DNA of 64,000 bases from an uncultured Acidobacteriota bacterium. GTDB taxonomy: Bacteria > Acidobacteriota > Polarisedimenticolia > J045. This document shows positions 1 to 64,000 of this stretch, one piece after another. The DNA lies in assembly GCA_964420365.1 (NCBI GenBank), contig CAYQTA010000011.1, positions 13,031-77,030 on the forward strand, read 5' to 3'. The notes under the pieces were generated by a model. It saw nothing but the letters and a program-made list of their open reading frames with translations. It was not told the origin of the DNA and searched no databases. Every line of letters starts with the position of its first letter. Positions within the stretch are counted from its first letter, which is position 1. Position numbers and translations under genes: made by a program.

Positions 1-908
1 TGCCCGGGAGCCTCCCGGTCCCGGCGGAGACCGCCGGGCCCGTCCTCGCCCGGGCCCTGGCGCCCCTGGCGCCGGAGGCCCGGGAACGGATCACCCGGGA
101 GGCCCTCGCCTTCGCCGGCCGCTACGCGGTCGCCTCGGGCCGGCCGCTCGGCGACCCCGCGACCCACGCGGACGGGCTCGCCACTGCCCTCGCCCACCTG
201 GAGCTGGGTCTCGAGGAGCTCTCCGGGGGAGATCCGGGGCTCGCGGCGCGGGCCCTCGCGGGGCTCCCCGTCCGGGAGCTCGTGCTCGCCGGCGCCGGGG
301 CGGTCCAGGAACGCGCCCTCCGGGCGCGTCGACTCCTGGCGGGCTGGCTCGCCCGGGTCCACCTGGGACGCGAACGCCTCGACGAGCCCCTCGAGGAGGT
401 GATCGTCGGCCTCGCGGGACCACGGCCCCTCTTCACCTCCCACGGAGAGGAACGCCCCTTCCGCTCCCTCGCCGACCTCCGCCTCGTCGACGGCGTCCTC
501 GACACCGTCGAGGCCCTGGGGCGGTTCCTCGAGGACGTGCTCGGCGCCGAGGACGGGAAGGAGCTCCCGGAGCTCGATCCGCTTCCCGCGGGCCGCCGCA
601 ACGCCCGCGAGGTGGAGTGGTCCGCGGTAGCCCTGACGACGATCGCGCGGGCCGCCCTGGGAGCCACCGATCCCCGGCCACGCCCCCTGGCCCGGGGGGA
701 GGCGCAGGAGGCCCTGGACCGGTTGCTGACCCCGGAACCTCCCCGGGAAACGACGGGCCGGTTCGTCCAGTACGCGAACCTGCTGGCCCTGGGTCCCGCC
801 GAGCCGTTCCTCGCCGGGCGCCTCGTCGACGACGCCGGCGAACTCCCCCGGGAGGCGAGGCCCGATCCCCGTTTCGTCCGCGCCCTCCTCCTCGTTCCCG
901 ATCGCTGA
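1..908 (+). CDS. DUF6178-like hypothetical protein, 5' partial
   Basis: The frame of ORF 282..908 stays open back to the window start (…LAHLELGLEELSGGDPGLAARALAGLPVRELV…LDEPLEEVIVGLAGPRPLF…RPFRSLADL). These motifs resemble the DUF6178 C-terminal region as I recall it. Confidence 0.6.
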   Translation, partial: PGSLPVPAETAGPVLARALAPLAPEARERITREALAFAGRYAVASGRPLGDPATHADGLATALAHLELGLEELSGGDPGLAARALAGLPVRELVLAGAGAVQERALRARRLLAGWLARVHLGRERLDEPLEEVIVGLAGPRPLFTSHGEERPFRSLADLRLVDGVLDTVEALGRFLEDVLGAEDGKELPELDPLPAGRRNAREVEWSAVALTTIARAALGATDPRPRPLARGEAQEALDRLLTPEPPRETTGRFVQYANLLALGPAEPFLAGRLVDDAGELPREARPDPRFVRALLLVPDR

Positions 909-939
909 ACCGGGCACGAGCCGCCCGCCGCGGGTCCCC

Positions 940-2439
940 TCAGGGCCGGGTCACCTCGTAGTAGCGGATCGCACCGGACGGGGCACCGTCCGTCCAGGTC
1001 GTTTCCTCGCCCCCGGCGGGGACCGTGTCCAGCACCGGCAGGTCGGTCGGATCCTCGCCGCCGTGTACCCCGTAGGACGCGTCCGGCTCGCTTCCCCAGC
1101 GGAGCAGGACGTCGTCTCCCGCCTTCTCCAGCCTGATCGTGATCCGCCCGTGGTCCAGCCAGCGATTGGTGACCGCGTTGACGAACGACCGGTATCCCTG
1201 GCTGTCCGGGTTGCGCTGGAGACCGACGAAGACGTCGGTCGCGTGGTAGTGCTGCTGGCTCGACGGGTGGGAGTCTCCCCCTTCCTTGCGGGACTCGCCG
1301 ATCTCCCGCTCCGGGTTCTCGGGCCGGTTGTCCCAGGCGTCCGCCGGCGTCAGCGGCCGGTCGTCCCCGAGGCCCGGCTCGACGTACCGGTGTGGAGCCT
1401 CCCAGTCCATGAAGTCGTCCGGGAAGTCCCACCCGTCGGGGAACCAGCCGTACGCCGCATCGAGCACGGGATCGTCCCCGGTGTAGGCCAGCGTGTCGTA
1501 GTAGTCGAAGCAGACGACGTTGATCCGCCCGTCACGGTCCCGGTAGTCCTGGAACTCGTCCCTTCCGGTGGGATCGTACTCGTGGAGCCAGTCCTCGCGG
1601 AACCAGCGGGCCAGCTCCCGGCTCGCCGCCCGCTGCTCCGCCGTCAACGACACCTGCGGCGGTGCCTGGACGGCGATGAACAGCACCTCGGGCCGCTCGT
1701 GGAAGATCGCCAGCATCCCCCGGTAGGCCACCTTGACCTGGGCAAGCGACGACGTCGCCCCGCCGGTCCCCGAGGGCCATGCCCCTCCACTGTGAGGCAC
1801 GCCGTCGGTGGCGGGCCAGTACTCGTCGGTGTAGTCCTCCCCGACGCCCCTCACCGAGTCGAGGTAGTCCCAGTTGGTGAACCGGTGGCCGCTGTCGGAC
1901 CACGGCGTTCCCCCGGTGACGTGGCCGTCGGCATCGTAGCTCGTGTCGAACGACCACACCTGGGAACCGGGGTAGCACGGCTTGAACATGATGATCTCGA
2001 TCCGTTGGGGGGGAGAGATCGTGTCTCCCTGCTGCCGGCGGTAGTCGTAGCAGGTCAGCATGAAGCCGTCCGCCGGGATGCGGTTCTCCGCCGTCTCCGG
2101 CGCGTGGAAGACGTAGTTCTCGCCATCGTCTCCCTCGATCCCCATCTCGGTGCGGAAGCGCTTGTACCAGTGAACGTAGTAGGTGTAGTCGTTCTGCCCA
2201 CCGTACCCGTAGTCGCTGACCATGTAGCTGCGGTGCATCGTGCCGTCCTCGTCCCACTCGACCTGGCGCAACGCCTCCCGGAGGCCGTTGTCGAGCCAGG
2301 CGGCCCCCGTCGAGTGGTGCCAGAAGTGCAGCTGGCTTGTCCGGCGCGGCGGTTCGAAGTTCCAGTCCTCGGCGGCAAGAACGACGGTACAACACGTCAG
2401 GGCGAGCGCGGCGACGAGCCACCACCCGGCTCTCGGCAT
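940..2439 (-). CDS. Secreted SGNH-like hydrolase with a C-terminal FN3-like module
   Basis: Start moved to ATG 2439 (GGAGG upstream). Signal peptide MPRAGWWLVAALALTCCTVVLAA; motifs HHSTG, IIMFKPCYPGS, FIAVQAPP, GDSHP; C-terminal W…Y.V..G…TT.TD…YYEV module. Confidence 0.65.
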   Translation of the reverse strand: MPRAGWWLVAALALTCCTVVLAAEDWNFEPPRRTSQLHFWHHSTGAAWLDNGLREALRQVEWDEDGTMHRSYMVSDYGYGGQNDYTYYVHWYKRFRTEMGIEGDDGENYVFHAPETAENRIPADGFMLTCYDYRRQQGDTISPPQRIEIIMFKPCYPGSQVWSFDTSYDADGHVTGGTPWSDSGHRFTNWDYLDSVRGVGEDYTDEYWPATDGVPHSGGAWPSGTGGATSSLAQVKVAYRGMLAIFHERPEVLFIAVQAPPQVSLTAEQRAASRELARWFREDWLHEYDPTGRDEFQDYRDRDGRINVVCFDYYDTLAYTGDDPVLDAAYGWFPDGWDFPDDFMDWEAPHRYVEPGLGDDRPLTPADAWDNRPENPEREIGESRKEGGDSHPSSQQHYHATDVFVGLQRNPDSQGYRSFVNAVTNRWLDHGRITIRLEKAGDDVLLRWGSEPDASYGVHGGEDPTDLPVLDTVPAGGEETTWTDGAPSGAIRYYEVTRP

Positions 2440-2613
2440 GGCATCCTCCGGCAGGGATCGCGGCGACCGACGGGCCACCACCACGGGATCCCGGGCGGCA
2501 GTGTAAGCGCCCGGCCCGGCCCACGGCGGCCCCCTCGTGTCACGTTTTCGTGTCGACGCGACGAGCGACCCCGCCGGGTCGCCATGCAAGCTGTTGTATT
2601 TTCTGTGGTTGAA

Positions 2614-2688
2614 TGGAGGCGCCGGTCGGATTCGAACCGACGAATGAGGGTTTTGCAGACCCTTGCCTTACCACTTGGCTACGGCGCC
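2614..2688 (-). tRNA. tRNA-Cys (GCA)
   Basis: The reverse strand reads GGCGCCGTAGCCAAGTGGTAAGGCAAGGGTCTGCAAAACCCTCATTCGTCGGTTCGAATCCGACCGGCGCCTCCA: paired acceptor stem, GCA anticodon, TTCGAAT T-loop and encoded CCA. Confidence 0.97.
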
Positions 2689-2789
2689 TTCCCTTGGCCG
2701 GGAGACCCCGGCGGAGGCAAGGATACGGTCCTCGCGAGGGGGAGGCAAGGGTGGCGAACCGCCGCCGGCGGGCGGCCATCGTCCATCGG

Positions 2790-4295
2790 TCACGGAGTCC
2801 CGCGGGAAGGGTGGAGCATCGGCGGACCGGGAGGCAGCAGGACGTCGGGCAGGAAGTCCTCGAGGTGCGGGAAGTCGTGGAGACGACGGTCGTAGGCCGC
2901 CTCGAGGAACGCGTCCACCCACCAGAAGATGTCGTAGCGGCGAATGTTGTCCCGCAGGCGACGCATCCGCGCCCGACGCTCCGCCCGGTCCATCGTGATG
3001 CCCCGGTAGAGGGTCTCCGCCACCCCCTCGATGTCGTGGGGGTTGACCAGGAGCGCCCCCCGGTGGAGCTGGGCGGCCGCGCCGGCGAACTCGGAGAGGA
3101 CGAGCAGCCCCTCCCCGTCGACCTGGCACGCGCAGTACTCCTTGGCGACCAGGTTCATCCCGTCCTTGAGCGGCGTCACGAACGCGATGTCCGCCGCCCG
3201 GTACCAGGCGACGAGTTCCTCCCGTGGCAGGCTCCGGTAGTGGTAGTGGATGGGAACCCAGCCCCAGGCCGTGAACCGGCCGTTGATCTCGCCGACCAGT
3301 CGCTCGATCTCCGCCTTGAGCTGCTGGTATTCCTCCACGCCCTCCCGGCTCGGGACGACGACCTGGACCAGGCTGATCCGCCCGCGAAGATCCGGGTGAC
3401 GCTCGAGCAGCGTGCGGAACGCCTCCAGCCGCTCGGGGATTCCCTTCGTGTAGTCCAGGCGGTCGACGCCGAGGACGATCTTCCGCTCGCCGAACGTCTC
3501 CCGGAGGGCCCGGACCCGCCGCTCGACCCCCGGGGTCCGCGCGAGGCGCGCGAACTCCCGGAAGTCGATGCTGATCGGGAACGCACCGACGCGGATCGTC
3601 CGCCCCCCGCCCACCAGCTCGATCACCGGGCCCCTGCCCTGGGGCCGCAGGTCCCGGACGAGGTGCTGGAGGCACTGGAGGAAGTTGCGCCGGTCGCGGG
3701 GGGTCTGGAAGCCGATCAGGTCGTATTCCAGGAGCGCACGCAGGATCTCGGCCCGCCACGGCAACCGGAGAAACACGTCGACCGGGGGGAACGGCACGTG
3801 GAGGAAGAAGCCGATCCTCCGGTCCACGCCGAGGGAGCGCAGGGCCTGTCCCACGTGGACCAGGTGGTAGTCGTGGACCCAGACGTACTCCCGGCGGCTC
3901 CAGCGGACGATCTCGCGGGCGAACCGCCGATTGACGTCGAGGTACCGGTACCAGTAGCGGGGCAGGAAGCGGCAGCGGGTCTGGAAGTCGTGGAACAGGG
4001 GCCAGAGGACCTCGTTGGAGAAGCCGTGGTAGAAATCGCGGACGTCCGCCTCGTCGAGGGGCACCGGGCGGAGGCGGTATCCCGCCGCCCGGGCCGCCCC
4101 CGCGAACAGCGGTTCCAGCTCGTCGTGGGGGATCCCGGCCGTCCCGCTCCAGCCGATCCACGTGCCCCCCCGGTCGCGCAGCACGGGCGCCAGGGCGGTG
4201 ACCAGCCCCCCGGAGCCGGGCCGGATCTCCCGGCGGCCATCCCCGTGCTCGTGGAGACGAACGGGAAGGCGGTTCGAGACGACGACGAGTCCCAT
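2790..4295 (-). CDS. otsA: Trehalose-6-phosphate synthase (GT20)
   Basis: Motifs [42 protein letters not shown] and [10 protein letters not shown]. Start set at MGLVVVSNR. Confidence 0.93.
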
Positions 4296-4339
4296 CGCTC
4301 TCCCCTCGGCCCCCTTTGTGGCACCGCCCCCCTCCCCCG

Positions 4340-5077
4340 TCAAGCGAGGCCCTCGCGCCACGCGTCGAGGAATGCCAGCAGGTCCCCGGGGGGCACGAGG
4401 TGCCAGCGGGCCGCCGACCGTCGCGGCCGCGGTGCGACCAGCACGGCGAGCCCTCCGGGCGGCACCGCCCGGAAAGCGTCCTCGTCCGTCCGGTCGTCCC
4501 CGAGGTAGGCGACCAGGTCCGCTTCCCGGGCGAGGCGGCGGACCGCCCGGTCCTTCCGGGCGGCCGTGGCCCGCAGCTCGAGCCCGCCGGCGAAGGGCAG
4601 CAGGTCGAGACCATCCCCCGCCAGCGGCCCGAGCACGGACCGGGCCTCCTGCTCGCGGGACACCGGGTCGCCCCGCCAGTGAACGGCGACCCCGGCCGGC
4701 TTCACCTCCACGCGCGCGGCAGGAAACCGTGCCCGCGCGCGGCGGGCAGCCTCGGCGAGACGCCGGGCAACTCCCGGTGGCAGCGGCTCGTCACCGAGAC
4801 CGTGGTTGCCGACGATCTCCGGGAGGGGGGTGATCCCGAGGAGGGGCGGGAGGTCGGACGGATTCCGGCCGGTGACGATCGTGACCCTCCCCCCCGCCGC
4901 CAGGATCGCCGCCAGCCGCTCCCGCACCCCTGGCCAGGGAACGGCCCGGTCCCGCTCGACCCGGAACGGGGCGAGCGTGCCGTCGTAGTCGAGGAGCAGG
5001 AGCGGACGGCGGGCCCCGGCGACCAGCTCCCGGACGCGGCCGGGCTCGAGGGGCCGGGGCAGGTGCTCCCCGGTCAC
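4340..5077 (-). CDS. otsB: Trehalose-6-phosphate phosphatase (HAD family)
   Basis: Motifs LLLDYDGTLAPF, IVTGR, VEVKPAGVAVHWR and YLGDDRTDEDAF; adjacent to otsA. Confidence 0.9.
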   Translation of the reverse strand: MTGEHLPRPLEPGRVRELVAGARRPLLLLDYDGTLAPFRVERDRAVPWPGVRERLAAILAAGGRVTIVTGRNPSDLPPLLGITPLPEIVGNHGLGDEPLPPGVARRLAEAARRARARFPAARVEVKPAGVAVHWRGDPVSREQEARSVLGPLAGDGLDLLPFAGGLELRATAARKDRAVRRLAREADLVAYLGDDRTDEDAFRAVPPGGLAVLVAPRPRRSAARWHLVPPGDLLAFLDAWREGLA

Positions 5078-6321
5078 GCCGCGGGCCCCACCTCGAGCCG
5101 GTCCCCGGTGCCCCGCATCAGGGAAAGCATCAGGGCCAGGTGGTCCCGCACGTGGCGGGTGATCAGGAAGTTCTCCCGGACGATCCGCCGCGCCCGCTCC
5201 CCCATCTCGCGGCGCTTGTCATCCCGGTAGAGCAGGTAGCGGATCCGCAGGGCCGCTCCCTCGGGCGTCGTCACCCGGAACCCGGTGAAGTGGTCGATCA
5301 CCTGGAGCCGGATCCCGCCGGTGTCACCGCCGATGACGGGCTTCCCCTTCCACATCGCCTCGGTCACGGTCAGGCCGAAGCCTTCCCGGAGCGACTTCTG
5401 CAGGACGACGTGGGCGGCCCGCTGCAGCGCGTTGATCGTCCGGTGGGCGTTCGAGGGAAGCACCAGCACGTGCACGTCGTCGTCCCACTCCGCCGCCTTG
5501 CGCACCTCCTCGAGGACCGCCTCCCCCTCCGGGTCGTCCGCGGCGGACCCGCCCGCCAGCACGAGCTGGTGGGGCACGAACTTCCGCGCGATGCGGGACG
5601 CCTCGATGACCCCGAGCGGATCCTTGAAACGGTCGAAGCGGCTGACCTGGAGGATCATCGGCTTGCCCGGGTCGAGCCCGAACCGCTCGAACACCTGGGC
5701 GACCTCCTCCTCCGGCAGGTCCATGTTCTTCTCCGAGAGCGGGTCGATGCTCGGCGGGATCAGCACCTGCTCGTGGGGCAGCGGCTGGGCGAACTCCGGC
5801 AGGTGGAAGATGCTCGCGTCGTAGCGCGACACGATCGGCCGGAGGAACTTCCAGACCGGGCGGTACGGGTGACTGACGTCGATGTGACAGCGCCAGATCC
5901 ACTTCCCGCGCCGCCCGGGAAGGTGCTCGATCAGTGCCGCCGGCTGCGGGTCGTGGATGAAGACGATCTCGGCGTCCTCGAGCAGCTCCCCCAGCAACCC
6001 GGCATTCCGCTCGTTGACCTGCCGGTACTCCTCGAGAAGGGAGTCCGGAACGTGAACGTGCGCTCCCTGGAGCGCGTTGTGAAAGTTCTTCGTGCAGCGG
6101 AAGAACTCGTCGGTTCCCTCGATCACCTCCCACCGGGCGTCGATCCCGAGCGCCTGCATCAGGGGGATCAGCTTGTGCAGGATCTCGGCGACCCCGCCCC
6201 CCTCGCGCGTCGAGTTCACGTGGACGACGCGAACGCCCTCGAGGGGGTGGGCGAGCTGTCGCAGGTGCTCGACCGCGTCCCGGCCGGCAACCTCGGCATA
6301 CCGCTCCAGCAGGTCGCTCAT
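5074..6321 (-). CDS. treT: TreT-type trehalose glycosyltransferring synthase (GT4)
   Basis: Motifs VNSTREGGGVAEIL, HDPQP, WRCHID, QVSRFDRFKDPLG and QKSLREGFGLTVTEAMWK. ATG 6321 overlaps the upstream stop (ATGA). Confidence 0.85.
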   Translation of the reverse strand: MSDLLERYAEVAGRDAVEHLRQLAHPLEGVRVVHVNSTREGGGVAEILHKLIPLMQALGIDARWEVIEGTDEFFRCTKNFHNALQGAHVHVPDSLLEEYRQVNERNAGLLGELLEDAEIVFIHDPQPAALIEHLPGRRGKWIWRCHIDVSHPYRPVWKFLRPIVSRYDASIFHLPEFAQPLPHEQVLIPPSIDPLSEKNMDLPEEEVAQVFERFGLDPGKPMILQVSRFDRFKDPLGVIEASRIARKFVPHQLVLAGGSAADDPEGEAVLEEVRKAAEWDDDVHVLVLPSNAHRTINALQRAAHVVLQKSLREGFGLTVTEAMWKGKPVIGGDTGGIRLQVIDHFTGFRVTTPEGAALRIRYLLYRDDKRREMGERARRIVRENFLITRHVRDHLALMLSLMRGTGDRLEVGPAA

Positions 6322-6974
6322 GCCCTCACCTCCTCGAGCTCCTCGCGGAACATCTGCGCCAGTTGGCGCCGGATCTCCTGCAGGGACGAGAAGTACGGGT
6401 CGATCGCCCCGATCCGCTCCCGCAGCCCGCGGTACCGCTCTCCGAGGGGCTCGAGCCAGGTGCAGAAGTCGTCGCTGCACTGCTCGGTCCGCCGCCGGGC
6501 GTCGATGAAGTGGTAGTAGATCGCCCCCTCGGACAGGGACGGCAGGATCCGTCCGAGCTCCTCCGGGGTCTCCACCCGTACGCCCGCGTCGAACACGACG
6601 ATCCGGGAACGGAGGAAGTGGAACCGCTGGTCGGCGCGCGACCAGGGCACGTACTCGCTCTGGTCCAGGCGATCCTCGACGATGTCGAGCAGCTCCTCGC
6701 GCAGTTCCTCGAGGTCCTGGAAGTCGACGGGGTTGACGACGGCCAGCCGCTCCGCCAGCGCCTTGTCGTGCAGCCCGTGCCAGGCCCAGGCAGCGAAGTC
6801 GTTGTTGTACTCCGGCTCGTCGAACCAGGGCTGCAGCAGGCGGCCCCAGAAATGGTGGTAGATCGAGTCGACCGGGACCCGCTGGAGCCCGTCGCGGAAC
6901 TCCCGCAGGTTCTGGGCCCAGGTCCCGGTCGCGATCGTCACCAGCGCGCAGTCCCGGACGGTGAAGGGAGCCAT
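6318..6974 (-). CDS. DUF5752-family (TreT-associated) protein
   Basis: Two internal repeats (SIYHHF…NNDFAAW; AIYYHF…SDDFCTW) typical of the protein encoded beside treT. GGAGG upstream of ATG 6974. Confidence 0.75.
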   Translation of the reverse strand: MAPFTVRDCALVTIATGTWAQNLREFRDGLQRVPVDSIYHHFWGRLLQPWFDEPEYNNDFAAWAWHGLHDKALAERLAVVNPVDFQDLEELREELLDIVEDRLDQSEYVPWSRADQRFHFLRSRIVVFDAGVRVETPEELGRILPSLSEGAIYYHFIDARRRTEQCSDDFCTWLEPLGERYRGLRERIGAIDPYFSSLQEIRRQLAQMFREELEEVRA

Positions 6975-7083
6975 CTCGCACCTCCGCCTCACCGTTCAAT
7001 CTATCCCGCCACGGTTCGCGGCGGCAAGGTGGAACGCGTGCCTCGGGAAACGTCGCCGGCGCCGGAGCGGGGCGGCGCGGGAA

Positions 7084-8640
7084 TCAGCCCGGGACGCGCC
7101 AGACGGTGTCCAGGACGGTGCCGTCGACCCACTTGATGACGGCGACCGGCTCGTCGGTCAGCTCGGGCCGGGCGGGCTTGCCGCCGACGATCCGCTCCAC
7201 CTCCGCCTGGATCTCCTCGATCGGCCGGACCGGGAGGTCGGTTCCCCTCACCGCATCGAGCAGGTCCTGCCGGAGCGGGTTGATCGCGATCCCCCGCTCC
7301 GTGACGACCACGTCGACCAGCTCGGAGGGACCGGTGATCGTCGTCACCTCGTCGACGATCACCGGGATCCGGTCCCGGAACGAGGGAACGGCGAGGATCG
7401 TGCACCGGGAGAAGAGGCAGTTCTGCCAGCCGCCGATCCCGTGAAGGAGCCGGCCGTCCGAGTGGGTGACCACGTTGGCCCGGAACCGGACGTCCACCTC
7501 GGTCGCCCCGAGCACCACCGCGTCGACCATCGACGCGAAGTTTCCCTTGCCGTGGTAGTTGTACGAGGTGAACGGCGTGGTCGGGACGTGCCGCGGGTCG
7601 CTGGCGATCGAGCGGACGGCGTCCAGGTCGAAGGTCTGCCCGTCGAGGATGTAGTCGGTCAGCCCCTCCTGGAGCATCTCCACCAGGACCTTGGTCGATC
7701 CCCCCCGGACGAACCGCGCCTTGACGCCCGCCTCCCGCATCATCTCGCGCAGGAACGCGACGAAGGCGAGAGAGATGCCGCCGGCCCCGGCCTGGAACGA
7801 GAAGCCGTCCCTCATGATGCCCGCCTCGCGGATGAAGCGGGCCACCAGCTCCGCGATCCGCAACCGGTCGGGACTGCGCGTGATGCGGGTCGTGCCGGAA
7901 ACGATCTTCTCCGGGTCCCCGATCGAGTCGACCTCGACAACGTAGTCGACGTCGTTCCCGTGGATCTGCCAGGGGATGCACGGAAACGGCACCAGGTTGT
8001 CGGTGACCACGATCACGTGGTCGGCATAGATCGAGTCGGCGACGGCGAACCCGAGGGAACCGCAGGCCGAGGGCCCGTGGGCCCCGTTGGCGTTCCCGAA
8101 CGGGTCGGCGCAGGGCGCGGCGATCACCGCGATGTCGACGTGGACCTCGCCGTCCTGGATCGCCTGCCAGCGCCCGCCGTGGGAGCGGAGGACCCCGAGT
8201 CCCCGCATCTTCCCCCGCGAGCAGTAGTCTCCCAGGGGCCCGTTCATCGAGCCCTCGATGTGGTGGACGACTCCCTGCTCCATCAGGTCGATCACCGGCG
8301 CGTGGCAGGGGAAGGAGGCGCTGGGAAACCACATCAGGTCCTTCGCGCCGAGCCGGGCGGCCGCCTCGAGGGCGGCGAGGGCGACGCGGTCCCCGTTGCG
8401 CAGGTGGTGGTGGGTCGAGATCGTCATCCCGTCCCGGAGACCGCAGGCCTCGAGGGCCGCCTCGAGGGACGGCACCCGCTTGTCCCCGTCCGCCGGGTAG
8501 TCGGCGCAGGTCCGGATCGGGGGCGCGGCCTTCCTGCCTTCCGGCCGGTACTTCCCCACCCCCCGGTACGGCACCTGGGCCCTGCCGTTCACCTCCGTGG
8601 GAACCAGCCGGCCCGCCGCGTTCTTCACCATCCCGCTCAT
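7084..8640 (-). CDS. citF: Citrate lyase alpha subunit-like CoA/ACP transferase
   Basis: Motifs GLRDGMTISTHHHLRNGD, GVLRSHGGR, ACGSLGFA, FSFQAGAGG and LGATEVDVRFRANV. ATG 8640 overlaps the upstream stop. Confidence 0.88.
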   Translation of the reverse strand: MSGMVKNAAGRLVPTEVNGRAQVPYRGVGKYRPEGRKAAPPIRTCADYPADGDKRVPSLEAALEACGLRDGMTISTHHHLRNGDRVALAALEAAARLGAKDLMWFPSASFPCHAPVIDLMEQGVVHHIEGSMNGPLGDYCSRGKMRGLGVLRSHGGRWQAIQDGEVHVDIAVIAAPCADPFGNANGAHGPSACGSLGFAVADSIYADHVIVVTDNLVPFPCIPWQIHGNDVDYVVEVDSIGDPEKIVSGTTRITRSPDRLRIAELVARFIREAGIMRDGFSFQAGAGGISLAFVAFLREMMREAGVKARFVRGGSTKVLVEMLQEGLTDYILDGQTFDLDAVRSIASDPRHVPTTPFTSYNYHGKGNFASMVDAVVLGATEVDVRFRANVVTHSDGRLLHGIGGWQNCLFSRCTILAVPSFRDRIPVIVDEVTTITGPSELVDVVVTERGIAINPLRQDLLDAVRGTDLPVRPIEEIQAEVERIVGGKPARPELTDEPVAVIKWVDGTVLDTVWRVPG

Positions 8641-9824
8641 GCGTCGTCTCCCAGGAGGCCCATCGCCCGGGCCCGCTCCACGAGCTTGAGTGCCCGCTCG
8701 ACGACGGGCGGATCGATCATCTTGCTGCCGAGGCTGACGACGCCGAGCCCCCTCGCCTGCGCGTCTTCGAAGGCCGCGACGATCTTCCGGGCCCTCTCGA
8801 TCTCGGCGGCGGAGGGGGCGAACGCCTCGTGGATCACCGGGACCTGCCGCGGATGGACCGCCCCCATTCCCTCGAAGCCGATCGCCCGGGCCCGCTCGCC
8901 CCACGCCCGGAGGCCGTCCATGTCGGCGACGTTCCCGTAGACCGAGTCGATCGCCTGGATGCCCGCCGCCTTGGCGGCATTGACGAGGCGCAGCCGGGCC
9001 CAGAGGCTCTCCTCGCCCCCCGGCGTCTTCACGACCCCGAGGTCGGCCGTGTAGTCCTCGAGCCCGATCGTCAGCGCACAGACCCGCTCCGAGGCGGTCG
9101 CGATCTCGAACGCCCGCTCGATCCCGAGGGCCGACTCGAGGATCGGCATCAGCCAGACGTCCCGGTCGGGCAGGATCCGCCGGATCGCGGCGTCCACCTC
9201 GCGGACCTGCTCGGCGGACTCGACCTTCGGGACCAGCACCAGGTCCGGCCGTTCCGGGATCACCTCCCGCAGGTCCTCGAGTCCCAGCGGGAGCTGGTTG
9301 ATCCGCACCATCCGCTCGGCCCCGCCGAAGTCGATCGCCCGCAGGGCGTTGCGCACCAGGAGCCGGGCCGCGTCCTTCTCCGCCGGGTGCACGGAGTCCT
9401 CGAGGTCGAGGATCAGGCCGTCCGCCCCGTGGAGCCCGGCGTTCGGGAAGTACTTCGGCTCGTTGCCCGGGAGGTAGAGCCGGGACCGGCGCAGCCGGTC
9501 CCGGGGCGACGGGGGGGGCAGGGGGAGCCCCCCGGGGAGGTGCCGCTTCCCCTCGCCGAGGCCCGCCCGGCGCACCGCCGCCTCGATCCGGGCCGCGATG
9601 ACGAACGGCAGGGCTCCCCGGTCGTCGATCTCGAGCCGACCGGCGGTGACCCCCAGGTCCGCGAGAACCCGCCGCGCCTGCTCCTCGATCGCCGTGCCGT
9701 ACCAGGTGGCGACCTTCGACCGCAGCTCGATGCGGAGACCGTCCCCGCCCGGCTCGAAGCGGACGAACAGGTCCGAGCGAACCCCATCGCCCCGGCGGCC
9801 GGCCTCTCCCGCGCGCTCGCCCAT
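8637..9824 (-). CDS. CitD (ACP-like)-CitE (citryl-CoA lyase family) fusion
   Basis: The N-terminal ~90 aa are CitD-like (RSDLFV…IELRSKV…YG.AI…IDDRGALPFVIAARIEAAV). The CitE domain follows: RRSRLYLPGN, ILDLEDSV, RMVRIN, ILESALG, GLEDYTADLG, HPRQ. Confidence 0.85.
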   Translation of the reverse strand: MGERAGEAGRRGDGVRSDLFVRFEPGGDGLRIELRSKVATWYGTAIEEQARRVLADLGVTAGRLEIDDRGALPFVIAARIEAAVRRAGLGEGKRHLPGGLPLPPPSPRDRLRRSRLYLPGNEPKYFPNAGLHGADGLILDLEDSVHPAEKDAARLLVRNALRAIDFGGAERMVRINQLPLGLEDLREVIPERPDLVLVPKVESAEQVREVDAAIRRILPDRDVWLMPILESALGIERAFEIATASERVCALTIGLEDYTADLGVVKTPGGEESLWARLRLVNAAKAAGIQAIDSVYGNVADMDGLRAWGERARAIGFEGMGAVHPRQVPVIHEAFAPSAAEIERARKIVAAFEDAQARGLGVVSLGSKMIDPPVVERALKLVERARAMGLLGDDA

Positions 9825-9835
9825 GGTTTCCTCGC

Positions 9836-11020
9836 TCACAGGTTGGCGATGATCGCGTCCGTCATCTGCGTCGTCGTGGCCGCTCCCCGGGAGATCGCGT
9901 CCGGGCCACCCGGGATCTTCATCATGTCGTAGGTGCGGACCTTCCCCTCCGCGATCACGGCCGCGATCGCCTCGCGCACCCGCCTCGCCTTCTCCTCCTC
10001 GCCCACGTGGTCGAGCAGCATCGCGGCGGAGAGGATCATCGCGATCGGGTTGACGATCGGGGGGTCGAGCTCGGCGTACTTCGGCGCGGACCCGTGGGTC
10101 GGCTCGAACACCGCGACCTCGTCCCCGATGTTCCCCGAGCAGGCGAACCCGAGCCCGCCGACCAGCCCGGCAAAGGCGTCGGAAACGATGTCGCCGAACA
10201 GGTTGCCGGCGACGATCACGCCGTAGTCCTCCGGGTTCTTCGTCAGCCACATCATCTGGGCGTCGATGTTCGTCGACCAGAGCTCGATCTCCGGGAAGTC
10301 CTTCCGCACCTCGCGCGCGACCTCCTCCATCATGCCGGAGGTCTCGCGCAGCACGTTCGGCTTCTCGCAGACCGTCACCGACCGGTACCCGTGCTTCTTC
10401 GCGTACTGGAAGGCCGCGGTGAGGATCCGGCGGCAGGCACGCCGGGTGAAGATCCGAACGGAAAGGGCCAGGTCCTCGCCGGGAACGTCCTTGAAGCGCT
10501 CGAACTTGGGATGCGTCTCGAGCGCCTTGCGGACCACCTCCGGCGGATCGGTCCACTCGACGCCCGCGTAGAGCCCCTCGGTGTTCTGCCGGAAGATCAC
10601 GGCGTCCACCGGCGGCTCCTCGAACCCGCCGTCGGGGGTCCGCCGGATGAAGTTCAGCGGGTTCCCCCTGAACGACCGGCAGGGCCGGATGCAGACGTCG
10701 AGGTTGAACCGCTGCCGCATCCCGACGATCGGGGAGAAGTAGACGTATCCCCTGTCGCGCAGGGAGGGATCGAGTTCCTTCGCCGCCTCGGCCTTGGGCT
10801 TGCTCGTGATCGCCCCGAAGAGTCCCAGCTTGTGCTCGGCGAGCAGCTCGACGGTCCGCTCCGGGAGGGGATTCCCCTCCTTCACCCAGAACTCCCAGCC
10901 GATGTCCGCGTGCACGTACTCGGCATCGAAGCCGACCGCGTCGAGGACGCGGATCGCCTCCGGCAGCACGGTCTTGCCGATCCCGTCGCCGGGCATCGCC
11001 ACCACGGTGTACTTCGCCAT
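9836..11020 (-). CDS. Isocitrate/isopropylmalate/homoisocitrate dehydrogenase family protein
   Basis: Motifs PGDGIG, GAITS, SPIVGMR, NTEGLY, KPNVL, NLFGDIVSD and FEPTHGSAPKYA. Confidence 0.9.
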   Translation of the reverse strand: MAKYTVVAMPGDGIGKTVLPEAIRVLDAVGFDAEYVHADIGWEFWVKEGNPLPERTVELLAEHKLGLFGAITSKPKAEAAKELDPSLRDRGYVYFSPIVGMRQRFNLDVCIRPCRSFRGNPLNFIRRTPDGGFEEPPVDAVIFRQNTEGLYAGVEWTDPPEVVRKALETHPKFERFKDVPGEDLALSVRIFTRRACRRILTAAFQYAKKHGYRSVTVCEKPNVLRETSGMMEEVAREVRKDFPEIELWSTNIDAQMMWLTKNPEDYGVIVAGNLFGDIVSDAFAGLVGGLGFACSGNIGDEVAVFEPTHGSAPKYAELDPPIVNPIAMILSAAMLLDHVGEEEKARRVREAIAAVIAEGKVRTYDMMKIPGGPDAISRGAATTTQMTDAIIANL

Positions 11021-11024
11021 CGTC

Positions 11025-12983
11025 TCACCCCTCCTGGTTCCCGCCCGCGGCGAGCTTCTGTTTCACGAGGTTCTCCACCCCGCCCGCGACGACCAGCGCC
11101 TGGGGCACCTCCGACAGGGCGGGGAACGGCCACTCCTTCCCGTCCCAGCGGATGACGCCCGCGGCGAAGTCGACCTCGATCTCCTCGCCGGGGACGATCG
11201 TCCGCTCGCCGGCCGCGACCCGGTCCGCGAACCGCTCCCGGAGGGCGGCGACCAGGTCGGGCTGGACGATGCAGGCGAAGCCGTTGTTGAACGCGTTCCT
11301 CAGGTACGTCTGGGAGAAACCGGCCGCGATCACCAGCGCGATCCCCTTCGCCTGCAGCGCGGTGACCGCCTGCTCGCGGCTCGACCCGGTGCCGAAGTTG
11401 AACCCGCCGACGAGGACGTCTCCCTCGCGGGTCTTCGCCGCGAACTCCGGGTCGTAGTTCTCCATCACGACCCGGGCCATCTCCTCCCGGGTCATGTCCT
11501 CGCGGTAGGTGTAGTCCTTTCCGTAGATGCCGTCGGTGTTGAGGTTGTCCTGCGGCAGGAAGACCAGCCGCCCGCGGACCCGCTCCGGGAACCCCGGGAG
11601 GATCTCCACCCTCGCCGGCTCCCGGGCCGGTTCCTCGAACTGCTCGATCCGCCGGGCCGGTTCCCGCGCGTCCCACTCGCCGGGGCCGGTGATCTTCCCG
11701 GCCAGCGCCGAGGCAGCGACGACGGCAGGACTCGCCAGGTAGCAGCGGGCGTCCCGGGACCCCATCCGGCCCTTGAAGTTCCGGTTGGTCGCCGAGATGC
11801 CGACCTCCCCCGCCTCGAGGAGCCCCACCCCGAGCCCGATGCAGGGGCCGCAGGCGGGGGGCAGCATCACGGCGCCCGCCTCCTTGAGAATGCGCCAGGT
11901 CCCACGGCGCTCCGCCTCCGCCTGGATCTCCCGGCTGGCCGCGGCGACGTACAACCGTGCCCTCGCCCTCTTCCCGGCCAGGACCCGCGCCGCCGCCTCC
12001 AGGTCCTCGAGGCGGGAGTTCACGCACGAAAGGATGTAGGCCCGGTCGACGGGAATCTCCTGCCGGGCGACTTCAGGCAGCGGCGCCCCGGCCTGGACGG
12101 TGTCCGGGCCGGCCACGTGGGGCACGACCTCCCCGAGGTCGAGGACGATCCGGGCCGCGTAGCGGGCATCCGGGTCGGGCGCCGGGGGATCCTCTTCCCA
12201 CCGGTCGATGTCGTCCGCGGAGAACGGCCGCCGCCCGGTCGCCTCGAGCACGGCGAGCCGCTCCCGGAACCAGGCGATCGTCCGCCCGTCCACCGGGAAC
12301 CAGCCGGTGAGAGCACCCCACTCGGTCGTCATGTTGGCGATCGTCATCCGGGCATCGATCGAGAGCTCGGCGACCCCCGGCCCCGCGAACTCGACGGCGG
12401 CGTTCAGCGCCTCCCCCTCCCGGTACAGCCGGCAGAGGGCGAGGATCACGTCCTTGCCGGTGACGCCCTCCCGGAGCTTCCCCTCGAGGACGACCTGGAC
12501 GGTCCGCGGCACCTGCCACCAGGTCTCCCCGGAGGCCCAGATCGCGGCCGCGTCGGTCCGCACGACCGGCGTGCCGAGGGCACCGACCGCCCCGTACATG
12601 TTCGAGTGGCTGTCCGACGCGACGACCAGGGCGCCGGGAGTGACGTACCCCTGCTCCAGCATCACCTGGTGGCCGATGCCGGTGCCCGCCGGCCAGAAGT
12701 CGATCCCCTGTTCCCGGGCGAACGCCTCGATCGATGCGTACTTGGCCAGGTTCTTCGCCGACACGTTCTGGATGTCGTGATCGAGGGCGAAGACCGGCTG
12801 CCGGGGATCGTGGACCCGGGGGATGCCGAGTCCCCGGAACTTCTTCATCACCGCGGCCGTGTTGTCGTGGGTCATCACGTGCTTCGGGCGCACGGTGACG
12901 AAGTCGCCGGCGCGCACCTCCCGGTCCCGCGGACCGGAGGTCATGTGCGCCTGGGCGATCTTCTCGGCAATCGTCTGGCCCAT
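11025..12983 (-). CDS. Single-chain homoaconitase-like hydratase (fungal Lys4/LysF type; large and swivel domains fused)
   Basis: Motifs HVMTHDN, LDHDIQN, GIGHQVM, ASDSHSNMYG, RTDAAAIWASGETWWQVP; Fe-S cysteines in SCVNSR and ACGPCIG; C-terminal DNLNTDGIY…MENYDPEF…NFGTGSSREQA. Confidence 0.85.
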   Translation of the reverse strand: MGQTIAEKIAQAHMTSGPRDREVRAGDFVTVRPKHVMTHDNTAAVMKKFRGLGIPRVHDPRQPVFALDHDIQNVSAKNLAKYASIEAFAREQGIDFWPAGTGIGHQVMLEQGYVTPGALVVASDSHSNMYGAVGALGTPVVRTDAAAIWASGETWWQVPRTVQVVLEGKLREGVTGKDVILALCRLYREGEALNAAVEFAGPGVAELSIDARMTIANMTTEWGALTGWFPVDGRTIAWFRERLAVLEATGRRPFSADDIDRWEEDPPAPDPDARYAARIVLDLGEVVPHVAGPDTVQAGAPLPEVARQEIPVDRAYILSCVNSRLEDLEAAARVLAGKRARARLYVAAASREIQAEAERRGTWRILKEAGAVMLPPACGPCIGLGVGLLEAGEVGISATNRNFKGRMGSRDARCYLASPAVVAASALAGKITGPGEWDAREPARRIEQFEEPAREPARVEILPGFPERVRGRLVFLPQDNLNTDGIYGKDYTYREDMTREEMARVVMENYDPEFAAKTREGDVLVGGFNFGTGSSREQAVTALQAKGIALVIAAGFSQTYLRNAFNNGFACIVQPDLVAALRERFADRVAAGERTIVPGEEIEVDFAAGVIRWDGKEWPFPALSEVPQALVVAGGVENLVKQKLAAGGNQEG

Positions 12984-12997
12984 CACGGCCTCCCGGC

Positions 12998-14371
12998 TCA
13001 GGCGTCCTTCGCGCAGAGCGCCATCAGCTCGGTGATCGAGCCGAGGTTCTCCAGGTTCCAGACGGCCTCCTTCAGCCTCGCGCGCCGCTCCTCCGAGAGC
13101 ACCGGGGCCGCGAGGGCGTCGAACTTCGCCTCGATCTCCTCGTCCGAGAGCGGGTTGCGCGGGTCGCCCTTGGGATAGTCGAGCTGCTTCTCGTAGCGCT
13201 GCCCGTCGACCGTCTCGATGGTGACGTGGACCCGCTGCAGCTCGGGAAAGACCTTCTCGATCTCCGGGTCGGCGAGGACTTCCACCTTGTGGAGCTGTTC
13301 CCGGATCACCGGGTCCATGATGCGCTCCGGCGTGAAGGCCGCAGGGGTCACGTTCCGGTCGACCAGGGCCGCGGCGATCACGTACGGCAGCGAGTGGTCC
13401 GCCGTTTCCTTGCTCCGCGGGTCGTACTTGCTCGGGTCGGCAAGGATGTCGGCGGCACGGGCGAGAGAGCGGATGATCACCTTCTTCACTCGCTCCGGTG
13501 CCAGGTCGTGCTCCCGCACCAGGTCGAGGACGGCGGAGATCGGCGTATGGGTCAGCGCCTCGGTCGGAAACGCCTTCATCCCGCAGCGGGTGATCCGCCA
13601 CGACTCTCCCAGCCCCTCGACCAGGATGTCCAGCTTCCACTCCGGCCCGAGGCAGTGGACCAGCCCCTCCTTGCCGTCGATCACGTGCTCCGGCCCCGTG
13701 TAGCCCTTCTCCGCCAGGAGGGCCGCCAGCACGCCGGACTGGGTGGCCAGCGGGTCGACGGTGTTCTTCATCATCGTCAGCTTGCCGGCGGTCACCGCGC
13801 CCAGGGTGGCGTGGCGGCTGCCGGAGATACCGATCGCGTGCTGGATCTTCTCCCAGTCCAGGTGAAGCATCCGCCCCGCGACGATCGGCGCGGCGAACGC
13901 GGTCAGCGTCGCGTGGTGCCAGCCCCGTTCCCGGATCCCCGGGAACGCGATCTCGCACAGCCGCATCTCGAACTCGTGTCCGAGCACGATCCCGACGATC
14001 AGCTCCTTTCCGTCTCCCCCGGCCCGCTCGCCGCACGCCATCGCCGCCGGGATGATGTCCGAGGGATGGGACGGGTCCTGCTGCCAGTAGATGTCGTTGT
14101 AGTCCATCACCCGGACCATCAGGGCGTTCGCCAGCGAGGCCGAGACCGGGTCGAGCCGCTTCCCGGTCCCGATCACCGTGGCCGGCCCCTCCCCGGCGCA
14201 CTCCTCGAGGACGCCGAGGGCGATCTCGACGTCGTGCTTGGTGTACCCCCCGAGGGCACACCCGAGGGAATCGAGGAGGAAGCGCTTCGCCTCCCGGACG
14301 GCCTCCGGGGACAGGTCGTCGAACCTGAGGTCGGCGGCCCAGCGGGCCATCTTCTCGGTGATCGTGCTCAT
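12998..14371 (-). CDS. MmgE/PrpD-family dehydratase
   Basis: Motifs LLDSLGCALG, RVMDYNDIY…HPSD, RGWHHAT, KAFPTEALTH, ETADHSLPY and PKGDPRNPLSDEEIEAKF. ATGA overlap with the upstream gene. Confidence 0.9.
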   Translation of the reverse strand: MSTITEKMARWAADLRFDDLSPEAVREAKRFLLDSLGCALGGYTKHDVEIALGVLEECAGEGPATVIGTGKRLDPVSASLANALMVRVMDYNDIYWQQDPSHPSDIIPAAMACGERAGGDGKELIVGIVLGHEFEMRLCEIAFPGIRERGWHHATLTAFAAPIVAGRMLHLDWEKIQHAIGISGSRHATLGAVTAGKLTMMKNTVDPLATQSGVLAALLAEKGYTGPEHVIDGKEGLVHCLGPEWKLDILVEGLGESWRITRCGMKAFPTEALTHTPISAVLDLVREHDLAPERVKKVIIRSLARAADILADPSKYDPRSKETADHSLPYVIAAALVDRNVTPAAFTPERIMDPVIREQLHKVEVLADPEIEKVFPELQRVHVTIETVDGQRYEKQLDYPKGDPRNPLSDEEIEAKFDALAAPVLSEERRARLKEAVWNLENLGSITELMALCAKDA

Positions 14372-14910
14372 CGCAGGCTCTCCTTGAAGGGCAGGAAGCT
14401 CATGAAGTCCGCGTGGTGGACGATCGTCGCCTCGACGCTGCGCTTCACCATGTTTCCCTCGCCGGCGTGCGCGGCGATGACGTGGCACACCGCGTCGGGC
14501 ACGCCGCACTCCATGGCGAGGGCCACGCCGGTGAACGGGTGCCGCAGGTACTTCCCGCGCATGCTCTGCCGGGCCTCGCCCTCCACGATCTCGTACTCGA
14601 GGAGCTTGCCGACGTCGGCGAGGATCGCCCCCGCGATCACGACGTCCATGTCGATCGGCAGCGACTTCCCCATGAACTCCCGCATCGCCTCGGCGGACCT
14701 CCGGGCGATGTGGACCACGCAGCGCTTGTGTTCCATGAAGGTGACCGGGCAGTCCGGCACGAGCAGCGTGAACGGGATCCGCTCGAGGTCCTCCGGGGCC
14801 AGCGGACTTCTCTCGAGGGCAAGCTCCCATGTTCGCTCGACTTTTGCCCGCAGGTCGGAGTCGGAGATCCACTCCAGCTCGGGCCACAGGCGGCGGACGG
14901 CGTCGCTCAT
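14368..14910 (-). CDS. HD-superfamily (HDIG-like) protein with HD replaced by AD
   Basis: Motifs MEH(61)KRCV, GAILA(98)D(99)VGKLLEY, RHPFTG, IAAHAGEG and IVHHAD. First gene of the operon. Confidence 0.75.
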   Translation of the reverse strand: MSDAVRRLWPELEWISDSDLRAKVERTWELALERSPLAPEDLERIPFTLLVPDCPVTFMEHKRCVVHIARRSAEAMREFMGKSLPIDMDVVIAGAILADVGKLLEYEIVEGEARQSMRGKYLRHPFTGVALAMECGVPDAVCHVIAAHAGEGNMVKRSVEATIVHHADFMSFLPFKESLR

Positions 14911-14976
14911 CGCGGGTTCTCCTTCCGGTTGTGGCCGGTAAGATTACCCGGCCCGCATCCCGGAGGCCAAGGCTCG

Positions 14977-15594
14977 ATGACCCGGATCCCCCCCCACCAC
15001 CCGAGGAACTTCCTCTTCGACCTGTCCGCGCCCGCCTGGGACGTCCTGATGGGCCGCTGGGCGCTGCGCGACGTCCTCCGGCGGCTGGGCCCCGGGCGCG
15101 GCAGGCGGGTCCTCGACCTCGGCGGGGCGACCGGACGCCTGTCCGTGCACCTGGCCCGCCTGGGGATGCGCCCGGTTGTGCTCGATCCGTCCCTCCCGAT
15201 GGTTCGCCGGGCCCGGAGACGGGGCCTCGCCGCCGTGGCCGGCTCGGCCCATGCCCTGCCCTTCCGGGACGGCGCGTTCGACGCGGTGATCGTCCTCGAC
15301 GCCCTGCACCACGTGTCCGACATCCCCCGGAGCCTCGGGGAGGCCGCCCGCGTCCTCGAGCCCGGGGGCCGGCTGCTGCTCCACGAGCCGGATCCCGAGA
15401 CGGCCATGGGACGGCTGACGGCGGTGCTGGAACGCCTCGCGGGGATGGGCAGCCTGCTCCTGCCGGCGGCGACCCTCGAGGCCCTCCTCCGGGAGGCGGG
15501 CCTCGAGGTGGTCCTCGTCGAGCGAAGGCGCTTCCATCTCGAGATCGAGGCCGGGAAACCGGGCCCCGGACCTCCCCGGCCGCCTAGAGGGTGA
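14977..15594 (+). CDS. Class I SAM-dependent methyltransferase
   Basis: Motifs VLDLGGATG, AHALPFRDGAFDAV and VLEPGGRLLL. GGAGG upstream of ATG 14977. Confidence 0.8.
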   Translation: MTRIPPHHPRNFLFDLSAPAWDVLMGRWALRDVLRRLGPGRGRRVLDLGGATGRLSVHLARLGMRPVVLDPSLPMVRRARRRGLAAVAGSAHALPFRDGAFDAVIVLDALHHVSDIPRSLGEAARVLEPGGRLLLHEPDPETAMGRLTAVLERLAGMGSLLLPAATLEALLREAGLEVVLVERRRFHLEIEAGKPGPGPPRPPRG

Positions 15595-15955
15595 ACGCCC
15601 CCCGGACGTGGTGGACGCGGAGCCTCCCCTCGCCGACGCGCACCGCAACGACGTCGAAACGGCAGGGCCGGTCCGCCCCGCCGTGGCGGCGAAGCCAGGC
15701 GACCGCCGCCCGGGCGATCCGGGCCTGCTTGCGGGGTCCCACCGACGCCTCGGGCGACCAGGGGCTGCCCTCGCGCCGGGAACGGACCTCCACGAAGACG
15801 AGGGTCTCCCCCTCGCGGGCGACGATGTCGATCTCGCCCCCCCTGGTGCGGAAGTTCCGGGCCAGGACGATGAATCCGCGCCGCGCGAGCCACGCCGCGA
15901 CCCGCTCCTCGACGGCCCGCCCCCGGCGAACCCGGTCGTCTCCCGGGCGCGTCAC
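15584..15955 (-). CDS. yraN: YraN (UPF0102) family protein
   Basis: Motifs GRAVEERVAAWL…ARNFRTRGGEIDIVAREGETLVFVEVRSR…CRFDVVAV. The GTG start overlaps the cysS stop. Confidence 0.88.
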   Translation of the reverse strand: MTRPGDDRVRRGRAVEERVAAWLARRGFIVLARNFRTRGGEIDIVAREGETLVFVEVRSRREGSPWSPEASVGPRKQARIARAAVAWLRRHGGADRPCRFDVVAVRVGEGRLRVHHVRGAFTL

Positions 15956-17349
15956 CGCCGCTTGAGCCGCGCCCCCCGGGGGGTGTCCTCGACGACCCAG
16001 CCGCGCGCCAGGATCTCGTCCCGCAGGCGGTCCGCCTCGGCCCAGTTCCGTTCCTTCCGGGCGCGGGTCCGGGCCTCGAGCAGTTCGAGCACCTCGGGGG
16101 GCGCCTCCTCGCGCCGTTCCTCGAAGGGGAACAGGGCGCCGACCACCCGGTCGGCCTCCCGCAGGAAGCCGAGCACGACTTCCGCGTCCTCCCGGGAGAC
16201 CTCGCCCCGGTCGAGGCCGGCGTTGACCTCGCGGACCAGCTTGAAGATCTCCCCCATCGCCCCGGAGATGTTCAGGTCGTCGTCCAGGGCCTCGCCGAAC
16301 GCCTCCCGCGCGGCACGCACCCGGTCGTTCCAACGGGCCTCGCCCGCCGACCCCGTCGCCTCCCGCTCGAGCCGCTCGACCAGGTCGTCCACGCGCGAGA
16401 GCTCGGCCCGGGCCTGGTCGAGGGCCTCGAACGAGAAGTTCAGCGGTCGACGATAGTGGGTGCCGAGCAGGACGTAGCGGATGTAGCGCGGATCGTGGCC
16501 CCGCTCCAGCAGGTCGCGCAGGGTGTAGAAGTTGCCGAGGGACTTCGACATCTTCTCCCCGTCGACCACCAGGTGGGCGCAGTGGAGCCAGTAGCGGACG
16601 AACTGCTTCCCCGTCGCTCCCTCCGACTGGGCGATCTCGTTCTCGTGGTGGGGGAACTTGTTGTCGACCCCACCGGTGTGAATGTCGAACGTTTCCCCGA
16701 GGTACTTCATCGACATCGCCGAGCACTCGATGTGCCAGCCCGGCCGCCCCGGCCCCCAGGGCGAGTCCCAGCTCGGTTCGCCCTCCCGGTGCGCCTTCCA
16801 GAGGACGAAATCCGCCGGGTCGTCCTTCGTGTACTCGTCCGCATCCACCCGGGCACCGACGAGAAGCTTGTCCCGGTCGAGCCCCGCGAGCTTGCCGTAG
16901 CCGGGGAAGCTGGCGATCCGGAAGTAGACGGATCCACCCGAGACGTAGGTGTGACCACGCTCCTCCAGGCGCCGGATCAGGTCGATCATCTCCGCGACGT
17001 GCTCGGTGGCCCGCGGGTAGTGGTGCGCCGGCTCGATGTGCAGGGCGCGGACGTCCTCGAAGAACGCCTCCGTGTAACGGGCCGTGTACTCGCGGATGTC
17101 GACCCCGGCCTCGTTGGCCTTCCGGATGATCTTGTCCTCCACGTCCGTGATGTTCATCACGTGAAGGACCTCGTAGCCCCGCCACTCGAGGTGCCGCCGG
17201 AGCAGGTCTTCCCAGGTGTACGCCCGGAAGTTCCCGATGTGGGCGAAGTCGTGCACCGTCGGGCCGCAGGTATAGAGCCCGACCTTACCTGCGACGAGCG
17301 GGTGGAACTCGTCCACCCGCTTCGTCATCGAGTTGTAGTAGCGGATCAT
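15952..17349 (-). CDS. cysS: Cysteine--tRNA ligase
   Basis: Motifs YTCGPTV, HIGNFR, GRPGWHIECSAMS, DIHTGG…FPHHENEIAQS and KMSKSLGN. Confidence 0.97.
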   Translation of the reverse strand: MIRYYNSMTKRVDEFHPLVAGKVGLYTCGPTVHDFAHIGNFRAYTWEDLLRRHLEWRGYEVLHVMNITDVEDKIIRKANEAGVDIREYTARYTEAFFEDVRALHIEPAHHYPRATEHVAEMIDLIRRLEERGHTYVSGGSVYFRIASFPGYGKLAGLDRDKLLVGARVDADEYTKDDPADFVLWKAHREGEPSWDSPWGPGRPGWHIECSAMSMKYLGETFDIHTGGVDNKFPHHENEIAQSEGATGKQFVRYWLHCAHLVVDGEKMSKSLGNFYTLRDLLERGHDPRYIRYVLLGTHYRRPLNFSFEALDQARAELSRVDDLVERLEREATGSAGEARWNDRVRAAREAFGEALDDDLNISGAMGEIFKLVREVNAGLDRGEVSREDAEVVLGFLREADRVVGALFPFEERREEAPPEVLELLEARTRARKERNWAEADRLRDEILARGWVVEDTPRGARLKRR

Positions 17350-17359
17350 GGCCCCGCCG

Positions 17360-20300
17360 TCAGAACTTCAGCTTGAAGGCGAGCTGGAACTGGCGCCCCC
17401 AGCGCCGCCCGGCGACGAGCCGCTCGTAGTACTTCTCGACGCCGCCCTCGTAGTACTTCGTCAACTGGACCCGGTCGATGAAGAGCGTGTCGTCGTTCAG
17501 GAGGTTGAACACGTCGACCTGGACCGTCGCCAGCATGTCCTTGATGTGGAACTCCTTCTGGAAGTTGACGTTGAGCGTCCAGAAGGAAGCGTTCCGGTTG
17601 TCGTTTCGCTGGTGCGAGGGGTAGACCGTCCGCGGCGTGAAGTACGAGAGCGGGATGCCACCGGTGGAGGGCGTTCCGCCCATGAAATACGGGTAATCGA
17701 GCACGTTTCGCTGCTCGACCTTCGAATAGGGCAGCCCGGTCTCGTACCGGAACGAACCGCCGATGCGGAAGCCGCCCCACTTCGGGATGAAGACGCGGCC
17801 GTTGATCCGGACGATGTGGCGCTGGTCGAAGGCGAGCGGACCCTGCTCGTCGTCCGCGTTGGTCGGGTCGTCGCCAAGGCCCTGGTTGAAGTCCTCGGCC
17901 TGGCCCCAGGCCTTCGACCAGGTGTACGACGCCTGCAGCTCCCAGTTCTGGTAGAACCTCCGGGTCACCTCGAGGATCCAGGCCTGGTAGGTCGAGTGGT
18001 TGAAGTTCCCGATGAGGTACACGTTGTTGAACATCGGCGAGATCGGCTGCAGGTCCGCGATCCCGTCCGGCGTGTACTTCAACTGGAGCCTGTGCCACGG
18101 ATCGTTCGGATCCATGTACCAGACCTGCGTTCCGGTGCAGTCGGCATAGGGCCCGATCTTGCGGCATCCACGGCCGACCCGGTTCCAGTAGGCCAGGTCC
18201 TCGGGCGTCAGGTCGTCCCAGTACACCGGCCGGTGGTTGATGTCGGTGTCCTGGAGCTGGTCCCGGTACTGCCGGTGAATGTACCGGATCTTGAAGGACG
18301 TCTCGGGCGCGATCTCGCGCTCGTACCCGACGGTCCACTCGTCGTTGAACTGGGAACGCAGGTTGCGCGCCACCTGGGTGATCGAGAAGGACGAGCTGTA
18401 CTGGGTGTCGAGGTAGACGGTGTCCGGCGTGAGCTGCCGCCGGTAGGCGCGGCTGATGTGCCGGTCCGGCCCCGTCTCGGCGACCAGCGGCGCGAGGAAC
18501 GTCTCCCCGTAGAACCGGCCCCAGCTCCCCCAGACCTTGCTCTTTCCATCCGCCCCCGGGTCCCACGAGATGCTGAGTCGCGGGGCGAGGTTGTTGTTGA
18601 CGATCGAGAACTCCTCGGGAGCGCGGAAGTGCAGGTCACCGTACCGGGAACTGGTCCGCAGCATGCTGCAGATCCGGTAGTTCAGGGCGAATCCGCAGCT
18701 CCCGTTGACACCGGGCGCGTACGGATCGTCCATCGGGTGGGCCGTGAACCGCCAGTAGTTCTGGAGCGTGCAGCGCCGGACGAGCCAGGAGGGAATGTAG
18801 CCGTCCGGGTCGTAGCCGTACTGCCGGTAGCAGGCGCGGACCCCGTCCTCGAAGGCCCCCTGCTCCGTCTTCGGGCTGAACGGGTGGTAGCCGTCCAGGT
18901 CGAACTCCTCGCGGGAGAACCGCAGCCCGACGCTGATCGAGAGGTTCGGCCGCGGCTCGTAGGTGTCATTGATGTAGACCGCGTAGTAGTTCCCCAGGGC
19001 CTCGTGCTCCTGGCCGCGGGGAATGAACCCGTTGATGTTGTAGTAATCGCTCACGTTGTTGGCACTGCCGCCCATGCCCAGCGCACCCGCGTGCTGGACC
19101 TCGTAGTGCTCGACGAACGGGCGGATGTTCTCCCGGTTCCAGTAGCGGACCCGCATCAGCGAGAAACCCGCCTTCACCCGGTGGCTCCCACCGAGCCAGT
19201 CGCTGATGAACTGCTCGGCATCGAGCAGGTAGGACCACCGCTGGCGCTGGTCCTTGTAGGTCTGCCAGAAGGTCCCGCTCCGCTGGGAACCGAGGTTCCG
19301 GTCCATGCAGTACTGCCGGGTCCAGTCGAGACCCGTGATGTACGGATGGTTGGTCGGTTCGTGCTGGGTATCGTCGCGGATGATCGTCGACGCCGGCATG
19401 CAGGCGTTCCGGGCGTTCGGGTCGTAGGGCCGGTACTTCACCTCCATGTCGGAGTAGGCGACGGTGGCCTCGAAGAAGAACGACGAGCTGAACGGGGCCG
19501 TCCAGACGAGCTGGTACGTGGGCCCGCCGCTCTCGTACGTGAAGCCGCTCTCCTTCGGCGTGATCGAGTTGACGCCGGCCGGCTTCACGATCAGCGGGTC
19601 GGCCCGGTACTGGAACTGGAGCTTGTTCTTCGGCGTCACCTGCCACGTGATCTTGTCCGCGCTGCGGACCAGCCGGCGGGTCTGGGTGAAGTTGTTGCCG
19701 CCGATGACCAGGATCGGCACCTGGATCCCCCGGTACTCGTGGCTGATGAAGTACCACAGGTGATCCTTGATGATCGGGCCGCCGAGGGAGAGGGACGGCT
19801 GGAACACCTTGAAGTCCAGCGGATCGGTGTTCCCCGCGGCATCGTTCTCGAACGAGCTGTCGCGCAGGAAGATGTTGAACGTTCCCTCGAACTCGTTGCC
19901 GCCGGACTTCGTCACGACCTTGGCGAACGCGCCCACCGCGCCGCCGTAGGAGGCATCCGCCCCGGAGTCGACGACCTGGATCTCCTCGATCGAGTCGGGG
20001 TTGATCTCCTGCATGAACTGGCCGGTCAGCGGGTCGACGTTGCTGACGTTGTCGACCATCACCTTGAAGTCCCGGTCACGGGACCCGTGCACGTTGGGGT
20101 TCCCGTCGCCGTCGGCGTCGTTCACGCCGGGCGCCAGGGTGAAGATGTTCTCCACGTCCCGCCCCATGATCGGCAGGTCGGACACGAACTCGTCGGAGAA
20201 CTCGGTGGAGGTCGCCGACTTCTCCAGGTCGACGACCTTCCTCTTGGCCTTCACCTCCACGACCTCGGTGATCTGCTCCGTGAGGGCGAGGACCACGTTC

Positions 20301-20635
20301 TGGGTCTGGCCCGCGATCACCCGGACACCGGTCTGCCGCGCGGCCGCGTAGCCGGGCATCTGGGCGACGACGATGTACGCCGAGCCGACCGGGACGACCG
20401 GGAAGATGGCCTGCCCGTTCGCATCCGTCATCTTCGCCGTCTGGGGAAACTGGTGGTTCGCGTCCGCCAGCACGACCGTCGCCCCCGGGAGAGGGGACTT
20501 CTGCCCGTCCTTGGTGACCTCGTAGACGATGACGCGGATCCCGCCGGTGGCACCGGCCAGGACGCGGGTGACGCCCGTCCCCAGCACGAGCGACAGGCAC
20601 AGCACGACAAGACCGAGCGAGCGAAGCCTCATCAT
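17360..20635 (-). CDS. TonB-dependent receptor, Oar-like, with an N-terminal carboxypeptidase-regulatory-like domain
   Basis: Signal peptide MMRLRSLGLVVLCL; PLPGATV…TDANGQA; plug region LAPGV…VDNVSNVDP…EEIQVVDSGADASYG…VVTKSGGNEFEG; C-terminal RQFQLAFKLKF. Confidence 0.88.
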   Translation of the reverse strand: MMRLRSLGLVVLCLSLVLGTGVTRVLAGATGGIRVIVYEVTKDGQKSPLPGATVVLADANHQFPQTAKMTDANGQAIFPVVPVGSAYIVVAQMPGYAAARQTGVRVIAGQTQNVVLALTEQITEVVEVKAKRKVVDLEKSATSTEFSDEFVSDLPIMGRDVENIFTLAPGVNDADGDGNPNVHGSRDRDFKVMVDNVSNVDPLTGQFMQEINPDSIEEIQVVDSGADASYGGAVGAFAKVVTKSGGNEFEGTFNIFLRDSSFENDAAGNTDPLDFKVFQPSLSLGGPIIKDHLWYFISHEYRGIQVPILVIGGNNFTQTRRLVRSADKITWQVTPKNKLQFQYRADPLIVKPAGVNSITPKESGFTYESGGPTYQLVWTAPFSSSFFFEATVAYSDMEVKYRPYDPNARNACMPASTIIRDDTQHEPTNHPYITGLDWTRQYCMDRNLGSQRSGTFWQTYKDQRQRWSYLLDAEQFISDWLGGSHRVKAGFSLMRVRYWNRENIRPFVEHYEVQHAGALGMGGSANNVSDYYNINGFIPRGQEHEALGNYYAVYINDTYEPRPNLSISVGLRFSREEFDLDGYHPFSPKTEQGAFEDGVRACYRQYGYDPDGYIPSWLVRRCTLQNYWRFTAHPMDDPYAPGVNGSCGFALNYRICSMLRTSSRYGDLHFRAPEEFSIVNNNLAPRLSISWDPGADGKSKVWGSWGRFYGETFLAPLVAETGPDRHISRAYRRQLTPDTVYLDTQYSSSFSITQVARNLRSQFNDEWTVGYEREIAPETSFKIRYIHRQYRDQLQDTDINHRPVYWDDLTPEDLAYWNRVGRGCRKIGPYADCTGTQVWYMDPNDPWHRLQLKYTPDGIADLQPISPMFNNVYLIGNFNHSTYQAWILEVTRRFYQNWELQASYTWSKAWGQAEDFNQGLGDDPTNADDEQGPLAFDQRHIVRINGRVFIPKWGGFRIGGSFRYETGLPYSKVEQRNVLDYPYFMGGTPSTGGIPLSYFTPRTVYPSHQRNDNRNASFWTLNVNFQKEFHIKDMLATVQVDVFNLLNDDTLFIDRVQLTKYYEGGVEKYYERLVAGRRWGRQFQLAFKLKF

Positions 20636-20880
20636 GACCTCCCCCAGGAGGACGGCGGGTCGTCCCTGCTCCGCCCCCCGGGCGCTTTTCCTTCCGTCTC
20701 CCGGCCCCGGCTGGGCCGGCATCCCGGCTCCTCTTCCCGACGCAGAAAACACGCCCCAGCCCGGAGGTAAGCCTCCTCCCCGGGCACGGCGAGCCGAACC
20801 ATATACCCCCGCGGTCCCCGCCGGGTCAAGTCGAACCGGCTTTCCGCGGAGTCCGCCCCGCGGCCGGGTGCCGGGACCGC

Positions 20881-22281
20881 CTAGCGGATCCCCAGGCGCT
20901 TCATGCGCTCGTTGAGCGTGGTCGGGCGCATTCCGAGGCGCTCGGCCGCCCGTCGCTGGACCCCGCCGCATTCCCCGAGGGCCCAGCGGATCAGCCGCCG
21001 CTCGTACTCCTCCACCGCCTCGTGGAAGCTCATTCCCGGGGGAAGAGGCGCCTCGTCCCGGGACGCCGGCACCCCGCCCTCCCGGATCTCTTCCGGGAGC
21101 TCGGCGGGCCCGATCACGCTCCCCGGCGCCAGGAGCACGGCGCGTTCGATCACGTTCCGCAGCTGGCGCACGTTTCCCGGCCAGTCGAACCGGACGAGGA
21201 GCCGCATCGCCTCCGGCGAGATGCCGAGTCCCACGCGGCCGTGTTCGTCGGAGCACTCGGCCAGGAAGTGCTCCGCGAGCAGCGGGATGTCCTCCCGGCG
21301 CTCCCGGAGGGCGGGCAGGTGAACCCGGATCACGTTGAGGCGGTAGTACAGGTCCTCGCGGAAGCGCCCCTCGCGGACCAGGTCCTCGAGGCGCTCGTTG
21401 GTGGCGGCCAGGATCCGCACGTCGACGCGAACGGGGCGCACGGAGCCGAGGGGCAGGAACTCCTTCTCCTGGAGCGCCCGCAGCAGCTTCGCCTGGACCG
21501 GCAACGGGATCGTCGACACCTCGTCGAAGAACAGCGTCCCGCCGTCCGCGGCCTCGAAGAGCCCCCGCCGCGCCCGGTCGGCGCCGGTGAAGGCCCCCTT
21601 CTCGTGGCCGAAGAGCTGCGCCTCGAGCAGGTCCGGGGGCAGGTTCGACCCGTTCACCGTGATGAACGGCCCTCCCGCCCGGGGCCCCCGGGTATGGATC
21701 GCCTCGGCGGTCAGCTCCTTGCCGGTGCCGCTCTCCCCCGTGATCAGGACGTTGGTTCTCGCCTGGGCAACCTGCTCGATCAGGCGGTACACCTCCTGCA
21801 TCGGGCGCGCCCTGCCGACCAGCCGCCCGAACCGGTGCCGCTCGGCCAGGGCCCGGCGGAGCCCCGCGTTTTCCAGCCGGAGCCGCCGCTGGGTCAGGGC
21901 GTTCTCGACCAGCAGGATCACCTCGTCGTTCTGGAACGGCTTCACGAGGTAGTGGAACGCGCCCGCCTTCATCGCCTCGACCGCCGTCTCGACCGAGCCG
22001 TGGGCGGTCATCATGATCACCTCGCGGGAAGCGTCCGCCGCCCGGATCCTGCGCAGGAGCTCGAGACCGTCCACCCCCGGGAGCATCAGGTCGAGGAGGA
22101 CGACGTCGACCGGCCTCCGGGCCAGGAGCCTCTCGGCCTCCCCCGCGTCCCGGGCGACCAGGACCTCGTACCCTCCCCGGCGCGTGAGCAGCGTGCCGAG
22201 GACGTCGAGGATCACTTCCTCGTCGTCCACCACCAGGATCGTCGCGCGGGCCGCCGGGCCCGGTGCGTTCGCGGTCGCCAT
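20881..22281 (-). CDS. Sigma-54-dependent response regulator (NtrC family)
   Basis: Receiver domain (LVVDDE, LLDLMLP); AAA+ domain with GESGTGKE, GAFTGA, LFFDEV, FREDLYYRL, WPGNVRQL; C-terminal HTH. Confidence 0.93.
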   Translation of the reverse strand: MATANAPGPAARATILVVDDEEVILDVLGTLLTRRGGYEVLVARDAGEAERLLARRPVDVVLLDLMLPGVDGLELLRRIRAADASREVIMMTAHGSVETAVEAMKAGAFHYLVKPFQNDEVILLVENALTQRRLRLENAGLRRALAERHRFGRLVGRARPMQEVYRLIEQVAQARTNVLITGESGTGKELTAEAIHTRGPRAGGPFITVNGSNLPPDLLEAQLFGHEKGAFTGADRARRGLFEAADGGTLFFDEVSTIPLPVQAKLLRALQEKEFLPLGSVRPVRVDVRILAATNERLEDLVREGRFREDLYYRLNVIRVHLPALRERREDIPLLAEHFLAECSDEHGRVGLGISPEAMRLLVRFDWPGNVRQLRNVIERAVLLAPGSVIGPAELPEEIREGGVPASRDEAPLPPGMSFHEAVEEYERRLIRWALGECGGVQRRAAERLGMRPTTLNERMKRLGIR

Positions 22282-22290
22282 CCGGTCACC

Positions 22291-25098
22291 TCACCCCGTC
22301 CGTGCCCGCCGGCCGGCGACGGCCTCCCGGGCCGCGGGCAGGAGGACCCGCATCCGGGTACCCCGCCCCTCGCCGCTGTCCACCAGGATCTCGCCGCCGT
22401 GCTCGGCAACGATGCTGTAGCTGATGGAGAGGCCGAGGCCCGTCCCTTCCCCCGGTTTCTTCGTCGTGAAGAACGGGTCGAACACCCGGTCCCGGATGGA
22501 TTCGGGAATTCCCGGCCCGTCGTCCTCGACGACCAGGTGGACGCGATCGTCCTCGTCCCCGGAGACGACGACGCGCACGTGACCGCCCCGGCCGACGGCG
22601 TCGAGAGCGTTGAGGAGCAGGTTCATCACGACCTGCTGGAGGCGGGACCTGTCGCCGACGACCACGAGACCCCTCCCCTCCCCGACGACCTCGAGGGAAG
22701 CCCCGGAACGCCGCACGTGGACGGCGAGCAGGCTCGCCGTCTCCTCGGCCAGCTCCAGCAGGTCCACCGGCCCCCGGCCCTGCGCCCGGGCACCCGCCGG
22801 CCGGGAGAGGGTGAGAAGCCCCCGGGCGATGCGCGAGGCGCGGTCCGCCTGGCGCACGATCTTCTCGAGCAACGGCCGGCGGGGATCGTCCTCGCGGGTC
22901 TCCTCGAGCAGGATCTGGGCGTAGGACGAGATCCCCGTCAGCGGCGTGTTGACCTCGTGGGCCACGCCGGCCGCCAGGAGGCCGACCGAGGCCAGCCGAT
23001 CCTGCTGGATCAGGCGTTCCTCGAGGAGAACCTGCTCGGTGACGTCGTCGAGGACCAGCAGGATCCCGTCGTCCCCCGGGGGTCCCTGCAGCGGACTGAC
23101 GACGAGGTTGACCCGGCGTTCGCCACGCCCCGGGGTCGGCACGCGCACCCGGTAGGCCCGGCCCCGGTCTCCCTCGGCCAGGAGCTCCCCGATCGCCCCG
23201 AGGAGGCCCAGGGGAAAGACCTTCCGCCAGTCCCGGCCCAGGACCTCCGCCCGCGCCACGCCGAGGAGGCGCTCGAGGGCGGCGTTCCAGTGGCGGATCC
23301 GGCCTTCCCGATCGATGACGGCCATGCCCATCGGGCTCGACTCGATCAGGGCCTCGGTGCGGGCGGAAAGGCGACGGACCAGCTCGACCTGGGACCGGAG
23401 CTCCTGCAGGTGCAGCGCTCCCGCCACCGCCGAGGCGGCATGGCTCGCCACCGTGCGGAGCAGCTCCAGGTCGTCCGAATCGAGGAGGCTTCCGGCCTTT
23501 CGCGGGCCCGCCGCCAGGACGGCGATCAGGCGCCCCTCGATCCGCAGCGGGACCAGGACCTGCACCCCTTCCCGGTGAAGTCCCGGCACCAGCCGCGGCG
23601 CGCCCGGGATCATGGCGAGGGTCACCGATCGACCCGCCGCGAGCTGCTCGAGGAGATCACCGCCGAGGCGGGCCCGCACCGGCCGGCCGGTCTCCGGGTC
23701 CAGCAGTCGCTCGCCCTCGCCCCGGAGCAGGAGACGGACGACGCCCGCGTCCAGGGCTTCCTTCACCCGGTGCTCCAGGACCCGGGCGATCCGTGGCAGC
23801 TCCTGCTCGGCGGAGAGATCCCGCCCGAGGCGGGCGAGCGCCCGGCGGAAGCTGTACCGGCGCCGGTAGTAGAGCCGCCGGACCAGGTCCCGCGTCCCGG
23901 CCCGGATCGCCGGGGCGAGGGCGGCGGTCCCGAGCACCGCGAAGACGACGGGGAGCAGGCCGGACGGCCGCACGAAGAAGGGAACGACCCAGCGGGCCAC
24001 CGACAGGAGCCCGAGGAACAGGAGCAGGGAGAAACCGAGGGCGGCCACCAGCTCGAGGCCCCGGCGCAGGAAGAACGCCAGGTCCATCAGGCGGTACTCC
24101 AGGACCGCCCCGGTGAACGTGAGCGGGACCAGGCCCAGGGCGGGTACCGCGAGGAAGCTCCACGGCAGCTCCCGGCCCGCGACGATCGCCGGCACGGCCG
24201 CCACGACCAGCCACGGGAGGAAGCCGAGGGTCGTCCCGGCCAGGATCCACCGGTACCGGACCTTCTCCGTCGGGTTGCCACCGCGACGGAACGCGCGCAC
24301 CGCGAGGATCACGAGGCCCGCCAGGAACCCGCAGGCGATCCAGCCGATCTCGAGGCGGGACTGGAGCAGGTCGATCACCGAGACCGGCTCCCGGGCACGC
24401 AGGGCGCCGCCGAGCCCCACCAGGTGCACCTCGGCCAGGAGGAAGGCGACGGGGGGCGCCCACGCGACGGGGAGCCAGCGGCGGGCCCGCGGGCGGCCAC
24501 CCAGCAGGAGGACCAGGTGGATCCAGAGGGCGGGGAACGCGAGACGAGCGACCCGGTCCGCCCAGAACAGGATCCAGTCGATCCCGTCCCCCCGGGAGGA
24601 CCAGGACACGCCGAGAAGGAGGGCCCCCGCGAGGCAGAACATCGCGTGGACGACGAAGCTGCCGCGGCGCCGGGGCCGGGCGAGAACGGCCGCCGCCGCG
24701 GCGAGGAACAGGAGGGCGACCAGGCCGTCGAGGATCCGTTCCGGGTGCCAGCGAACCACCGCCAGCGTTCGCAGGCGCACGTGGTGCGGTGTCCCTTCGC
24801 GAACGAGGGTCAGCCCGAGGGGGGCCCCGGGGCGAACCCGCGCGACCAGGTCCCGGGCAACCCACGCGCGGCGTACCGGCCGCCCGGAGATCGACACGAC
24901 CGCGTCCCCCGGCCGAACGTCCTGTCCGGCCGCCGGTCCGTCCGGGTGAACCTCGGTGACCACCACCCGGCCCCGCTCCTCGCCGAAGGCGAGGCCACAC
25001 CACGGGACGATCTCCCGCCACGTGCGTGCCCACGACACGCCGACCAGGACGACCGCCGCGGCGAGCAGGAGAAGCGGCAGGAGATCACGAGGACGCAT
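22291..25098 (-). CDS. Sensor histidine kinase: PDZ, multi-TM, GAF, PAS, HisKA, HATPase
   Basis: PDZ ([27 protein letters not shown]); about 7-8 hydrophobic segments; GAF/PAS ([17 protein letters not shown]); H-box [11 protein letters not shown]; [30 protein letters not shown]. Confidence 0.88.
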
Positions 25099-25108
25099 CC
25101 GCAGGCCC

Positions 25109-26992
25109 TCAGAACGCGACCCGCAGGCCGCCGGCCACCCGCGATCGGTGGAGCAGGGCGACCCGGGCCGGGGAGTTCCCGCTGCCGTTCACGTTCTCGA
25201 CCCGCGCCCGGCCGTACCCGAGCAGCAGGTCGCACGCGAAGCCCCGCCCGGAGAGCAGGCCGAGCCGCTGGACCACCTGCACCTCGCGCCGGATCCAGCG
25301 CTCGCCTCCCCCGAGCAGGACCCCGTCCCCGGACCGGTCGAGCAGCTCCTGCCACGTGACCCCGATCCTCGTGCTGCCCTCGAACAGGGCGAGGCCGCCG
25401 GCCAGGGCGACGAGCCGCCCGCGGGCCCGCGGGACCAGCGGGACGAGGGGCGCGTCCCCCGGGAGCAGCGGGAGCGCTCCCCCGGAGAGACGCCCGGTCG
25501 TTCCCTCGAGGTGGAGCGCCACGCCCGCGGGTCCGAGCCGGGTCGTGACCCCCCCGGACCACGTATCGAGCCGGGCCTCCCGCGAGAGAAGCAGGAACGG
25601 CACCCGGCCGGCGAGGCCCGCGGGCAGCGGCCCGGCTCCGCGGTACCGCCGGAAGGACCAGGACCAGGACGAAAGGTCCCGGCCGACACCGACGAGCCAG
25701 GTCGGGGCCGATCCGATCGAACCTCCCGCGGCGATTCCCCCGGCCGCCTCGAGGGACCACCCGTCGCCCGGCCGCCACTCCACCCGGCTTCGGCCGGTCC
25801 ACCGCGTGCCCCGGCCATCGACCGTCAGGCCGTCGAAGGCCACGGACAGGCGCACCGCGCCGGGCAGGGCCCACCCCTTCTCCATGCCCAGCTCCAGCGA
25901 CGTCCCCCCGAGAACCTCGAGCGGCAGGAACTCCCCGGCAACCAGGCCGGCCGAGTACCACTCCTCTCCCCCGGGTCGGCGCAGGCCCGCACGGCGCGCA
26001 TTCCTGAGAACCGCACGGCCTCGGAAGGCCCCGCCGGTCTCGCCACCCCGCCGGAGCTCGAACCCGATGGAGGAGAGGGACGCCGAGCGGCGGGCTCCTT
26101 CCTGGGACTGGCGGAGTGCTCTCCACCCGGCGAGCACCTCCCAGCTTCCCAGCGAACTCTCGCCGCCGAGCCGCCCGAGAACCGCACGCCCGCGCACGTC
26201 CGCCCAGGCTCCGGGACCCGCCGTCTCCCGGCGTCGCGATTCCCGGCGCCAGGTGCTCGCCCGGAACTCCAGGGATGACCGACCGGGTCCCCAGGGACCC
26301 CGCCCGGTCGCGACGAGGCGGTCGGTCCGCTCCAGGAGACCGTCCCGTCCCCGCGCACCCCGGTGGGAGACCGACCCCGCCACCCGCCCGCCGGACGACG
26401 TGGAAGCCGCACCGCGGAGCGCGAGGTCGACGCCCCCGCCCTCGCCCCCGGCGCCGGCGTCGAGGGAGGCCGGCGCCAGGTCGACGGCGAACCGGGGCCG
26501 CGGCGGTACCCCGGCGGGATCGTCCCCGGGACCAAGCTCCTCGAGGACGTCCCGGCCCGGGAGGCGCAACGCCCAGGAACGGTCCGGCACGTCGTTGCCC
26601 GGGGCCCGGGCGGTCGCCGCCGGATGGAGGACCAGCTCGAGGGTTCGCCGGAGCAGGGTGTCGACCCGGTCGACGAACACCGCGTAGCCGCCCTTGATCG
26701 CGACCAGGCGATAGACGCCCGGTCGGATCCCGCGGACGGCGAAACGCCCCCCGTCATCGGTCCGAACCGCGGCGACGGGAGGAGCGACCCGTCCTGCCGG
26801 GGCCAGCCTGATCTCGACGCCGGGCAGGACCCGGCCCAGCGGATCGAGGACGATCCCGGACAGCACCACCGGGTCCCCACCTGCGCCGGCCCGCGCGGGC
26901 ATCCCGGTCCCCGGGAACGCGACGACCAGCACGAACAGCAGGGTGCGCAGCCACGCCCACGCCTGGCCCGGGTGTCCAGGGAACCTCGCCAT
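25109..26992 (-). CDS. Putative outer-membrane beta-barrel protein with an N-terminal carboxypeptidase-regulatory-like domain
   Basis: GGAGG upstream of ATG 26992; signal peptide; LSGIVLDPLGRVLPGVEIRL…TDDGGRF…PGVYRLVAIKGGY; alternating beta-strand pattern; ends VAGGLRVAF. Confidence 0.6.
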   Translation of the reverse strand: MARFPGHPGQAWAWLRTLLFVLVVAFPGTGMPARAGAGGDPVVLSGIVLDPLGRVLPGVEIRLAPAGRVAPPVAAVRTDDGGRFAVRGIRPGVYRLVAIKGGYAVFVDRVDTLLRRTLELVLHPAATARAPGNDVPDRSWALRLPGRDVLEELGPGDDPAGVPPRPRFAVDLAPASLDAGAGGEGGGVDLALRGAASTSSGGRVAGSVSHRGARGRDGLLERTDRLVATGRGPWGPGRSSLEFRASTWRRESRRRETAGPGAWADVRGRAVLGRLGGESSLGSWEVLAGWRALRQSQEGARRSASLSSIGFELRRGGETGGAFRGRAVLRNARRAGLRRPGGEEWYSAGLVAGEFLPLEVLGGTSLELGMEKGWALPGAVRLSVAFDGLTVDGRGTRWTGRSRVEWRPGDGWSLEAAGGIAAGGSIGSAPTWLVGVGRDLSSWSWSFRRYRGAGPLPAGLAGRVPFLLLSREARLDTWSGGVTTRLGPAGVALHLEGTTGRLSGGALPLLPGDAPLVPLVPRARGRLVALAGGLALFEGSTRIGVTWQELLDRSGDGVLLGGGERWIRREVQVVQRLGLLSGRGFACDLLLGYGRARVENVNGSGNSPARVALLHRSRVAGGLRVAF

Positions 26993-27069
26993 CCACGCCT
27001 CCGGGGTCATTATTCCATGAATGCCGGGCCGGGGGGCGGCGCAGCCCGAGGCCCTATATTGGGAATGGC

Positions 27070-27849
27070 ATGGTGCGCACGGGGCAGGAAGCCGTCCTCG
27101 AGGTCCGGGGCCTGAGCCGCAGGTTCGGGGCGGTCCTCGCCCTGGACGCGATCGATCTCCTCGTCCCCCGTGGGGCCTTCTTCGCCCTGGTCGGTCCCAA
27201 CGGGGCCGGCAAGACCACGACGGTACGCATTCTCTCCGGGCTGCTCGGGCGGCACGGGGGAGAGGTCCGCCTGCTGGGAGTCGATCCCTCGCGCGATCCC
27301 GTCCGGGTCCGGGAGCTGGTCGGCGTGGTCCCGGACTTCCTTCCCCTGTGGGAGCCGCTGACCGCGCGGGAGAACCTCCTCGAGATCGCCGGGCTGCGGG
27401 GCCTGCCGGAGCGGGAGACGCACCGCCGGATCGATGACCTCGCGGGAGCGCTCGGCCTCGGGGACGTCCTCGACCAGCCCGTTCTCCAGCTCTCCCACGG
27501 GACCCGCAAGAAGGTGTCCCTGGCCGCGGCGATGCTCCACGCACCCCCGCTGCTCTTCCTGGACGAACCCTTCGAGGGCATCGACCCCGTGGCGGCCCGC
27601 ACCATCCGTCACATCCTTGCCAGCCTGCGGGAACGCGGGGTCACGGTGCTGCTCACCTCCCACGTGTTGCCCCTCGTGGAAACCCTCGCCACCCACCTGG
27701 CGATCCTCGATCACGGCCGGATCGCGGCGGCAGGCCCGATCGAGGAGGTCCTCGCGGGGAGGAGCCTCGAGGAGGCGTTCGTCGCCGCCGTGGGGGAACC
27801 GACGCCGGCACCGGACCTCTCCTGGTACCGGCCCGGGACCGATCGATGA
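27070..27849 (+). CDS. ABC transporter ATP-binding protein
   Basis: Walker A GPNGAGKTT, signature LSHGTRKK, Walker B LLFLDEPF, and SH switch. Confidence 0.92.
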   Translation: MVRTGQEAVLEVRGLSRRFGAVLALDAIDLLVPRGAFFALVGPNGAGKTTTVRILSGLLGRHGGEVRLLGVDPSRDPVRVRELVGVVPDFLPLWEPLTARENLLEIAGLRGLPERETHRRIDDLAGALGLGDVLDQPVLQLSHGTRKKVSLAAAMLHAPPLLFLDEPFEGIDPVAARTIRHILASLRERGVTVLLTSHVLPLVETLATHLAILDHGRIAAAGPIEEVLAGRSLEEAFVAAVGEPTPAPDLSWYRPGTDR

Positions 27850-29366
27850 CCCGGTCGGCTCGCCTCCTGCTGCTCGGGACCCGCCTCGCGGCGGCCCGTT
27901 GGCGTCTCGCCTGGCGGCGTCGCCACGGGCCGGCGGGGATCCTCCTGGGCGGAGCCGGCGCGCTGCTCGCCTGGATCCTTCTCGTTGCCGGGGCCCTCGC
28001 GTTCACCGCCGTCGGCACCACGCTCGTGGCCGTGCTGGCACGCCGTGGCGACGGCGACCTGGCGATCGCCGTGGCCGGAACGGTCGCCGACGCCGCGGCG
28101 ATCCTCTCCGTCCTCGCGGTGGCGGCGGCCGAGGAAACCCACCGGGGGATTCCACCCCGGCCGCTGCTGCTCCTGCCGGTGCGCGCGGGGGACCGCCTGC
28201 TGGCCGAGACGATCTCGCTGCTCCTGGCCGAGCCGCTGGCGGCGGTCGCCTGGCCCGCCGCCCTCGTCCTGGTTCTCGGTGCCGGGCAGGTCGCGCCGAG
28301 GGCGGCCCTGCTGCTCGCGCTCCCGGCGGCCGGGCTGCTCATCTTCCTGGCCAGCCTCGGGCTGGCCGTGCGACGGATCCTCCTCGCGGGTGGACGCCAC
28401 CGGCCGGTGACCGCGGTGCTCGCCACGGGGATCGTGTTCGCCGCCCCGGCGGCGTGGCTCCTCGGCGGCTGGCGCGAGGCTGCCAACCTCCTCCGCCTCG
28501 AGGGAGGCCCCTGGACGCCCGGGTGGTGGATCCGCCACGCGTGCCGGGAGGCCCTCGCCGGGCGCGGTACGGCGCTCCTGCCGGGGGGCATCCTGCTCCT
28601 CGTCTCGTTCGGCCTGCTGGTCCTGGCGGCCCGGGCCGACGAGCGCCCCGGGCCCGCGCCGCCGCACGCCCGGGGGCGTCCCCCGCGGGCGCTTCCCCTT
28701 GCCGCCGCCTGGTGGGCGGCCCGGCCGGTCGTGGCCCAGTGGACCGGCAACGGCGCGGCGGCGCTCCTCGTGCTCCTCGCCGCCCACGTGCTGGCCCGGC
28801 AGGGATTTCCCTGGCCGACGCTCCCGCGAGCGGCGGGGGCGCTGGCCGGGTTGATCCTGGCCTCGGCGCCCGCCCCGCTCCTCGCGAACCTCCTGGGCGC
28901 GGGGGGACGCGGTCCCCTCGGGCTGTTGCTGGCCGGCGCCCGGCCGGGTCGGCTCCTCGCCCGCCTCGCGGCCGCGGCGGCCTGCCCGGCGATCATCCTC
29001 GTCCCGGTGGCGGCGGCCGTCGCGGCCTGGCTTCTCCCGGGGACCGGGGCCGGTCTCGTCCTGGCCGCGGTGGCGGTGGGCGCCCTCGGGCTGGGAGCGG
29101 GAGCCGGGTTCCTTCTCTCGGTCGCCTGGCCGGTGCGGCTGGACCCGGACCTGCCGGGCGTGTCCCTGTGGCCCGCGGGCCCCGGAAGGTGGATCATGGT
29201 CGCGGTCCAGGGGCTCGCCCTCGCCCCGTTCCTTCGCGGGCCGGCCACGGCGGGCTCCCTCCTCTCCGTGGCCGGCGGGTGCATCGCCGTCCTCGCCGGC
29301 TGGCACCTCGCCCGGAGGATGCTGCGCGGGCGGGTCCTCGAGGTGACCGAGAGCCTGCTGACGTGA
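27846..29366 (+). CDS. Polytopic membrane protein, putative ABC exporter permease
   Basis: Many hydrophobic helices; translationally coupled (ATGA) to the ABC ATPase. Confidence 0.65.
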   Translation: MTRSARLLLLGTRLAAARWRLAWRRRHGPAGILLGGAGALLAWILLVAGALAFTAVGTTLVAVLARRGDGDLAIAVAGTVADAAAILSVLAVAAAEETHRGIPPRPLLLLPVRAGDRLLAETISLLLAEPLAAVAWPAALVLVLGAGQVAPRAALLLALPAAGLLIFLASLGLAVRRILLAGGRHRPVTAVLATGIVFAAPAAWLLGGWREAANLLRLEGGPWTPGWWIRHACREALAGRGTALLPGGILLLVSFGLLVLAARADERPGPAPPHARGRPPRALPLAAAWWAARPVVAQWTGNGAAALLVLLAAHVLARQGFPWPTLPRAAGALAGLILASAPAPLLANLLGAGGRGPLGLLLAGARPGRLLARLAAAAACPAIILVPVAAAVAAWLLPGTGAGLVLAAVAVGALGLGAGAGFLLSVAWPVRLDPDLPGVSLWPAGPGRWIMVAVQGLALAPFLRGPATAGSLLSVAGGCIAVLAGWHLARRMLRGRVLEVTESLLT

Positions 29367-30265
29367 ACCCGCGCATCCTGTTGCCCCTGCTCGCCGCGGC
29401 GGTCCTCGTCCCCGCCGGAACGCCGCCCGCGCGGGCGGCCGACCCGCCGGGCCGCCCCGGCTGGACGGTCGTCCAGGAAACGCGGGTCCGGGTGACGGGC
29501 CGGCTCCTCCTGCGCGCAGGAACCTCTCCCCCCGTCGACGCCCCCCTCGACTGGTCCCTCGAGCCGGGACACCCGGCCCCCCTGGCCCTGGCCCTGGGGG
29601 AACATCGGCCGGTCCGGGTCGGCCTGGTCGTCACCGCCGAACCGATCGAGGCGACCGGGCGGATCCGGCTCCGGATCGAGGCGGACGTGCAGCCCACGGG
29701 GGCGCCTCCGACCAGCAGCAGCCGCACCCTGGAGCTGGACCCGGGCCGGGCGGGCCTGGTCGAGCTCTGGACGGACGCCCGGGGCGAGCGCCGCCTCGTC
29801 GCGGTGCTTGCCGCCACGACGGAAGAAGTCCCCCGCCTCGAGCGGATCACCCCCGCGACCCGGCCGGTGGACCTGCTGGTCGAGATCCTGGCCGGGGAGG
29901 GTAACCGGAGACGAACCGTGGAACGGCTGCGGCTCGCCGCCCTGGTCGGTTCTCCCGCCCGCTACAGCCTGGCGTCGGTCCCGGGCGCCGCGGACGACGG
30001 CGCCGACCCGGCGCTCCGGGTGGAACTGGAACTGCTGCCGGCGGCCCTCCGGGACGGCGAGCTGGAACTGCACGCCCGGGTGACCGTCCACCGCGGCCCG
30101 GGAAACGGGGCGGAGCGCCCCGGCACCGGGGACCGGCGGGCCCGCGTGCTGGCCTCGGAGGCCTCCACCTCGGGCCGCGTGGCCCCCGGTGGATCCCTCG
30201 AGCTGCCCCTCCCCCGGGGGGCCGGGACGGAGCCGGTGACGTTCCGGGTGACCGCGTTCTTCTGA
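29363..30265 (+). CDS. Secreted hypothetical protein
   Basis: The GTG start overlaps the permease stop. Signal peptide VNPRILLPLLAAAVLVPAGTPPARAA; beta-rich; ends VTFRVTAFF. Confidence 0.6.
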   Translation: MNPRILLPLLAAAVLVPAGTPPARAADPPGRPGWTVVQETRVRVTGRLLLRAGTSPPVDAPLDWSLEPGHPAPLALALGEHRPVRVGLVVTAEPIEATGRIRLRIEADVQPTGAPPTSSSRTLELDPGRAGLVELWTDARGERRLVAVLAATTEEVPRLERITPATRPVDLLVEILAGEGNRRRTVERLRLAALVGSPARYSLASVPGAADDGADPALRVELELLPAALRDGELELHARVTVHRGPGNGAERPGTGDRRARVLASEASTSGRVAPGGSLELPLPRGAGTEPVTFRVTAFF

Positions 30266-30309
30266 GTCCCGCGGTGCCCCGGCACGGGGGCTGGGCTACC
30301 ATCGGTTCC

Positions 30310-32136
30310 ATGGAACCGGCCCGGATCGACGCGGACGAGCTGCGGCGCACGGCGAACGCGGCCCGGATCACGCTGACCGACGAGGAAGTCGAGCGGTTCC
30401 ACGCCGAGCTCTCCGGCATCCTGGACGAGTTCCAGCTCCTCGAGACGATCCCGGCCGGCAGGGAGACGTTCCCGGAGGCCCGGCCCGGCCCGCTTCGCCC
30501 GGACGAGCCGGCGCCCGGGAACCCGGGCCCGCTCCTCCGGCGTGCCCCGCGGGTCCGCCGCGGGTACGTGGTCGCACCGGCCCCCGGGGAGACCGGGGGC
30601 GCCGTCGCCGCCGGGGCCCTCCCCGCCCCCGGCGGGGCAACGGGGACGCCCGGGTGGGGCGGGGCAGGCCCCTTCCTCGAGCGCGAAGCCGCGGAGATCG
30701 CCCGGGCCGTTCGGGAAGGGGAAGTTCGCGCCCGGGACGTGCTCGAGGAGACCCTCGCCCACCTCGAGGCCGGCGTCGCCCTCCGGGCCCTGCTGCCCCC
30801 CGCCCCTCCCGCGCTCCGGGCCGCGCGGCGGCGGGCCGACGAGATCGATCGGCGGGTGCGCGCGGGCCGGGACCCGGGTCCCCTGGCCGGCATCCCGGTA
30901 GCCGTGAAGGACAATCTCTGCACGGCTCGCCATCCGACCACGTGTGCCTCCCGGATCCTCGCCGGGTTCGTGGCGCCCGTCCCCGCGACGGTCGTCGAGC
31001 GGCTCGAGGCGGCGGGGGCGATCGTCGTCGCGCGGGCGAACATGGACGAGTTCGCCATGGGCTCCACCGGGGAGACGTCCGTCTACGGCGCCCCGTGCAA
31101 TCCCCACGACCCGGGCCGGGTGGCGGGCGGCTCGTCCGGCGGCTCCGCCGCCGCCGTCGCCGCCGGGATCGTTCCCGTGGCGATCGGCACGGAGACCGGG
31201 GGGTCGATCCGCCAGCCGGCTGCCCTCTGCGGTATCCTCGGGCTCCGACCACCCTGGGGGAGGGTCTCCCGGTGGGGCCTCGTGGCCCTCGCCTCCTCCC
31301 TGGACCAGGCCGGTCCCCTCGCCCGGTCGCTGCGCGACCTCGCCCTCGTCTACCGGGTGATCGCCGGCCCGGATCCCCGGGATGCCACCTCGCTCCGCGA
31401 GTCGCTCCCGGAACTCGACCCGGACCCCCGCCGGCCCCTCCGCGGCCTGCGGGTCGGGCTCCTCGCCGGCCCGCTGGAGCACCCGGACCTCGAGCCGGGG
31501 ATCCGGGACGCGGTCGCGAGGGCCGCGGACGAACTCGCCGCCCGGGGCGCCCGGGTCGAGGCCGTCCGCTTCGGCCATGCCCACCTGGCGATCCCGGCCT
31601 ACCACCTGCAGGTGGCCGCCGAGGCGGCCTCGAACCTGGCCCGGTACGACGGGGTGCGGTTCGGATGCTCCCTCCCGGGCGGCACGTTCCAGGAGGCGAT
31701 CGCGCGCACGAGGGGTGCGGGGTTCGGCCCCGAGGTGAAGCGACGGATCCTGCTCGGGACCTGGGCCCTCCGCGCCGGCTGGCACCGGCGGTGGCTCGAC
31801 CGGGCCCGGGCCGTCCGGGCCCGACTGGCGGCCGAGGCCGACGCCCTCTTCCACCGCGTGGACCTCCTGCTGGGACCCGCGACCCCCACGCGAGCGTTCC
31901 CGTTCCGCTCGAAGCTCGACCCGCTCGCGGTCTGGGCGTGCGACGCCTTCCTCCTGCCGGCCAACCTGGCGGACCTTCCCGCCCTCGTCCTTCCCGCCCC
32001 CGCCCCGCCGGGAGGACTGCCGGCCGCGGTCCAGCTCGTCGCCCCGCGACGCCGCGAGGACCTGCTGTTCCGGGCCGGCGCGCACCTCGAGGCCGCCGGG
32101 TACCGCCCGCTCCTCCCGCCGGCGGGAATCACCTGA
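30310..32136 (+). CDS. GatC-GatA fusion (Asp/Glu-tRNA amidotransferase subunits C and A)
   Basis: GatC-like N-terminus ([33 protein letters not shown]…LRPDE…AP…GYVVAP), then a Gly/Ala/Pro linker, then the amidase signature ([24 protein letters not shown]) and the GatA motif [14 protein letters not shown]. Confidence 0.75.
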
Positions 32137-32140
32137 GACG

Positions 32141-33955
32141 ATGCGCAGGTTCCTCGCCGTCCTCGCCGTGACGCTCGCCTGCCTCGGTATCCCGGGACGG
32201 GGCGACGCCCCCTGGTCGGCGTCCGTCGAGATCGACGAGGGCGTCCGGGTGTCCCTGCGGGCCGGGCGGGAGATCGTCCTCGAGGTGCTTCCCGAGAAGG
32301 GCGAGGGCTGGCGCTCCCTCGCCCGGCGGGTCTGCGGGGACGAGTCCCGCTTCCCCGCCCTGGCCGCGGCGAACCGGGGCCTGGTGCCGATCGAGGGCCG
32401 GCCGGTGGAGGTCCCCTGGGAGCTGCTCCGGGAGGAATACCGCTACCTTGCCCTGCGGGCCCTGTTCCCCGCGGACCGGTGGTCGTCCCGCCGGAAGGCC
32501 TGGGAACACGTCCCGGCGAGGGCCCGCGTGCTGACCTACGGCGAGGGCCTGTGGCAGGTCGCGCTCTGGTTCACGGGAAGGGGAGAGAACTGGGAGCGGA
32601 TCGCCGAGTTCAACGGCATCCCCGGCCCGGACCTCCCGGGAGACCGGCCGGTGTTCGTGCCCGGAGACCTCCTCGTGCCCCTCTTCCGCGTCCCGGAGAC
32701 CGGGGCCAACGGGGTCCTCCGCTACGGCCGGGACGCAAAGGGAGACTACGCCGAGTACGTGCTGCGCCGCGGGGAGGCGCTCTGGTCCGCCGTCGTCCTG
32801 CGGTTCACCGACTACGTCGACAAGGACGACGTCGAGGAGGCCGCCCGGGAAATCGCGGCGCGGAACGGGATCCGGGACGTCCGGAAGATTCCCGCCGGGG
32901 CACGGATCCGGATCCCCCTCGACATGCTCGCCCTTCCCTACCTGCCGGAGAACCACCCCCGCCGCGTGCTCGCCCGGCTGATGGGCACCGGCGCGGAGGA
33001 AGCGGCCGCGAAGCCCCCGGCGCCACCGGGGAAGGAGAAGCGACCGGCCCCACCGGAACCGCGACGCCTCGCGGGAGTCCACGTGATCCTCGACCCGGGC
33101 CACGGTGGCGAGGACATCGGCGCGCGGGCGCGGCGGCCCGAGGTCTGGGAAAGCGACTACGTCTACGACGTCGCCTGCCGCGCCCGGCGGCTTCTCGAGC
33201 GGGACGGGGCGACCGTCCACATGCTGGTGCGGGACACCGAGTACGGCTGCCGGGTCTTCGACCGGGAACGCCTTCCGATGAATCGCCGGGAGGTGATCCT
33301 GACCCATCCCCCCCACCGCAACCGGGGAGGACGAAGCACCCGGATCGGCGTCAACCTCCGCTGGTACCTCGCCAACGACATCTTCGCCCGGTTGACCCGG
33401 AAGGGGGCGAAGGACCGCGTTCCCCCCGAGCGGGTCGTCTTCCTGAGCCTCCACGCCGACTCGCTCCACCGGAAGCTCCGCGGGGGCATGGTGTACGTTC
33501 CGGGAGCCCGCTGGCGGAAGGCGCGCCACGCGGTCCGGGGGGCGGCCTACCGCCGGTACCGGGAGTACCGGGCGCGCCCGCGCGTGACCGTGCGGAGAAC
33601 CGACCGGCGACGGGACGAGATCCTCTCCCGGAAGCTCGCCCGGAGCCTCCTCGCCGCGTACCGGGAGGAGAAGCTGCCCGTTCACGCGAACCGGCCCATC
33701 CGGGACCACGTGGTCCGGGGCACGCGCCGCCGGAAACGCTCCTGGGTCCCCGCCGTCCTCCGGGGCAACCTGGTGCCGGCCAAGGTCCTCCTCGAGACGG
33801 TCAACCTGGGCAATCCCTCGGATGCCCGGCTCCTCGCCGACCCGAAGGGACGCGAACGGATCGCCCGGGCGATCGCCCGCGGGATCCGGACCTACTTCGA
33901 CGACCCGCCCCGCCGGTCCGGGCGGGCGACGTCCTCCCGGAGAACGAAGCGATGA
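32141..33955 (+). CDS. N-acetylmuramoyl-L-alanine amidase (Amidase_3) with LysM-like domains
   Basis: Signal peptide; LysM-like YVLRRGEALWS…IAARNGIRDVRKIPAGARIRIP; zinc ligands DPGHGG, WESD, SLHAD; catalytic LLETVNL. Confidence 0.8.
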   Translation: MRRFLAVLAVTLACLGIPGRGDAPWSASVEIDEGVRVSLRAGREIVLEVLPEKGEGWRSLARRVCGDESRFPALAAANRGLVPIEGRPVEVPWELLREEYRYLALRALFPADRWSSRRKAWEHVPARARVLTYGEGLWQVALWFTGRGENWERIAEFNGIPGPDLPGDRPVFVPGDLLVPLFRVPETGANGVLRYGRDAKGDYAEYVLRRGEALWSAVVLRFTDYVDKDDVEEAAREIAARNGIRDVRKIPAGARIRIPLDMLALPYLPENHPRRVLARLMGTGAEEAAAKPPAPPGKEKRPAPPEPRRLAGVHVILDPGHGGEDIGARARRPEVWESDYVYDVACRARRLLERDGATVHMLVRDTEYGCRVFDRERLPMNRREVILTHPPHRNRGGRSTRIGVNLRWYLANDIFARLTRKGAKDRVPPERVVFLSLHADSLHRKLRGGMVYVPGARWRKARHAVRGAAYRRYREYRARPRVTVRRTDRRRDEILSRKLARSLLAAYREEKLPVHANRPIRDHVVRGTRRRKRSWVPAVLRGNLVPAKVLLETVNLGNPSDARLLADPKGRERIARAIARGIRTYFDDPPRRSGRATSSRRTKR

Positions 33956-36900
33956 GACGCTTCCTGCCGCTCCTCGTCCTCGGCTTCCTGCTCCCCCGGC
34001 CCGGCCTCGCCGCCGACCAGCCGGCCCCCTGCTTCTCCGCCTGGTGGCGCCGGGAGGTCGCGGAGATCGCCCGGGAGCCCGGGAGTCCCCGGTCCTTTCT
34101 CCGGGTGACGCGCCTCGCCCGGCTCGCCGTGACGGCCGCCGACCCGGGCGAGCTCCTTTCCGCCCTGGACGGGATCCGGCCCGGGATCTCCCCGCTGCTG
34201 GCGGCGGAGATCGACCGGGTACTCCTCGACGCCGACCTGGAGCGGGGGGACCTGGAGTCGGCGGCGCGCCGGCGGGCAAGGCTCGGGATCGTGGAGCGGT
34301 GGCTCCTGGCGGGCCCCGGGACCCGGGGGAGGCACCCCCCCCGCCCCCGGCCCCGGGGGCTCCCACCGACGGTGCCCCGTGGCGGGTGGTGCCGGCCGAC
34401 CCCCGCGGCAACGTCCCGCTTCACCTGCTGCTCTTCCCCGCCCGGGAACGCCGGGCCAGCCTGGTCACGTACCTCCACGCGGAGCGGAGAACCCGGGTGG
34501 CCCTCCACCTCGGCGCGGACGACGGCGCCGAGATCCACCTGGACGGCCGGCCCCTCCTGGCCACCGGCCCGGAACGGGACTTCGCCCCGGACCAGGAAGC
34601 GCTCCTGCTCGACCTCTCGCCCGGGTGGCACCGTCTCCGGATCGAGGCGATCCAGCAGGAGGGTCCCTGGATCGTCGCCGCGCGTCTCGCGGCGCCGGAC
34701 GGGGGGCCCGTTCCCGCGGGGGTTCGGTGGGATGTCCCCCGCCGGGCACCGCGTCTCGCCACGCCGTCCCGGCGGCGCCGGCCGAGACGCCGGGCCGCGA
34801 GGGCCGCCACCCTGGGCGATCTCTTCCCCCCGGACGACGGCTCCGCGATCGCCCTCGCGGCCCGGGCGACCTGGCTCTCGCTGCGACGACTCCCGTCCCG
34901 CGGGGTCGACGAGGCGACGACGCTGGTACGACGGGCCGCGGGCCTCGCCCCGAACGATCCGGACGTGCTCTGGGCCTGCTGGGAGGTGGAGGATGACCCC
35001 TCCCGGGGCCGGGAAGCCCTCGAGAAGATGCTGGAGTCGGTGCCCGGCCACCCGGCGGCGCTGCGCACGCTCGCACGTTACGACCTGGCGTACGGGAGGG
35101 AGGACGATGCGCTCGCTCTCGCCGCCCGGGGCCTCGCCGCGTGTGACGGTCACGACCCGTTCCTCGCCGCCTGGGAGGCACTGGCCCGGGACGAGCACGG
35201 CTTTCCCGGGGGCGCCCTGGCCACCCTGCGCCGGGTCGCCCGGGAAGCCCCCCGCCAGCCGATCGCGCTGGAGCGGATCGGTGCGCTGGCCCGGCGCGTC
35301 GGGCTCCCCGCGGTCGCCCGGAACGCCTGGGAACGGTACCTGGCCCTCCGCGGCCGGGACGACGAGGTCCGGGTCCAGTTGCTCCACCTGCTGGAGGATG
35401 CCGCGGACGTGCCCGCGGCGCTGCGCGTGCTGGAGCGGGCCCGGGAACTCCGTCCCCTCGACGTGACCTGGACGACCCGGGCCGCGGACCTGCTCCTCGG
35501 GCTCGGGCGCATCGACGAGGCCCGCCGGCTCGTCGCCCGCCACCTGGCCCTGGCTCCCGGCAACCCGGACCTCCTGCGCCTCGCCGGGGAGGCCGCGCTG
35601 GCCGCCGGGGACACGACGGCCGCGGTCGCCGCCTTCCGGGAGCTGGTCGATCGGGGACTCGACACGGGCCACTACGCGGAACGGATCGCGGCGCTCACGG
35701 GGCGGGAAGACACGTTCGGCGAGGCGTACGCGGTCGACCCGGCCGAGGCGTCCCGCATCGAGGCCGAGCACCCGCTCTCCGGGGACCCGGAGGCCGTCGT
35801 CGTCTCCCAGGTCACGGCCTGGCGCCTGCAGCCGAACGGCCTGGCGACGCGGTTCCACCAGGTGCTGATCCGGGTCCGCCACCCGGAACAGGCGGACTGG
35901 CTCCGGGCCTACCGGGTCGTCTCCTGGTCCCCCGCCCTGCGCTCCGTCCGCCTGCTCGAGGCGCGGATCGTGCGGGCCGACGGAAGCGTCCTGCCCGCGG
36001 AACGCCGCGAGTCGTCCCTCCTCCGGGACCCGGAGCTGCGGATGTGGTACGACACGCGCCAGCTCCAGGCGCTCTTCCCCCGCCTCGAGGCGGGGGACCT
36101 GCTCGAGATCCGGTACCGGGTCACCGACCGCGGGCCGGTGAACCCCCTCGCCGAGGGGTACTTCGGCGACATCGTCGTCCTCGGCCGGAGCATCCCGGTG
36201 CTGCGGACGCTCCTCGTGATCGATGCTCCCGGGGACCTGCCGATCCACCGGGACCTGCTGCACCTGCCGGAGCCCGCCCGGGAGGAGGAGCTGCCCGCCG
36301 ACCCGGGGCGCAGGGTCCGGGCAATCCGCCTGGGCCCCCTTCCCGCCCTCCGCGACGTTCCCTGGGCCCCGCCGCGGGAGGAGAGAGCCCCCCTCGCCGT
36401 GCTCGGCACCGTGGACACCTGGGACCACCTGGGGGCCCTGTACGCTCGCCTGCTCGAGGACGCGTCCCACCCCGACGCGGACATCCGCGCCGAGGTGCAG
36501 GAGCTGCTCGCCGACCATCCGTCCCGGCGGGAGACGGTCCGCCGGATCTACGAGTGGGTCCTCGAGAACACCCGGTACGTCGCCCTGGAGCTCGGGATCC
36601 ACGCGGTCAAGCCGTACGACGTCAAGGCGGTCTTCCGCCGGCGTCACGGGGACTGCAAGGACAAGGCGGCCCTGATGGTGGCGATGCTCCGCCTCGCCGG
36701 GATCGACGCCCACGTGGCCCTCCTGCGAAGCCGGGACCGCGGGGGATTCGACTCCCGGGTGCCGACGTTCGCGGCGTTCGACCACGCGATCGTCCGGGTG
36801 GAGGACCCGGACCTCTGGCTCGACGGAACCGTTCTCCACTACGGGCTCGGGGAGCTGCCGGGAGGCGACCGGGGCGCCCTCGCGCTGGTCGTCGACGAGA

Positions 36901-37583
36901 ACCCGCCCGGCGGCCGGCTCGTCAGGACCCCGGACCCCCGGCCGGACGACTCGGTGGCACGCTGGGTCGAGGAGCTGCTCCCCGAGCGGGACGGGGCGGC
37001 GGAGATCCGGGTGAGCCTGGCCGCGCGCGGGGAGGCCGCCGCCCGGGAGCGCAGCTTCTTCCGCCTGGCGGACCGCCCCCGGGCGGTCCTCGCGAGCCGC
37101 CTGCGCCGGCGCTGGCCCGAGGTCACGCTCCTCGACGCCCGGATCGGCCCGATGGATCTCGACACCCCCGAGGTCTCCTGGTGGGCGTCCCTGCGGGACG
37201 AGAGCCTCGGCCGCCGGGAAGGGGACGGGACGGTCAGCTTTCCGCTCGCGCTCCACGTGCCCCGGCCCGGCGTCCAGCCCCCGTCCCCGGGCCGGGAGCT
37301 CCCGGTCCGCCTGCCGGTCCCCTGGCACGTGACCACCGAGGCCCGCTGGAAGTTGCCGCCCGGGGTCCGGCTGGCCGACCTCCCGCGCCCGGTCCGGGTC
37401 TCCTCCCCGTGGCTCGAGCTGGACCTCGCGGTCCGGGAGGGCCGGGGGCGAGTCCAGGTCCGGATCGACCTGGTCTTCCGCGGCGGCGACGTGGCCCCGG
37501 CCGACCTGCCCCGGTTCTCGGAGGTCCTGCGCCGGGTCCGGGAAGCACTGGACCAGCGCATCGTGACGAGGTGGCTGCCATGA
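33952..37583 (+). CDS. TPR/DUF3857/transglutaminase-like protein with a one-base frameshift near 34315-34380
   Basis: The N-terminus (MRRFLPLLVLG…WLLAGP) is in the frame of ATG 33952. The rest (…GAPWRVVP…GADDGAEIHLDG, TPR helices, GDCKDKA, FDHAI, WLDGT) is in the frame of ORF 33822..37583. Confidence 0.72.
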
Positions 37584-40500
37584 AGAAGAACAAGTGGACG
37601 GTCGCGTCTCCCCTCGTCGCCACGCTCGCCCTCCTGGCCGTCCTCCCCGCGGCACCTCCCTGCGCGGCCGCCGCGGGACCCGACCAGGGATGGGCCGCCA
37701 TTGCCGCCGGCCGGGACGAGGAAGCACGCGCCTTCTTCCGCGATCGCCTGGCCGGGAACCCGGCGGACGTGCGGGCCGCGATCGGCCTCGCCACCCTGCT
37801 CGAGGGCGGGGGCGATCCGGCCGGGGCCGCGTCCGTCCTGGCCGCGGCCCTCGAGGCGGGCGCGCGGGGGCCCCTGGCCTCCGGGGCCGCCGTCCACCTG
37901 CTGGCGATCTCTGCTCTCCTTCCCGACGGGGGAGCCTCCCTCGTCCCGCTCGTGCGTCGCCTCGCCACGGGCGAGGACGAGCGGTTTCCCCCGGAGCTGC
38001 GGGACGTCGCGACGGCGGTCCTCGCGGACATCCTTTCCCGGGCGGGCCGTGGCGAGGAGGGGCTCTCCGCCCTCGTGGACCCGGGTCACCGGGTCACCAG
38101 GTGGACGCTCGTCGGCCCGTACGGGCGGTTCGCTCCCCTGGCCCTCGCCCGCCGCTTCCCACCCGAGGACGGGCGCCTCGACGGGACACCGGGTGCCGGG
38201 AACTCCCCGTGGCCCCCGTTCCGTCTCGAGGCGTCCTTCCCGGACGGGAGGGTCCTCGTCCCCCCGGCGTTCCGCCAGGCCGGCGTCGTCTACGCCGCGT
38301 GCGAGGTGCAGGTCACGGAGCCCCGGGTCCTGCGGGTGGTCGCCGGCTCTTCCGGGTCGTTCCGGCTGTTCCTCGACGGCCGCGAGCTCCTCGCCGCCGA
38401 CCGGCGGCGGGAGCGTCCACCCCGGTCCCTCGCGGCCCGGGTCGAGCTGGCAGCGGGCCGGCACCGCTTCCTCGCCAAGCTGGACAACTCGCTGCGACTC
38501 GCGGACCTCGTCCTGGCCCTCCATCCCCTGGACGGCGGGGCGCCCCTCGTGGCCGTCCCGGCCGGACCGGCGCCGCTTCCTCCCGCGCGCTTCCGGGCCC
38601 GTCCCCTTTCCTGTCCCCTGGACACCACCGCCCCGGAGGGCACCCCGGACGACCCGGCGGCGGTCCTGGCTGCCGCGTGGTGGACCCGGGCCCGGGGCCT
38701 CGACCGCGTCACCGGCACCCTGCTGGAGGCGGCCCGGAAGGCCTGGCCGGAGGCCCCGGTCTTCGCATGGCTCCTCGGGGACTTTCTCCGCACCGGTGAT
38801 ACCGGGCTGGCTCCCGAGAAGGACCTGGCCCGGGCCCGCTCCCTCCTCGAGGAAGCGTCACGGAAGGACCCGGCTCTCCTGCGGGCGGACGTACTGCTCG
38901 CCGGGATGGACGAGCACGCCGGCCGCACCGACGAGGCGCTCCGGCGGGCCCGGAAGATCCTGGAAACCCGCCCGGACCAGGTGGAGGCGCTGCTGCTGGT
39001 CCAGCGGGTCGCGGCCACGCGCGGCTGGCGGACGGAGGCCGAGGAGACCCTCGAGCGCGTGCTCGCGCTGGCACCGGGCCGGGAGGGCATCCTCGACGCG
39101 CGGATCGGCTTCGACCGCCGCTTCCGGCGCCTCGACGACCTCCGGGAAGCCCTTGCCGAGCTGCATCGCCGGGACCCGGTCGACGACGACTGGCCCGACT
39201 TCCTCGCGGCCCGGGGGCGACACGAGGAGGCGATCGCCGCGTGGCGGGAGATGGTCCGCCGGCGCCCGGCCTATCTCTATGCCCGGCTCGCCCTCGCCCG
39301 GGCCCTCCTCGATGCCGACCGCGCGGAGGAGGCCCTCGAGGTCCTCCGGCAGGCACGCGAGACGTTCCCCCGGGAAGGGGGGATCCCGCAGAGGATGGCG
39401 GCCGTCCTGTCTCTCCTCGGCCGGGAGGACGAGGTCGCCGAGCTGCTCCGGCAGACGCTCGAGCTGAACCCGGCCCGCGTCGGACTGTGGCGCGTGCTCG
39501 CCAGGCGGGGCCGGAAGGATCCGTTCGTCGCCTGGCTCGTCGATCCCGGGGAGGTCCTCCGGGACGTGCCGGCGCCGGAGCCCGGGACCGATGCCTCGCT
39601 GCTCGCGGACATCGCCGTCGTGCGGGTCCACCCGGACGGTAGCCAGACGGAGTACTACCAGGGGATCCACAAGGTCTGGACGCGGAAGGGCGTCGAGCAG
39701 GAGGGGGAGCTCACGGTGATGCCGGGAGCGATGCTGGAGACCCTCCAGGTGTGGAAGCCGGACGGACGGATCGTCGACGTCGATCCGCGCGCGGGTCCCC
39801 CGTTCAACCTGCCCGGCCTCGCGCCGGGAGACGCGATCGTCTACACGTGGCGGCGGTGGATCCCGCCCTGGAGCCCGGTGCCCGGGGCGCTGGACAACCG
39901 GTCGGTGTTCCTCTTCCAGGGGCCGGACCGCAGCTTCCAGCTCTCCCGGTACGTGGTGATGCACGACCCGGACCTCCCGGTCCGCGCGTGCGGCAACGAG
40001 GAAGGACTCGAGACCACCGATGAGCTCAGGGACGGGCTGCGGGTTCGCTCCTGGACCGCCCGGTCGATGGAACGGCTCCGGCCGGAGCCCCACGTGCCCG
40101 ACCCGGTGGAGGTCGTCCCCCACGTGCGCCTCGGCCTGGGCCTCTCCTTCGCCGATCTCGGGGACATGATCCGCTCGGCGCTCGTCGGCATGCTCCGCCC
40201 CGACGATCCCCTGCCCGGAATGGTGGCCGAGATCCGGCGCCGGGCGGCGGCGGAAGGCCGGAACCCCGGGCCGACCCGCCTGGCCCGGGCGATGCATCGG
40301 CTGCTGTGCGAGACGATGGACCCCGGGAGCGCCGCCTTCCGGCCGGGCGTGCCGGCGAGCGCCGCCGCTTCCGCCGGGGAGGGGAACCGGGCCGTCGTCG
40401 CCCTGGCCCTCGCCCGCATGCTCGGCCTCGAGGCACGCCTGGTCCTCGCCCGGCCCTCCTGGATGAAGGGTCGCAACCTCGAGTGCCCGAGCCCGACCCT

Positions 40501-41359
40501 GTTCACCTATCCCGTCGTCGAACTCCTGCTCCCCGGGGGCCCGGTGTTCCTCGACTACAACGGCACGAACCACCCCTTCGATCGGCTCCCCGTCCAGCTC
40601 TCCGGGGGCGACGCCCTCGAGGTTCCCCTCGACCTGGATCACCCGGTGCGCCTGGTCGACCTGCCGGACCGCCCCCCGGGGTTCCTTGCCGAGCGGACGG
40701 CAGACCTCGTCCTCGCGGGCGACGGCCGGGTGGAGGGAACCCTGGTCCTCGTGCTCCGCGAGGGGTACGCCGACACGCTGCGCTCCCTTCTCGCCGAGGT
40801 CTCCACCGACGACATGCCCCGGGTGTTCCGCGGGCTCGCCGCGGACTCGTTCCCCGGCGCCGAGGTCGTGTCCTCGCGGGTCGAGGGGGCGGACAGGAAG
40901 GAAGAGGGACCGGTGACGATCACCCTCGGGATCCGGGGCGGTACCTTCGCGCGCCGGATCGCGACCGGGTTCGCCCTTCCCCTCGTGCTCCACCGGGCGA
41001 ACCTGCTCGGCGAGTACGGGACGCTGCCGACCCGGCGCCAGCCGCTGCTCCTCGACGCCGGGATCTTCCGCCGGGACGTCCTGCGGATCCGCCTGCCCGG
41101 GGGGCTCGCGCCACGGGACCTCCCGGAACCGGCGTCGATCTCGTCACCCTTCGGCTCTCTGCACCTCGCCGCCCGGCTCACGGACGGCGTCCTCGAGCTC
41201 CGTCGCGAGCTGCTCGTGCCGTACCGTCGCGTCGAACCGGGGGACGAGTACCAGGCGTTCCGGAACTTCGCCCGCGCGGTCGACGAGGCGGAGGAGATGG
41301 AGGTCCGGGTCGAGGTGGCCAGCCCGTCCCTCGCCGTTCCCGGGAGAGGCGGCCGATGA
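37580..41359 (+). CDS. TPR/DUF3857/transglutaminase-like protein lacking the catalytic Cys
   Basis: ATGA-coupled start MKKNKW, signal peptide, TPR helices, VRVHPDGSQTEY (DUF3857-like). GEGNRAVV lies where the paralog has GDCKDKA. Confidence 0.72.
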   Translation: MKKNKWTVASPLVATLALLAVLPAAPPCAAAAGPDQGWAAIAAGRDEEARAFFRDRLAGNPADVRAAIGLATLLEGGGDPAGAASVLAAALEAGARGPLASGAAVHLLAISALLPDGGASLVPLVRRLATGEDERFPPELRDVATAVLADILSRAGRGEEGLSALVDPGHRVTRWTLVGPYGRFAPLALARRFPPEDGRLDGTPGAGNSPWPPFRLEASFPDGRVLVPPAFRQAGVVYAACEVQVTEPRVLRVVAGSSGSFRLFLDGRELLAADRRRERPPRSLAARVELAAGRHRFLAKLDNSLRLADLVLALHPLDGGAPLVAVPAGPAPLPPARFRARPLSCPLDTTAPEGTPDDPAAVLAAAWWTRARGLDRVTGTLLEAARKAWPEAPVFAWLLGDFLRTGDTGLAPEKDLARARSLLEEASRKDPALLRADVLLAGMDEHAGRTDEALRRARKILETRPDQVEALLLVQRVAATRGWRTEAEETLERVLALAPGREGILDARIGFDRRFRRLDDLREALAELHRRDPVDDDWPDFLAARGRHEEAIAAWREMVRRRPAYLYARLALARALLDADRAEEALEVLRQARETFPREGGIPQRMAAVLSLLGREDEVAELLRQTLELNPARVGLWRVLARRGRKDPFVAWLVDPGEVLRDVPAPEPGTDASLLADIAVVRVHPDGSQTEYYQGIHKVWTRKGVEQEGELTVMPGAMLETLQVWKPDGRIVDVDPRAGPPFNLPGLAPGDAIVYTWRRWIPPWSPVPGALDNRSVFLFQGPDRSFQLSRYVVMHDPDLPVRACGNEEGLETTDELRDGLRVRSWTARSMERLRPEPHVPDPVEVVPHVRLGLGLSFADLGDMIRSALVGMLRPDDPLPGMVAEIRRRAAAEGRNPGPTRLARAMHRLLCETMDPGSAAFRPGVPASAAASAGEGNRAVVALALARMLGLEARLVLARPSWMKGRNLECPSPTLFTYPVVELLLPGGPVFLDYNGTNHPFDRLPVQLSGGDALEVPLDLDHPVRLVDLPDRPPGFLAERTADLVLAGDGRVEGTLVLVLREGYADTLRSLLAEVSTDDMPRVFRGLAADSFPGAEVVSSRVEGADRKEEGPVTITLGIRGGTFARRIATGFALPLVLHRANLLGEYGTLPTRRQPLLLDAGIFRRDVLRIRLPGGLAPRDLPEPASISSPFGSLHLAARLTDGVLELRRELLVPYRRVEPGDEYQAFRNFARAVDEAEEMEVRVEVASPSLAVPGRGGR

Positions 41360-42447
41360 GCGCCCCGATGCACCGCCTGGAGACGCCGTTCCTCGCCCGG
41401 TTGCTGGCCGGCACCGTTCGGTGGGCCCGTCGCCTCTTCTGGACCGTGCTGGTCGTCGGAACGGCGGTCCTCGTCCTCGAGGCGATCCACCTCCACCAGC
41501 TCCTCGCCGGCCTCCACCCCTGGCTGGCATGGGCGGTCACCGGCATGCTGCTCGCCCTCGTCGCCGGCTTCATCGGCTGGATCGCCTGGCGCTGGTGGAA
41601 GCTCCCGCGGGTGATCGAACCGCCCGAGCTTCCACCCCCCGCGGACTGGGCCCCCCGGCACCGCCGCCGGTACCTCGGGTTCGTCCGCCGCTGGCTCGCC
41701 CGGCAGGAGGCGAACCCGGCCCTCGAGGAAACGGCGCGCGGGAAGGTCCCGGCCGTCCTCGAGCGGATCGAGGCGATCGCGGCGGGGGAACACGACGACG
41801 AGGCGCTCGTCCGGGTGGTCGAGGCCGAGATCGACCGGCTGCTCGAGCCCCTGGACAGGAAGGCCCGGGCGGAAGTGTGGCAGGCGGCTTCCCAGGTGGC
41901 GCTGCTGACCGCCGTCAACCCGTCCGCCCTGGTCGATGCCCTGGTCACCCTGGTCCGCAACCTGGAACTGATGGCCCGCGTCGCAACGCTCTACTACGGC
42001 CGGCCGGGTCCGCTCGGGACGTTCCGGGTCGTGCGGGACGTCCTCGCCTCCGCGGTCACTGCCGGCCTCGTCGACCGGATCGCCGATTCCGCCGGGAGCG
42101 CGCTGGCCGAGGTCGCGGGCAACTGGACGGCGCGCCTCGCCGGCCCCGTCGGCCAGGGGCTGGTCAACGGGCTCCTGACCGTGCGCCTGGGGGACGTGGC
42201 GGTGCTCCGGTGCCGCTCGCTCCGCAGCCGGCGGGTCGGCATCCGGCCCTGGACGCCGACCATGTGGCGGGAGGCCGCGCGGCGCCTCGCCGGGCTCGTG
42301 GGCGAGGAACTCGCGCCGGGCACCGCCCGGGCATTCCGCCGGGCCTCCGGCGTCCTCGGCGCCGGGGGACGCGGCATGCTGCGCGGTCTCGCCCGGCTGT
42401 TCCTCGGCCTCCGCGACGCCCTCGCCTCCGACGAGCCCGGCTCCTAG
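41356..42447 (+). CDS. YcjF/DUF697-family membrane protein
   Basis: Two N-terminal TM helices, then AVNPSALVDALVTLVRNLELMARVATLYYGRPG and ARLAGPVGQGLVNGLLTVRLG. Confidence 0.75.
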   Translation: MSAPMHRLETPFLARLLAGTVRWARRLFWTVLVVGTAVLVLEAIHLHQLLAGLHPWLAWAVTGMLLALVAGFIGWIAWRWWKLPRVIEPPELPPPADWAPRHRRRYLGFVRRWLARQEANPALEETARGKVPAVLERIEAIAAGEHDDEALVRVVEAEIDRLLEPLDRKARAEVWQAASQVALLTAVNPSALVDALVTLVRNLELMARVATLYYGRPGPLGTFRVVRDVLASAVTAGLVDRIADSAGSALAEVAGNWTARLAGPVGQGLVNGLLTVRLGDVAVLRCRSLRSRRVGIRPWTPTMWREAARRLAGLVGEELAPGTARAFRRASGVLGAGGRGMLRGLARLFLGLRDALASDEPGS

Positions 42448-42458
42448 CGGCGCACGGC

Positions 42459-44900
42459 TCACTGCACGGGCAACAGGTCGAAGCAGAGGGCCGCCCCGGT
42501 CCCGTCGACCGCCCGGATCCAGATGTCCCCGGGGTTCCGCCCGTAGCCGTACGAGACGAACGTGTCGCCGGACGCCGGCCTCTGGAGCTGGAGGATCACG
42601 CGGTTCCCCTCGACGCTCAGCGACGTGATCTGCACGTACCCGTTGCGGTCGGTCACGCGGTAGAGGTTCGCGTGGCCGCCGGTGATCTCCTTGTCGTAGG
42701 TCAGCGCGATGCGGGACGTGCCGGGCCCGTCGAACGCGATCGACTGGAGCCGGGGCTCCTGCGGCGCGTCGATCCCGTAGCAGGCCGGGAGCACCGCCCT
42801 GGCGAGGCGCAGCCCCGCCTCCCGGTATCCCTCCGTGTTCAGGTGGATCGTGTCGTTTCGCGGCAGGTCGACGAGCGCGGCGATCGCGGAGAGGTCGTCC
42901 CTCTCGGCCTGCCGGCGCTGCGCCTCCTGGATGTCGGTCCACGCGTCCAGGTCCGCGTACATGTAGGTCGCCAGCTGGCAGTTGCCGAAGCAGAGGTCGG
43001 GGTTGCCGAGGTCCTCGCGCCAGTGGGCCACCAGCGCCTCGAGGTCGGCGAGGTACTGCTCGGTCGTCCGGCCGACGTCCGACTCCCCCTGGTACCAGAT
43101 CACGCCGCGGACCGGGTACGCGTACCCCTGGACGAGCACGCGCCAGATGGACGAGCCGTAGAGGGTGCCCCGGTTGTCGTGGTCGTCCTCCCGCCGCTGC
43201 CACTGGGAGTAGAGGTTCGTCCCGCCGAGGGGCGCGGGGATGATCGCGACCGGAACACCGACCGCGGCGGAGATCTCCTTGGCGAACCGGAGCATCAGCG
43301 TGTGCTGCGGGAACTCCTCGCTGACGCGGTCGACCTGGTCCGTCCCGTCGTCCATCGGCTCGCGGGCCCGCTTCCAGCGGTAGTCGTTGCCGAAGAGGTG
43401 GACCTCGTCGACGGGTGGCTCCATCGGCTCGAGGCCTCCCGAGTAGCCCGACATGTTCGACTGCCCGGCCGCCAGCCAGGCATCCCCGACCGCGATGTCG
43501 TGGACCGTGTCCTCGCCGAGGATCTCCCCCTCCCCGTCGACGAGCCGAGCCTCGAGGTCGTAGTTCCCGCCGGCGGGCACCCCCTCGAGGGTGACCTCGT
43601 CCTCCGCCCCCGGGGGGGAGGCCGGGAGGTCCCACCGGTGGTCCGCCCAGTCGAACCCGGGCACGACGGTCCCGGTCGCGCTCTCGACGAGGCGCACCTC
43701 GAGGTGGACCTCCCCCTCGCTCCGCCACGCGAACGGCACGGGCACCGGGGCCGTGTCGTCCGGCCCCCGCTGGAACAGCTTCCAGTCGTCGAGCGCCTCC
43801 CAGGAGCGGCGCAGGCGGAACGACTCCCCCGGCAGGGCGACGTTCCCGGTGGCGAGGAGGATCCCCCGCCTGCCGGACGTGTCGCCGCCGTAGTTGCCGG
43901 TGACGATCCCCCGGCCACGCAGCAGGTGGTCGTCCGCGATCTCCGCCACCGCCCAGTCCTCGTCCCAGCCCCCGTCGAGCCACCGGTCGACGTGCAGGAC
44001 GGATGCCGTCCCTTCCCCCTTCCGCAGCCGGAACCGGAGGCGCGTCGTCCCGGGATCCCCCGGGGCCGCGAGACCGGTCACCTCCCGGCCCCGCCGCTGG
44101 CGGACGGTGAGCGCCCCGTCCTCGGCCACGTAGACCTGGATACCGCCCCCGGCGTTCTCCGCCCACGTTCCCTCGGACCACAGCTCGAGGAGGACGGTAT
44201 CCCCGTTGGCCGGCGCCAGGTCGACGACCACGTCCTCGTCCCGGAATGCCTCCCCGGCGATCCACCGGTCGAACCGGTCGTGGATCCCGGTCGCCCCGCC
44301 ATCGTAGGAGATGCACCGGTCGCCGCCGCAGTCCCGGACGAGGAACCCCTCGTCCAGGCCCCCGAGCTGCGTCATGTCGGCCGGCCGCTCCCCGGGGGTG
44401 TCCTCCTCGAACGTGTACGTCTCCGGGTCGCAGGGGTCCCCCTGGCCGTCCCCGTCCTGGTCCTCCTGGCCGGGGTTGTCGACCCCCGGGCAGTTGTCCC
44501 GGTCGTCCCGGACCCCGTCCCCGTCGTCGTCGGCACAGCGGACGGCCGGCACGCGCTCCGTACCGTCGGTGCCCGCGCCGAGGGAGCCCTCGCCGTCGGC
44601 GTTCCACGCGGCAACGACGTAGGTAAAGAGCCCGCCCACGGCAGGCGTTTCCGGGTCCTCCGCCGTGGTCTCGGGGGTTCGGAAGACGAGGCACGCGAGG
44701 TCCGTCCCGTCGGGCCGGGTGCCCCGGTAGACGTCGTACCGCTCCGCGCCGGTGACCGGTTCCCACGCGAGGGTCGTCTTTCCCTCGAAGCGGAGGCTCG
44801 GCCCGACCCCGGGGGGCGGGGCCGGGAACGCGGCCGGGACGGCGAAGAGAGCGAACAGCACCGGCAGGACGGCGGCGGCGGCGGAACGGCGCGTACCCAT
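42459..44900 (-). CDS. Secreted sialate O-acetylesterase-like (SASA/SGNH) protein with an FN3-like module and thrombospondin type 3 repeats
   Basis: Signal peptide; DDDGDGVRDDRDNCP…DQDGDGQGDPCD; AAGQSNM, GVIWYQGESD and DTIHLN (SGNH Ser and DxxH). Confidence 0.8.
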   Translation of the reverse strand: MGTRRSAAAAVLPVLFALFAVPAAFPAPPPGVGPSLRFEGKTTLAWEPVTGAERYDVYRGTRPDGTDLACLVFRTPETTAEDPETPAVGGLFTYVVAAWNADGEGSLGAGTDGTERVPAVRCADDDGDGVRDDRDNCPGVDNPGQEDQDGDGQGDPCDPETYTFEEDTPGERPADMTQLGGLDEGFLVRDCGGDRCISYDGGATGIHDRFDRWIAGEAFRDEDVVVDLAPANGDTVLLELWSEGTWAENAGGGIQVYVAEDGALTVRQRRGREVTGLAAPGDPGTTRLRFRLRKGEGTASVLHVDRWLDGGWDEDWAVAEIADDHLLRGRGIVTGNYGGDTSGRRGILLATGNVALPGESFRLRRSWEALDDWKLFQRGPDDTAPVPVPFAWRSEGEVHLEVRLVESATGTVVPGFDWADHRWDLPASPPGAEDEVTLEGVPAGGNYDLEARLVDGEGEILGEDTVHDIAVGDAWLAAGQSNMSGYSGGLEPMEPPVDEVHLFGNDYRWKRAREPMDDGTDQVDRVSEEFPQHTLMLRFAKEISAAVGVPVAIIPAPLGGTNLYSQWQRREDDHDNRGTLYGSSIWRVLVQGYAYPVRGVIWYQGESDVGRTTEQYLADLEALVAHWREDLGNPDLCFGNCQLATYMYADLDAWTDIQEAQRRQAERDDLSAIAALVDLPRNDTIHLNTEGYREAGLRLARAVLPACYGIDAPQEPRLQSIAFDGPGTSRIALTYDKEITGGHANLYRVTDRNGYVQITSLSVEGNRVILQLQRPASGDTFVSYGYGRNPGDIWIRAVDGTGAALCFDLLPVQ

Positions 44901-44951
44901 GGACGTGACCTCCCTCGGGGGGAAGGTACGCCGATCCGGGCCCCCTGTCGC

Positions 44952-45797
44952 TCAGGAACGCCTCCGGTCCACGCCCCGCTCCCCCGGGTCGACCAGGGGC
45001 CGCGGGAGGGACCAACCGCCATCGGCCAGGAGGATCGTCCCGGTGAGCCACGCGGCGGCGGGGCTCGCCAGGAAGCAGGCCAGCTCGGCGACCTCCTCGA
45101 CGGTCCCGAACCGGCCCAGGGGAATCTGCGCAAGCACGGCCCGTTCGAGCTCCGCGGTGGGCCAGAGGCGGTCCGCCGCCCCCCGGCTCTGGAACGGCCC
45201 GGGAGAGATCGCGTTGACCCGGATGCCGTAGCCGGCCCACTCGGCGGCCAGCGTCCGCGTCAGGGTCTCCACGCCGGCCTTGGCGCAGGCGGAGTGGATC
45301 ACGCCCGGCTTGCCGTCCCGGGCGTAGGGAGCGGACACGTTGACGATCGCCCCGCCCCCCTGGTCCCGCATCACGCGTCCCGCCTCGCGGCTGAAGCGGA
45401 ACACGCCGGCCAGGGCGATGTCGAGGACCGTGTCGAAGGCCCGCGGCGCGAGGGCGAGAGACGGACGGATGAAGTTCCCCGCCGCGTTGTTGACGAGCAC
45501 GTCCAGCCCGCCCCACCGCTCGACGACCTCCCGGACGCTCCGCCGCACGGCGTGGGCGTCCCGCACGTCGCAGGCGAGGGACAGGACCTCGAACCCCTCC
45601 CGCTCTCCGCGGCCCAGGAGCTCCCGGTGGTGCTCCACGTCCCGGCTGGCGCAGGCCACCTTCGCTCCCAGGCGGCCGAGCCGGGTCGAGATCGCGAGCC
45701 CGAGCCCGGTGCCGCCCCCGGTGACCAGCGCGACCTTCCCCTCGAAGAGACCGTCCGGCAGGAAGGGAGCTCCCTCGGGCGCGACGTACCGGTCCAC
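44952..45797 (-). CDS. SDR oxidoreductase, 2,4-dienoyl-CoA reductase-like
   Basis: Motifs TGGGTGLG, NNAAGNF, HSACAKAG and IRVNAISPGPF. GTG start at 45797. Confidence 0.85.
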   Translation of the reverse strand: MDRYVAPEGAPFLPDGLFEGKVALVTGGGTGLGLAISTRLGRLGAKVACASRDVEHHRELLGRGEREGFEVLSLACDVRDAHAVRRSVREVVERWGGLDVLVNNAAGNFIRPSLALAPRAFDTVLDIALAGVFRFSREAGRVMRDQGGGAIVNVSAPYARDGKPGVIHSACAKAGVETLTRTLAAEWAGYGIRVNAISPGPFQSRGAADRLWPTAELERAVLAQIPLGRFGTVEEVAELACFLASPAAAWLTGTILLADGGWSLPRPLVDPGERGVDRRRS

Positions 45798-45799
45798 GG

Positions 45800-46192
45800 T
45801 CAGCCCTCCAGGCGCGGCCAGGTGCGCTCGAGGATCGCCGTGTCCAGGTAGTCGTGGATCTCGGCGACCAGGCCGTCGCGCAGCACGAAGACCGTCGCGC
45901 CCCGGTTGGCGTAGTCCTTTCCCGTCCGGGTCACCCCCCGGTTGGTCCACTCGACGACGACCCGGTCGCCGGACGCGCCGACCCACCGGAACTCGAAGTG
46001 CAGGCCGCCGCGGAACAGCCGCTGGTTCTGCCGCAGGAAAACCATCACCCGGCGGCGACCCGCGAACCGGCCGCCGAACCTCTCCCCCGGGAACTCGAGG
46101 ACCACGTCCTCCGCGAGCAGGCCCGCGAGGCGATCCCACTCGCCCTGCTCCAGCAGGTCGAAGAACGCACGGACGTCACCCTCGGTCACCAT
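45800..46192 (-). CDS. SnoaL/NTF2-like protein
   Basis: VRAFFDLLEQGEWDRLAGLLAEDVVLEFP…GDRVVVEW…YANRGATVFVLRDGLVAEIHDYLD. Confidence 0.82.
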   Translation of the reverse strand: MVTEGDVRAFFDLLEQGEWDRLAGLLAEDVVLEFPGERFGGRFAGRRRVMVFLRQNQRLFRGGLHFEFRWVGASGDRVVVEWTNRGVTRTGKDYANRGATVFVLRDGLVAEIHDYLDTAILERTWPRLEG

Positions 46193-46276
46193 GGGCGGAG
46201 GATACCAGCCGGGACGGCAACCCCGGAAGGACCCCGGGGACGGGCCGGCCCCGGGAACACGGGTCGGGCGCGGCGA

Positions 46277-46302
46277 CGGGGCCGCCCCCGTGGGCGGCCC
46301 CG
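46277..46302. terminator. GC-rich hairpin downstream of the 46326-47656 genes; possible terminator
   Basis: CGGGGCCGCCC-ccgt-GGGCGGCCCCG, an 11-bp perfect stem. No clear U-tract. Confidence 0.3.
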
Positions 46303-46325
46303 ATCGTTCGCACCTTCCCGGCCGG

Positions 46326-46733
46326 TCAGGCCCCGACCGGCTTCTTGTCCGGGTCGATCGCCCTGGTGATCCAGTCGGCGGCCACCTGCTCCCAGTTCTT
46401 CACCGAGGAACCGTCGATGTAGCGCTCCCACTGGTAGATGCCGGACGTCCTGGCGATCCGCTGGAACTGCATCTTCGTCATCGCGCTGTCGACGACGACC
46501 GCCGAGCGGACCATTCCCTTCTGCTTGTACAGCTTCTGGCCCTCCTGCATGAGGGCCTGCGCATCGGCGGCCAGGGGCTTGAGGGTCCGCATGTCGACCA
46601 GGACGCCGAACTTCGAGGGCGCGGCGGCGAGGGCCTTCCGGGACTCCTCGACCCACTTCTGCATCTCCGCGGCCTGGATGAACCCCGAGAACGTCAGCTT
46701 GTACCCGTACGGCTTCTTCTCGATCCTGTACAT
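46326..46733 (-). CDS. Conserved-looking hypothetical protein, STAS/SpoIIAA-like
   Basis: MYRIEK…LTFSGFIQAAEM…GVLVDMRTLKPL…RSAVVVDS; codon usage looks coding; GGAG upstream of the ATG. Confidence 0.65.
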   Translation of the reverse strand: MYRIEKKPYGYKLTFSGFIQAAEMQKWVEESRKALAAAPSKFGVLVDMRTLKPLAADAQALMQEGQKLYKQKGMVRSAVVVDSAMTKMQFQRIARTSGIYQWERYIDGSSVKNWEQVAADWITRAIDPDKKPVGA

Positions 46734-46753
46734 CTCGTCTCCTTCGCCCGCTG

Positions 46754-47656
46754 TCAGAACGAGTAGTAGAGCTTGAAGAGCACCGAGCTGCCCTCGAACC
46801 AGTTCCGGGCGCCGAACTCGAAGGCGCTGGTCAGCGACATCTTGAGACGCCCGGCGTTGTAGAAGACGCCGGGACCCGCCGCCCAGTAGCGCGACTTCTG
46901 GTCCGCGAGATCCCTGCCGTCCATCTCGTCGTCGGTCACCTGGTAGTAGAGGTACCCGTTCAGGCCGACCGTCCACTTCTGGTTGAACGAGTAGCCGACC
47001 GCGTAGTCCACGTGAAACTCCTGGCCCGGCTTCAGGTCGTGATCGCGGCCGGTCGCCCAGTACGCGTACTCGTCGTTCGTGCCGTTGATGTCGTACATGA
47101 ACTTCGCCGAGACGTTCCACTTCCCGCCGGGGAACCACGTGACCGCGAACACGGGCTCGATGGTCCAGAAGTTCTTTCCCGGGTTCACCGGGTCCTCGTG
47201 GTCGTAGCTGCCGACGGGCAGGTAGATGTCCGCGAGACTGATCGCGCAGTGGACCTTCTGCCCGTGCCAGGTGACCAGGAACGGCGACCAGATCACGTCC
47301 GCCATCCCGCTCTTCGAGAACGACCGGGACCCGGGGCGCAGGTTCTGGTTCATCCAGATCAGGAAGAGGTGCTGACCGTAGTTCCCGCCCCACACCTTCC
47401 TGTCCGAGATCCAGACGAAGCGAACCACCTCGCCGAAGACGTTGACCTGCATGCCGTCGACCGTGTTCCCGTCGTCGTCCCTGTAGGTATCGGCGGCGTA
47501 GTAGAGCGTGTAGTTGACGACATGGAATCCCGGCGGCGGAGCGATCCCCGAGAAGTAGTTCTCGACACCGTCCGGGTAGTGGTGCCCCCCGCCGGCTACG
47601 GCCAGCGAGACCGCGGCGAGGAGAGCGACCAGGGGCAACAGCGTGGCCTTCTTCAC
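46754..47656 (-). CDS. SphA/Phenol_MetA_deg-family outer-membrane channel
   Basis: GTG start, signal peptide, HYPDGVE…PPPG…NYTLYY, DVIWSP, PVGSYD…NPGKNFWTIEP, PGQEFHVDY, AAGPG; ends LYYSF. Confidence 0.78.
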   Translation of the reverse strand: MKKATLLPLVALLAAVSLAVAGGGHHYPDGVENYFSGIAPPPGFHVVNYTLYYAADTYRDDDGNTVDGMQVNVFGEVVRFVWISDRKVWGGNYGQHLFLIWMNQNLRPGSRSFSKSGMADVIWSPFLVTWHGQKVHCAISLADIYLPVGSYDHEDPVNPGKNFWTIEPVFAVTWFPGGKWNVSAKFMYDINGTNDEYAYWATGRDHDLKPGQEFHVDYAVGYSFNQKWTVGLNGYLYYQVTDDEMDGRDLADQKSRYWAAGPGVFYNAGRLKMSLTSAFEFGARNWFEGSSVLFKLYYSF

Positions 47657-47733
47657 CGGTTTCCCTCCCGGGTCCGGACCGGTTCTCCTCCGCGCCGTCC
47701 CCCGGGGCGACGCATCCGGACCCACGGGGTTCC

Positions 47734-47761
47734 AATCTGGGCCCGGCGGGAAATGTGTCAA
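47734..47761 (-). promoter_or_regulatory. Putative sigma-70 promoter for the SphA/STAS pair
   Basis: TTGACA (47761-47756), 16-nt spacer, CAGATT (47739-47734), in an AT-richer intergenic stretch. Confidence 0.4.
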
Positions 47762-47841
47762 GCAGATGACGAAGCCATTACATCGAGTCCGCAGGCATCC
47801 GGACGTGTTCGGCCCGGGTCGACGCCCCGGGCCGGCCTCCG

Positions 47842-50655
<2,814 letters not shown>

Positions 50656-50760
50656 GCCTCGCTCCAGGAGGCCGCTCCGCGCGGCCGAATCTCTCATTCT
50701 AGGGTGCCTTTTCCCCCGCGCCATGATCCCGGGTAGACTCCGGGCCCGGAGGATCCGCCC

Positions 50761-51408
50761 GTGCACCCGTGCCGCCTTGCCACGACCGTCCTCGCCGTCT
50801 CGCTCCTCGGCCTCGCCGGGTGTGCCACGGGACCGCCCCCGTGGCGCCCGTTTCACCTCGCGCCCCCCGGCGATCGGGTCCCCGTCCGGGAGGTCCTCCC
50901 CGGCGTCGAGATCGAGCTCGAGCCGCTGGATGCCGCCGCGCGTCGTGCCTGGCTGCGGGACCGGCTCGGGATCTCCGAGGATCCCCTCGCCCGCCTCCCC
51001 CACGGGGAGCGGCTGGTGACGTTCCGGGCCCTCTTCCGGGCGACCGGCGAGCTTCCGGTCCACGTGGAGACGGGGGCGATCCACCTCTGGCCCGACCGGG
51101 GCAACTGGCCGGTGGCCCCCCTCGACTACACCCGCGCCTGGGAAGTGCTCCGCCCGGACCGGGAGACCGGCCCGGCCCGGCAGACGGTGGACCGGTTCAT
51201 GCGGGGTCTCTTCGACGGCCCGGTGGACCTGCGGGCCCCCGGGGAGGGCCGGGAGGGCCTCCTGGTCTTCCCGGAACCACCGCGGGAGGCCCGCGTGCTG
51301 GTGCTCGAGATCCCGTTCGTCCAGGTCGGGGCGCGGACCCACCGGGTCCGGGTCCCGTTCCGGAAGGTCTTCCCCGCGGGGAAGGCTGGAGGAGGAACCA
51401 GGCAGTGA
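50761..51408 (+). CDS. Hypothetical lipoprotein
   Basis: Lipobox LLGLAGC; stop overlaps the folD start. Confidence 0.6.
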
Positions 51409-52349
51409 GCGCACGCATCCTCGACGGCAAGGCCCTCTCCCGCCGCCTGCAGGCCGACCTGGCCGCGCGCGTCGCCGACTTCGCCCGGCGCGCCGGCCGG
51501 CCACCCGGTCTCGCGGTCGTCCTCGTCGGCGACGACCCGGCAAGCGCCGTCTACGTGCGGAACAAGGAGAAGTCGGCCCGGGCGATCGGCATGGCCTCCA
51601 CGGTCGAGCGCCTGCCGGCGGAGGCCACGAGGGAGCGGGTTCTCGCGACGGTCCACCGCCTGGCCGGGAACCCGGAGATCGACGGCATGCTGGTCCAGCT
51701 CCCCCTGCCCGGCCACCTGGACGAGCGGGAGATCCTGGAGGCGATCCCGCCGGGCAAGGACGTGGACGGGTTCCACCCGGTCAACGCGGGCAAGCTGCTC
51801 CTCGGCGAGGACGATGGCATCGTCGCCTGCACTCCCCGCGGAATCCTCGCGCTGGTCGACGAGGCGGGGCTCGATCTCGCGGGGAAGCGGGCCGTGGTGG
51901 TCGGCCGTTCGAACATCGTCGGCAAGCCGGTGGCGCTGCTGCTGCTCCGGCGGCACGCGACGGTGACGGTCTGCCATTCCCGGACGCGGGACCTCGCCGC
52001 GGTGTGCCGCGAGGCCGACCTGCTGGTCGCCTCCGTCGGCCGGCCGGGCCTGGTGCGGGGCGACTTCGTCAAGGAGGGAGCGGTCGTGATCGACGTCGGG
52101 ATCAACCGGGTCACGGACCCGGCCCTGGCCGAGGACCTGCTCGGCGGCCAGGAGAAGCGGCTCGCCCGGTTCCGGCAGAAGGGGCACGCCCTGGTGGGCG
52201 ATGTCCACTTCGCCGAGGCGGCGGCCCGCGCGGCGGCGATCACCCCCGTACCCGGGGGGGTCGGCCCGCTCACGGTCACGATGCTGCTCGACAACACGCT
52301 CCTCGCCGCCGAGCGGGCGCTCGCCGCGGGAGGACCGGCCGCCCGATGA
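51405..52349 (+). CDS. folD: Methylenetetrahydrofolate dehydrogenase/cyclohydrolase
   Basis: Motifs [42 protein letters not shown] and [12 protein letters not shown]. Confidence 0.96.
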
Positions 52350-53026
52350 CCGGTCGCCTGCGCCCCCGCTCCCTGCCCCGCCCGGTCCTCGTCGCGGGAC
52401 TGACCGGCGGCATCGCCACCGGGAAGAGCACGGTGGCGGGGATGTTCCGGGAGCTGGGCGCGGCGGTGGTGGACGCGGACGGGATCGTCCACGACCTCCT
52501 CGGGCCGGGGGGAGCCGCGGTCCCGCCGATCGTCGCCACCTGGGGCCGGGGAGTGCTCCTGCCGGAAGGCGGCATCGACCGGGCCCGCCTGGCCGAGATC
52601 GTGTTCGGGGACGACGGGGAGCGGCGACGGCTCGAGGAAATCGTCCACCCCATGGTGGTCGAGGAGAGCCGGCGCCGGATCACCGGGCTGGCCATGACGG
52701 GGGGGGTCGACGTGATCCTCTACGACGCCGCTCTCCTGGTGGAAACCGGCCGCCACGACCAGTTCGATCGGCTGGTCGTCGTCGTGGCCGACCCGGAGGT
52801 CCAGCTCCGGCGCCTGATGGACCGGGACCGGATCGACGCGGACGCGGCGGGGGCGAGGATCCGCGCCCAGCTCCCCCAGGACCGGAAGGCGGCCGTCGCC
52901 GACTACGTCATCGACAACTCCGGTCCCTGGCACGAGACCCGGAAACGGGTGGCCGAGGTCTACCGGGATCTCCGGGAGGACGCCCGGCTCCTCCGGGAGG
53001 GAAAGCCCCTGCCGCTCCGCGCCTGA
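52346..53026 (+). CDS. coaE: Dephospho-CoA kinase
   Basis: Motifs GLTGGIATGKS, IDRARLAEIVF, LEEIVHP, DAALLVE and RIRAQLP. Confidence 0.94.
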   Translation: MTGRLRPRSLPRPVLVAGLTGGIATGKSTVAGMFRELGAAVVDADGIVHDLLGPGGAAVPPIVATWGRGVLLPEGGIDRARLAEIVFGDDGERRRLEEIVHPMVVEESRRRITGLAMTGGVDVILYDAALLVETGRHDQFDRLVVVVADPEVQLRRLMDRDRIDADAAGARIRAQLPQDRKAAVADYVIDNSGPWHETRKRVAEVYRDLREDARLLREGKPLPLRA

Positions 53027-53045
53027 CCCCGGCGCGTCGCGTTGT

Positions 53046-53054
53046 TGCTAGAAT
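53046..53054 (+). promoter_or_regulatory. Putative extended -10 promoter for tldD-pmbA
   Basis: TGcTAGAAT, 56 nt upstream of ATG 53111, in an otherwise GC-rich gap. Confidence 0.4.
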
Positions 53055-53110
53055 CGCCGGTCCGGCCGCAGGCCGGGAACCGGGCCGGCCCGGCCCGGGG
53101 GGAGACCGAG

Positions 53111-54514
53111 ATGATTCCACTCGAACCCGATCTCGTGCGCGAGGTCCTCGATCGCGCCTTGGCCCGGGGAGGAGAGTTCGCGGAGCTGTTCTTCGAGCAG
53201 CGGGACGGCACGAGCCTGGTCCGGGAGGAAGGACGCATCGTCCGCACCTCTTCCGGGCGGGACCGGGGTGTCGGCCTCCGGGTGATCCGGGGCGACTCGA
53301 CCTGGTTCGCCAACGGGAACGCGACGGACACGGAGAGTCTCCTGGTCCTGGCGGACCGGCTCGCCGAGGGGGTCGGCGGCAGCCGGCAGGTGCGGGTCAC
53401 CCCCTTCCGCGAGGAGGTCCTCGAACCGCTGGTCCCGGTGCGGACGTGGCCGGATACCGTGCCGGTCTCCGAGCTGGCCGGCCGCCTGGCGCTCGCCGAC
53501 CGGGTGGCCCGGGAACACGATCCCCGCGTGGTCCAGGTGACCGCCGTGGTCCGGACGACGCGCAGGGTGATCCTCGTCGCGAACTCCGAGGGACGATTCG
53601 TCGTCGAGCCCACTCCCTACGTGACCTTCAACTGCCAGGTCGTCGCCCGGGAGGGCGACGAGATCCGGTCGGGATACCAGGCGGACTCGGCGACCCGGGG
53701 ATGGGAGTTCCTCGAGGAGGGCGTCGTCCGGCGCGTCGCCTCCGAGGCGGCGCGGATCGCCTGCCTCCAGCTTGGGGCCGCCCCCACGCCCTCCGGCACG
53801 ATGCCCGTGGTGCTCTCCAGCCGGGCCGGCGGGACGATGATCCACGAGGCCTGCGGGCACGGGCTCGAGGCGGACTTCTACCTGAAGAACGTCTCGATCT
53901 ACTCGGGCAAGCTCGGCAAGCGGGTCGCCTCCGAGAAGGTGACCGTCATCGACGACGGGACGCTCCCGGGTCGGCGGGGCAGCAACCGGGTGGACGACGA
54001 GGGCGAACCGACCCGCCGGGTCGTCCTGATCGACCGGGGCACGCTCGTCGGGCTGCTCCAGTCCCGCGAGACGGCGCGGAAGCTCGGGATGGAACCGACC
54101 GGGAACGGCCGGCGCGAGTCGTTCCGCCACCTGCCGATCCCCCGGATGCGGAACACGTTCATCGCGCCCGGGGAAGACGAGCCGGAGGCGATCGTCGCCT
54201 CGGTGAAGGACGGCCTCTACGTCGCCGACATGGGCGGGGGGGAGGTCGACATCGTTTCCGGGAACTTCGTCTTCCACTGTCTCGAGGCCTACCGGATCCG
54301 CGACGGGAAGATCGCGGAACCGGTGCGGGACGCGATGCTGACCGGCAACGGGCCGGCGGTCCTCGAGAGCATCGACATGGTGGGCAAGGACCTGGGCTGG
54401 GCGGTCGGTACCTGCGGAAAGGACGGGCAGGGGGTCCCGGTCGGAGACGCCCAGCCGACGATCCGGATCCCTTCCCTCGTCGTCGGGGGCACGGGCGGAG
54501 GAGACGAGCGATGA
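53111..54514 (+). CDS. tldD: TldD metalloprotease
   Basis: Motifs IHEACGHGLEAD (HExxxH), TGNGRRES…PIPRMRNT and GTCGKDGQGVPV. Confidence 0.92.
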   Translation: MIPLEPDLVREVLDRALARGGEFAELFFEQRDGTSLVREEGRIVRTSSGRDRGVGLRVIRGDSTWFANGNATDTESLLVLADRLAEGVGGSRQVRVTPFREEVLEPLVPVRTWPDTVPVSELAGRLALADRVAREHDPRVVQVTAVVRTTRRVILVANSEGRFVVEPTPYVTFNCQVVAREGDEIRSGYQADSATRGWEFLEEGVVRRVASEAARIACLQLGAAPTPSGTMPVVLSSRAGGTMIHEACGHGLEADFYLKNVSIYSGKLGKRVASEKVTVIDDGTLPGRRGSNRVDDEGEPTRRVVLIDRGTLVGLLQSRETARKLGMEPTGNGRRESFRHLPIPRMRNTFIAPGEDEPEAIVASVKDGLYVADMGGGEVDIVSGNFVFHCLEAYRIRDGKIAEPVRDAMLTGNGPAVLESIDMVGKDLGWAVGTCGKDGQGVPVGDAQPTIRIPSLVVGGTGGGDER

Positions 54515-55875
54515 GCGACTTCGGCGGGGCGGCGGGATGCCGGATCGCCCAGCGGGCATTCGACCTGGCCGCGCGGCTCGGGATCGAGGAGGTCGAGGTG
54601 GCGCTGGTCGAGACCGTCTCCACGAAGGTCTCCGTGGCGGACGGTCGCCTCGAGTCCGTCGAGGAACGCCAGGAGGCCGGGATCGGTCTCCGGGTCTTTC
54701 ACCGGCGACGGACCGGCTTCGCCTTCACCGCCGACCCGGGGGACGAGGCTCTCGCGCGCGCTCTCGAGATCGCCCGCGACCTGGCGGAACTGGGGGAAGC
54801 GGAGGAAGCCAACCGGGCCCCGGACCCCGCGCCCCTGCCGGAGGCCCTTCCCCCGAACGAGGACCCCGCGCTGGCAGCCTTCCCGGTGGCGAGGAAGATC
54901 GCCCTCGCCCGGGAGGTGGAGCTCGCCGCCCGGGCCGCCTATCCCGAGGTCGACAGGATCCGGCGGGCCTCCTACCAGGACGCGCGGGGCACGCAGCGAA
55001 TCGTCAGCACCCGTGGCGTGGACGCGGCCGAGGGCTGGACCCGGGCCTGGCTCTCCATCGAGGCGGCGGCCCGCCGGGGCAACGACCAGCGGATCGGCTG
55101 GTGGAGCGACTGGGCGCTGGGGCCCGGCCCTCTCGACCCCGAACGGGTCGGCCGAACCGGGGCGGCCCGGGCGGTGGAACTCCTCGGGGCTCGCCCCGGC
55201 CCGACCGGCCGGCTCCCGGTCGTCCTGCCCCCGGAGGAAACGGCGGCCCTGCTCTCCGCCCTCGGGGACGCCTTCTCCGGGCTCAAGGCGCTTCGCCACC
55301 GAACGGTCCTCGAGGGCCGGGAGGGGCAGCGCATCGGCTCTTCCCGGGTGACCCTGGTCGACGACGGGACGCTGCCCGGGACGTGGGGAACCGGCGCGAT
55401 CGACGGCGAGGGCCTGCCGACACGGCGTAACGTCCTGGTCGAGGAGGGGATCTTCCGCGGCTTCCTCCACGACAGCTACACCGCTCGTCGCTTCGGGCTC
55501 GAGCCGACGGGAAACAGCCTGCGCGGGGGCTACGCGGCCCCGCCGACGATCGGGGCCCATGCCCTGCACCTGCTCCCGACCGGGCCCGGCCGCATGGAGC
55601 TGCTCGCCCGTGCCGAGGGGGGGATCCTGGTCAGCGAGCTGATGGGACTCCACACGGTCAACACGGTGACCGGCGACTTCAGCCTCGGCGCGGCGGGACG
55701 CCGGATCGGCCCGGGGGGGGAGCCGGCGGAGCCACTCGACCGGATGGCGATCTCCGGCTCGATCCTCGACCTGTTCTCGGCGGTGGAGGCGGTCGCGGAC
55801 GACCTCCAGTTCTTCATCGGCGGGGCCGGCGGCGCCACCGTGCTCCTCGGCGAGATGGCGATCAGCGGGTCCTGA
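54511..55875 (+). CDS. pmbA: PmbA/TldE partner subunit
   Basis: TldD/PmbA-family sequence lacking HExxxH; TGDFSLGA…AISGSILDLF; ATGA-coupled to tldD. Confidence 0.88.
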   Translation: MSDFGGAAGCRIAQRAFDLAARLGIEEVEVALVETVSTKVSVADGRLESVEERQEAGIGLRVFHRRRTGFAFTADPGDEALARALEIARDLAELGEAEEANRAPDPAPLPEALPPNEDPALAAFPVARKIALAREVELAARAAYPEVDRIRRASYQDARGTQRIVSTRGVDAAEGWTRAWLSIEAAARRGNDQRIGWWSDWALGPGPLDPERVGRTGAARAVELLGARPGPTGRLPVVLPPEETAALLSALGDAFSGLKALRHRTVLEGREGQRIGSSRVTLVDDGTLPGTWGTGAIDGEGLPTRRNVLVEEGIFRGFLHDSYTARRFGLEPTGNSLRGGYAAPPTIGAHALHLLPTGPGRMELLARAEGGILVSELMGLHTVNTVTGDFSLGAAGRRIGPGGEPAEPLDRMAISGSILDLFSAVEAVADDLQFFIGGAGGATVLLGEMAISGS

Positions 55876-55911
55876 GACCGGGCCTGTGGCGACCGCCCCC
55901 CCGGGCAGGGC

Positions 55912-56064
55912 ATGATCCTCGCCATGAACCAGGCGATGTCCACCGGCGAGGTGGTCCTGCTCGCCCTGCTGCTCGGGCTGCCCCTGCTCGTCGTGATCGT
56001 CGGCGGGCTGGCGGCGATTCGCTGGATCCGCGCGCAGCGGGACGACGGAACGCCTCGCCGCTGA
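55912..56064 (+). CDS. Small (at most 50 aa) single-pass membrane protein, not in the ORF track
   Basis: MILAMNQAMSTGEVVLLALLLGLPLLVVIVGGLAAIRWIRAQRDDGTPRR*. It fills the pmbA-S9 gap, has C/G-ending codons, and has one TM helix followed by basic residues. Confidence 0.6.
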   Translation: MILAMNQAMSTGEVVLLALLLGLPLLVVIVGGLAAIRWIRAQRDDGTPRR

Positions 56065-56086
56065 ACCGCTCCCGGAGGAGACCCGC

Positions 56087-58294
56087 ATGTCCCGATGTTC
56101 GCGGTGGTTCCCCGCCGCGGTCGCCACGCTCGTGGCGATCGGCCTGGCCCTCGCCGCCCCCCTCGACCTCGAGCGCCTCTACCGAGATCCCCGCCCCTTC
56201 GGGATTCCCCCCCGCCTGGTCCGCTGGGCCCCCGGCGGCCCGGCGCGCCTGGCGTTTCTCTGGAACGACCGGGGCGTCAAGGCCCGGGACCTGTGGACGT
56301 GGGCACCCGGTGACGCGAAGCCCCGCCTCGTGGTCGACCACCGCCGGCTCGAGGCGGGCCCGGTGCGGAATGACGCGGTCGAGGAGCTGAAGGAGACGGC
56401 CCGGCTCGACGACGAGGGGATCGACTCGTATGCCTGGTCGCCGGACGGCTCCCGGCTGCTCCTCTCCTACGGGGGCGACCTCTTCGTCGTCGACCCCGGG
56501 GGAGAGGATCTCCGCCGCCTGACGCGCACGGCCGCGCCGGAGATCGACCCGCAGTGGTTTCCCGACGGTCGTCGCGTGGGCTTCGTCCGGGACAACGACC
56601 TGTGGGTGCTCGGGGTCGACGACGGTTCCCTCGTCCAGCTCACGTCGGACGGCACGGAGACGCTCCTGAATGGCCGCCCGGACTACATCGCCCTGGAAGA
56701 GGTCGGTTTCCGCTCGGCCTGGACCCCGTCCCCCGGGGGCAAGCTCGTCGCGTTCGTCCAGTACGACACGTCTCCCGTCGCGGTCCTCTCGATTCCCGAC
56801 GTGCTCGGGGACCGGGTCCGCTGCCGACACCAGCGCCGCCCCCCCGCGGGCACGGCGAACTCGCGGATCCGCGTCGGCATCGTCTCGGCCGAGGGGGGCG
56901 ACGTCACCTGGGCCGACCTGTCGGCCTTCGACGATTTCTACGTGACCCACCTCCTGTGGCGGGCTCCCGGGAAGCTGGTGGTCGGGGTCGAGCCGCGGGA
57001 CCTGCACGCGCTCCACCTCCTCGAGGTGCACCCGGACGGGTCCACCCGGGAGATCCACGTGGAGCGGGACGACGCGTGGGTGAACCTGTCCCGGTCCTTC
57101 CTCGAGGTCACGCCGGACGGCCGCCTTCTCCTCGGCAGCGAGCGGACGGGTGCCGCCCACGCCTGGCTGCTCGACCCGGTCGGGGGGGGGATGCTCCAGC
57201 TCACCCGGGGCAACCGGGAGGTGACGGCCCTCCAGGGGGTCGTGGATGGGCAGGTCGTCTTCCTCGGCCACCTGGATTCCCCCCACGAGCAGCATCTCTA
57301 CCGGCTCGCCCTCCACGGGGGCGAGCCCGAGCGCCTCACCCCGCAAGCCGGCTGGCACCGGGCCCGGCTCAGCCCCGACGGGAAGTGGGTCGCGACCGTC
57401 CGTTCCGACTGGACGCTCCCGTGGGACCTCTGGGTGGGCCCGCCGGGACGGAGCGAACGGGGCTGGCTGCGCCTCACCCGTTCCCCGCCCCCGGACTTCG
57501 ACCCGGCGGAGCTGATCGTTCCCCGGATCGTGCACGTCCGGGGGAAGGACGGCGCGGCAGTGCCCGCCCTGCTCTGGGAGCCGCCCGGGAGACCTTCCCG
57601 GGCAGGTCGCGCCGCGATCGTCCACGTTCACGGGGGCGGGTACTCCCAGGCGGTCCGGCGAGCCTTCCTGTGGTCGACCCCGCTCCACACCCTGATGGCC
57701 CGCGAGGGCTGGGTCGTCCTCTCGGTGGACTACCGGGGTTCCGAGGGTTACGGGCGGGCCTGGCGGACCGCCGTCCACCTGGACCTCGGGGGACCGGACC
57801 TGGACGACACGGTCGCCGCGGCCGACTGGCTGGCGAGCAACGTCCCGGGCGTCGACCGGCGGCGGATCGGCCTGTGGGGCTGGTCCTACGGCGGGTTCCT
57901 GGCGGCCCTCGCGGCCGGGAAGGCGCCCGGAGCCTTCGCCGCCCACGTCGCCGTCGCCCCGGTGACCGAGTGGGAACACTACGACACCCACTACACGGAG
58001 GAGCGGCTCGGCCTGCCCGCGGAGCACCCGGACGCCTACCGCCGGGCGAACCCGGTCACCTGGGCGGAGCACGTACGGGCCCCCCTCCTGCTGGTCCACG
58101 GGCTCCGGGACGACAACGTGCACTCCCAGGACACGTTCCGGATGGCCGACGCCCTGGTGCGAGCGGGTCGACCCTTCGACATGATGATCTACCCGGCCGG
58201 CAAGCACGGGATCCGGCGCGACGCCAGCCGGGTCCATCTCTTCCGGAAGATGTTCGCCTTCTTCCGTGAGCACCTGGGAGGCTCGAACCGATGA
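56087..58294 (+). CDS. S9 family peptidase (dipeptidyl peptidase IV-like)
   Basis: Signal peptide; DPP-IV propeller (WSPDG, LTSDG, WTPSPGG); catalytic GWSYGG, DDNVH and GKHG. Confidence 0.9.
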   Translation: MSRCSRWFPAAVATLVAIGLALAAPLDLERLYRDPRPFGIPPRLVRWAPGGPARLAFLWNDRGVKARDLWTWAPGDAKPRLVVDHRRLEAGPVRNDAVEELKETARLDDEGIDSYAWSPDGSRLLLSYGGDLFVVDPGGEDLRRLTRTAAPEIDPQWFPDGRRVGFVRDNDLWVLGVDDGSLVQLTSDGTETLLNGRPDYIALEEVGFRSAWTPSPGGKLVAFVQYDTSPVAVLSIPDVLGDRVRCRHQRRPPAGTANSRIRVGIVSAEGGDVTWADLSAFDDFYVTHLLWRAPGKLVVGVEPRDLHALHLLEVHPDGSTREIHVERDDAWVNLSRSFLEVTPDGRLLLGSERTGAAHAWLLDPVGGGMLQLTRGNREVTALQGVVDGQVVFLGHLDSPHEQHLYRLALHGGEPERLTPQAGWHRARLSPDGKWVATVRSDWTLPWDLWVGPPGRSERGWLRLTRSPPPDFDPAELIVPRIVHVRGKDGAAVPALLWEPPGRPSRAGRAAIVHVHGGGYSQAVRRAFLWSTPLHTLMAREGWVVLSVDYRGSEGYGRAWRTAVHLDLGGPDLDDTVAAADWLASNVPGVDRRRIGLWGWSYGGFLAALAAGKAPGAFAAHVAVAPVTEWEHYDTHYTEERLGLPAEHPDAYRRANPVTWAEHVRAPLLLVHGLRDDNVHSQDTFRMADALVRAGRPFDMMIYPAGKHGIRRDASRVHLFRKMFAFFREHLGGSNR

Positions 58295-59136
58295 CTGCCC
58301 ACCGTCTCCTCGTCGCGCTGTCCGTCGCCGCCGTTCTCACCGCCACCGGCTGCGGAGGGGCCGGGAAGCCGGACCGCCCGGCGCTCCCGGAGGCTCCCTC
58401 GGTCTTCGAGCCCGTGCCCGAGGCACCCGTTCCGGCCGACGACGGAAAGCCGGGCGTCTACGAGCGCCTCCCGGGGATCGATCCGCCGGTCCGCGACTTC
58501 CTGGTCGAACCGGGGGACGGGAGCCAGGTCCCGGGCATCGTCCTCGCCCACTCGTGGTGGGGTCTCGATCCGGGCACGCGCGACCTGGCCCGGGACCTGG
58601 CGGCCGGGGGGTTCCTGGTCGTCGTCCCGGACCTGTACGAGCAGGTCGTGGCAACCTCCCGCACGTCGGCGACCGAGCTGCTGGCCGGCGTCGACGCCGA
58701 CCGGGCCCGGACGCTGCTGGCCGCCGGCCTCGACCGACTCGCCGGGCATCCCCGGTTCGACGGGCGCGCCTTCCTGCTGGGAGTCGAGCAGGGCGGCGAT
58801 TTCGCCGTTCCACTCGCCGCGGCCCGGGCCGCCGAGAGCGCCGAGCCGCCGCTGCGCGGGCTCGTCCTCGACAGCACGAACCTGTCCCGCCACCTCGAGG
58901 TGCTTCCCCGGGTCGGGTGCCCGGTCCTGTGGCTCGTCGGCGCCGGAAGCGCCGCGTTCGACACGAACCTGGAGCGGGAGTGGAAGGAGGCGGCCCGCCG
59001 GGGCGGCGTCGATCTGACCGTCTCGCTGGTCCCGGCGGCCGGGACGGGGCTGCTCGATCCCCGGTCCCTCGGTTACCGCGAGAAGGCGTACCACGAGGCC
59101 ATCGAGAGGATCCTCGGCTGGATGAAGCGGCGCTGA
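58291..59136 (+). CDS. Dienelactone-hydrolase-like lipoprotein, probably non-catalytic
   Basis: Lipobox LTATGC; GIVLAHSWWGLD…ARDLAAGGFLVVVPDLY. Nucleophile motif reads GVEQGG; catalytic-His motif reads AGTGL. Confidence 0.7.
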   Translation: MTAHRLLVALSVAAVLTATGCGGAGKPDRPALPEAPSVFEPVPEAPVPADDGKPGVYERLPGIDPPVRDFLVEPGDGSQVPGIVLAHSWWGLDPGTRDLARDLAAGGFLVVVPDLYEQVVATSRTSATELLAGVDADRARTLLAAGLDRLAGHPRFDGRAFLLGVEQGGDFAVPLAAARAAESAEPPLRGLVLDSTNLSRHLEVLPRVGCPVLWLVGAGSAAFDTNLEREWKEAARRGGVDLTVSLVPAAGTGLLDPRSLGYREKAYHEAIERILGWMKRR

Positions 59137-59148
59137 GGCGTCGGGCGC

Positions 59149-59604
59149 TCAGTGGCTGGGCGCCGGCTCGCCCTCGCGAAGGAACTCCCCCAGTTCCGGG
59201 ACGCGCCGGACGACGTGGTCCGCGAGCGGCGTGCCGCACCGGCGGGCGACGTGCCGGATGAAGGTACGGAGGAACGCCTCGACGGCGTCGTCCGGCAGCC
59301 CGGCATCGATCATCCAGCGAACCAGGGCCTCGCGGCCCCGGACCTGGTGGGCGGCATCCCGGTTCCGGGGACGGGTGGCGAGGGCCCAGCACTCCGGCAC
59401 CCAGGAGAAGAGGGAGACCTCGATCGCCGGAGGGAACCGGTGCCGGATCGCCTCCGCCAGGGCCACCAGCCCGGCCGTGACCCCCTCCGGGGTGAGCCCG
59501 GTGGCTGCCGCCAGTGCCTCGCGCAGCTCGGCGGCCCGGCGCGACTCCCGGCGCGCCTCGGTAGCGGGTTCCTGCCTCGACTGGGTGCTGCGATCGGGTT
59601 CCAT
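59149..59604 (-). CDS. Hypothetical helical protein (paralog A)
   Basis: GGAG upstream of the start; weak similarity to the neighbouring ORF 59644..60060. Confidence 0.55.
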   Translation of the reverse strand: MEPDRSTQSRQEPATEARRESRRAAELREALAAATGLTPEGVTAGLVALAEAIRHRFPPAIEVSLFSWVPECWALATRPRNRDAAHQVRGREALVRWMIDAGLPDDAVEAFLRTFIRHVARRCGTPLADHVVRRVPELGEFLREGEPAPSH

Positions 59605-59643
59605 CGTCTCTCTCCCTCCCGCCCGCGGCCCGGCGGCCGGGGA

Positions 59644-60060
59644 TCAGCTGGCTCGCGCCCGTCCCCGGCCGGGCACCGGGGCCGCGGTCACCGCCGGCAG
59701 GTCCAGGTCGTACCGACCGGCCAGGCGATGGAGCCACTCGTCCGCCCGGTACCAGGCGCGGTTCCCGTAGCGCCGGCGGACGTGGTCGTCGATGACGGCG
59801 AGGGCGGTGAAGATCTCCTCGTCACCCAGGCCGACTCCGCGGAGACGGTCCCAGGTCTCTCGAACCACCGGGTGGCCGGGCGCGAGTGCGTGCCACGCCG
59901 TCAGCGGAAACGCCCACAGTCCCTCGGCGGTGCCGTCGTCCAGCCGGGCCGCGACGACGGCGAGGAAGCGGGAGAGCAGCTCCCGCATGATCGGGGCCGG
60001 CCGTCCGACGAGGCGCGTCAGCTCCTCGACGAGATCCTCCTGGAAGGGCTCGCGAACCAT
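59644..60060 (-). CDS. Hypothetical helical protein (paralog B)
   Basis: GGAGG upstream of ATG 60060; shares GL.D…L…HV.RR.G with paralog A. Confidence 0.55.
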   Translation of the reverse strand: MVREPFQEDLVEELTRLVGRPAPIMRELLSRFLAVVAARLDDGTAEGLWAFPLTAWHALAPGHPVVRETWDRLRGVGLGDEEIFTALAVIDDHVRRRYGNRAWYRADEWLHRLAGRYDLDLPAVTAAPVPGRGRARAS

Positions 60061-60235
60061 GCTCTGCTCCTCCTCGAAGTGGTGGCCGGATCCTCCCGGC
60101 ACCCCCGGGAGTAGCAAGAGGCGTGCTCAACGGTCAACTGGTTGAAGTAACAAGGGTTGCCCGGAAGACGGGCCGGCCGCGGGTCGCCGGGCCGTCCGGC
60201 TCCCGGACAACCTGTCCGGACAGGCGGACAGGCGG

Positions 60236-60796
60236 TCAGTCCCCGAGCAGCTCCCGGGCGGTGAACAGGGAGGCCACGGGCAAGCCGGCGGCCTCGAGGT
60301 TCTCTCTCCCCCCTTCCTCGCGATCGACGATCGCGACGAGGCCCAGGACCTCGAGCCCCTCGCCCCGACACGCCTCGAGGGCGCGGAGGGAACTTCCGCC
60401 CGTGGTGATGACGTCCTCGACGAGCACGACAGGGCTGCCGGCCGCGGGAGCTCCCTCGATGCGCCGTCCCGTGCCGTGGGCCTTCGCTTCCTTTCGCACC
60501 AGGAAGGCGGCCACGGGAGCCGGTCCCTCGAGCCAGGAGACGACGGACGCGGCGGTGGCGATCGGATCGGCGCCCAGGGTCATCCCGCCGACCGCCACCG
60601 GGTTCCAGTTCCTCTCGACGATGGCCCGGAGCACGAGGCGGCCGACCAGGACCGCTCCCTCCGGGTGGAGCGTCGTCCTGCGACAGTCCAGGTAGTAGTT
60701 CGAGGTCCGGCCGGAAGCGAGGACGAACGTTCCGCGCCGAAGCGACAGTTCCCGAAGGAGTTCCGCCAGCCGCTGCCTCCACTCCGCAGGATTCAT
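60236..60796 (-). CDS. pyrE: Orotate phosphoribosyltransferase
   Basis: Motifs FVLASGRTSNYYLD, GGMTLGADP, VRKEAKAHG and LVEDVITTGGS. Confidence 0.95.
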   Translation of the reverse strand: MNPAEWRQRLAELLRELSLRRGTFVLASGRTSNYYLDCRRTTLHPEGAVLVGRLVLRAIVERNWNPVAVGGMTLGADPIATAASVVSWLEGPAPVAAFLVRKEAKAHGTGRRIEGAPAAGSPVVLVEDVITTGGSSLRALEACRGEGLEVLGLVAIVDREEGGRENLEAAGLPVASLFTARELLGD

Positions 60797-60953
60797 CGTG
60801 CCTCCCGTTGCATCCCGTGCCGATCCGGTATATTTGTCGCGCCACGTTGCCCGTCCCCGCGGGGGGGCGGGCTATCCTAGCAACGGGAAGCCCCGCCGGA
60901 CAGGCCGCCCGGCCCGGGTCCGGCCGCTGTGCCACTCAAGGAGGTTCGGTTCC

Positions 60954-61505
60954 ATGCCCCTCGGTCTCCGCTCGTTCCTCGCAGCCGTCCTGTGCCTCGC
61001 CCTCGCGGCCGGCACCCTTCCCCCGGTGCTCGCCGCCCCGGCACCGGCGCGGGACGCCCACCTGGCCGGCGCGGTCTTCGGCGCCGACCTCCGCACTCCC
61101 GCGCCGGGTCTCGAGGTCCGGGCCCTCCCGGCGGGCGAGAAGACCCCGGTGGCGCAGGCGGTGACCGACCGCCGGGGCCGGTTCGACCTCGGCGACCTCC
61201 CGGCGGGCGAGTACCTGCTCGTGCTGGTGCGGCCGAAGGAAGAGACTCCCGTGGCCGCCGCCCGGGTGACGGCCCGGTCCGGCGATGCGACGCCGGTGGT
61301 CCTGGCCCTGCCGGGCGCGGACGCCCCGGGCGAAGCCCCGGCGGCATCGTCGGGCATGGCCGCCTGGATCGCCACGCCGATCGGCGCGACCGTCACCCTG
61401 GTCGCGGCCGCCGTCGTGATCGCGGTCGCCGCGGACAGCCTGTCGGACAACACGGAGACCCGGGAAGACGAACCGCCGGCCAGCGACTCCCTGCCGGCCC
61501 GTTGA
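60954..61505 (+). CDS. Secreted/membrane protein with a carboxypeptidase-regulatory-like domain and a C-terminal TM helix
   Basis: AAGGAGG RBS; signal peptide; AVTDRRGRFDLGDLPAGEY; C-terminal hydrophobic helix followed by an acidic tail. Confidence 0.65.
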   Translation: MPLGLRSFLAAVLCLALAAGTLPPVLAAPAPARDAHLAGAVFGADLRTPAPGLEVRALPAGEKTPVAQAVTDRRGRFDLGDLPAGEYLLVLVRPKEETPVAAARVTARSGDATPVVLALPGADAPGEAPAASSGMAAWIATPIGATVTLVAAAVVIAVAADSLSDNTETREDEPPASDSLPAR

Positions 61506-61528
61506 GCCCGGGGTCCCGGCCCGCCGGC

Positions 61529-61562
61529 CCCCCGTCCGCCCTCCCGGGCGGACGGGGGTTCT
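61529..61562 (+). terminator. Putative intrinsic terminator
   Basis: CCCCCGTCCGCCC-tccc-GGGCGGACGGGGG, a 13-bp perfect stem followed by TTCT, 23 nt after the stop at 61505. Confidence 0.55.
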
Positions 61563-61649
61563 CGTGTTCGCCGCCTCCTCGTCGCGGGAATCTCCCGGGC
61601 CAGCTAGACTTTGCGGGGTCCCGGGCGCGCGGCCGGGCCGGGAGGTGAC

Positions 61650-62942
61650 ATGGTTCGAGGACGGCGAACTCCCTTCATCGTGCTCCTGATCCTGCTGGCC
61701 ACGGGCCCGCTCCTCGTTCCCCCCGCGTTCGGCCAGACCCCGACGCGGGACCGGCCGTTCCCCGAGATGGAAGAGGGCCGCCGGTGGGGGCCGTTCCTCG
61801 TACAGCCCCTGTTCGTCATCGATCACATCGGCTACGACGACAACATCTACCTCGTTCCGGAGCAGTTCCGGGAGCCGGAGAGCGACTTCGTCATCCGCCT
61901 CGGCCCGGACGTGACCGCCCAGACCCGCTTCGGTCACCGGGTGGCCCTGACGATCCACGACAAGCTCTCCGGTGAGGTCTTCGTCCGCCACTCGAACCTC
62001 AACCATGCCGACAACGACCTCAAGACCCAGCTCGACGTCTTCCTCAACCGGTTCCTGCTGACGACGAAGGTCCGCTGGTGGACCTATCGGCAGCGCCCGA
62101 ACTCCGAGATCGACGAGCGCACCCGGCGGGACAGCCGGGACCTGCGGCAGGGGCTGCGCCTGTTCGCCAGCGAGAAGGTAGACCTGTACGGAGAAGTCCG
62201 GGCGAACCGGATCCGGTACAGCGACCCGGACTACCTGTACCGGGTCGACCCCGACGGAGACGGCACCTGGCAGGCGGTCACGATCGGGCAGGCGCTGGAC
62301 CGGGACCAGTCGGAGACCTCCGTCGAGATCGGCTGGCGTCCCCGCGGAACCACCCGGCTCTTCTTCCGGTACCGTTCCCGGGAGGACGACTTCGTCTACG
62401 ACGACCTGGGCCGGGACAGCCGGGAGCGGCGGCGGGAGATCGGCCTCGAGCTGCGGCCGAAGTCGTTCCTGTCGGGCAGGATCTCGTTCGGGAAGGCCCG
62501 GCTGCGGGCGGTGCACCAGACGTTCCCCTACCGCGAGTTCGACGGGAGCGTCAGCCGGGCCCAGGTCTCGTGGAAACCGACCGGGACGACGAAGTTCACC
62601 GGGAAGGTGGAGCGGGACGTCCGGTTCTCCACCTACCAGAACAACCTCTACTACGAGTACCGGCTGCGCAGCCTGCGCATGGACAGCTACCTCGGCTCCG
62701 TCTGGGGCGTCCAGGCCGGCTGGAGCATGCGCAAGCTGGACTGGCCGGAGAAGGGAACGATCACCCTGGTCGGCAAGCGGCGCCACGACGAGATCAAGGA
62801 GACCTTCTTCGGCGTGCTGCTGCGGCTGCCGGGGGGGGTCGACCTGGGGATCCGCTACGGGGTCCGGGACCGCACCTCGAACGAGGTTTGGGCCAGCGAT
62901 CGACAGACCTACATTATGACCACGGGTCGGTACACGTTCTGA
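61650..62942 (+). CDS. Outer-membrane beta-barrel protein of a polysaccharide export locus
   Basis: GGAGG upstream of the start; signal peptide; IGYDDNIY…ESDF; amphipathic strands; ends GRYTF; directly upstream of a wza-like gene. Confidence 0.72.
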   Translation: MVRGRRTPFIVLLILLATGPLLVPPAFGQTPTRDRPFPEMEEGRRWGPFLVQPLFVIDHIGYDDNIYLVPEQFREPESDFVIRLGPDVTAQTRFGHRVALTIHDKLSGEVFVRHSNLNHADNDLKTQLDVFLNRFLLTTKVRWWTYRQRPNSEIDERTRRDSRDLRQGLRLFASEKVDLYGEVRANRIRYSDPDYLYRVDPDGDGTWQAVTIGQALDRDQSETSVEIGWRPRGTTRLFFRYRSREDDFVYDDLGRDSRERRREIGLELRPKSFLSGRISFGKARLRAVHQTFPYREFDGSVSRAQVSWKPTGTTKFTGKVERDVRFSTYQNNLYYEYRLRSLRMDSYLGSVWGVQAGWSMRKLDWPEKGTITLVGKRRHDEIKETFFGVLLRLPGGVDLGIRYGVRDRTSNEVWASDRQTYIMTTGRYTF

Positions 62943-62962
62943 CCCGTGGACGAGGAGTTGCC

Positions 62963-63874
62963 ATGCGCGCCACCAGTATTCTCTTGGCTTTCGCCCTCCT
63001 GGCCGTCACGCCCCTCGTCCAGGCCGGGGATCCGTCCGGCACCACCCCGCCCACCGGGGAGACCGCCTCCCCGACCCGGGTCTTCGCGGTTCCCCGCGAC
63101 GCGAACGTGGCCGACTACGTGATCGGGGCCCACGACCTCCTGGAGATCTCGGTCTTCGAGCTGGACCAGTTGAACCGCACGGTCCGGGTCAACACCGAGG
63201 GCTCGATCACCCTCCCCCTCCTGGGGAAGATCCAGGTCGGGGGTCTCACCCCCGAGCAGGCCGAGGCCCAGATCGCCCGGATGCTCCAGGATCGCCACCT
63301 GGTCAAGAACCCCCAGGTGACGGTCTTCATCAAGGAGTTCGTCTCCCGCCGGGTCAGCGTCCAGGGCGCGGTGAACCGGGGCGGCCTGTACCCGATGCTC
63401 GGCCAGAAGACCCTCCTCGACATGATCGGCGAGGCGGGGGGCCTCTCCGACCGGGCAGGGAAGAAGATCTACATCCTGCGCCCCTACGCACCACCCGGGG
63501 AGGAGCGCATCGAGATCGACGCGGAGAAGCTGGTCTACGAGGCGGACCCGATGCTCAACGTCCCTCTCCAGCCGGGGGACATCATCATGGTCCCCTACCA
63601 GCGGAAGATCCGGATCTACGTCAACGGGGCGGTCCAGCAACCCGGGGTCAAGGAGTTCTTCGCGGACGAGGAGGTCACCCTGCTCCAGGCGGTGACCGCC
63701 GCGGGCGGCACGACCGACCGGGCCAACGAGAGCCGGGTCCAGGTGATTCGCCGACTGCCGGATGGCACGAAGCGGATGTTCAAGGTAAACCTCAAGAGGA
63801 TCAAGCGCGGCAGGGCCGAGGACCTGCTCCTCGAGCCGAACGATGTCGTCTACGTCCCGGAGTCGTTCTTCTGA
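62963..63874 (+). CDS. wza: Polysaccharide export protein (OPX/Wza family)
   Basis: PES motif DYVIGAHDLLEISVF…VRVNTEGSITLPLLG…GLT, SLBB repeats, LLLEPNDVVYVPES. Confidence 0.88.
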   Translation: MRATSILLAFALLAVTPLVQAGDPSGTTPPTGETASPTRVFAVPRDANVADYVIGAHDLLEISVFELDQLNRTVRVNTEGSITLPLLGKIQVGGLTPEQAEAQIARMLQDRHLVKNPQVTVFIKEFVSRRVSVQGAVNRGGLYPMLGQKTLLDMIGEAGGLSDRAGKKIYILRPYAPPGEERIEIDAEKLVYEADPMLNVPLQPGDIIMVPYQRKIRIYVNGAVQQPGVKEFFADEEVTLLQAVTAAGGTTDRANESRVQVIRRLPDGTKRMFKVNLKRIKRGRAEDLLLEPNDVVYVPESFF

Positions 63875-63911
63875 TCCGCACTGGTTCGGAACAGCTCCGG
63901 CGGAGAGCAGC

Positions 63912-64000
63912 ATGGCCGAGAACGAGACCCACCAGGAATTCAATCTCCGCGACTACTGGCAGATCCTCGTCCGCCGCCGGTGGCTGATCTACACGTGCGT
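63912..64000 (+). CDS. Polysaccharide co-polymerase (Wzc/Wzz family), 3' partial
   Basis: MAENETHQEFNLRDYWQILVRRRWLI, the typical co-polymerase N-terminus, downstream of wza. Confidence 0.75.
   Translation, partial: MAENETHQEFNLRDYWQILVRRRWLIYTC

What the first reader, a model, noticed from the sequence alone, without database searches (positions are those of the whole stretch)
7084..14910. Candidate undescribed pathway: citrate-lyase-based homocitrate/2-oxoadipate operon
Seen: six co-oriented genes with overlapping or 4-14 nt junctions: HD(AD) protein, PrpD, fungal-type homoaconitase, beta-decarboxylating dehydrogenase, CitD-CitE fusion, CitF. There is no citC, citG, citX, citrate/homocitrate synthase or methylisocitrate lyase. 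Known: PrpD dehydrates a tricarboxylate to an aconitate analogue, Lys4/LysF interconverts homoaconitate and homoisocitrate, this dehydrogenase family interconverts (homo)isocitrate and a 2-oxoacid plus CO2, and CitF plus CitE activate and retro-Claisen cleave citrate. Inference: the set forms one reversible chain, acetyl-CoA + 2-oxoglutarate <-> homocitryl-CoA <-> homocitrate <-> homoaconitate <-> homoisocitrate <-> 2-oxoadipate + CO2. Run forward it would enter alpha-aminoadipate lysine synthesis without homocitrate synthase. Run in reverse it would be a CO2-fixing route for 2-oxoadipate (Lys/Trp) catabolism. A C6 version (citrate/2-oxoglutarate, a split-aconitase TCA or rTCA branch) is the main alternative. 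I know of no described pathway with this gene set.
Basis: partly seen in the sequence, partly recalled or inferred. Interest (0 to 1): 0.88.

Follow-up and report, generated by a model that had tools for sequence, protein, structure and literature searches.

The report
Candidate reverse aminoadipate (homocitrate lyase) operon
Six tightly packed genes, conserved in several bacterial phyla, most likely convert the lysine breakdown product 2-oxoadipate into 2-oxoglutarate plus acetate by running the fungal lysine-synthesis steps backwards and ending with a citrate-lyase-like cleavage, a route I could not find described.

Summary
Six co-oriented minus-strand genes (7084-14910) have junctions of -4, 14, 4, 11 and -4 nt. 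They encode an HD(AD) protein, an MmgE/PrpD-family protein, a Lys4-type homoaconitase, an Iso_dh dehydrogenase, a CitD-CitE fusion and CitF.

The module recurs in Acidobacteriota, Gemmatimonadota and Melioribacteraceae, and in rearranged form in several uncultured lineages. Of 40 well-flanked genome loci, 30 carry the whole module.

Several results favour C7 substrates over C6:
- The homoaconitase passes the fungal homoaconitase equivalog cutoff.
- The dehydrogenase lacks IDH Asn115 and carries the YxSPIV loop of S. pombe homoisocitrate dehydrogenase.
- In at least five different arrangements, relatives sit next to lysine-catabolic genes.

These neighbours, a lyase in place of a synthase, and adjacent permeases favour the catabolic direction: 2-oxoadipate + CO2 + NADPH -> homoisocitrate -> cis-homoaconitate -> homocitrate -> acetate + 2-oxoglutarate.

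Two hydro-lyase slots show non-orthologous displacement: PrpD-like or Acn1, and Lys4-like or HacAB-like.

No citC, citG or citX lies near any locus. The role of the HD protein is unknown. Nothing has been tested biochemically, and eight literature searches found no description.

The parts
14368..14910 (-). HD(AD)-domain protein, 180 aa. First gene of the operon; role unknown.
   Evidence: PF01966 and TIGR00277 HDIG. The HD dyad is A98-D99, with invariant H61, H67, D99, H124, H143, H148, H165, H166 and D168. The AF2 model has pLDDT 90.8, but Foldseek finds only generic HD folds, the best being YhaM at E 4e-5 and TM 0.65. The family has at least 8000 90%-identity clusters, the listed ones 77-97% identical. 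In relatives the gene usually lies directly after the Iso_dh gene.
12998..14371 (-). MmgE/PrpD-family hydro-lyase, 457 aa ('slot A'). Inferred to interconvert homocitrate and cis-homoaconitate.
   Evidence: PF03972 + PF19305. Far below the PrpD equivalog cutoffs. Closest solved structures are IDS-epimerase (146 bits) and IRG1/CAD; true PrpD gives only 50-60 bits. It is mutually exclusive with a fused aconitase-family protein 'Acn1' in otherwise equivalent clusters.
11025..12983 (-). Lys4-type (fused large + small domain) homoaconitase, 652 aa ('slot B'). Inferred to interconvert homoisocitrate and cis-homoaconitate.
   Evidence: TIGR00139 homoaconitase equivalog scores 729.2 bits against a 529.9-bit cutoff. 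Fe-S ligands C320, C378 and C381 are invariant in 47/47 sequences. The swivel-domain loop NTDxIYGK(D)YTY is shared with the split HacAB/LeuCD-like proteins that replace it in other clusters (PGKYTY).
9836..11020 (-). Beta-decarboxylating dehydrogenase, 394 aa. Inferred to be an NADP(H)-dependent homoisocitrate dehydrogenase acting as a 2-oxoadipate reductive carboxylase.
   Evidence: PF00180. The best NCBIfam hits are the AksF2 and AksF homoisocitrate DH models (below cutoff), and the best PDB hits are Thermus HICDH. All catalytic Arg, Tyr, Lys and Asp residues align with E. coli IDH. The substrate loop Y94-x-S-P-I-V-x-x-R102 is invariant in 55/55 sequences. It matches S. pombe HICDH 'YSSPIVALR' and replaces IDH Asn115 with Ile. 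The cofactor signature is APKY and Y..K/R, equivalent to E. coli IDH K344/Y345/Y391/R395.
8637..9824 (-). CitD (acyl-carrier) - CitE (lyase beta) fusion, 395 aa. Inferred to be a homocitryl-S-ACP lyase giving acetyl-S-ACP + 2-oxoglutarate.
   Evidence: PF06857 at residues 17-87 and PF03328 at residues 113-325. citE scores 260.8 bits against a 443.4-bit cutoff. Identity to E. coli is 39% for CitE and 32% for CitD. Ser17, which aligns with the prosthetic-group Ser14 of E. coli CitD (site identity from memory), is conserved in 71/75 sequences. The fusion is found in all 160 loci of the two scans.
7084..8640 (-). CitF-type acyl-ACP:carboxylate transferase, 518 aa. Inferred to act as acetyl-S-ACP:homocitrate transferase releasing acetate.
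   Evidence: PF04223. TIGR01584 scores 495.1 bits against a 501.45-bit cutoff. 39% identical to E. coli CitF. Closest structures are 2HJ0 and 1XR4. It always follows the CitD-CitE gene; in the window the two overlap by 4 nt.

Best explanation
The operon encodes a self-contained catabolic module that shortens 2-oxoadipate, the common intermediate of lysine (and probably hydroxylysine and tryptophan) breakdown, to 2-oxoglutarate plus acetate. It does this by running the upper alpha-aminoadipate pathway backwards.

Inferred steps:
1. The Iso_dh enzyme uses NADPH and CO2 to reductively carboxylate 2-oxoadipate to homoisocitrate.
2. The Lys4-type Fe-S homoaconitase dehydrates homoisocitrate to cis-homoaconitate.
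3. The PrpD-family enzyme hydrates cis-homoaconitate to homocitrate.
4. CitF exchanges homocitrate onto the acetylated thiol of the CitD domain and releases acetate.
5. The fused CitE domain cleaves homocitryl-S-ACP into 2-oxoglutarate and acetyl-S-ACP, which closes the lyase cycle.

Together with a 2-aminoadipate transaminase, the net reaction is 2-aminoadipate + CO2 + NADPH -> glutamate + acetate.

Shown computationally: gene order, family membership, conserved catalytic and prosthetic-group residues, cross-phylum synteny, and the neighbours in related loci. Inferred: all substrates, the direction, and the ACP-bound cycle. The HD protein is a conserved accessory of unknown role.
For: Conservation:
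- 30 of 40 well-flanked genome loci carry the complete module, and 28 have the identical order.
- Carriers include Terriglobia, Gemmatimonadota and the cultured Rosettibacter primus.
- Rearranged but complete sets occur in a MAG named Ca. Tenebribacter davisii (its close homologues are mostly named Cloacimonetes), in TA06, Ca. Vecturithrix, Anaerolineales and Bacteroidales.

C7 specificity:
- The homoaconitase passes the TIGR00139 cutoff.
- The dehydrogenase's best family and PDB hits are homoisocitrate dehydrogenases.
- IDH Asn115 is replaced by an invariant Ile, and the loop equals S. pombe HICDH 'YSSPIV'.
- A library-wide search separates 'SP[IV]x' relatives from 'RSVNV' IDH-type relatives.

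Link to lysine catabolism and direction:
- L078 carries an L-piperideine-6-carboxylate dehydrogenase (the family NCBIfam spells 'L-piperidine-6-carboxylate dehydrogenase'), 787.7 bits against a 730-bit cutoff, plus Sacchrp_dh directly after the module.
- L073 carries Sacchrp_dh, the same ALDH (64% identical), LysR, and a class-III aminotransferase abutting CitDE.
- L090 has the full module followed by the ALDH (75% identical) and AlaDh_PNT.
- L113, L165, L166, L168 and L171 have Sacchrp_dh-AlaDh_PNT-CitDE-CitF, followed in L165 by Iso_dh, HD, two aconitase-family genes and an amino-acid permease.
- L173 has TrmB-AlaDh_PNT-Sacchrp_dh-module-Aminotran_4.
- The two energy-coupled, direction-setting fungal steps (homocitrate synthase, Lys2 reductase) are replaced by a lyase and an NAD(P)+ aldehyde dehydrogenase.
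- Transporters (CstA, MFS, AA_permease, SBP_bac_5) accompany the module.
- The NADP-type signature fits a reductive step.

Two-enzyme isomerisation:
- Slot A (PrpD-like or Acn1) and slot B (Lys4-like, split HacAB-like, or Acn2) occur in five of the six possible combinations. Fungal Lys4 is known to catalyse only the second half-reaction (established knowledge).
Against: - No activity has been measured.
- The window itself and the Terriglobia and Gemmatimonadota loci carry no lysine-catabolic neighbours, so the link rests on orthology to other lineages.
- The dehydrogenase is overall no closer to fungal HICDH (146 bits) than to IDH (156 bits). Only the substrate loop is fungal-like, and that loop also occurs in uncharacterised relatives.
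- NADP-dependent IDH runs oxidatively in E. coli, so the cofactor type does not fix the direction.
- CitF sits almost at the citrate-lyase equivalog cutoff.
- Many relatives carry CitDE-CitF alone: 13 of 17 well-flanked metagenome loci.
- One locus pairs CitDE-CitF with a malic-enzyme gene, as in citrate fermentation (L063).
- Four Gemmatimonadota loci lack a slot-A gene nearby.
- No CitC, CitG or CitX is found near any locus, although the prosthetic-group serine is conserved.
Confidence: 0.55

Rival explanations
1. Forward, biosynthetic direction. The lyase condenses acetyl-S-ACP with 2-oxoglutarate to homocitrate, and the chain delivers 2-oxoadipate for alpha-aminoadipate-type lysine synthesis without a homocitrate synthase.
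For: Lys4-type and Lys12-loop-type enzymes are biosynthetic in fungi. Sacchrp_dh and AlaDh_PNT neighbours belong to the Lys9 and Lys1 families that finish fungal lysine synthesis. An AMP-binding enzyme lies upstream in L113.
Against: Citrate-lyase-type reactions have no thioester hydrolysis to drive condensation, and in known systems they act as cleavage enzymes (established knowledge). Three loci carry an L-piperideine-6-carboxylate dehydrogenase, a catabolic enzyme, instead of an aminoadipate reductase. A LysR regulator, a GabT-type transaminase, amino-acid permeases and peptide-binding proteins are typical of catabolic operons. No LysW/X/Z/Y/J/K, Lys2-like or synthase gene was found in any locus examined.
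Confidence: 0.1
2. C6 version. The genes form a split-aconitase citrate/isocitrate/2-oxoglutarate branch with a true citrate lyase. This would serve either citrate use, or reductive carboxylation of 2-oxoglutarate to citrate followed by cleavage to acetate + oxaloacetate.
For: CitF scores 495.1 bits against the 501.45-bit citrate-lyase cutoff. In L063 the same CitDE-CitF pair sits beside a malic-enzyme/PTA gene, and malic-enzyme-family oxaloacetate decarboxylases accompany citrate lyase in lactic acid bacteria (the latter from knowledge). The dehydrogenase has an IDH-like clasp region and NADP signature. E. coli PrpD can dehydrate citrate (knowledge).
Against: The isocitrate gamma-carboxylate ligand Asn115 is replaced by an invariant Ile. 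The hydratase passes the homoaconitase cutoff, not an aconitase cutoff. CitE is far below its equivalog cutoff. The lysine-catabolic neighbours have no role in a C6 scheme. No citrate transporter, citC, citG or citX was seen in any locus.
Confidence: 0.1
3. The same chemistry acts on another 2-oxoacid homologue. Examples are 2-oxopimelate/homo2-citrate, citramalate/2-oxobutyrate, 2-methylcitrate, or an environmental alkyl- or hydroxy-citrate. Alternatively the PrpD-family member acts as a decarboxylase or epimerase rather than a hydratase.
For: The PrpD-family protein is closest to IDS-epimerase and cis-aconitate decarboxylases. The dehydrogenase's top models (AksF, AksF2) belong to enzymes that accept several chain lengths (knowledge). 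The SPIV-type loop also occurs in uncharacterised relatives. Citramalate lyase is a known CitDEF homologue (knowledge).
Against: The neighbours point specifically to 2-aminoadipate and 2-oxoadipate. Replacement of the PrpD-like gene by an aconitase-family hydro-lyase argues for a (de)hydration. A CAD-type decarboxylation is chemically impossible on cis-homoaconitate (inference).
Confidence: 0.1

Closest known systems
Citrate lyase CitDEF (EC 4.1.3.6; Klebsiella, E. coli) and citramalate lyase of Clostridium tetanomorphum
   Same: Homologous alpha (CitF), beta (CitE) and gamma (CitD) parts. The prosthetic-group serine is conserved. The expected two-step cycle is acyl exchange on acetyl-S-ACP followed by retro-Claisen cleavage. 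It is used for breakdown.
   Different: CitD and CitE are fused. CitE and CitD fall below their equivalog cutoffs. No citC, citX or citG, and no citrate carrier or oxaloacetate decarboxylase, are linked. Partner genes and context indicate homocitrate, not citrate or citramalate, as substrate. A homocitrate lyase was not found in eight literature searches.
Upper alpha-aminoadipate pathway of fungi (Lys20/21, Aco2 + Lys4, Lys12) and of Thermus
   Same: Same intermediates. The homoaconitase is Lys4-type (equivalog passed). The dehydrogenase carries the fungal Lys12-type substrate loop. The isomerisation is split between two enzymes, as with fungal Aco2 + Lys4.
   Different: Homocitrate synthase is replaced by an ACP-dependent lyase. 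The first hydro-lyase is a PrpD-family (or second HacA-like) protein instead of aconitase. The dehydrogenase has an NADP signature. The inferred flux runs in the opposite, catabolic direction.
Known fates of 2-oxoadipate in lysine catabolism: 2-oxoadipate dehydrogenase to glutaryl-CoA, and HglS/YdcJ oxygenase to 2-hydroxyglutarate (Pseudomonas putida, plants; PMC7286885, bioRxiv 10.1101/450254)
   Same: Same entry metabolite. Like the HglS route, it ends in 2-oxoglutarate. Related loci show the same upstream saccharopine / piperideine-6-carboxylate steps.
   Different: It needs neither CoA esters nor O2. It incorporates CO2 and releases acetate. The enzyme families are entirely different.
Methylcitrate cycle PrpD + AcnB, and reductive carboxylation by NADP-isocitrate dehydrogenase in the reductive TCA cycle
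   Same: An Fe-S-independent MmgE/PrpD dehydratase is paired with an aconitase-family hydratase to isomerise a tricarboxylate. An NADP-type beta-decarboxylating dehydrogenase is proposed to run in the carboxylating direction.
   Different: The substrates are one carbon longer. There is no methylcitrate synthase or methylisocitrate lyase. The PrpD-family member is only distantly related to PrpD.

Membership tests
Citrate lyase complex CitDEF | Alpha, beta and gamma subunits all present | tested here: met
   CitF (PF04223), CitE (PF03328) and CitD (PF06857) were all found, with CitD fused to CitE.
Citrate lyase complex CitDEF | NCBIfam equivalog cutoffs for citF, citE and citD | tested here: not met
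   citF 495.1 bits against 501.45, citE 260.8 against 443.4, citD 56.1 against 63.5.
Citrate lyase complex CitDEF | Serine that carries the 2'-(5''-phosphoribosyl)-3'-dephospho-CoA prosthetic group | tested here: met
   Ser17 aligns with E. coli CitD Ser14 (site identity from memory) and is conserved in 71/75 fusion proteins. Actual modification was not testable.
Citrate lyase complex CitDEF | Linked activation genes citC, citX and citG | tested here: not met
   No tblastn hit with the E. coli proteins in the window or in the 160 loci of the two scans (E<=0.01, E<=1e-8). No such Pfam family appears among the called genes of ten further contigs. Presence elsewhere in these genomes could not be tested.
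Citrate lyase complex CitDEF | Citrate as substrate | not testable with these tools
   Needs an enzyme assay. Context argues for homocitrate.
Fungal-type homoaconitase (Lys4, TIGR00139) | Equivalog score above the curated cutoff, with large and small domains fused | tested here: met
   729.2 bits against 529.9. Aconitase + Aconitase_C in one 652-aa protein.
Fungal-type homoaconitase (Lys4, TIGR00139) | Three cysteine ligands of the 4Fe-4S cluster | tested here: met
   C320, C378 and C381 are invariant in 47/47 sequences.
Homoisocitrate dehydrogenase | Catalytic Tyr/Lys, three metal-binding Asp, and three substrate Arg of the beta-decarboxylating dehydrogenases | tested here: met
   All align with E. 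coli IDH R119, R129, R153, Y160, K230, D283, D307 and D311.
Homoisocitrate dehydrogenase | Substrate loop of a characterised HICDH | tested here: met
   The invariant YxSPIVxxR matches S. pombe 3TY3 'YSSPIVALR'. It differs from Thermus HICDH 'GAIR85YLR'.
Homoisocitrate dehydrogenase | NCBIfam HICDH equivalog cutoffs; NAD-type 'APDI' cofactor motif | tested here: not met
   AksF2 271 bits against 540 and AksF 261.7 against 500. The motif is APKY, as in NADP-dependent IDH.
Isocitrate dehydrogenase | Ser113 and Asn115 that bind the isocitrate gamma-carboxylate | tested here: not met
   Ser is present but Asn115 is replaced by Ile98, invariant in 55/55 sequences. All IDH equivalog cutoffs are missed.
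2-Methylcitrate dehydratase PrpD | PrpD equivalog score and prpB/prpC context | tested here: not met
   101.6 bits against 950 and 68.8 against 458. The nearest structures are IDS-epimerase and IRG1. No prpB or prpC in the window.
Saccharopine / piperideine-6-carboxylate route of lysine catabolism (as the upstream feeder) | LKR (AlaDh_PNT), SDH (Sacchrp_dh) and P6C/AASA dehydrogenase genes adjacent to the module | tested here: inconclusive
   Met in related loci L073, L078, L090, L113, L165, L166, L168, L171 and L173. Not met in the window or in the Terriglobia and Gemmatimonadota loci.

The most novel reading that the evidence does not exclude
The module is the core of a complete, CoA-independent and O2-independent 'reverse alpha-aminoadipate pathway' (lysine -> saccharopine -> 2-aminoadipate -> 2-oxoadipate -> homocitrate -> 2-oxoglutarate + acetate). 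This pathway would share ancestry with the fungal lysine-biosynthesis enzymes Lys1, Lys9, Lys12 and Lys4. Its homocitrate lyase would be primed or regulated by a system different from CitC/CitX/CitG, in which the invariant HD(AD) protein takes part. An HD-family enzyme acting on an acyl-carrier prosthetic group has a precedent in AcpH (from memory).
Probability: 0.15. Interest if true: 0.9.

Novelty: new variant of a known kind. Interest (0 to 1): 0.78.

Why it matters
If correct, this would be a third route for disposing of 2-oxoadipate, alongside 2-oxoadipate dehydrogenase and the HglS oxygenase. It would also supply the first homocitrate lyase, a PrpD-family homocitrate/homoaconitate hydro-lyase, and an NADP-type homoisocitrate dehydrogenase that works as a carboxylase. 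The genes are abundant: at least 8000 90%-identity clusters for two of the proteins, in soil Acidobacteriota and Gemmatimonadota and in uncultured lineages such as Cloacimonadota and Bacteroidales. Automatic annotation that labels them citrate lyase, aconitase and IDH would therefore misassign lysine and amino-acid carbon flow in metagenome models. The pathway fixes one CO2 per lysine and needs neither CoA esters nor oxygen, which is of interest for anaerobic amino-acid degradation and for engineering C6/C7 dicarboxylate routes. Bacterial operons containing Lys1-, Lys9-, Lys12- and Lys4-like genes also bear on the unresolved origin of the fungal aminoadipate pathway. A cultured carrier, Rosettibacter primus, makes the hypothesis directly testable.

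Tried and rejected
- Flank analysis of the first 80 loci by all-against-all ORF clustering found no gene family, other than the six, conserved next to the Terriglobia and Gemmatimonadota clusters.
- The stand-alone CitDE-CitF loci have only housekeeping neighbours: DAG kinase, sulfatase, MscS, RecQ, OTCase and SpoU.
- tblastn with E. coli CitC, CitX and CitG found nothing.
- Rfam at gathering threshold found no riboswitch near the operon or in seven lysine-linked loci, only one tRNA in the window.
- Sigma-70 promoter and intrinsic terminator scans of 6200-16000 found nothing.
- For the HD protein, the PDB sequence search gave only YedJ at E 0.29, and Foldseek on a confident model gave only generic HD folds. 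No function could be assigned.
- A CAD-like decarboxylase role for the PrpD-family protein was considered and rejected, because the gene is replaced by aconitase-family hydro-lyases and the chemistry does not fit a C7 substrate.
- An itaconate or citramalate degradation reading was rejected for lack of a hydratase and of any supporting neighbours (RipC model 177.7 bits against 375).
- An early guess that the window was actinomycete or a secondary-metabolite locus was dropped after sigma-54, TonB-type and Acidobacteria-MAG matches.
- In the PrpD-less Gemmatimonadota loci I looked for a substitute dehydratase. I found only a formiminotransferase-cyclodeaminase downstream and, in one locus, PntB upstream.
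- Eight literature searches found no description of the pathway.

Full report
**Observation.** The window is about 72% G+C, so raw ORF lists are cluttered. Third-position GC framing and start-codon inspection resolve six minus-strand genes between 7084 and 14910:
- HD protein, 14368-14910
- MmgE/PrpD-family protein, 12998-14371
- aconitase-family protein, 11025-12983
- Iso_dh protein, 9836-11020
- CitD-CitE fusion, 8637-9824
- CitF, 7084-8640

Each has an ATG start preceded by a GGAG-like motif. Pfam and NCBIfam confirm the families. The rest of the window is ordinary chromosome of a Gram-negative, sigma-54-using bacterium. The nearest relatives of the locus are Acidobacteria MAGs, 95% and 91% identical for CitDE. 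Upstream lies a divergent methyltransferase and cysS. Downstream, after a 91-nt gap, lies a trehalose-synthesis cluster. In the closest longer relative, L002, that cluster is separated from CitF by about 2.9 kb, so it is not part of the operon.

**What the genes are.**
- The aconitase-family protein passes the curated equivalog cutoff of the fungal homoaconitase model TIGR00139 (729.2 bits against 529.9). It keeps the three Fe-S cysteines, which are invariant in 47 of 47 sequences.
- The dehydrogenase matches homoisocitrate dehydrogenase models best (AksF2, AksF), and Thermus HICDH structures best, but passes no curated cutoff.
- The 'PrpD' is only a distant family member. Its closest solved structures are IDS-epimerase and IRG1/cis-aconitate decarboxylases, with true PrpD at 50-60 bits.
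- CitF is close to canonical: 495.1 bits against a 501.45-bit cutoff, and 39% identity to E. coli. The CitE and CitD domains are divergent.
- The HD protein has A98-D99 in place of the HD dyad.

**Conservation.** A scan of one genome per GTDB species with the CitD-CitE fusion returned 80 loci. Among the 40 loci with enough flank, 30 contain the full module, and 28 loci have the same six-gene order as the window. They come from Terriglobia and other Acidobacteriota and from Gemmatimonadota. Melioribacteraceae, including the cultured Rosettibacter primus, carry a rearranged version with a CstA transporter inserted. A metagenome scan and contig look-ups add complete but differently ordered sets. 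These come from a MAG named Ca. Tenebribacter davisii (whose close homologues are mostly named Cloacimonetes), from TA06, Ca. Vecturithrix, Anaerolineales and Bacteroidales. No further gene family is conserved beside the Terriglobia and Gemmatimonadota clusters.

**C7 versus C6.** Three independent lines favour homo-tricarboxylates.
- First, the homoaconitase equivalog result described above.
- Second, the dehydrogenase substrate loop. Aligned with E. coli IDH, the family keeps Ser113 but replaces Asn115, a ligand of the isocitrate gamma-carboxylate (established knowledge), with an invariant Ile. The loop Y-x-S-P-I-V-x-x-R matches the loop of S. pombe homoisocitrate dehydrogenase 3TY3 (YSSPIVALR). 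It differs from IDH (RSLNVALR), from Thermus HICDH (GAIRYLR) and from LeuB. An exhaustive search of 1.84 billion representatives shows that relatives split into 'SP[IV]x' and IDH-type 'RSVNV' loops. The former group also contains uncharacterised proteins, so this is supportive rather than diagnostic.
- Third, genomic context in relatives, described next.

**Context and direction.** In at least five differently organised loci the module abuts lysine-catabolic genes.
- L078 (Bacteroidales): CitDE-CitF-Iso_dh-HD, two aconitase-family genes, then an aldehyde dehydrogenase that passes the L-piperideine-6-carboxylate dehydrogenase equivalog (787.7 bits against 730), then a Sacchrp_dh protein.
- L073 (Desulfuromusa): Sacchrp_dh, the same ALDH (64% identical), a LysR regulator, and a GabT-type class-III aminotransferase ending 10 nt before CitDE.
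- L090: the full module, followed by the ALDH (75% identical) and an AlaDh_PNT gene.
- L113, L165, L166, L168 and L171: Sacchrp_dh-AlaDh_PNT-CitDE-CitF. In L165 these are followed by Iso_dh, HD, two aconitase-family genes and an amino-acid permease.
- L173: TrmB-AlaDh_PNT-Sacchrp_dh-CitDE-CitF-Iso_dh-GFO-HD-Aminotran_4.
- L167 (Ca. Vecturithrix): an Ldh_2 gene follows the module. This is the family of piperideine-2-carboxylate reductase, so the clue is weaker.

AlaDh_PNT and Sacchrp_dh are the families of lysine-ketoglutarate reductase and saccharopine dehydrogenase. Together with the P6C dehydrogenase they make 2-aminoadipate, and its transamination gives 2-oxoadipate (established knowledge). 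Compared with fungal lysine biosynthesis, the two energy-coupled, direction-setting steps are the ones that differ. Homocitrate synthase is replaced by a lyase, and the ATP/NADPH-dependent aminoadipate reductase by an aldehyde dehydrogenase. Transporters and regulators typical of catabolic operons accompany the module. The dehydrogenase carries the NADP signature APKY plus Y..K/R, equivalent to E. coli IDH K344/Y345/Y391/R395. Thermus HICDH and LeuB have APDI. This fits an NADPH-driven reductive carboxylation but does not prove it.

**Two hydro-lyase slots.** Across loci, the PrpD-like gene is mutually exclusive with a fused HacA-like protein, 'Acn1'. The Lys4-like gene is interchangeable with a split HacAB/LeuCD-like pair or a fused 'Acn2'. 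Observed combinations:
- PrpD + Lys4-like (most loci)
- PrpD + split pair (L086, L121, L170)
- Acn1 + Acn2 (L078, L165, L167, L168, L169, L174)
- Acn1 + split pair (L096)
- Acn1 + Lys4-like (L107)

Slot-B proteins share the swivel-domain loop (P/G)GK(D)YTY, while Acn1 has HNxYL(T/S). This is the pattern expected if one enzyme handles homocitrate <-> cis-homoaconitate and the other cis-homoaconitate <-> homoisocitrate. It matches the established fact that Lys4-type and Thermus homoaconitases catalyse only the second half-reaction.

**The lyase.** CitD is fused to CitE in every locus of the two scans. Ser17 aligns with the prosthetic-group Ser14 of E. coli CitD (site identity from memory) and is conserved in 71 of 75 sequences. 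A thiol-carrying prosthetic group and an acetyl-S-ACP cycle are therefore expected. Yet no CitC, CitX or CitG homologue lies in the window, in the 160 loci of the two scans, or among the called genes of ten further contigs. How the carrier is primed and acetylated is unknown.

**The HD protein.** It is 65-80% identical across most phyla, falling to 37-50% in some lineages. It belongs to a family of at least 8000 90%-identity clusters. It most often follows the dehydrogenase gene directly. A confident model (pLDDT 90.8) matches only generic HD folds. I cannot assign a role. Priming, repair or deacylation of the carrier domain, or regulation of the dehydrogenase, are speculations.

**Proposed mechanism** (all substrates inferred):
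1. 2-oxoadipate + CO2 + NADPH -> homoisocitrate (Iso_dh)
2. homoisocitrate -> cis-homoaconitate (Lys4-type enzyme)
3. cis-homoaconitate -> homocitrate (PrpD-like enzyme)
4. homocitrate + acetyl-S-ACP -> homocitryl-S-ACP + acetate (CitF)
5. homocitryl-S-ACP -> 2-oxoglutarate + acetyl-S-ACP (CitE domain)

By analogy with the C6 reactions, carboxylation is mildly endergonic, isomerisation towards the tertiary alcohol is favourable, and lyase cleavage of one molecule into two is favoured at millimolar concentrations. The sequence should therefore be feasible; this is inference. Coupled to a transaminase, the net reaction is 2-aminoadipate + CO2 + NADPH -> glutamate + acetate, and the 2-oxoglutarate consumed by the transaminase is regenerated.

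**Caveats.**
- The window and its closest relatives have no lysine genes nearby.
- Of 17 well-flanked metagenome loci, 13 carry CitDE-CitF alone.
- L063 pairs CitDE-CitF with a malic-enzyme gene and may be a citrate/oxaloacetate version.
- Four Gemmatimonadota loci lack a slot-A gene locally.
- Overall, the dehydrogenase is no closer to fungal HICDH than to IDH.
- Whole genomes could not be examined. The presence of citCXG, canonical aconitase and IDH, homocitrate synthase, the DAP pathway or glutaryl-CoA dehydrogenase in carriers is untested.

**Novelty.** Eight full-text searches returned no description of the cluster or pathway. Search terms included homocitrate lyase; citrate lyase with homoaconitase or PrpD; reductive carboxylation of 2-oxoadipate; lysine catabolism with homocitrate; and citrate lyase with saccharopine dehydrogenase. 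The retrieved literature on 2-oxoadipate describes only the dehydrogenase route and the HglS oxygenase route (PMC7286885; bioRxiv 10.1101/450254). All parts belong to known enzyme families. I therefore rate this a new variant of a known kind: a citrate/citramalate-lyase-type system joined to a reversed 2-oxoacid elongation module. My confidence in the catabolic C7 reading is about 0.55.

Noticed in passing
window 2790-6992 (-): A trehalose cluster with overlapping junctions: OtsA (GT20), trehalose-phosphatase, a TreT-like GT4 synthase, and a DUF5752 protein translationally coupled to TreT. DUF5752 has no known function.
   Followed up: no
window 30310-32136 (+): An amidase with an N-terminal GatC domain (608 aa), apparently a GatC-GatA-like fusion. 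It lies between proteins with no Pfam match and a cell-wall amidase.
   Followed up: no
window 34389-41359 (+): Two adjacent giant proteins (1064 and 1259 aa) with TPR, DUF3857 and transglutaminase-core domains, followed by a DUF697 protein.
   Followed up: no
window 2617-2688 (-): A single tRNA gene, the only Rfam match in the window at gathering threshold.
   Followed up: no
window 52346-53026 (+): Dephospho-CoA kinase coaE lies 37 kb from the operon. The citrate-lyase prosthetic group derives from dephospho-CoA, but this is most likely coincidence.
   Followed up: no
L105, L108, L119, L127 (downstream of CitDE): Tandem duplicated CitF genes follow a single CitD-CitE gene. This suggests two transferases with different acyl-acceptor specificities sharing one lyase.
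   Followed up: no
L146 5726-9879; also L100 and L142: A methylmalonyl/glutaconyl-CoA-type Na+-translocating decarboxylase operon lies immediately upstream of CitDE-CitF. It comprises an epimerase-like Glyoxalase_4, Carboxyl_trans, OAD_gamma, a biotin carrier and OAD_beta. Iso_dh-HD form a separate pair behind an M20 peptidase gene.
   Followed up: partly
L168 11239-11852; L165 16820-17179: Small selfish-looking inserts sit inside the operon. A nucleotidyltransferase/HepT toxin-antitoxin pair lies between CitDE and CitF, and a 23S_rRNA_IVP gene lies between the two aconitase-family genes.
   Followed up: no
L042 12820-14640; L052 9392-11317; L051 3106-4482: In Gemmatimonadota clusters that lack the PrpD-like gene, a formiminotransferase-cyclodeaminase follows CitF; this enzyme belongs to histidine catabolism and produces glutamate. 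In L051, which lacks the FTCD, NAD(P) transhydrogenase PntB lies upstream.
   Followed up: partly
proteins P0260, P0264, P0267, P0268, P0270: Relatives of the dehydrogenase, about 40-44% identical and with an 'SPVIQLR' loop, are fused to a C-terminal domain of about 350 aa that I did not identify (715-740 aa in total). This is an uncharacterised architecture.
   Followed up: no

What the first reader, a model, noticed from the sequence alone, without database searches (positions are those of the whole stretch)
9554..9824. CitD acyl-carrier domain fused to CitE with the prosthetic-group Ser apparently displaced
Seen: the N-terminus reads EAGRRGDGVRSDLFV. Known: canonical CitD has AGTLES[SG]D, with the phosphoribosyl-dephospho-CoA attached to the Ser two residues before the Asp. 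Here that position is Arg16, a Ser sits one residue later, and there is a 3-residue insertion. The operon also lacks CitG, CitX and CitC. Inference: the domain may be a structural pseudo-ACP, with the lyase working on free CoA thioesters; alternatively Ser17 is modified by a different route.
Basis: partly seen in the sequence, partly recalled or inferred. Interest (0 to 1): 0.68.

Follow-up and report, generated by a model that had tools for sequence, protein, structure and literature searches.

The report
Citrate-lyase carrier domain lacking its serine
A citrate-lyase-like enzyme found in hundreds of soil and sediment bacteria has a built-in carrier domain in which the serine that normally holds the cofactor arm is replaced by arginine, and the genes that load that arm are not nearby. 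It therefore probably runs on free coenzyme A, which is untested but departs from the textbook enzyme.

Summary
Window 8637..9824 (-) encodes a 395-aa CitD::CitE fusion, and its stop overlaps the CitF start. Three independent alignments (HMMER, HH-suite, MAFFT) place Arg16 on the prosthetic-group Ser14 of E. coli CitD, Ser17 on Gly15 and Asp18 on Asp16.

This is a large subfamily, not a local oddity. At least 436 GTDB species carry it, mostly Acidobacteriota. The loop (E)AG(R/H)xGxD(V/I)RSD is its best-conserved part.

Ser17 is probably not a displaced attachment site. Across the family that position reads S, rarely G or A, which is the S/G spectrum of the canonical residue just before the Asp. 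Intact natural Ala and Gly variants exist. The canonical Ser position is Arg or Lys in about 99%.

No citC, citX or citG homologue was found in the 64-kb window or within 10 kb of the gene in 81 related loci. Canonical citrate and citramalate lyase clusters carry them adjacent.

Most likely (about 0.5) the enzyme has no covalent arm and cycles free acyl-CoA, with the carrier-like domain kept as a conserved adaptor. Unlinked CitX/CitG acting on Ser17 is not excluded, because whole genomes could not be searched.

The gene sits in a six-gene operon of unknown substrate (HD, PrpD-like, homoaconitase, homoisocitrate-DH-like, CitD::CitE, CitF) that is conserved across phyla.

The parts
9554..9824 (-). 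CitD/MdcC-family carrier-like domain (residues 1-90) of the fusion protein
   Evidence: Pfam PF06857 at 66.7 bits and TIGR01608 at 56.1 bits (below its 63.5 cut-off). hhalign to E. coli CitD at 97.9%. The AF2 domain model is beta3-alpha-beta-alpha with pLDDT 86.
9768..9806 (-). Conserved loop E7-L19 (EAGRRGDGVRSDL), the counterpart of the canonical AGTLES(S/G)D prosthetic-group loop
   Evidence: Mean pairwise identity is 72.5%, against 63.2% for the whole domain. G9 is invariant and R16, S17 and D18 are at least 98.7% conserved.
9777..9779 (-). Arg16 codon (CGC), at the position of the canonical prosthetic-group Ser (E. coli CitD Ser14, MdcC Ser25)
   Evidence: Alignments. R in 312/315 sequences, with K, Q and G once each. 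R or K in 126 of about 137 distant representatives that cover the loop.
9774..9776 (-). Ser17 codon (TCG), the counterpart of the canonical S/G residue before the Asp
   Evidence: S 311, A 3, G 1. All Ser codons are TCN and all Ala codons are GCC. RGD and RAD variants occur among the 50%-identity representatives.
9489..9553 (-). Linker of about 22 residues (91-112, Pro/Arg-rich) between the carrier-like and lyase domains
   Evidence: No secondary structure but pLDDT 86-89 in the full-length model. It is the least conserved segment at 52.7%.
8637..9488 (-). CitE-type acyl-CoA lyase domain (residues 113-395) plus stop codon
   Evidence: HpcH_HpaI at 177.7 bits; TIGR01588 citE at 260.8 bits (cut-off 443.4). 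39% identity to E. coli CitE. Foldseek and phmmer hits are malyl-CoA lyase, CLYBL and CitE. The DLEDSV and GLEDYTAD motifs (E142, D143, E256, D257) and E230 are invariant in 316 sequences.
7084..8640 (-). CitF-type alpha subunit (acyl transferase). Its ATG overlaps the CitD::CitE stop (ATGA).
   Evidence: PF04223 at 446.6 bits; TIGR01584 at 495.1 bits against a 501.45 cut-off. 39% identity to E. coli CitF. Adjacent in 78 of 81 loci.
9836..11020 (-). Beta-decarboxylating dehydrogenase (Iso_dh family) of the same operon
   Evidence: PF00180. The closest solved relative is Thermus homoisocitrate dehydrogenase 3asj/1x0l. Val stands at the Arg85-equivalent position.
11025..12911 (-). Fused large+small aconitase-family hydratase. 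The start may be 12986.
   Evidence: TIGR00139 homoaconitase at 711.8 bits, above its 529.9 cut-off. Pfam Aconitase + Aconitase_C.
12998..14365 (-). MmgE/PrpD-family protein
   Evidence: PF03972 + PF19305. The closest solved relatives are IDS epimerase and IRG1/cis-aconitate decarboxylase, ahead of 2-methylcitrate dehydratase.
14368..14910 (-). 180-aa HD-domain protein, first gene of the operon
   Evidence: PF01966 at 30.5 bits and TIGR00277 HDIG at 33 bits. Present in 71 of 81 loci. 'LADVGK' is invariant, so the His of the HD dyad is Ala. It stays next to CitD::CitE-CitF in L066, where the three middle genes are absent.

Best explanation
Shown: window 8637..9824 (-) encodes a gamma-beta fusion. 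A genuine but non-canonical CitD/MdcC-family domain is joined by a linker of about 22 residues to a CitE-type acyl-CoA lyase, and the gene is translationally coupled to a CitF-type transferase.

Shown: throughout this large subfamily the Ser that carries the 2'-(5''-phosphoribosyl)-3'-dephospho-CoA arm in canonical carriers is Arg or Lys. The adjacent Ser17 is the counterpart of the canonical small residue (S/G) before the conserved Asp, not a relocated attachment site.

Inferred: the complex has no covalent arm. CitF transfers CoA from free acetyl-CoA to the tricarboxylate substrate, releasing acetate. The CitE domain then cleaves the acyl-CoA into a 2-oxoacid plus acetyl-CoA, so a catalytic amount of free CoA thioester cycles between the two sites. 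These are the partial reactions EC 2.8.3.10 and EC 4.1.3.34, which from my own knowledge the isolated alpha and beta subunits of citrate lyase can perform.

Inferred: the carrier-like domain is retained under strong selection as an adaptor. It may dock the beta and alpha subunits, or hold free CoA non-covalently through its basic loop.
For: 1. Register. Three methods put R16 on E. coli Ser14 (or MdcC Ser25) and S17 on the S/G position.

2. Family-wide pattern. R/K stands at the canonical Ser position in 313/315 close members and in 126 of about 137 distant representatives.

3. Ser17 is replaceable.
- Ala in L038, which is intact and has the full operon.
- Ala in P0135 and L007, which are 77% identical to each other and come from independent assemblies.
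- Ala in L017 and P0274.
- Gly in P0157, P0327, P0341 and P0387.
- In all of these the rest of the domain stays conserved.
- 47 other columns, including the metal-binding and catalytic acidic residues of CitE, show zero substitutions in the same 316 sequences.

4. No citC, citX or citG homologue was found:
- in the 64-kb window;
- in 8-10 kb beyond its right end;
- within 10 kb either side in 81 loci from different species.
- Clustering of 1157 flank ORFs shows only the six operon genes recur.

5. By contrast, the canonical E. coli, E. faecium and P. acidaminophilum clusters all have citC, citX and citG adjacent. The same is reported for clostridial citramalate lyase clusters (PMC4682846).

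6. NCBIfam equivalog cut-offs are missed for CitD (56.1 against 63.5) and CitE (260.8 against 443.4).
Against: - The loop is the most conserved part of the domain (72.5%), and Ser17 is 98.7% conserved. That fits a residue with a specific chemical role as well as it fits a structural one.
- Some of the Ala variants lie in imperfect assemblies. L007 has an in-frame TAG and L017 has frameshifts.
- The accessory genes could be unlinked. The Geobacter genome paper reports G. sulfurreducens as having a citG-citX pair with no citrate lyase structural genes (PMC2996986), so unlinked accessory genes are plausible.
- Whole genomes could not be searched.
- No residue-level structural superposition was possible. 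Model coordinates are not exposed, no CitD structure exists, and MdcC was not among the top 50 Foldseek hits.
- No biochemical data exist.
Confidence: 0.5

Rival explanations
1. Ser17 is a functional attachment site, shifted by one residue. It is loaded with the usual phosphoribosyl-dephospho-CoA arm by CitG and CitX, and acetylated by CitC or by acetyl-CoA. These accessory enzymes are encoded elsewhere in the genome.
For: - R16, S17 and D18 are at least 98.7% conserved and the loop is the best-conserved part of the domain.
- The Asp that follows the Ser in canonical carriers is kept.
- Many canonical CitDs already have a Ser at this position (ESSD in E. faecium and P. acidaminophilum).
- A citG-citX pair without citrate lyase structural genes is reported in G. 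sulfurreducens, so accessory genes need not sit beside the lyase genes (PMC2996986).
Against: - None of 81 loci has citC, citX or citG within 10 kb, whereas every canonical cluster inspected does.
- Natural Ala and Gly replacements occur in otherwise conserved, intact proteins.
- The substitution spectrum matches the canonical non-attachment S/G position.
Confidence: 0.27
2. The domain carries a cofactor attached by a new route. The conserved HD-domain protein of the operon would take part in making, attaching or trimming it.
For: The HD protein is the only non-catalytic gene that travels with the lyase genes (71 of 81 loci). It stays beside CitD::CitE-CitF in L066, where PrpD, ACN and IDH are missing. 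It is very conserved and has an unusual invariant LADVGK motif.
Against: - HD domains are phosphohydrolases or oxygenases, not transferases.
- hhalign and hmmsearch find no similarity to AcpH, CitX, CitG or CitC.
- L029, L040, L052 and L072 have CitD::CitE + CitF without a detectable HD gene nearby.
- Ser17 can be Ala or Gly.
Confidence: 0.08
3. The CitD-like domain is an evolutionary relic with no function, a decaying pseudo-domain.
For: The canonical Ser and the accessory genes are lost.
Against: - The domain is present in all 81 loci and all full-length hits.
- Mean pairwise identity is 63%, with invariant G9, V38 and D68 and a loop as conserved as the catalytic domain.
- The AF2 fold is confident.
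Confidence: 0.02

Closest known systems
Canonical citrate lyase CitDEF with CitC/CitX/CitG (E. coli citCDEFXG, Klebsiella, Enterococcus)
   Same: The three modules are homologous. The CitE domain and CitF are each 39% identical to the E. coli proteins and the CitD domain is 33% identical. Gene order is D-E-F with overlapping reading frames. The catalytic motifs of CitE are conserved.
   Different: - CitD is fused to CitE.
- The prosthetic-group Ser is Arg.
- No citC, citX or citG lies nearby in any of 81 loci, whereas they are adjacent in E. coli and E. faecium.
- The genes sit in an operon with PrpD-like, homoaconitase and homoisocitrate-DH-like genes rather than citrate transport and oxaloacetate decarboxylase genes.
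Clostridial-type citramalate lyase cluster (P. acidaminophilum plasmid EAL2_808p; C. tetanomorphum enzyme)
   Same: Its beta subunit is the best CitE-domain match in the plasmid collection (43% identity, 202 bits). This shows that the CitDEF architecture is used for substrates other than citrate.
   Different: That cluster has a separate CitD with the canonical ESSD motif, plus CitC and a long citX-annotated gene (424 aa) adjacent. It sits beside glutamate mutase and methylaspartase genes.
Ignavibacterium album IALB_1147 (CitE-CitD fusion) and IALB_1146 (CitF)
   Same: The published genome description has the same fusion architecture and an adjacent CitF (PMC3362086). Related FCB-group loci (L052, L072) carry the RSDC form of the loop.
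   Different: The paper treats it as an ordinary ATP-independent citrate lyase. It does not mention the missing Ser or citC/X/G. Those lineages lack the upstream four genes.
Stand-alone CitE-like CoA-ester lyases (M. tuberculosis CitE, human CLYBL, malyl-CoA and citramalyl-CoA lyases)
   Same: Same fold and catalytic residues. They work on free CoA thioesters without any carrier protein, which is the mode proposed here.
   Different: They have neither a CitD-like domain nor a CitF partner.
Malonate decarboxylase carrier MdcC (PDB 5vit/5vj1)
   Same: Same Pfam family (PF06857). It aligns in the same register: its GDLEV matches the family's SDLxV.
   Different: By this alignment and from memory of the MdcC sequence, MdcC has the Ser two residues before the Asp (Ser25). 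It depends on MdcB and MdcG. The sequence match is weak (E 0.13), and it was not among the top 50 Foldseek hits of the domain model.

Membership tests
Citrate lyase acyl carrier protein CitD (PF06857 / TIGR01608) | Sequence membership in the Pfam ACP (MdcD/CitD) family | tested here: met
   66.7 bits against a 25.1 cut-off, E 2e-18. hhalign to E. coli CitD at 97.9%.
Citrate lyase acyl carrier protein CitD (PF06857 / TIGR01608) | Equivalog-level score in NCBIfam (TIGR01608 at least 63.5; PRK13253 at least 65) | tested here: not met
   56.1 and 60.9 bits.
Citrate lyase acyl carrier protein CitD (PF06857 / TIGR01608) | Ser at the prosthetic-group position (E. coli Ser14 in ES[SG]D) | tested here: not met
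   Arg16 aligns there by hmmsearch, hhalign and MAFFT. R/K stands there in about 99% of the family.
Citrate lyase acyl carrier protein CitD (PF06857 / TIGR01608) | Covalent 2'-(5''-phosphoribosyl)-3'-dephospho-CoA on the protein | not testable with these tools
   This needs mass spectrometry of the protein.
Citrate lyase acyl carrier protein CitD (PF06857 / TIGR01608) | Same fold as a solved family member (MdcC) | tested here: inconclusive
   The domain model (pLDDT 86) is beta3-alpha-beta-alpha. The top Foldseek hits are EF-G domain IV and ribosomal protein S9, and MdcC is not in the top 50. No CitD structure exists.
Holo-citrate lyase system (CitDEF + CitC, CitX, CitG) | Holo-ACP synthase CitX and triphosphoribosyl-dephospho-CoA synthase CitG encoded with the structural genes | tested here: not met
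   No hit in the window or within 10 kb in 81 loci. The only weak CitX hit is GalT. Genome-wide presence was not testable.
Holo-citrate lyase system (CitDEF + CitC, CitX, CitG) | Citrate lyase ligase CitC encoded with the structural genes | tested here: not met
   No hit at E < 0.01 with three CitC queries.
Citrate (pro-3S)-lyase beta subunit CitE (TIGR01588) | Equivalog-level score (at least 443.4) and HpcH/HpaI fold with the Mg-binding acidic residues | tested here: inconclusive
   The fold and motifs are met. The equivalog score is not (260.8). Substrate identity is unknown.
Citrate lyase alpha subunit CitF (TIGR01584) | Equivalog-level score (at least 501.45) | tested here: inconclusive
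   495.1 bits, just below the cut-off. PF04223 scores 446.6 bits.
Carrier-independent CoA-ester lyases (CLYBL / malyl-CoA lyase / Mtb CitE type) | Acts on free acyl-CoA; no gamma or alpha subunit partners | tested here: not met
   The fused CitD-like domain and the coupled CitF are present. Use of free acyl-CoA is inferred, not tested.

The most novel reading that the evidence does not exclude
The CitD-like domain is a non-covalent CoA carrier. The Arg/Lys that replaced the phosphodiester-bearing Ser, together with the Gly/Arg-rich loop, would bind a phosphate of free (acyl-)CoA. A reversible ionic tether would thus replace the covalent arm and make CitC, CitX and CitG dispensable.

This arm-less lyase would be the terminal step of an undescribed six-gene tricarboxylate pathway: HD protein, PrpD-like dehydratase, homoaconitase, homoisocitrate-DH-like enzyme, CitD::CitE and CitF. 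One possibility is the interconversion of 2-oxoadipate or another 2-oxoacid with a homocitrate-type acid that is cleaved to acetate plus a shorter 2-oxoacid. The pathway is widespread in Acidobacteriota.
Probability: 0.2. Interest if true: 0.8.

Novelty: new variant of a known kind. Interest (0 to 1): 0.6.

Why it matters
Citrate lyase is the textbook case of an enzyme that needs a dedicated carrier protein, a unique phosphoribosyl-dephospho-CoA arm and three accessory enzymes to build and prime it. A subfamily present in hundreds of species has kept the carrier fold, and above all its loop, while replacing the attachment Ser with a basic residue and shedding the accessory genes from its neighbourhood. 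That would show how a covalent swinging-arm enzyme can revert to, or evolve into, a free-cofactor enzyme.

It also bears on annotation. In the sources searched here these genes are named 'citrate lyase subunit beta/citryl-CoA lyase', 'citrate lyase ACP' or 'aldolase/citrate lyase family protein', and the I. album genome paper considered the fused enzyme for a reverse TCA cycle. The operon partners (homoaconitase, a homoisocitrate-DH-like enzyme with Val at the Arg85 position, a PrpD-like protein) suggest the real substrate may not be citrate. The pathway is common in Acidobacteriota, which are abundant in soil and peat, and it is uncharacterised.

Tried and rejected
- HD protein as a disguised AcpH, CitX, CitG or CitC: hhalign probabilities are at most 0.5% and hmmsearch finds nothing. 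Rejected.
- Weak phmmer hits of E. coli CitX to a 345-aa protein in about 20 loci: Pfam shows it is galactose-1-phosphate uridylyltransferase, separated from the operon by rhodanese and thioredoxin-like genes. Rejected as chance or synteny.
- Searching for a larger Ala clade with L038 and P0135 as queries: neither has a relative closer than about 69% in the 5.8-billion-protein set. The Ala forms are therefore rare lineages, not a big clade.
- Residue-level structural superposition of Ser17 on the canonical Ser: not possible. No CitD structure exists, model coordinates are not exposed, and MdcC was not in the Foldseek top 50 for the domain model.
- Promoter and terminator scan of 6800..15300: nothing found, as expected at 73% GC.
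- Plasmid collection: no fused CitD::CitE, only separate CitE genes.
- Literature: no paper on missing citC/X/G in Acidobacteria, on the six-gene operon or on a homocitrate lyase. The Arg85 specificity data for Thermus HICDH could not be retrieved and rest on my memory.
- Sequencing runs: only DNA metagenomes (hydrothermal vent, sediment) hold the region, with no RNA evidence.
- The long ORF 8637..10556 in the mechanical ORF list is a high-GC artefact that runs into the Iso_dh gene. Homologues and the RBS support the ATG at 9824.
Full report
**What is at the coordinates**

The finding lies on the minus strand. The mechanical ORF list shows a long ORF, 8637..10556, but its upstream 244 codons overlap the Iso_dh gene and are a high-GC artefact. 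The real start is the ATG at 9824, 11 nt after the Iso_dh stop and preceded by GAGGA. Gene callers on identical and related contigs give the same 395-aa product. The product begins MGERAGEAGRRGDGVRSDLFV.

Pfam finds the ACP/MdcD family (PF06857) at residues 17-87, at 66.7 bits against a 25.1 cut-off, and HpcH_HpaI at residues 113-325. NCBIfam gives citE 260.8 bits (cut-off 443.4), citD 56.1 bits (cut-off 63.5) and, for the next gene, citF 495.1 bits (cut-off 501.45). The CitF ATG overlaps the fusion's stop codon (ATGA). The CitD::CitE fusion with an adjacent CitF is therefore real.

**The Ser register**

I took E. coli K-12 CitD from the annotated citCDEFXG operon. I took two more canonical CitDs from an E. 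faecium plasmid and from the P. acidaminophilum citramalate-lyase-type cluster. Their loops read AGTLESGD, AGTLESSD and AGTIESSD.

- A profile of 316 family members aligns to E. coli CitD with S17<->G15 and D18<->D16.
- hhalign (97.9% probability) adds R16<->S14 and places a 3-residue gap after AG.
- MAFFT gives the same register with no gap, by pairing family G12 with the canonical AG glycine.
- A profile search of the PDB aligns the family's SDLxV with GDLEV of MdcC (5vit_C), again putting the family Ser one residue after the carrier Ser.

The '3-residue insertion' depends on the alignment.

**This is a family trait**

The protein search returned 8000 hits. The best 120 were all fusions with the loop (E)AG(R/H)xGxD(V/I)RSD. 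A scan of one genome per GTDB species with the domain alignment found relatives in at least 436 species. The best 80 are mostly Acidobacteriota (Terriglobia), plus Planctomycetota, Eisenbacteria, Binatia, Calditrichota, Hatepunaea and Aquilonibacter. An exhaustive HMM search of 1.84 billion cluster representatives gave 394 hits at E <= 1e-10. Of the best 150, 126 have [RK]SD in the loop.

**How constrained is Ser17?**

Among 316 unique full-length sequences:

| Position | Residues observed |
|---|---|
| 16 | R 312, and K, Q, G once each |
| 17 | S 311, A 3, G 1 |
| 18 | D 314, E 1 |

In the same set 47 columns show no substitution at all, including G9, V38 and D68 in the carrier domain and the acidic and catalytic residues of CitE.

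The Ala forms are:
- L038, a Planctomycetota MAG with an intact protein and the full operon;
- P0135 and L007, 77% identical to each other and from independent assemblies, although L007 has an in-frame TAG between the domains;
- L017, which also has frameshift errors;
- the distant representative P0274.

Gly occurs in P0157, P0327, P0341 and P0387. All Ser codons are TCN and all Ala codons are GCC, so the changes are single transversions. In every variant the rest of the domain keeps its conserved motifs.

The spectrum at this position (S, then G and A) is what canonical CitD and MdcC show at the residue before the Asp, which is S or G. I therefore read Ser17 as the homologue of that small residue. 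The attachment Ser itself has been replaced by a basic residue.

**The domain is not decaying**

Mean pairwise identity by segment:

| Segment | Identity |
|---|---|
| Carrier-like domain | 63.2% |
| Loop, residues 7-19 | 72.5% |
| Linker | 52.7% |
| CitE domain | 74.7% |

AlphaFold2 gives a confident full-length model (pLDDT 89, pTM 0.87) in which even the unstructured linker has pLDDT 86-89. That suggests a fixed docking of the two domains. The domain alone folds as beta3-alpha-beta-alpha with pLDDT 86. The CitE part matches malyl-CoA lyase, CLYBL and CitE structures. Foldseek did not return MdcC among the top 50 for the small domain, whose best hits are EF-G domain IV and ribosomal protein S9. 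Fold-level membership stays inconclusive.

**Accessory genes**

phmmer --max and tblastn with CitC, CitX and CitG from E. coli, E. faecium and P. acidaminophilum found nothing in the window or in 81 related loci with up to 10 kb on each side. The only weak CitX hits are to a bona fide GalT. Looking up the window's end genes extended the view by 8-10 kb beyond the right end; no CitC, CitX or CitG family appears among the genes there that carry Pfam data. The left-end look-up added only about 1.5 kb. Clustering all 1157 flank ORFs shows that only six genes recur.

In contrast, all three canonical clusters inspected carry citC, citX and citG next to citDEF. The same is reported for clostridial citramalate lyase clusters (PMC4682846).

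The limit of this evidence is that whole genomes could not be searched. A citG-citX pair is reported in G. sulfurreducens, which has no citrate lyase structural genes (PMC2996986), so accessory genes unlinked to the lyase genes are plausible.

**Operon context**

In about 71 of 81 loci the same six genes occur in the same order at 62-82% identity to the window proteins: HD protein, MmgE/PrpD-family protein, fused aconitase-family hydratase, Iso_dh-family dehydrogenase, CitD::CitE and CitF.

- The hydratase scores above the trusted cut-off of the fungal-type homoaconitase model TIGR00139 (711.8 against 529.9).
- The dehydrogenase is closest to Thermus homoisocitrate dehydrogenase and has Val where that enzyme has Arg85. 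From memory, an R85V mutant of that enzyme loses isocitrate activity. That is a lead, not a test (one search found no text).
- The PrpD-like protein is closer to IDS epimerase and IRG1 than to 2-methylcitrate dehydratase.
- The HD protein is highly conserved, has an invariant LADVGK in place of the HD dyad and remains next to CitD::CitE-CitF in L066, where the middle three genes are missing.

The substrate may therefore not be citrate. A homocitrate- or alkyl-citrate-type acid is plausible but unproven.

**Mechanism**

Shown:
- the architecture;
- the Arg-for-Ser replacement;
- the conservation pattern;
- the local absence of accessory genes;
- natural Ala and Gly variants at position 17.

Inferred: the complex lacks a covalent arm and cycles free acetyl- and acyl-CoA between CitF (CoA transfer) and the CitE domain (C-C cleavage). 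These are activities that, from my own knowledge, the separated citrate lyase subunits are known to have. The carrier-like domain would be kept as an adaptor, possibly binding CoA phosphate through its basic loop. I give this about 0.5. Loading of Ser17 by unlinked CitX/CitG gets about 0.27, a new modification route about 0.08, and a functionless relic about 0.02.

**Novelty**

The fusion itself was noted in the Ignavibacterium album genome paper as an ordinary ATP-independent citrate lyase (PMC3362086), with no mention of the Ser or of citC/X/G. I found no literature on the Arg-for-Ser subfamily, on the missing accessory genes or on the six-gene operon. I rate it a new variant of a known kind, of moderate to high interest, and resolvable by a simple genome-wide HMM search plus mass spectrometry and acetyl-CoA-dependent assays.

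Noticed in passing
window 7084..14910 (-); L002, L006-L085: A six-gene operon (HD, PrpD-like, fused homoaconitase, Iso_dh-like, CitD::CitE, CitF) is conserved in order and strand in about 71 of 81 species-level loci, at 62-82% amino-acid identity. It spans Acidobacteriota, Planctomycetota and Eisenbacteria. The substrate is unknown and I found no literature on it.
   Followed up: partly
window 14368..14910 (-): The 180-aa HD-domain protein has an invariant 'AGAILADVGKLLEYE' motif, so the His of the HD dyad is Ala in all 72 homologues. It has no close solved relative (best PDB E 0.29). In L066 it stays with CitD::CitE-CitF, with a DinB-family gene in between, while PrpD, ACN and IDH are absent.
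   Followed up: partly
window 9836..11020 (-): The Iso_dh-family enzyme is closest to Thermus homoisocitrate dehydrogenase. It has Val at the Arg85-equivalent position and two insertions of roughly 12 and 40 residues. Its substrate may be neither isocitrate nor a standard homoisocitrate.
   Followed up: partly
L007 about 6046..6048: An in-frame TAG replaces the conserved Ser of the RRSRLY motif, exactly between the carrier-like and CitE domains. The same sequence also has Ala at position 17. It could be a pseudogene, a sequencing error or a natural split.
   Followed up: no
L052 6792..13309: Between CitD::CitE and CitF, about 7 kb of apparently mobile or defence genes is inserted. A 783-aa and a 547-aa ORF look like restriction and methylase genes, with small toxin-antitoxin-like ORFs; this rests on N-terminal sequence only and no family search was run. 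In L072 a 753-aa ORF with no Pfam match separates the two genes.
   Followed up: no
window 2790..6974 (-): Directly downstream on the same strand lies a trehalose cluster: Glyco_transf_20 (OtsA-like), trehalose phosphatase, TreT-type glycosyltransferase and DUF5752 (Pfam from the same organism's contig L003).
   Followed up: no
P0248 (representative library): A 1882-aa protein made of about 21 near-identical repeats of roughly 88 residues tops the HMM search with the carrier-domain profile (21 matched stretches). It looks like a repeat-driven spurious hit, not a CitD relative.
   Followed up: no
L091 4262..7490 (P. acidaminophilum plasmid): The citramalate-lyase-type cluster next to glutamate mutase and methylaspartase genes has a 424-aa gene annotated citX, long enough to be a CitX-CitG fusion (not checked). 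It also has an unannotated 321-aa gene and citC, divergently adjacent to citD, a CoA ester lyase gene and citF. It served as a useful canonical comparator.
   Followed up: partly
whole window: GC content is 72.6%. Only DNA metagenomes from hydrothermal vents and sediments hold the region (99% of sampled words in one vent run). The high GC produces many long spurious ORFs on both strands in the mechanical ORF list.
   Followed up: partly
window 52346..53026 (+): A dephospho-CoA kinase (CoaE-like; GLTGGIATGKST P-loop, judged from sequence only) lies 42 kb from the operon. It is probably housekeeping and unrelated.
   Followed up: no

What the first reader, a model, noticed from the sequence alone, without database searches (positions are those of the whole stretch)
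9836..11020. Dehydrogenase combines a homoisocitrate-DH-like substrate loop with an NADP-type signature
Seen: substrate-loop segment YFSPIVGMR, preceded by an insertion of roughly a dozen residues (KAEAAKELDPSLRDRG), and coenzyme segment HGSAPKYA. Known, from recall: yeast Lys12 has YSSPIVALR, IDHs have SLNV-type loops and IPMDHs have E..LL-type loops. NAD enzymes of this family have HGSAPDIA, while NADP-IDH has HGTAPKYA. Inference: this may be an NADP(H)-dependent homoisocitrate dehydrogenase, which would be unusual and would suit reductive carboxylation.
Basis: partly seen in the sequence, partly recalled or inferred. Interest (0 to 1): 0.62.

Follow-up and report, generated by a model that had tools for sequence, protein, structure and literature searches.

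The report
NADP-type homoisocitrate dehydrogenase in lyase operon
This gene encodes an uncharacterised relative of the lysine-pathway enzyme homoisocitrate dehydrogenase that has switched to an NADP-type cofactor pocket and sits beside a citrate-lyase-like enzyme where a synthase would normally be, which suggests that many soil and sediment bacteria run the first half of that lysine pathway backwards to break down 2-oxoadipate.

Summary
ORF 9836-11020 (minus strand, 394 aa) is an intact Iso_dh-family dehydrogenase. It has YFSPIVGMR, a 13-15-residue insertion before that loop, and HGSAPKYA.

All catalytic, metal and alpha/beta-carboxylate residues are kept. The isocitrate-specific Asn115 is Ile. 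Four of the five residues that set NADP use in E. coli IDH are identical (K, Y, V, Y); the fifth is K or R. All are invariant or nearly invariant in 121 relatives.

The protein fails every curated equivalog model. In a tree it falls in a separate "SP[IV]" clade. NAD-type members of that clade lie in genuine alpha-aminoadipate lysine clusters (LysW/X/Y/Z/K, fungal-type homoaconitase, homocitrate synthase).

Here the gene sits in a six-gene operon conserved across phyla: HD, PrpD-like, fungal-type homoaconitase, this dehydrogenase, CitD::CitE and CitF. The genome has no homocitrate synthase, no LysW route and no citC/X/G, and it has a separate IDH. A sister group, also K-Y, sits next to an HMG-CoA-lyase-type enzyme and a family III CoA-transferase.

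Most likely reading: an NADP(H)-linked homoisocitrate/2-oxoadipate dehydrogenase in an undescribed lyase-based pathway that probably runs reductively. This is untested biochemically.

The parts
9836..11020 (-). Beta-decarboxylating dehydrogenase (P0001, 394 aa), the subject of the finding. HICDH-type loop and NADP-type cofactor residues.
   Evidence: Pfam Iso_dh 260 bits. Below all NCBIfam equivalog cut-offs. AF2 pLDDT 95.6. Clade placement.
10715..10741 (-). Substrate loop YFSPIVGMR (residues 94-102). S96 corresponds to E. coli IDH S113, I98 to N115, V99 to V116 and R102 to R119.
   Evidence: Alignment A1. Same S-P-I-V as S. pombe HICDH 3ty3. Invariant in 121 relatives.
10742..10801 (-). Clade-specific insertion KPKAEAAKELDPSLRDRGYV (residues 74-93) before the substrate loop. 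Modelled with a short helix at 76-81.
   Evidence: 13-15 extra residues. (K74, P75, K76, L87 and Y94 invariant; A79, E82 and G91 nearly so). (shared by the SP[IV] clade)..
10073..10096 (-). Cofactor segment HGSAPKYA (residues 309-316). K314 and Y315 correspond to E. coli IDH K344 and Y345.
   Evidence: Determinant residues from PMC5817062.
9917..9931 (-). YDMMK (residues 364-368). Y364 corresponds to E. coli IDH Y391 and K368 to R395 (2'-phosphate contacts).
   Evidence: Y invariant; position 368 is R in 83 and K in 38 of 121.
10475..10678 (-). Middle or 'clasp' region with insertions that resemble type I NADP-IDHs more than HICDH or NAD-IDH.
   Evidence: A PDB search with residues 92-232 finds B. 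subtilis, E. coli and other type I IDHs first. Highest query TM-scores are with type I IDHs.
11025..12983 (-). Fused large+small aconitase-family hydratase of fungal (Lys4) homoaconitase type, 652 aa. Its stop lies 4 nt before the dehydrogenase start.
   Evidence: TIGR00139 729 bits against a cut-off of 530. 53-55% identical over the large-subunit domain, and 43% over the aligned small-subunit part, to the fused homoaconitase of a LysW-type AAA cluster.
12998..14371 (-). MmgE/PrpD-family protein, 457 aa. Proposed homocitrate/cis-homoaconitate dehydratase partner of the Lys4-type hydratase.
   Evidence: Pfam MmgE_PrpD N and C domains. In the PDB it is closer to IDS-epimerase and IRG1/CAD than to PrpD.
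14368..14910 (-). HD-fold protein, 180 aa, first gene of the operon. It reads ILADVGK where HD proteins have H-D.
   Evidence: Pfam HD. Sequence. No PDB sequence match. Conserved in 61 of 80 loci.
8637..9839 (-). CitD::CitE fusion (carrier domain plus citryl-CoA-lyase-type TIM barrel). Start is GTG 9839 or ATG 9824.
   Evidence: Pfam ACP plus HpcH_HpaI. citE 261 bits against a cut-off of 443. E. coli CitD Ser14 aligns to Arg21, with a Ser next to it.
7084..8640 (-). CitF-type CoA-transferase (citrate lyase alpha subunit family), 518 aa.
   Evidence: Pfam CitF. TIGR01584 495 bits against a cut-off of 501. 39% identical to E. coli CitF.

Best explanation
P0001 is a metal-dependent beta-decarboxylating dehydrogenase that uses NADP(H). 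It most likely interconverts (2R,3S)-homoisocitrate and 2-oxoadipate + CO2.

It is the redox step of a self-contained six-gene operon. In that operon a PrpD-family enzyme plus a Lys4-type homoaconitase isomerise homocitrate and homoisocitrate through cis-homoaconitate. A CitF-type CoA-transferase plus a CitE-type lyase take the place of homocitrate synthase.

The C-C step is a lyase with CoA recycling, not an irreversible synthase. The genome also has no homocitrate synthase and no LysW route that would consume 2-oxoadipate. The pathway therefore most likely runs in the cleavage direction:
1. 2-oxoadipate + CO2 + NADPH gives homoisocitrate.
2. Homoisocitrate gives cis-homoaconitate.
3. cis-Homoaconitate gives homocitrate.
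4. Homocitrate gives homocitryl thioester.
5. The thioester is cleaved to 2-oxoglutarate plus an acetyl unit or acetate.

Shown: fold, catalytic residues, NADP-type determinants, clade membership, operon structure and operon conservation.
Inferred: the substrate, from homology and context, and the direction, from context and thermodynamics.
For: 1. Intact catalytic set. The equivalents of R119, R129, R153, Y160, K230, D283, D307 and D311 are all present and conserved in 121 relatives (D307 is D in 120 of 121). The model is confident, pLDDT 95.6.
2. NADP determinants K, Y, V, Y and K/R sit at the positions that specificity-swap experiments defined.
3. It is not an isocitrate enzyme. N115 is Ile, invariantly. 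All nine operon-carrying genomes examined have a separate IDH candidate. In eight it is a curated or Pfam-confirmed IDH; in this genome it is an unclassified paralogue with an SANV loop.
4. It is not LeuB. The genome has no HMGL-like synthase and only two aconitase-family genes.
5. The S-P-I-V loop is that of the solved S. pombe HICDH.
6. Relatives at 42-45% identity with the same insertion and loop lie in a LysW-LysX-LysY-LysZ-LysK / fused HACN (TIGR00139 584 > 530) / DH / HCS (TIGR02146 444 > 414) cluster, and in an HCS-DH-HacA-HacB cluster. They group with P0001 in one clade, support 82/91, apart from the Thermus HICDH / NAD-IDH / NADP-IDH clade.
7. The adjacent hydratase is homoaconitase-type, 729 bits against a cut-off of 530.
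8. The six-gene set is kept in 51-67 of 80 loci from records labelled Gemmatimonadota, Acidobacteriota, Latescibacterota, Bacteroidota, Ignavibacteria and Planctomycetota.
9. The cofactor motif follows the context. D-[IL] occurs in the two synthase contexts. K-Y occurs in this lyase context and in a second, non-homologous one: HMG-CoA-lyase family plus family III CoA-transferase plus HacAB.
10. The genome lacks HCS, LysW/Y/Z/K and citC/X/G.
Against: - There is no biochemical datum for any member.
- P0001 fails all curated HICDH models (AksF2 271/540, AksF 262/500, iso_homocit_dh 147/680).
- The SP[IV] clade has only moderate support (82/91). It also holds members in unrelated contexts: next to a PKS, fused to MoCF_biosynth or RraA, or isolated. 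The loop alone therefore does not fix the substrate.
- I98 and V99 are hydrophobic, like L-L in IPMDH, so a hydrophobic or shorter side chain is conceivable.
- The PrpD-family partner is nearer to IDS-epimerase and cis-aconitate decarboxylase than to PrpD.
- No source of 2-oxoadipate was identified in the genome.
- No conserved transporter, regulator or lysine-catabolic gene flanks the operon.
- The correlation between cofactor and context rests on only two synthase and two lyase contexts.
Confidence: 0.45

Rival explanations
1. Same substrate pair, opposite direction. CitE condenses acetyl-CoA with 2-oxoglutarate to homocitryl-CoA, and CitF passes the CoA to acetate. Together they act as an ATP-sparing homocitrate synthase. 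P0001 then oxidises homoisocitrate to 2-oxoadipate and yields NADPH.
For: All steps are chemically reversible. NADP-IDH works oxidatively in many bacteria although it uses NADP. The relatives in AAA clusters work oxidatively.
Against: The genome has no LysW/X/Y/Z/K route and no other evident consumer of 2-oxoadipate. Without thioester hydrolysis the condensation has no driving force at millimolar substrate concentrations (established thermodynamics of citrate lyase; inference). Relatives in synthase contexts carry the NAD motif, while both lyase contexts carry K-Y.
Confidence: 0.15
2. It is an NADP isocitrate dehydrogenase of a citrate-lyase-based reductive branch: 2-oxoglutarate + CO2 gives isocitrate, then citrate, then oxaloacetate + acetate.
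For: The clasp region and the cofactor pocket resemble type I NADP-IDH. CitF scores almost at the curated citF cut-off, 495 against 501. An AU test does not reject a clade with NADP-IDH (p = 0.076).
Against: Asn115 is invariantly Ile. The score is far below the NADP-IDH models, 178 against 567. The tree places it outside the IDH clade. Every carrier genome has its own IDH candidate, and this genome also has its own aconitase. The hydratase is homoaconitase-type, and the extra PrpD-family enzyme would not be needed for citrate.
Confidence: 0.1
3. It acts on another 3-substituted (2R)-malate, for example 3-methylmalate/2-oxobutyrate (a reverse citramalate route), 3-isopropylmalate/2-oxoisocaproate, or a longer or hydroxylated tricarboxylate.
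For: I98 and V99 are hydrophobic like the IPMDH pair. Citramalate lyase of clostridia is a CitDEF-type complex (own knowledge). The sister module's pairing of an HMG-CoA-lyase-family enzyme with a family III CoA-transferase resembles the Chloroflexus citramalyl-CoA lyase/transferase pair (own knowledge). SP[IV]-clade members occur in varied contexts.
Against: The adjacent hydratase passes the homoaconitase equivalog cut-off and is 53-55% identical over its large-subunit domain to the hydratase of a genuine AAA cluster. The loop is identical in type to a solved HICDH. PrpD-family and CitF/CitE-type enzymes typically handle tricarboxylates (own knowledge).
Confidence: 0.2

Closest known systems
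Fungal homoisocitrate dehydrogenase (S. cerevisiae Lys12; S. pombe Lys12, PDB 3TY3/3TY4)
   Same: Same fold, catalytic residues and S-P-I-V substrate loop (YSSPIVALR against YFSPIVGMR). Like the fungal enzyme, it is partnered with a Lys4-type fused homoaconitase.
   Different: About 31% identity overall. P0001 has about 13 extra residues before the loop and IDH-like clasp insertions. It has K-Y where the NAD-type D-I would be. Its context has a lyase and CoA-transferase where a homocitrate synthase would be.
Uncharacterised bacterial HICDHs inside LysW-type alpha-aminoadipate clusters (P0153 in L120; P0157 in L126)
   Same: Same clade, same TSKP-insertion-SPIV architecture, 42-45% identity, and next to a homoaconitase.
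   Different: They carry HGSAPD[LI] (NAD type) and lack the Y..R/K pair. They are clustered with homocitrate synthase, and P0153 also with LysW/X/Y/Z/K.
Thermus thermophilus homoisocitrate dehydrogenase (PDB 1X0L/3ASJ)
   Same: Best sequence match among solved structures (E 5e-59, 36-38% identity). Same catalytic machinery.
   Different: Thermus uses Arg85 at the position where P0001 has Val99. It has no insertion and no clasp inserts, is NAD type (HGSAPDIA), and belongs to a different clade.
Type I NADP-isocitrate dehydrogenase (E. coli Icd)
   Same: NADP determinants K344, Y345, V351 and Y391 are identical, and R395 is K/R. Clasp-region architecture is similar, and the query TM-score is the highest, 0.82.
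   Different: N115 is Ile. There is a 15-residue insertion before the loop, and the E. coli insertion after residue 258 is missing. The score is 178 bits against a cut-off of 567. The tree places it outside the IDH clade, so the K-Y pocket probably arose independently.
Citrate lyase CitDEF with CitC/CitX/CitG (E. coli citCDEFXG)
   Same: The operon partners CitF and CitE are 39% identical to the E. coli subunits, and a CitD-like domain is present.
   Different: The carrier is fused to CitE. Its Ser14 position aligns to Arg, with a Ser one residue later. The genome has no citC, citX or citG. The partners are linked to a homoaconitase-type hydratase and this dehydrogenase.

Membership tests
Beta-decarboxylating dehydrogenases (Pfam Iso_dh, PF00180) | Profile match over the whole domain, above the gathering score | tested here: met
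   260.5 bits against 27, residues 6-390.
Beta-decarboxylating dehydrogenases (Pfam Iso_dh, PF00180) | Catalytic Tyr/Lys pair, three Asp metal ligands and three Arg for the substrate carboxylates | tested here: met
   Y151, K220, D253, D277, D281, R102, R112 and R144 align to E. coli Y160, K230, D283, D307, D311, R119, R129 and R153. All are invariant in 121 relatives except D277, which is D in 120 of 121.
Beta-decarboxylating dehydrogenases (Pfam Iso_dh, PF00180) | Two-domain IDH/IPMDH fold | tested here: met
   AF2 pLDDT 95.6, pTM 0.93. Foldseek probability 1.0, TM 0.74-0.92, to IDH, HICDH and IPMDH structures.
Homoisocitrate dehydrogenase (EC 1.1.1.87 and curated NCBIfam HICDH models) | Score above a curated HICDH equivalog cut-off (AksF, AksF2, iso_homocit_dh) | tested here: not met
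   271/540, 262/500 and 147/680. These models were built on archaeal enzymes. No curated HICDH model in NCBIfam matched above its cut-off, and none of the models that matched represents this clade.
Homoisocitrate dehydrogenase (EC 1.1.1.87 and curated NCBIfam HICDH models) | Substrate loop as in an experimentally solved HICDH | tested here: met
   S-P-I-V-x-[LM]-R is shared with S. pombe HICDH 3ty3. The loop differs from the Thermus type, F-G-A-I-R.
Homoisocitrate dehydrogenase (EC 1.1.1.87 and curated NCBIfam HICDH models) | Phylogenetic grouping with dehydrogenases encoded in alpha-aminoadipate lysine clusters | tested here: met
   One clade, support 82/91, with P0153 (LysWXYZK-HACN-HCS cluster) and P0157 (HCS-HacAB cluster). 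Support is moderate.
Homoisocitrate dehydrogenase (EC 1.1.1.87 and curated NCBIfam HICDH models) | Genomic association with homoaconitase | tested here: met
   The adjacent gene scores TIGR00139 729 against 530. The pairing is kept in 67 of 80 loci.
Homoisocitrate dehydrogenase (EC 1.1.1.87 and curated NCBIfam HICDH models) | Association with homocitrate synthase and the lower lysine pathway | tested here: not met
   No HMGL-like gene in this genome or in 3 of 8 other carrier genomes. No LysW/Y/Z/K or HCS by tblastn.
Homoisocitrate dehydrogenase (EC 1.1.1.87 and curated NCBIfam HICDH models) | NAD+ as coenzyme (Asp at the E. coli IDH 344 position) | tested here: not met
   K314-Y315 where D-I would be, plus V323, Y364 and K/R368. 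This predicts NADP(H).
Homoisocitrate dehydrogenase (EC 1.1.1.87 and curated NCBIfam HICDH models) | Activity with homoisocitrate or 2-oxoadipate | not testable with these tools
   Needs an enzyme assay.
Type I NADP-isocitrate dehydrogenase (TIGR00183 prok_nadp_idh) | Score above the curated cut-off | tested here: not met
   178 against 567. Genuine NADP-IDHs from carrier genomes score 551-681 on TIGR00183 and pass at least one curated NADP-IDH cut-off.
Type I NADP-isocitrate dehydrogenase (TIGR00183 prok_nadp_idh) | Ser113 and Asn115 for the isocitrate gamma-carboxylate | tested here: not met
   Ser is kept, Asn is Ile, invariantly.
Type I NADP-isocitrate dehydrogenase (TIGR00183 prok_nadp_idh) | NADP determinants K344, Y345, V351, Y391, R395 | tested here: met
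   K, Y, V, Y and K/R.
Type I NADP-isocitrate dehydrogenase (TIGR00183 prok_nadp_idh) | Membership of the NADP-IDH clade | tested here: inconclusive
   The ML tree places it outside. A constrained tree is 18.7 lnL worse, p-AU 0.076.
3-isopropylmalate dehydrogenase (LeuB, TIGR00169) | Score above the cut-off, and presence of LeuA and LeuCD in the genome | tested here: not met
   165 against 353. No HMGL-like gene, and only two aconitase-family genes: a canonical aconitase and the operon hydratase. Carrier genomes that make leucine have a separate LeuB.

The most novel reading that the evidence does not exclude
A widespread, undescribed 'reverse upper alpha-aminoadipate' shunt. 2-Oxoadipate is reductively carboxylated by an NADP-type homoisocitrate dehydrogenase. 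It is then isomerised by a Lys4-type homoaconitase plus a PrpD-family dehydratase. Finally it is cleaved, as a CoA or carrier thioester, to 2-oxoglutarate plus an acetyl unit. The route was assembled at least twice with non-homologous lyase/CoA-transferase pairs: CitE/CitF here, and an HMG-CoA-lyase-type enzyme with a family III CoA-transferase in a sister group. In both cases it goes with a switch from an NAD to an NADP pocket relative to the biosynthetic homoisocitrate dehydrogenases of the same clade.
Probability: 0.35. Interest if true: 0.8.

Novelty: new variant of a known kind. Interest (0 to 1): 0.66.

Why it matters
Every homoisocitrate dehydrogenase I know to be characterised is an NAD enzyme of a biosynthetic chain-elongation route (own knowledge; no counter-example appeared in the paper searches). 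An NADP-type member tied to a lyase would be new in two respects:
- It would be the first HICDH-type enzyme predicted to work reductively.
- It would be the redox step of a new catabolic link from 2-oxoadipate (lysine, hydroxylysine, tryptophan, aminoadipate) to 2-oxoglutarate. That link would need no 2-oxoadipate dehydrogenase complex, no glutaryl-CoA and no oxygen.

The operon is present in at least several hundred species-level genomes of abundant soil and sediment phyla. There it is currently annotated as isocitrate or isopropylmalate dehydrogenase plus citrate lyase, which can mislead reconstructions of the TCA cycle, the reductive TCA cycle and leucine synthesis.

It also offers a natural pair for studying how coenzyme specificity changes with pathway direction. 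NAD-type biosynthetic and NADP-type lyase-linked enzymes occur in one clade, and the K-Y pocket is apparently independent of the one in E. coli-type IDH.

Tried and rejected
- A 51-residue query of loop plus insertion against the PDB found no family member. A construct with the insertions removed was needed to bring 3ty3 into view.
- LeuB reading: rejected. The genome has no LeuA or LeuCD, and other carriers have their own LeuB.
- Sole housekeeping IDH: rejected. Every carrier genome examined has another IDH candidate.
- Canonical AAA lysine biosynthesis: rejected for this genome.
- Canonical citrate fermentation: unlikely, because there is no citC/X/G, and citT gives only a weak partial match (30% identity over 108 of 487 residues, E 1.6e-5).
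- Conserved flanking genes (transporters, regulators, lysine catabolism): none beyond the six genes.
- Context look-ups for P0127, P0137, P0146, P0172, P0179, P0164, P0136 and P0190 gave short, fragmentary or unrelated neighbourhoods.
- AU tests could not decide whether the clade is sister to NADP-IDH or to Thermus HICDH.
- Six full-text searches found no paper on a homocitrate lyase, homocitryl-CoA, an NADP-dependent HICDH or this gene set.
- The HD protein has no sequence match in the PDB.
Full report
**1. The object**

Window 9836-11020 on the minus strand is one intact ORF of 394 aa, P0001. It starts with ATG 4 nt after the stop of the upstream gene, behind a GGAGG. The next gene starts 12 nt after its stop (ATG 9824) or overlaps it (GTG 9839). 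Third-position GC is 0.95 in this frame. Pfam gives one full-length Iso_dh domain.

All sixteen NCBIfam hits are far below their curated cut-offs. The best are archaeal AksF2 (271/540) and AksF (262/500). NAD-IDH, IPMDH and NADP-IDH models follow at similar distances. The best solved relative by sequence is Thermus thermophilus HICDH (E 5e-59).

**2. The observation**

Positions were checked by translation:
- YFSPIVGMR is residues 94-102.
- The preceding KPKAEAAKELDPSLRDRGYV is residues 74-93.
- HGSAPKYA is residues 309-316.

Against Thermus HICDH the pre-loop segment is 13 residues longer. Against E. coli Icd it is 15 longer. Against S. pombe HICDH it is about 13 longer.

- S. pombe HICDH 3ty3 reads YSSPIVALR.
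- E. coli Icd reads RSLNVALRQ and HGTAPKYA.
- E. coli LeuB reads GGSAPDIA.
- Thermus HICDH reads HGSAPDIA.

**3. Residue-level reading**

In an alignment with E. coli Icd and LeuB (A1), P0001 keeps every residue that binds the malate core, the metal and the catalytic acid/base pair. These are the equivalents of R119, R129, R153, Y160, K230, D283, D307 and D311. Ser113 is kept. Asn115, which contacts the gamma-carboxylate of isocitrate (own knowledge of the E. coli structure), is Ile98.

At the coenzyme site P0001 has K314, Y315, V323, Y364 and K368. E. coli Icd has K344, Y345, V351, Y391 and R395 at those positions.
- Replacing these five residues (K344D, Y345I, V351A, Y391K, R395S) converts E. 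coli IDH to NAD use.
- Introducing four of them (D289K, I290Y, A296V, G337Y) converts E. coli IPMDH to NADP use (table in PMC5817062).

In 121 family members S-P-I-V, K-Y and Y364 are invariant. V323 is kept in 119. Position 368 is R in 83 and K in 38. The prediction of NADP(H) use is therefore as strong as sequence can make it.

**4. Architecture**

Residues about 100-235 include two insertions absent from HICDH and NAD-IDH. In the PDB this stretch finds type I IDHs first: B. subtilis, Acidithiobacillus, Legionella, Burkholderia, Aeropyrum and E. coli.

An AlphaFold2 model is very confident (pLDDT 95.6, pTM 0.93). Foldseek finds the whole family with probability 1. The highest query-normalised TM-scores (0.81-0.82) are to type I IDHs. 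No solved chain is more than 38% identical. The clade-specific insertion is modelled with a short helix at residues 76-81.

**5. What it is not**

The window's genome is 3.15 Mb and 98% complete. It holds only two Iso_dh genes:
- P0001.
- A 400-aa paralogue on contig 25 with an S-A-N-V loop, the probable IDH.

It has no monomeric IDH. It has one citrate synthase and two aconitase-family genes, a canonical aconitase and the operon hydratase. It has no HMGL-like gene at all, so no LeuA, homocitrate synthase or citramalate synthase. P0001 is therefore not LeuB.

In eight other genomes that carry the operon there is always a separate, curated-model-positive NADP-IDH or a monomeric IDH. Where leucine genes exist there is also a separate LeuB. 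P0001-type proteins are thus an extra paralogue, never the only IDH candidate. The same holds for ten genomes with related SP[IV]-type dehydrogenases, mostly the sister group.

**6. Neighbourhood**

Six co-oriented, tightly packed genes form the unit:
- An HD-fold protein at 14910-14368. It reads ILADVGK.
- A PrpD-family protein at 14371-12998.
- A fused aconitase-family hydratase at 12983-11025.
- P0001.
- A CitD::CitE fusion at 9839-8637.
- CitF at 8640-7084.

The hydratase scores 729 bits on TIGR00139, the fungal-type homoaconitase model (cut-off 530). CitF scores 495 against 501 on citF, and CitE scores 261 against 443.

The PrpD-family protein is nearer to IDS-epimerase and IRG1/cis-aconitate decarboxylase than to PrpD among solved structures.

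Of these, 577 encode a relative. In the best 80 loci the partners recur as follows:

| Partner | Loci (of 80) | Identity |
|---|---|---|
| Hydratase | 67 | 60-80% in most |
| HD | 61 | 60-80% in most |
| CitD::CitE | 61 | 60-80% in most |
| CitF | 56 | 60-80% in most |
| PrpD-like | 51 | 60-80% in most |

Identity drops to 30-55% in rearranged loci. Many of the missing cases are short contigs. The records are labelled Gemmatimonadota, Acidobacteriota, Latescibacterota, Bacteroidota, Ignavibacteria, Planctomycetota and others.

No further gene is conserved in the flanks.

In a sample of 201 genomes of the window's phylum:
- 34 carry an orthologue at 68% identity or more.
- One carries a 62% relative.
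- 38 more carry a 54-63% sister form.

**7. The decisive comparative result**

A full HMMER search of 1.84 billion cluster representatives shows that the close family collapses into few 50% clusters. It also shows a wider set of proteins that share the T-S-K-P start, the insertion and an S-P-[IV] loop.

Two of these have the NAD motif HGSAPDL, are 42-45% identical to P0001, and sit in unmistakable contexts.
- P0153 lies in the order LysW, LysX, LysY-type semialdehyde dehydrogenase, LysZ-type kinase, LysK-type peptidase, fused aconitase-family hydratase, dehydrogenase, HMGL-like synthase. The hydratase passes the homoaconitase model (584 > 530). The synthase passes the homocitrate synthase model TIGR02146 (444 > 414).
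- P0157 lies in homocitrate synthase, dehydrogenase, HacA, HacB.

These are homoisocitrate dehydrogenases by every contextual criterion.

In a maximum-likelihood tree, P0001 and its orthologues form a 99/98 group. That group sits inside a clade (82/91) that also holds these AAA-cluster enzymes and the MoCF_biosynth and RraA fusion proteins. The clade is separate from the one that unites Thermus HICDH, NAD-IDHs and type I NADP-IDHs (first tree).

The window's hydratase is 53-55% identical, over its large-subunit domain, to the AAA-cluster hydratase.

The tree also implies that the K-Y pocket of P0001 is not inherited from the E. coli-type NADP-IDH lineage. An AU test does not formally exclude that grouping (p = 0.076).

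**8. A second lyase context**

The 54-63% sister group has 371-377 aa, the loop YRSPIVRMR, and the motifs HGSAPKYAGQYKVNP and VRTYDMGG. It lies in three genomes directly upstream of these genes:
- An HMG-CoA-lyase-family protein (PRK05692 271 > 246; best PDB hits are HMG-CoA lyases).
- A family III CoA-transferase, nearest to succinate-glutarate CoA-transferase.
- A HacA-family large subunit (hacA_fam 510 > 386).
- A small subunit.

This is the same logic as in the window: dehydrogenase, aconitase-type hydratase, CoA-transferase and acyl-CoA lyase. It is built with non-homologous transferase and lyase families, and it again has the K-Y pocket.

Other sister-group genes lie among housekeeping genes. 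In several genomes a HacA-like gene lies within about 1-3 kb.

The sample is small, two synthase contexts and two lyase contexts. Within it the pattern is consistent: D-[IL] goes with a synthase and K-Y goes with a lyase.

**9. Mechanistic reading**

Shown:
- An intact, strongly conserved beta-decarboxylating dehydrogenase with an NADP-type pocket.
- Membership of a clade whose context-defined members are homoisocitrate dehydrogenases.
- Co-transcriptional arrangement with a homoaconitase-type hydratase, a PrpD-family enzyme and a CitF/CitE pair.
- A genome without homocitrate synthase, LysW/Y/Z/K or citC/citX/citG.

Inferred:
- The substrate pair is homoisocitrate and 2-oxoadipate + CO2.
- The PrpD-family enzyme supplies the homocitrate/cis-homoaconitate half-reaction. 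Lys4-type homoaconitases are reported not to catalyse that step (own knowledge of the fungal and Thermus work).
- CitF and CitE handle homocitrate as a thioester.
- Flux runs from 2-oxoadipate to 2-oxoglutarate plus an acetyl unit.

The argument for direction has three parts:
- A lyase with CoA recycling lacks the thioester hydrolysis that drives synthases. Cleavage is therefore favoured at physiological concentrations.
- NADPH, usually kept reduced, suits reductive carboxylation.
- This genome has no evident consumer of 2-oxoadipate.

I put about 0.45 on this whole statement. I put about 0.6 on "NADP-linked and homoisocitrate-type" without the direction.

**10. Rivals**

- Oxidative direction, with the lyase pair as an ATP-sparing synthase: 0.15.
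- A true isocitrate dehydrogenase in a citrate-lyase-based reductive branch: 0.10. Against it stand Ile at the Asn115 position, the separate IDH candidates, the homoaconitase-type partner and the tree.
- Another 3-substituted malate, such as 3-methylmalate or 3-isopropylmalate: 0.20. It is kept alive by the hydrophobic I-V pair, by the resemblance of the sister module to citramalyl-CoA lyase/transferase pairs, and by the varied contexts of other clade members.

**11. Novelty**

Six full-text searches found nothing on a homocitrate lyase, homocitryl-CoA, an NADP-dependent HICDH or this gene set. Public annotations call the protein isocitrate dehydrogenase (NAD+), 3-isopropylmalate dehydrogenase or just "family protein".

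Earlier notes of this scan on other genomes reached a similar reading of the operon. They are AI notes and are not counted as evidence here.

As an enzyme it is a new variant of a known kind. The pathway it implies would be new.

Noticed in passing
L002 1372-2574 (genome contig C25:51357-52283 region): The genome's only other Iso_dh gene is a 400-aa protein. It has a roughly 40-residue N-terminal extension, an S-A-N-V loop and an odd cofactor motif, HGSAPRMV. It fails every NCBIfam equivalog cut-off (best 269/509) and sits on a very long branch (2.3). It is presumably the organism's real isocitrate dehydrogenase, of an uncurated type.
   Followed up: partly
L130 9831-14858; L134 9549-14578; L135 9173-14201: Sister module in three genomes of one family: SPIV/K-Y dehydrogenase, HMG-CoA-lyase-family protein, family III CoA-transferase, HacA and HacB. 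It follows the same pathway logic as the window's operon but uses non-homologous lyase and transferase families.
   Followed up: partly
P0141, P0145, P0148-P0152, P0155, P0158 (715-764 aa); P0150 (614 aa): The same SP[IV] clade contains dehydrogenases fused at the C-terminus to a MoCF_biosynth (CinA/MoaB-like) domain or to an RraA-like aldolase domain. Their cofactor motifs are neither D-I nor K-Y. Function is unknown.
   Followed up: partly
window 9524-9839 (-): In a pairwise alignment, Ser14 of E. coli CitD (the prosthetic-group site) falls on Arg21 of the carrier domain, with Ser22 one residue later (RSD against SGD). Loss of the attachment serine is therefore plausible but ambiguous. tblastn finds no citC, citX or citG anywhere in the genome.
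   Followed up: partly
window 12998-14371 (-): Among solved structures, the PrpD-family protein of the operon is much closer to iminodisuccinate epimerase (E 1e-41) and IRG1/cis-aconitate decarboxylase (E 1e-36 to 1e-27) than to 2-methylcitrate dehydratases (E 1e-15 or weaker). Its reaction type is open: dehydratase, decarboxylase or isomerase.
   Followed up: partly
window 14368-14910 (-): The first operon gene is a 180-aa HD-fold protein that reads ILADVGK where the family has H-D. It has no sequence match in the PDB, yet it is 70-79% conserved across phyla.
   Followed up: partly
whole genome G000: The genome lacks any HMGL-like gene and gives no tblastn hit to LysY/ArgC-type or LysZ/ArgB-type queries. 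This suggests leucine and possibly arginine auxotrophy and a peptide-dependent lifestyle.
   Followed up: no
L120 1123-10541: A bacterial metagenome contig carries a complete LysW-type alpha-aminoadipate lysine cluster. Its homoaconitase is the fused fungal type (TIGR00139 584 bits) and its homocitrate synthase passes the fungal/archaeal model. This raises the question of an evolutionary link between fungal Lys4-type enzymes and this bacterial lineage.
   Followed up: no
L119 523-3511; L132 9711-12696: The nearest outgroup of the operon-type dehydrogenases (62% identity) has HGSAP[GS]H where K-Y would be. It is paired with a fused homoaconitase-type hydratase but with no detectable CitDEF, PrpD-like or HD gene nearby.
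   Followed up: partly
L123 1-9257: A 418-aa SPIL/K-Y clade member lies directly downstream of a hybrid NRPS-PKS megasynthase of more than 4200 aa. This hints at a role in a secondary-metabolite pathway.
   Followed up: no
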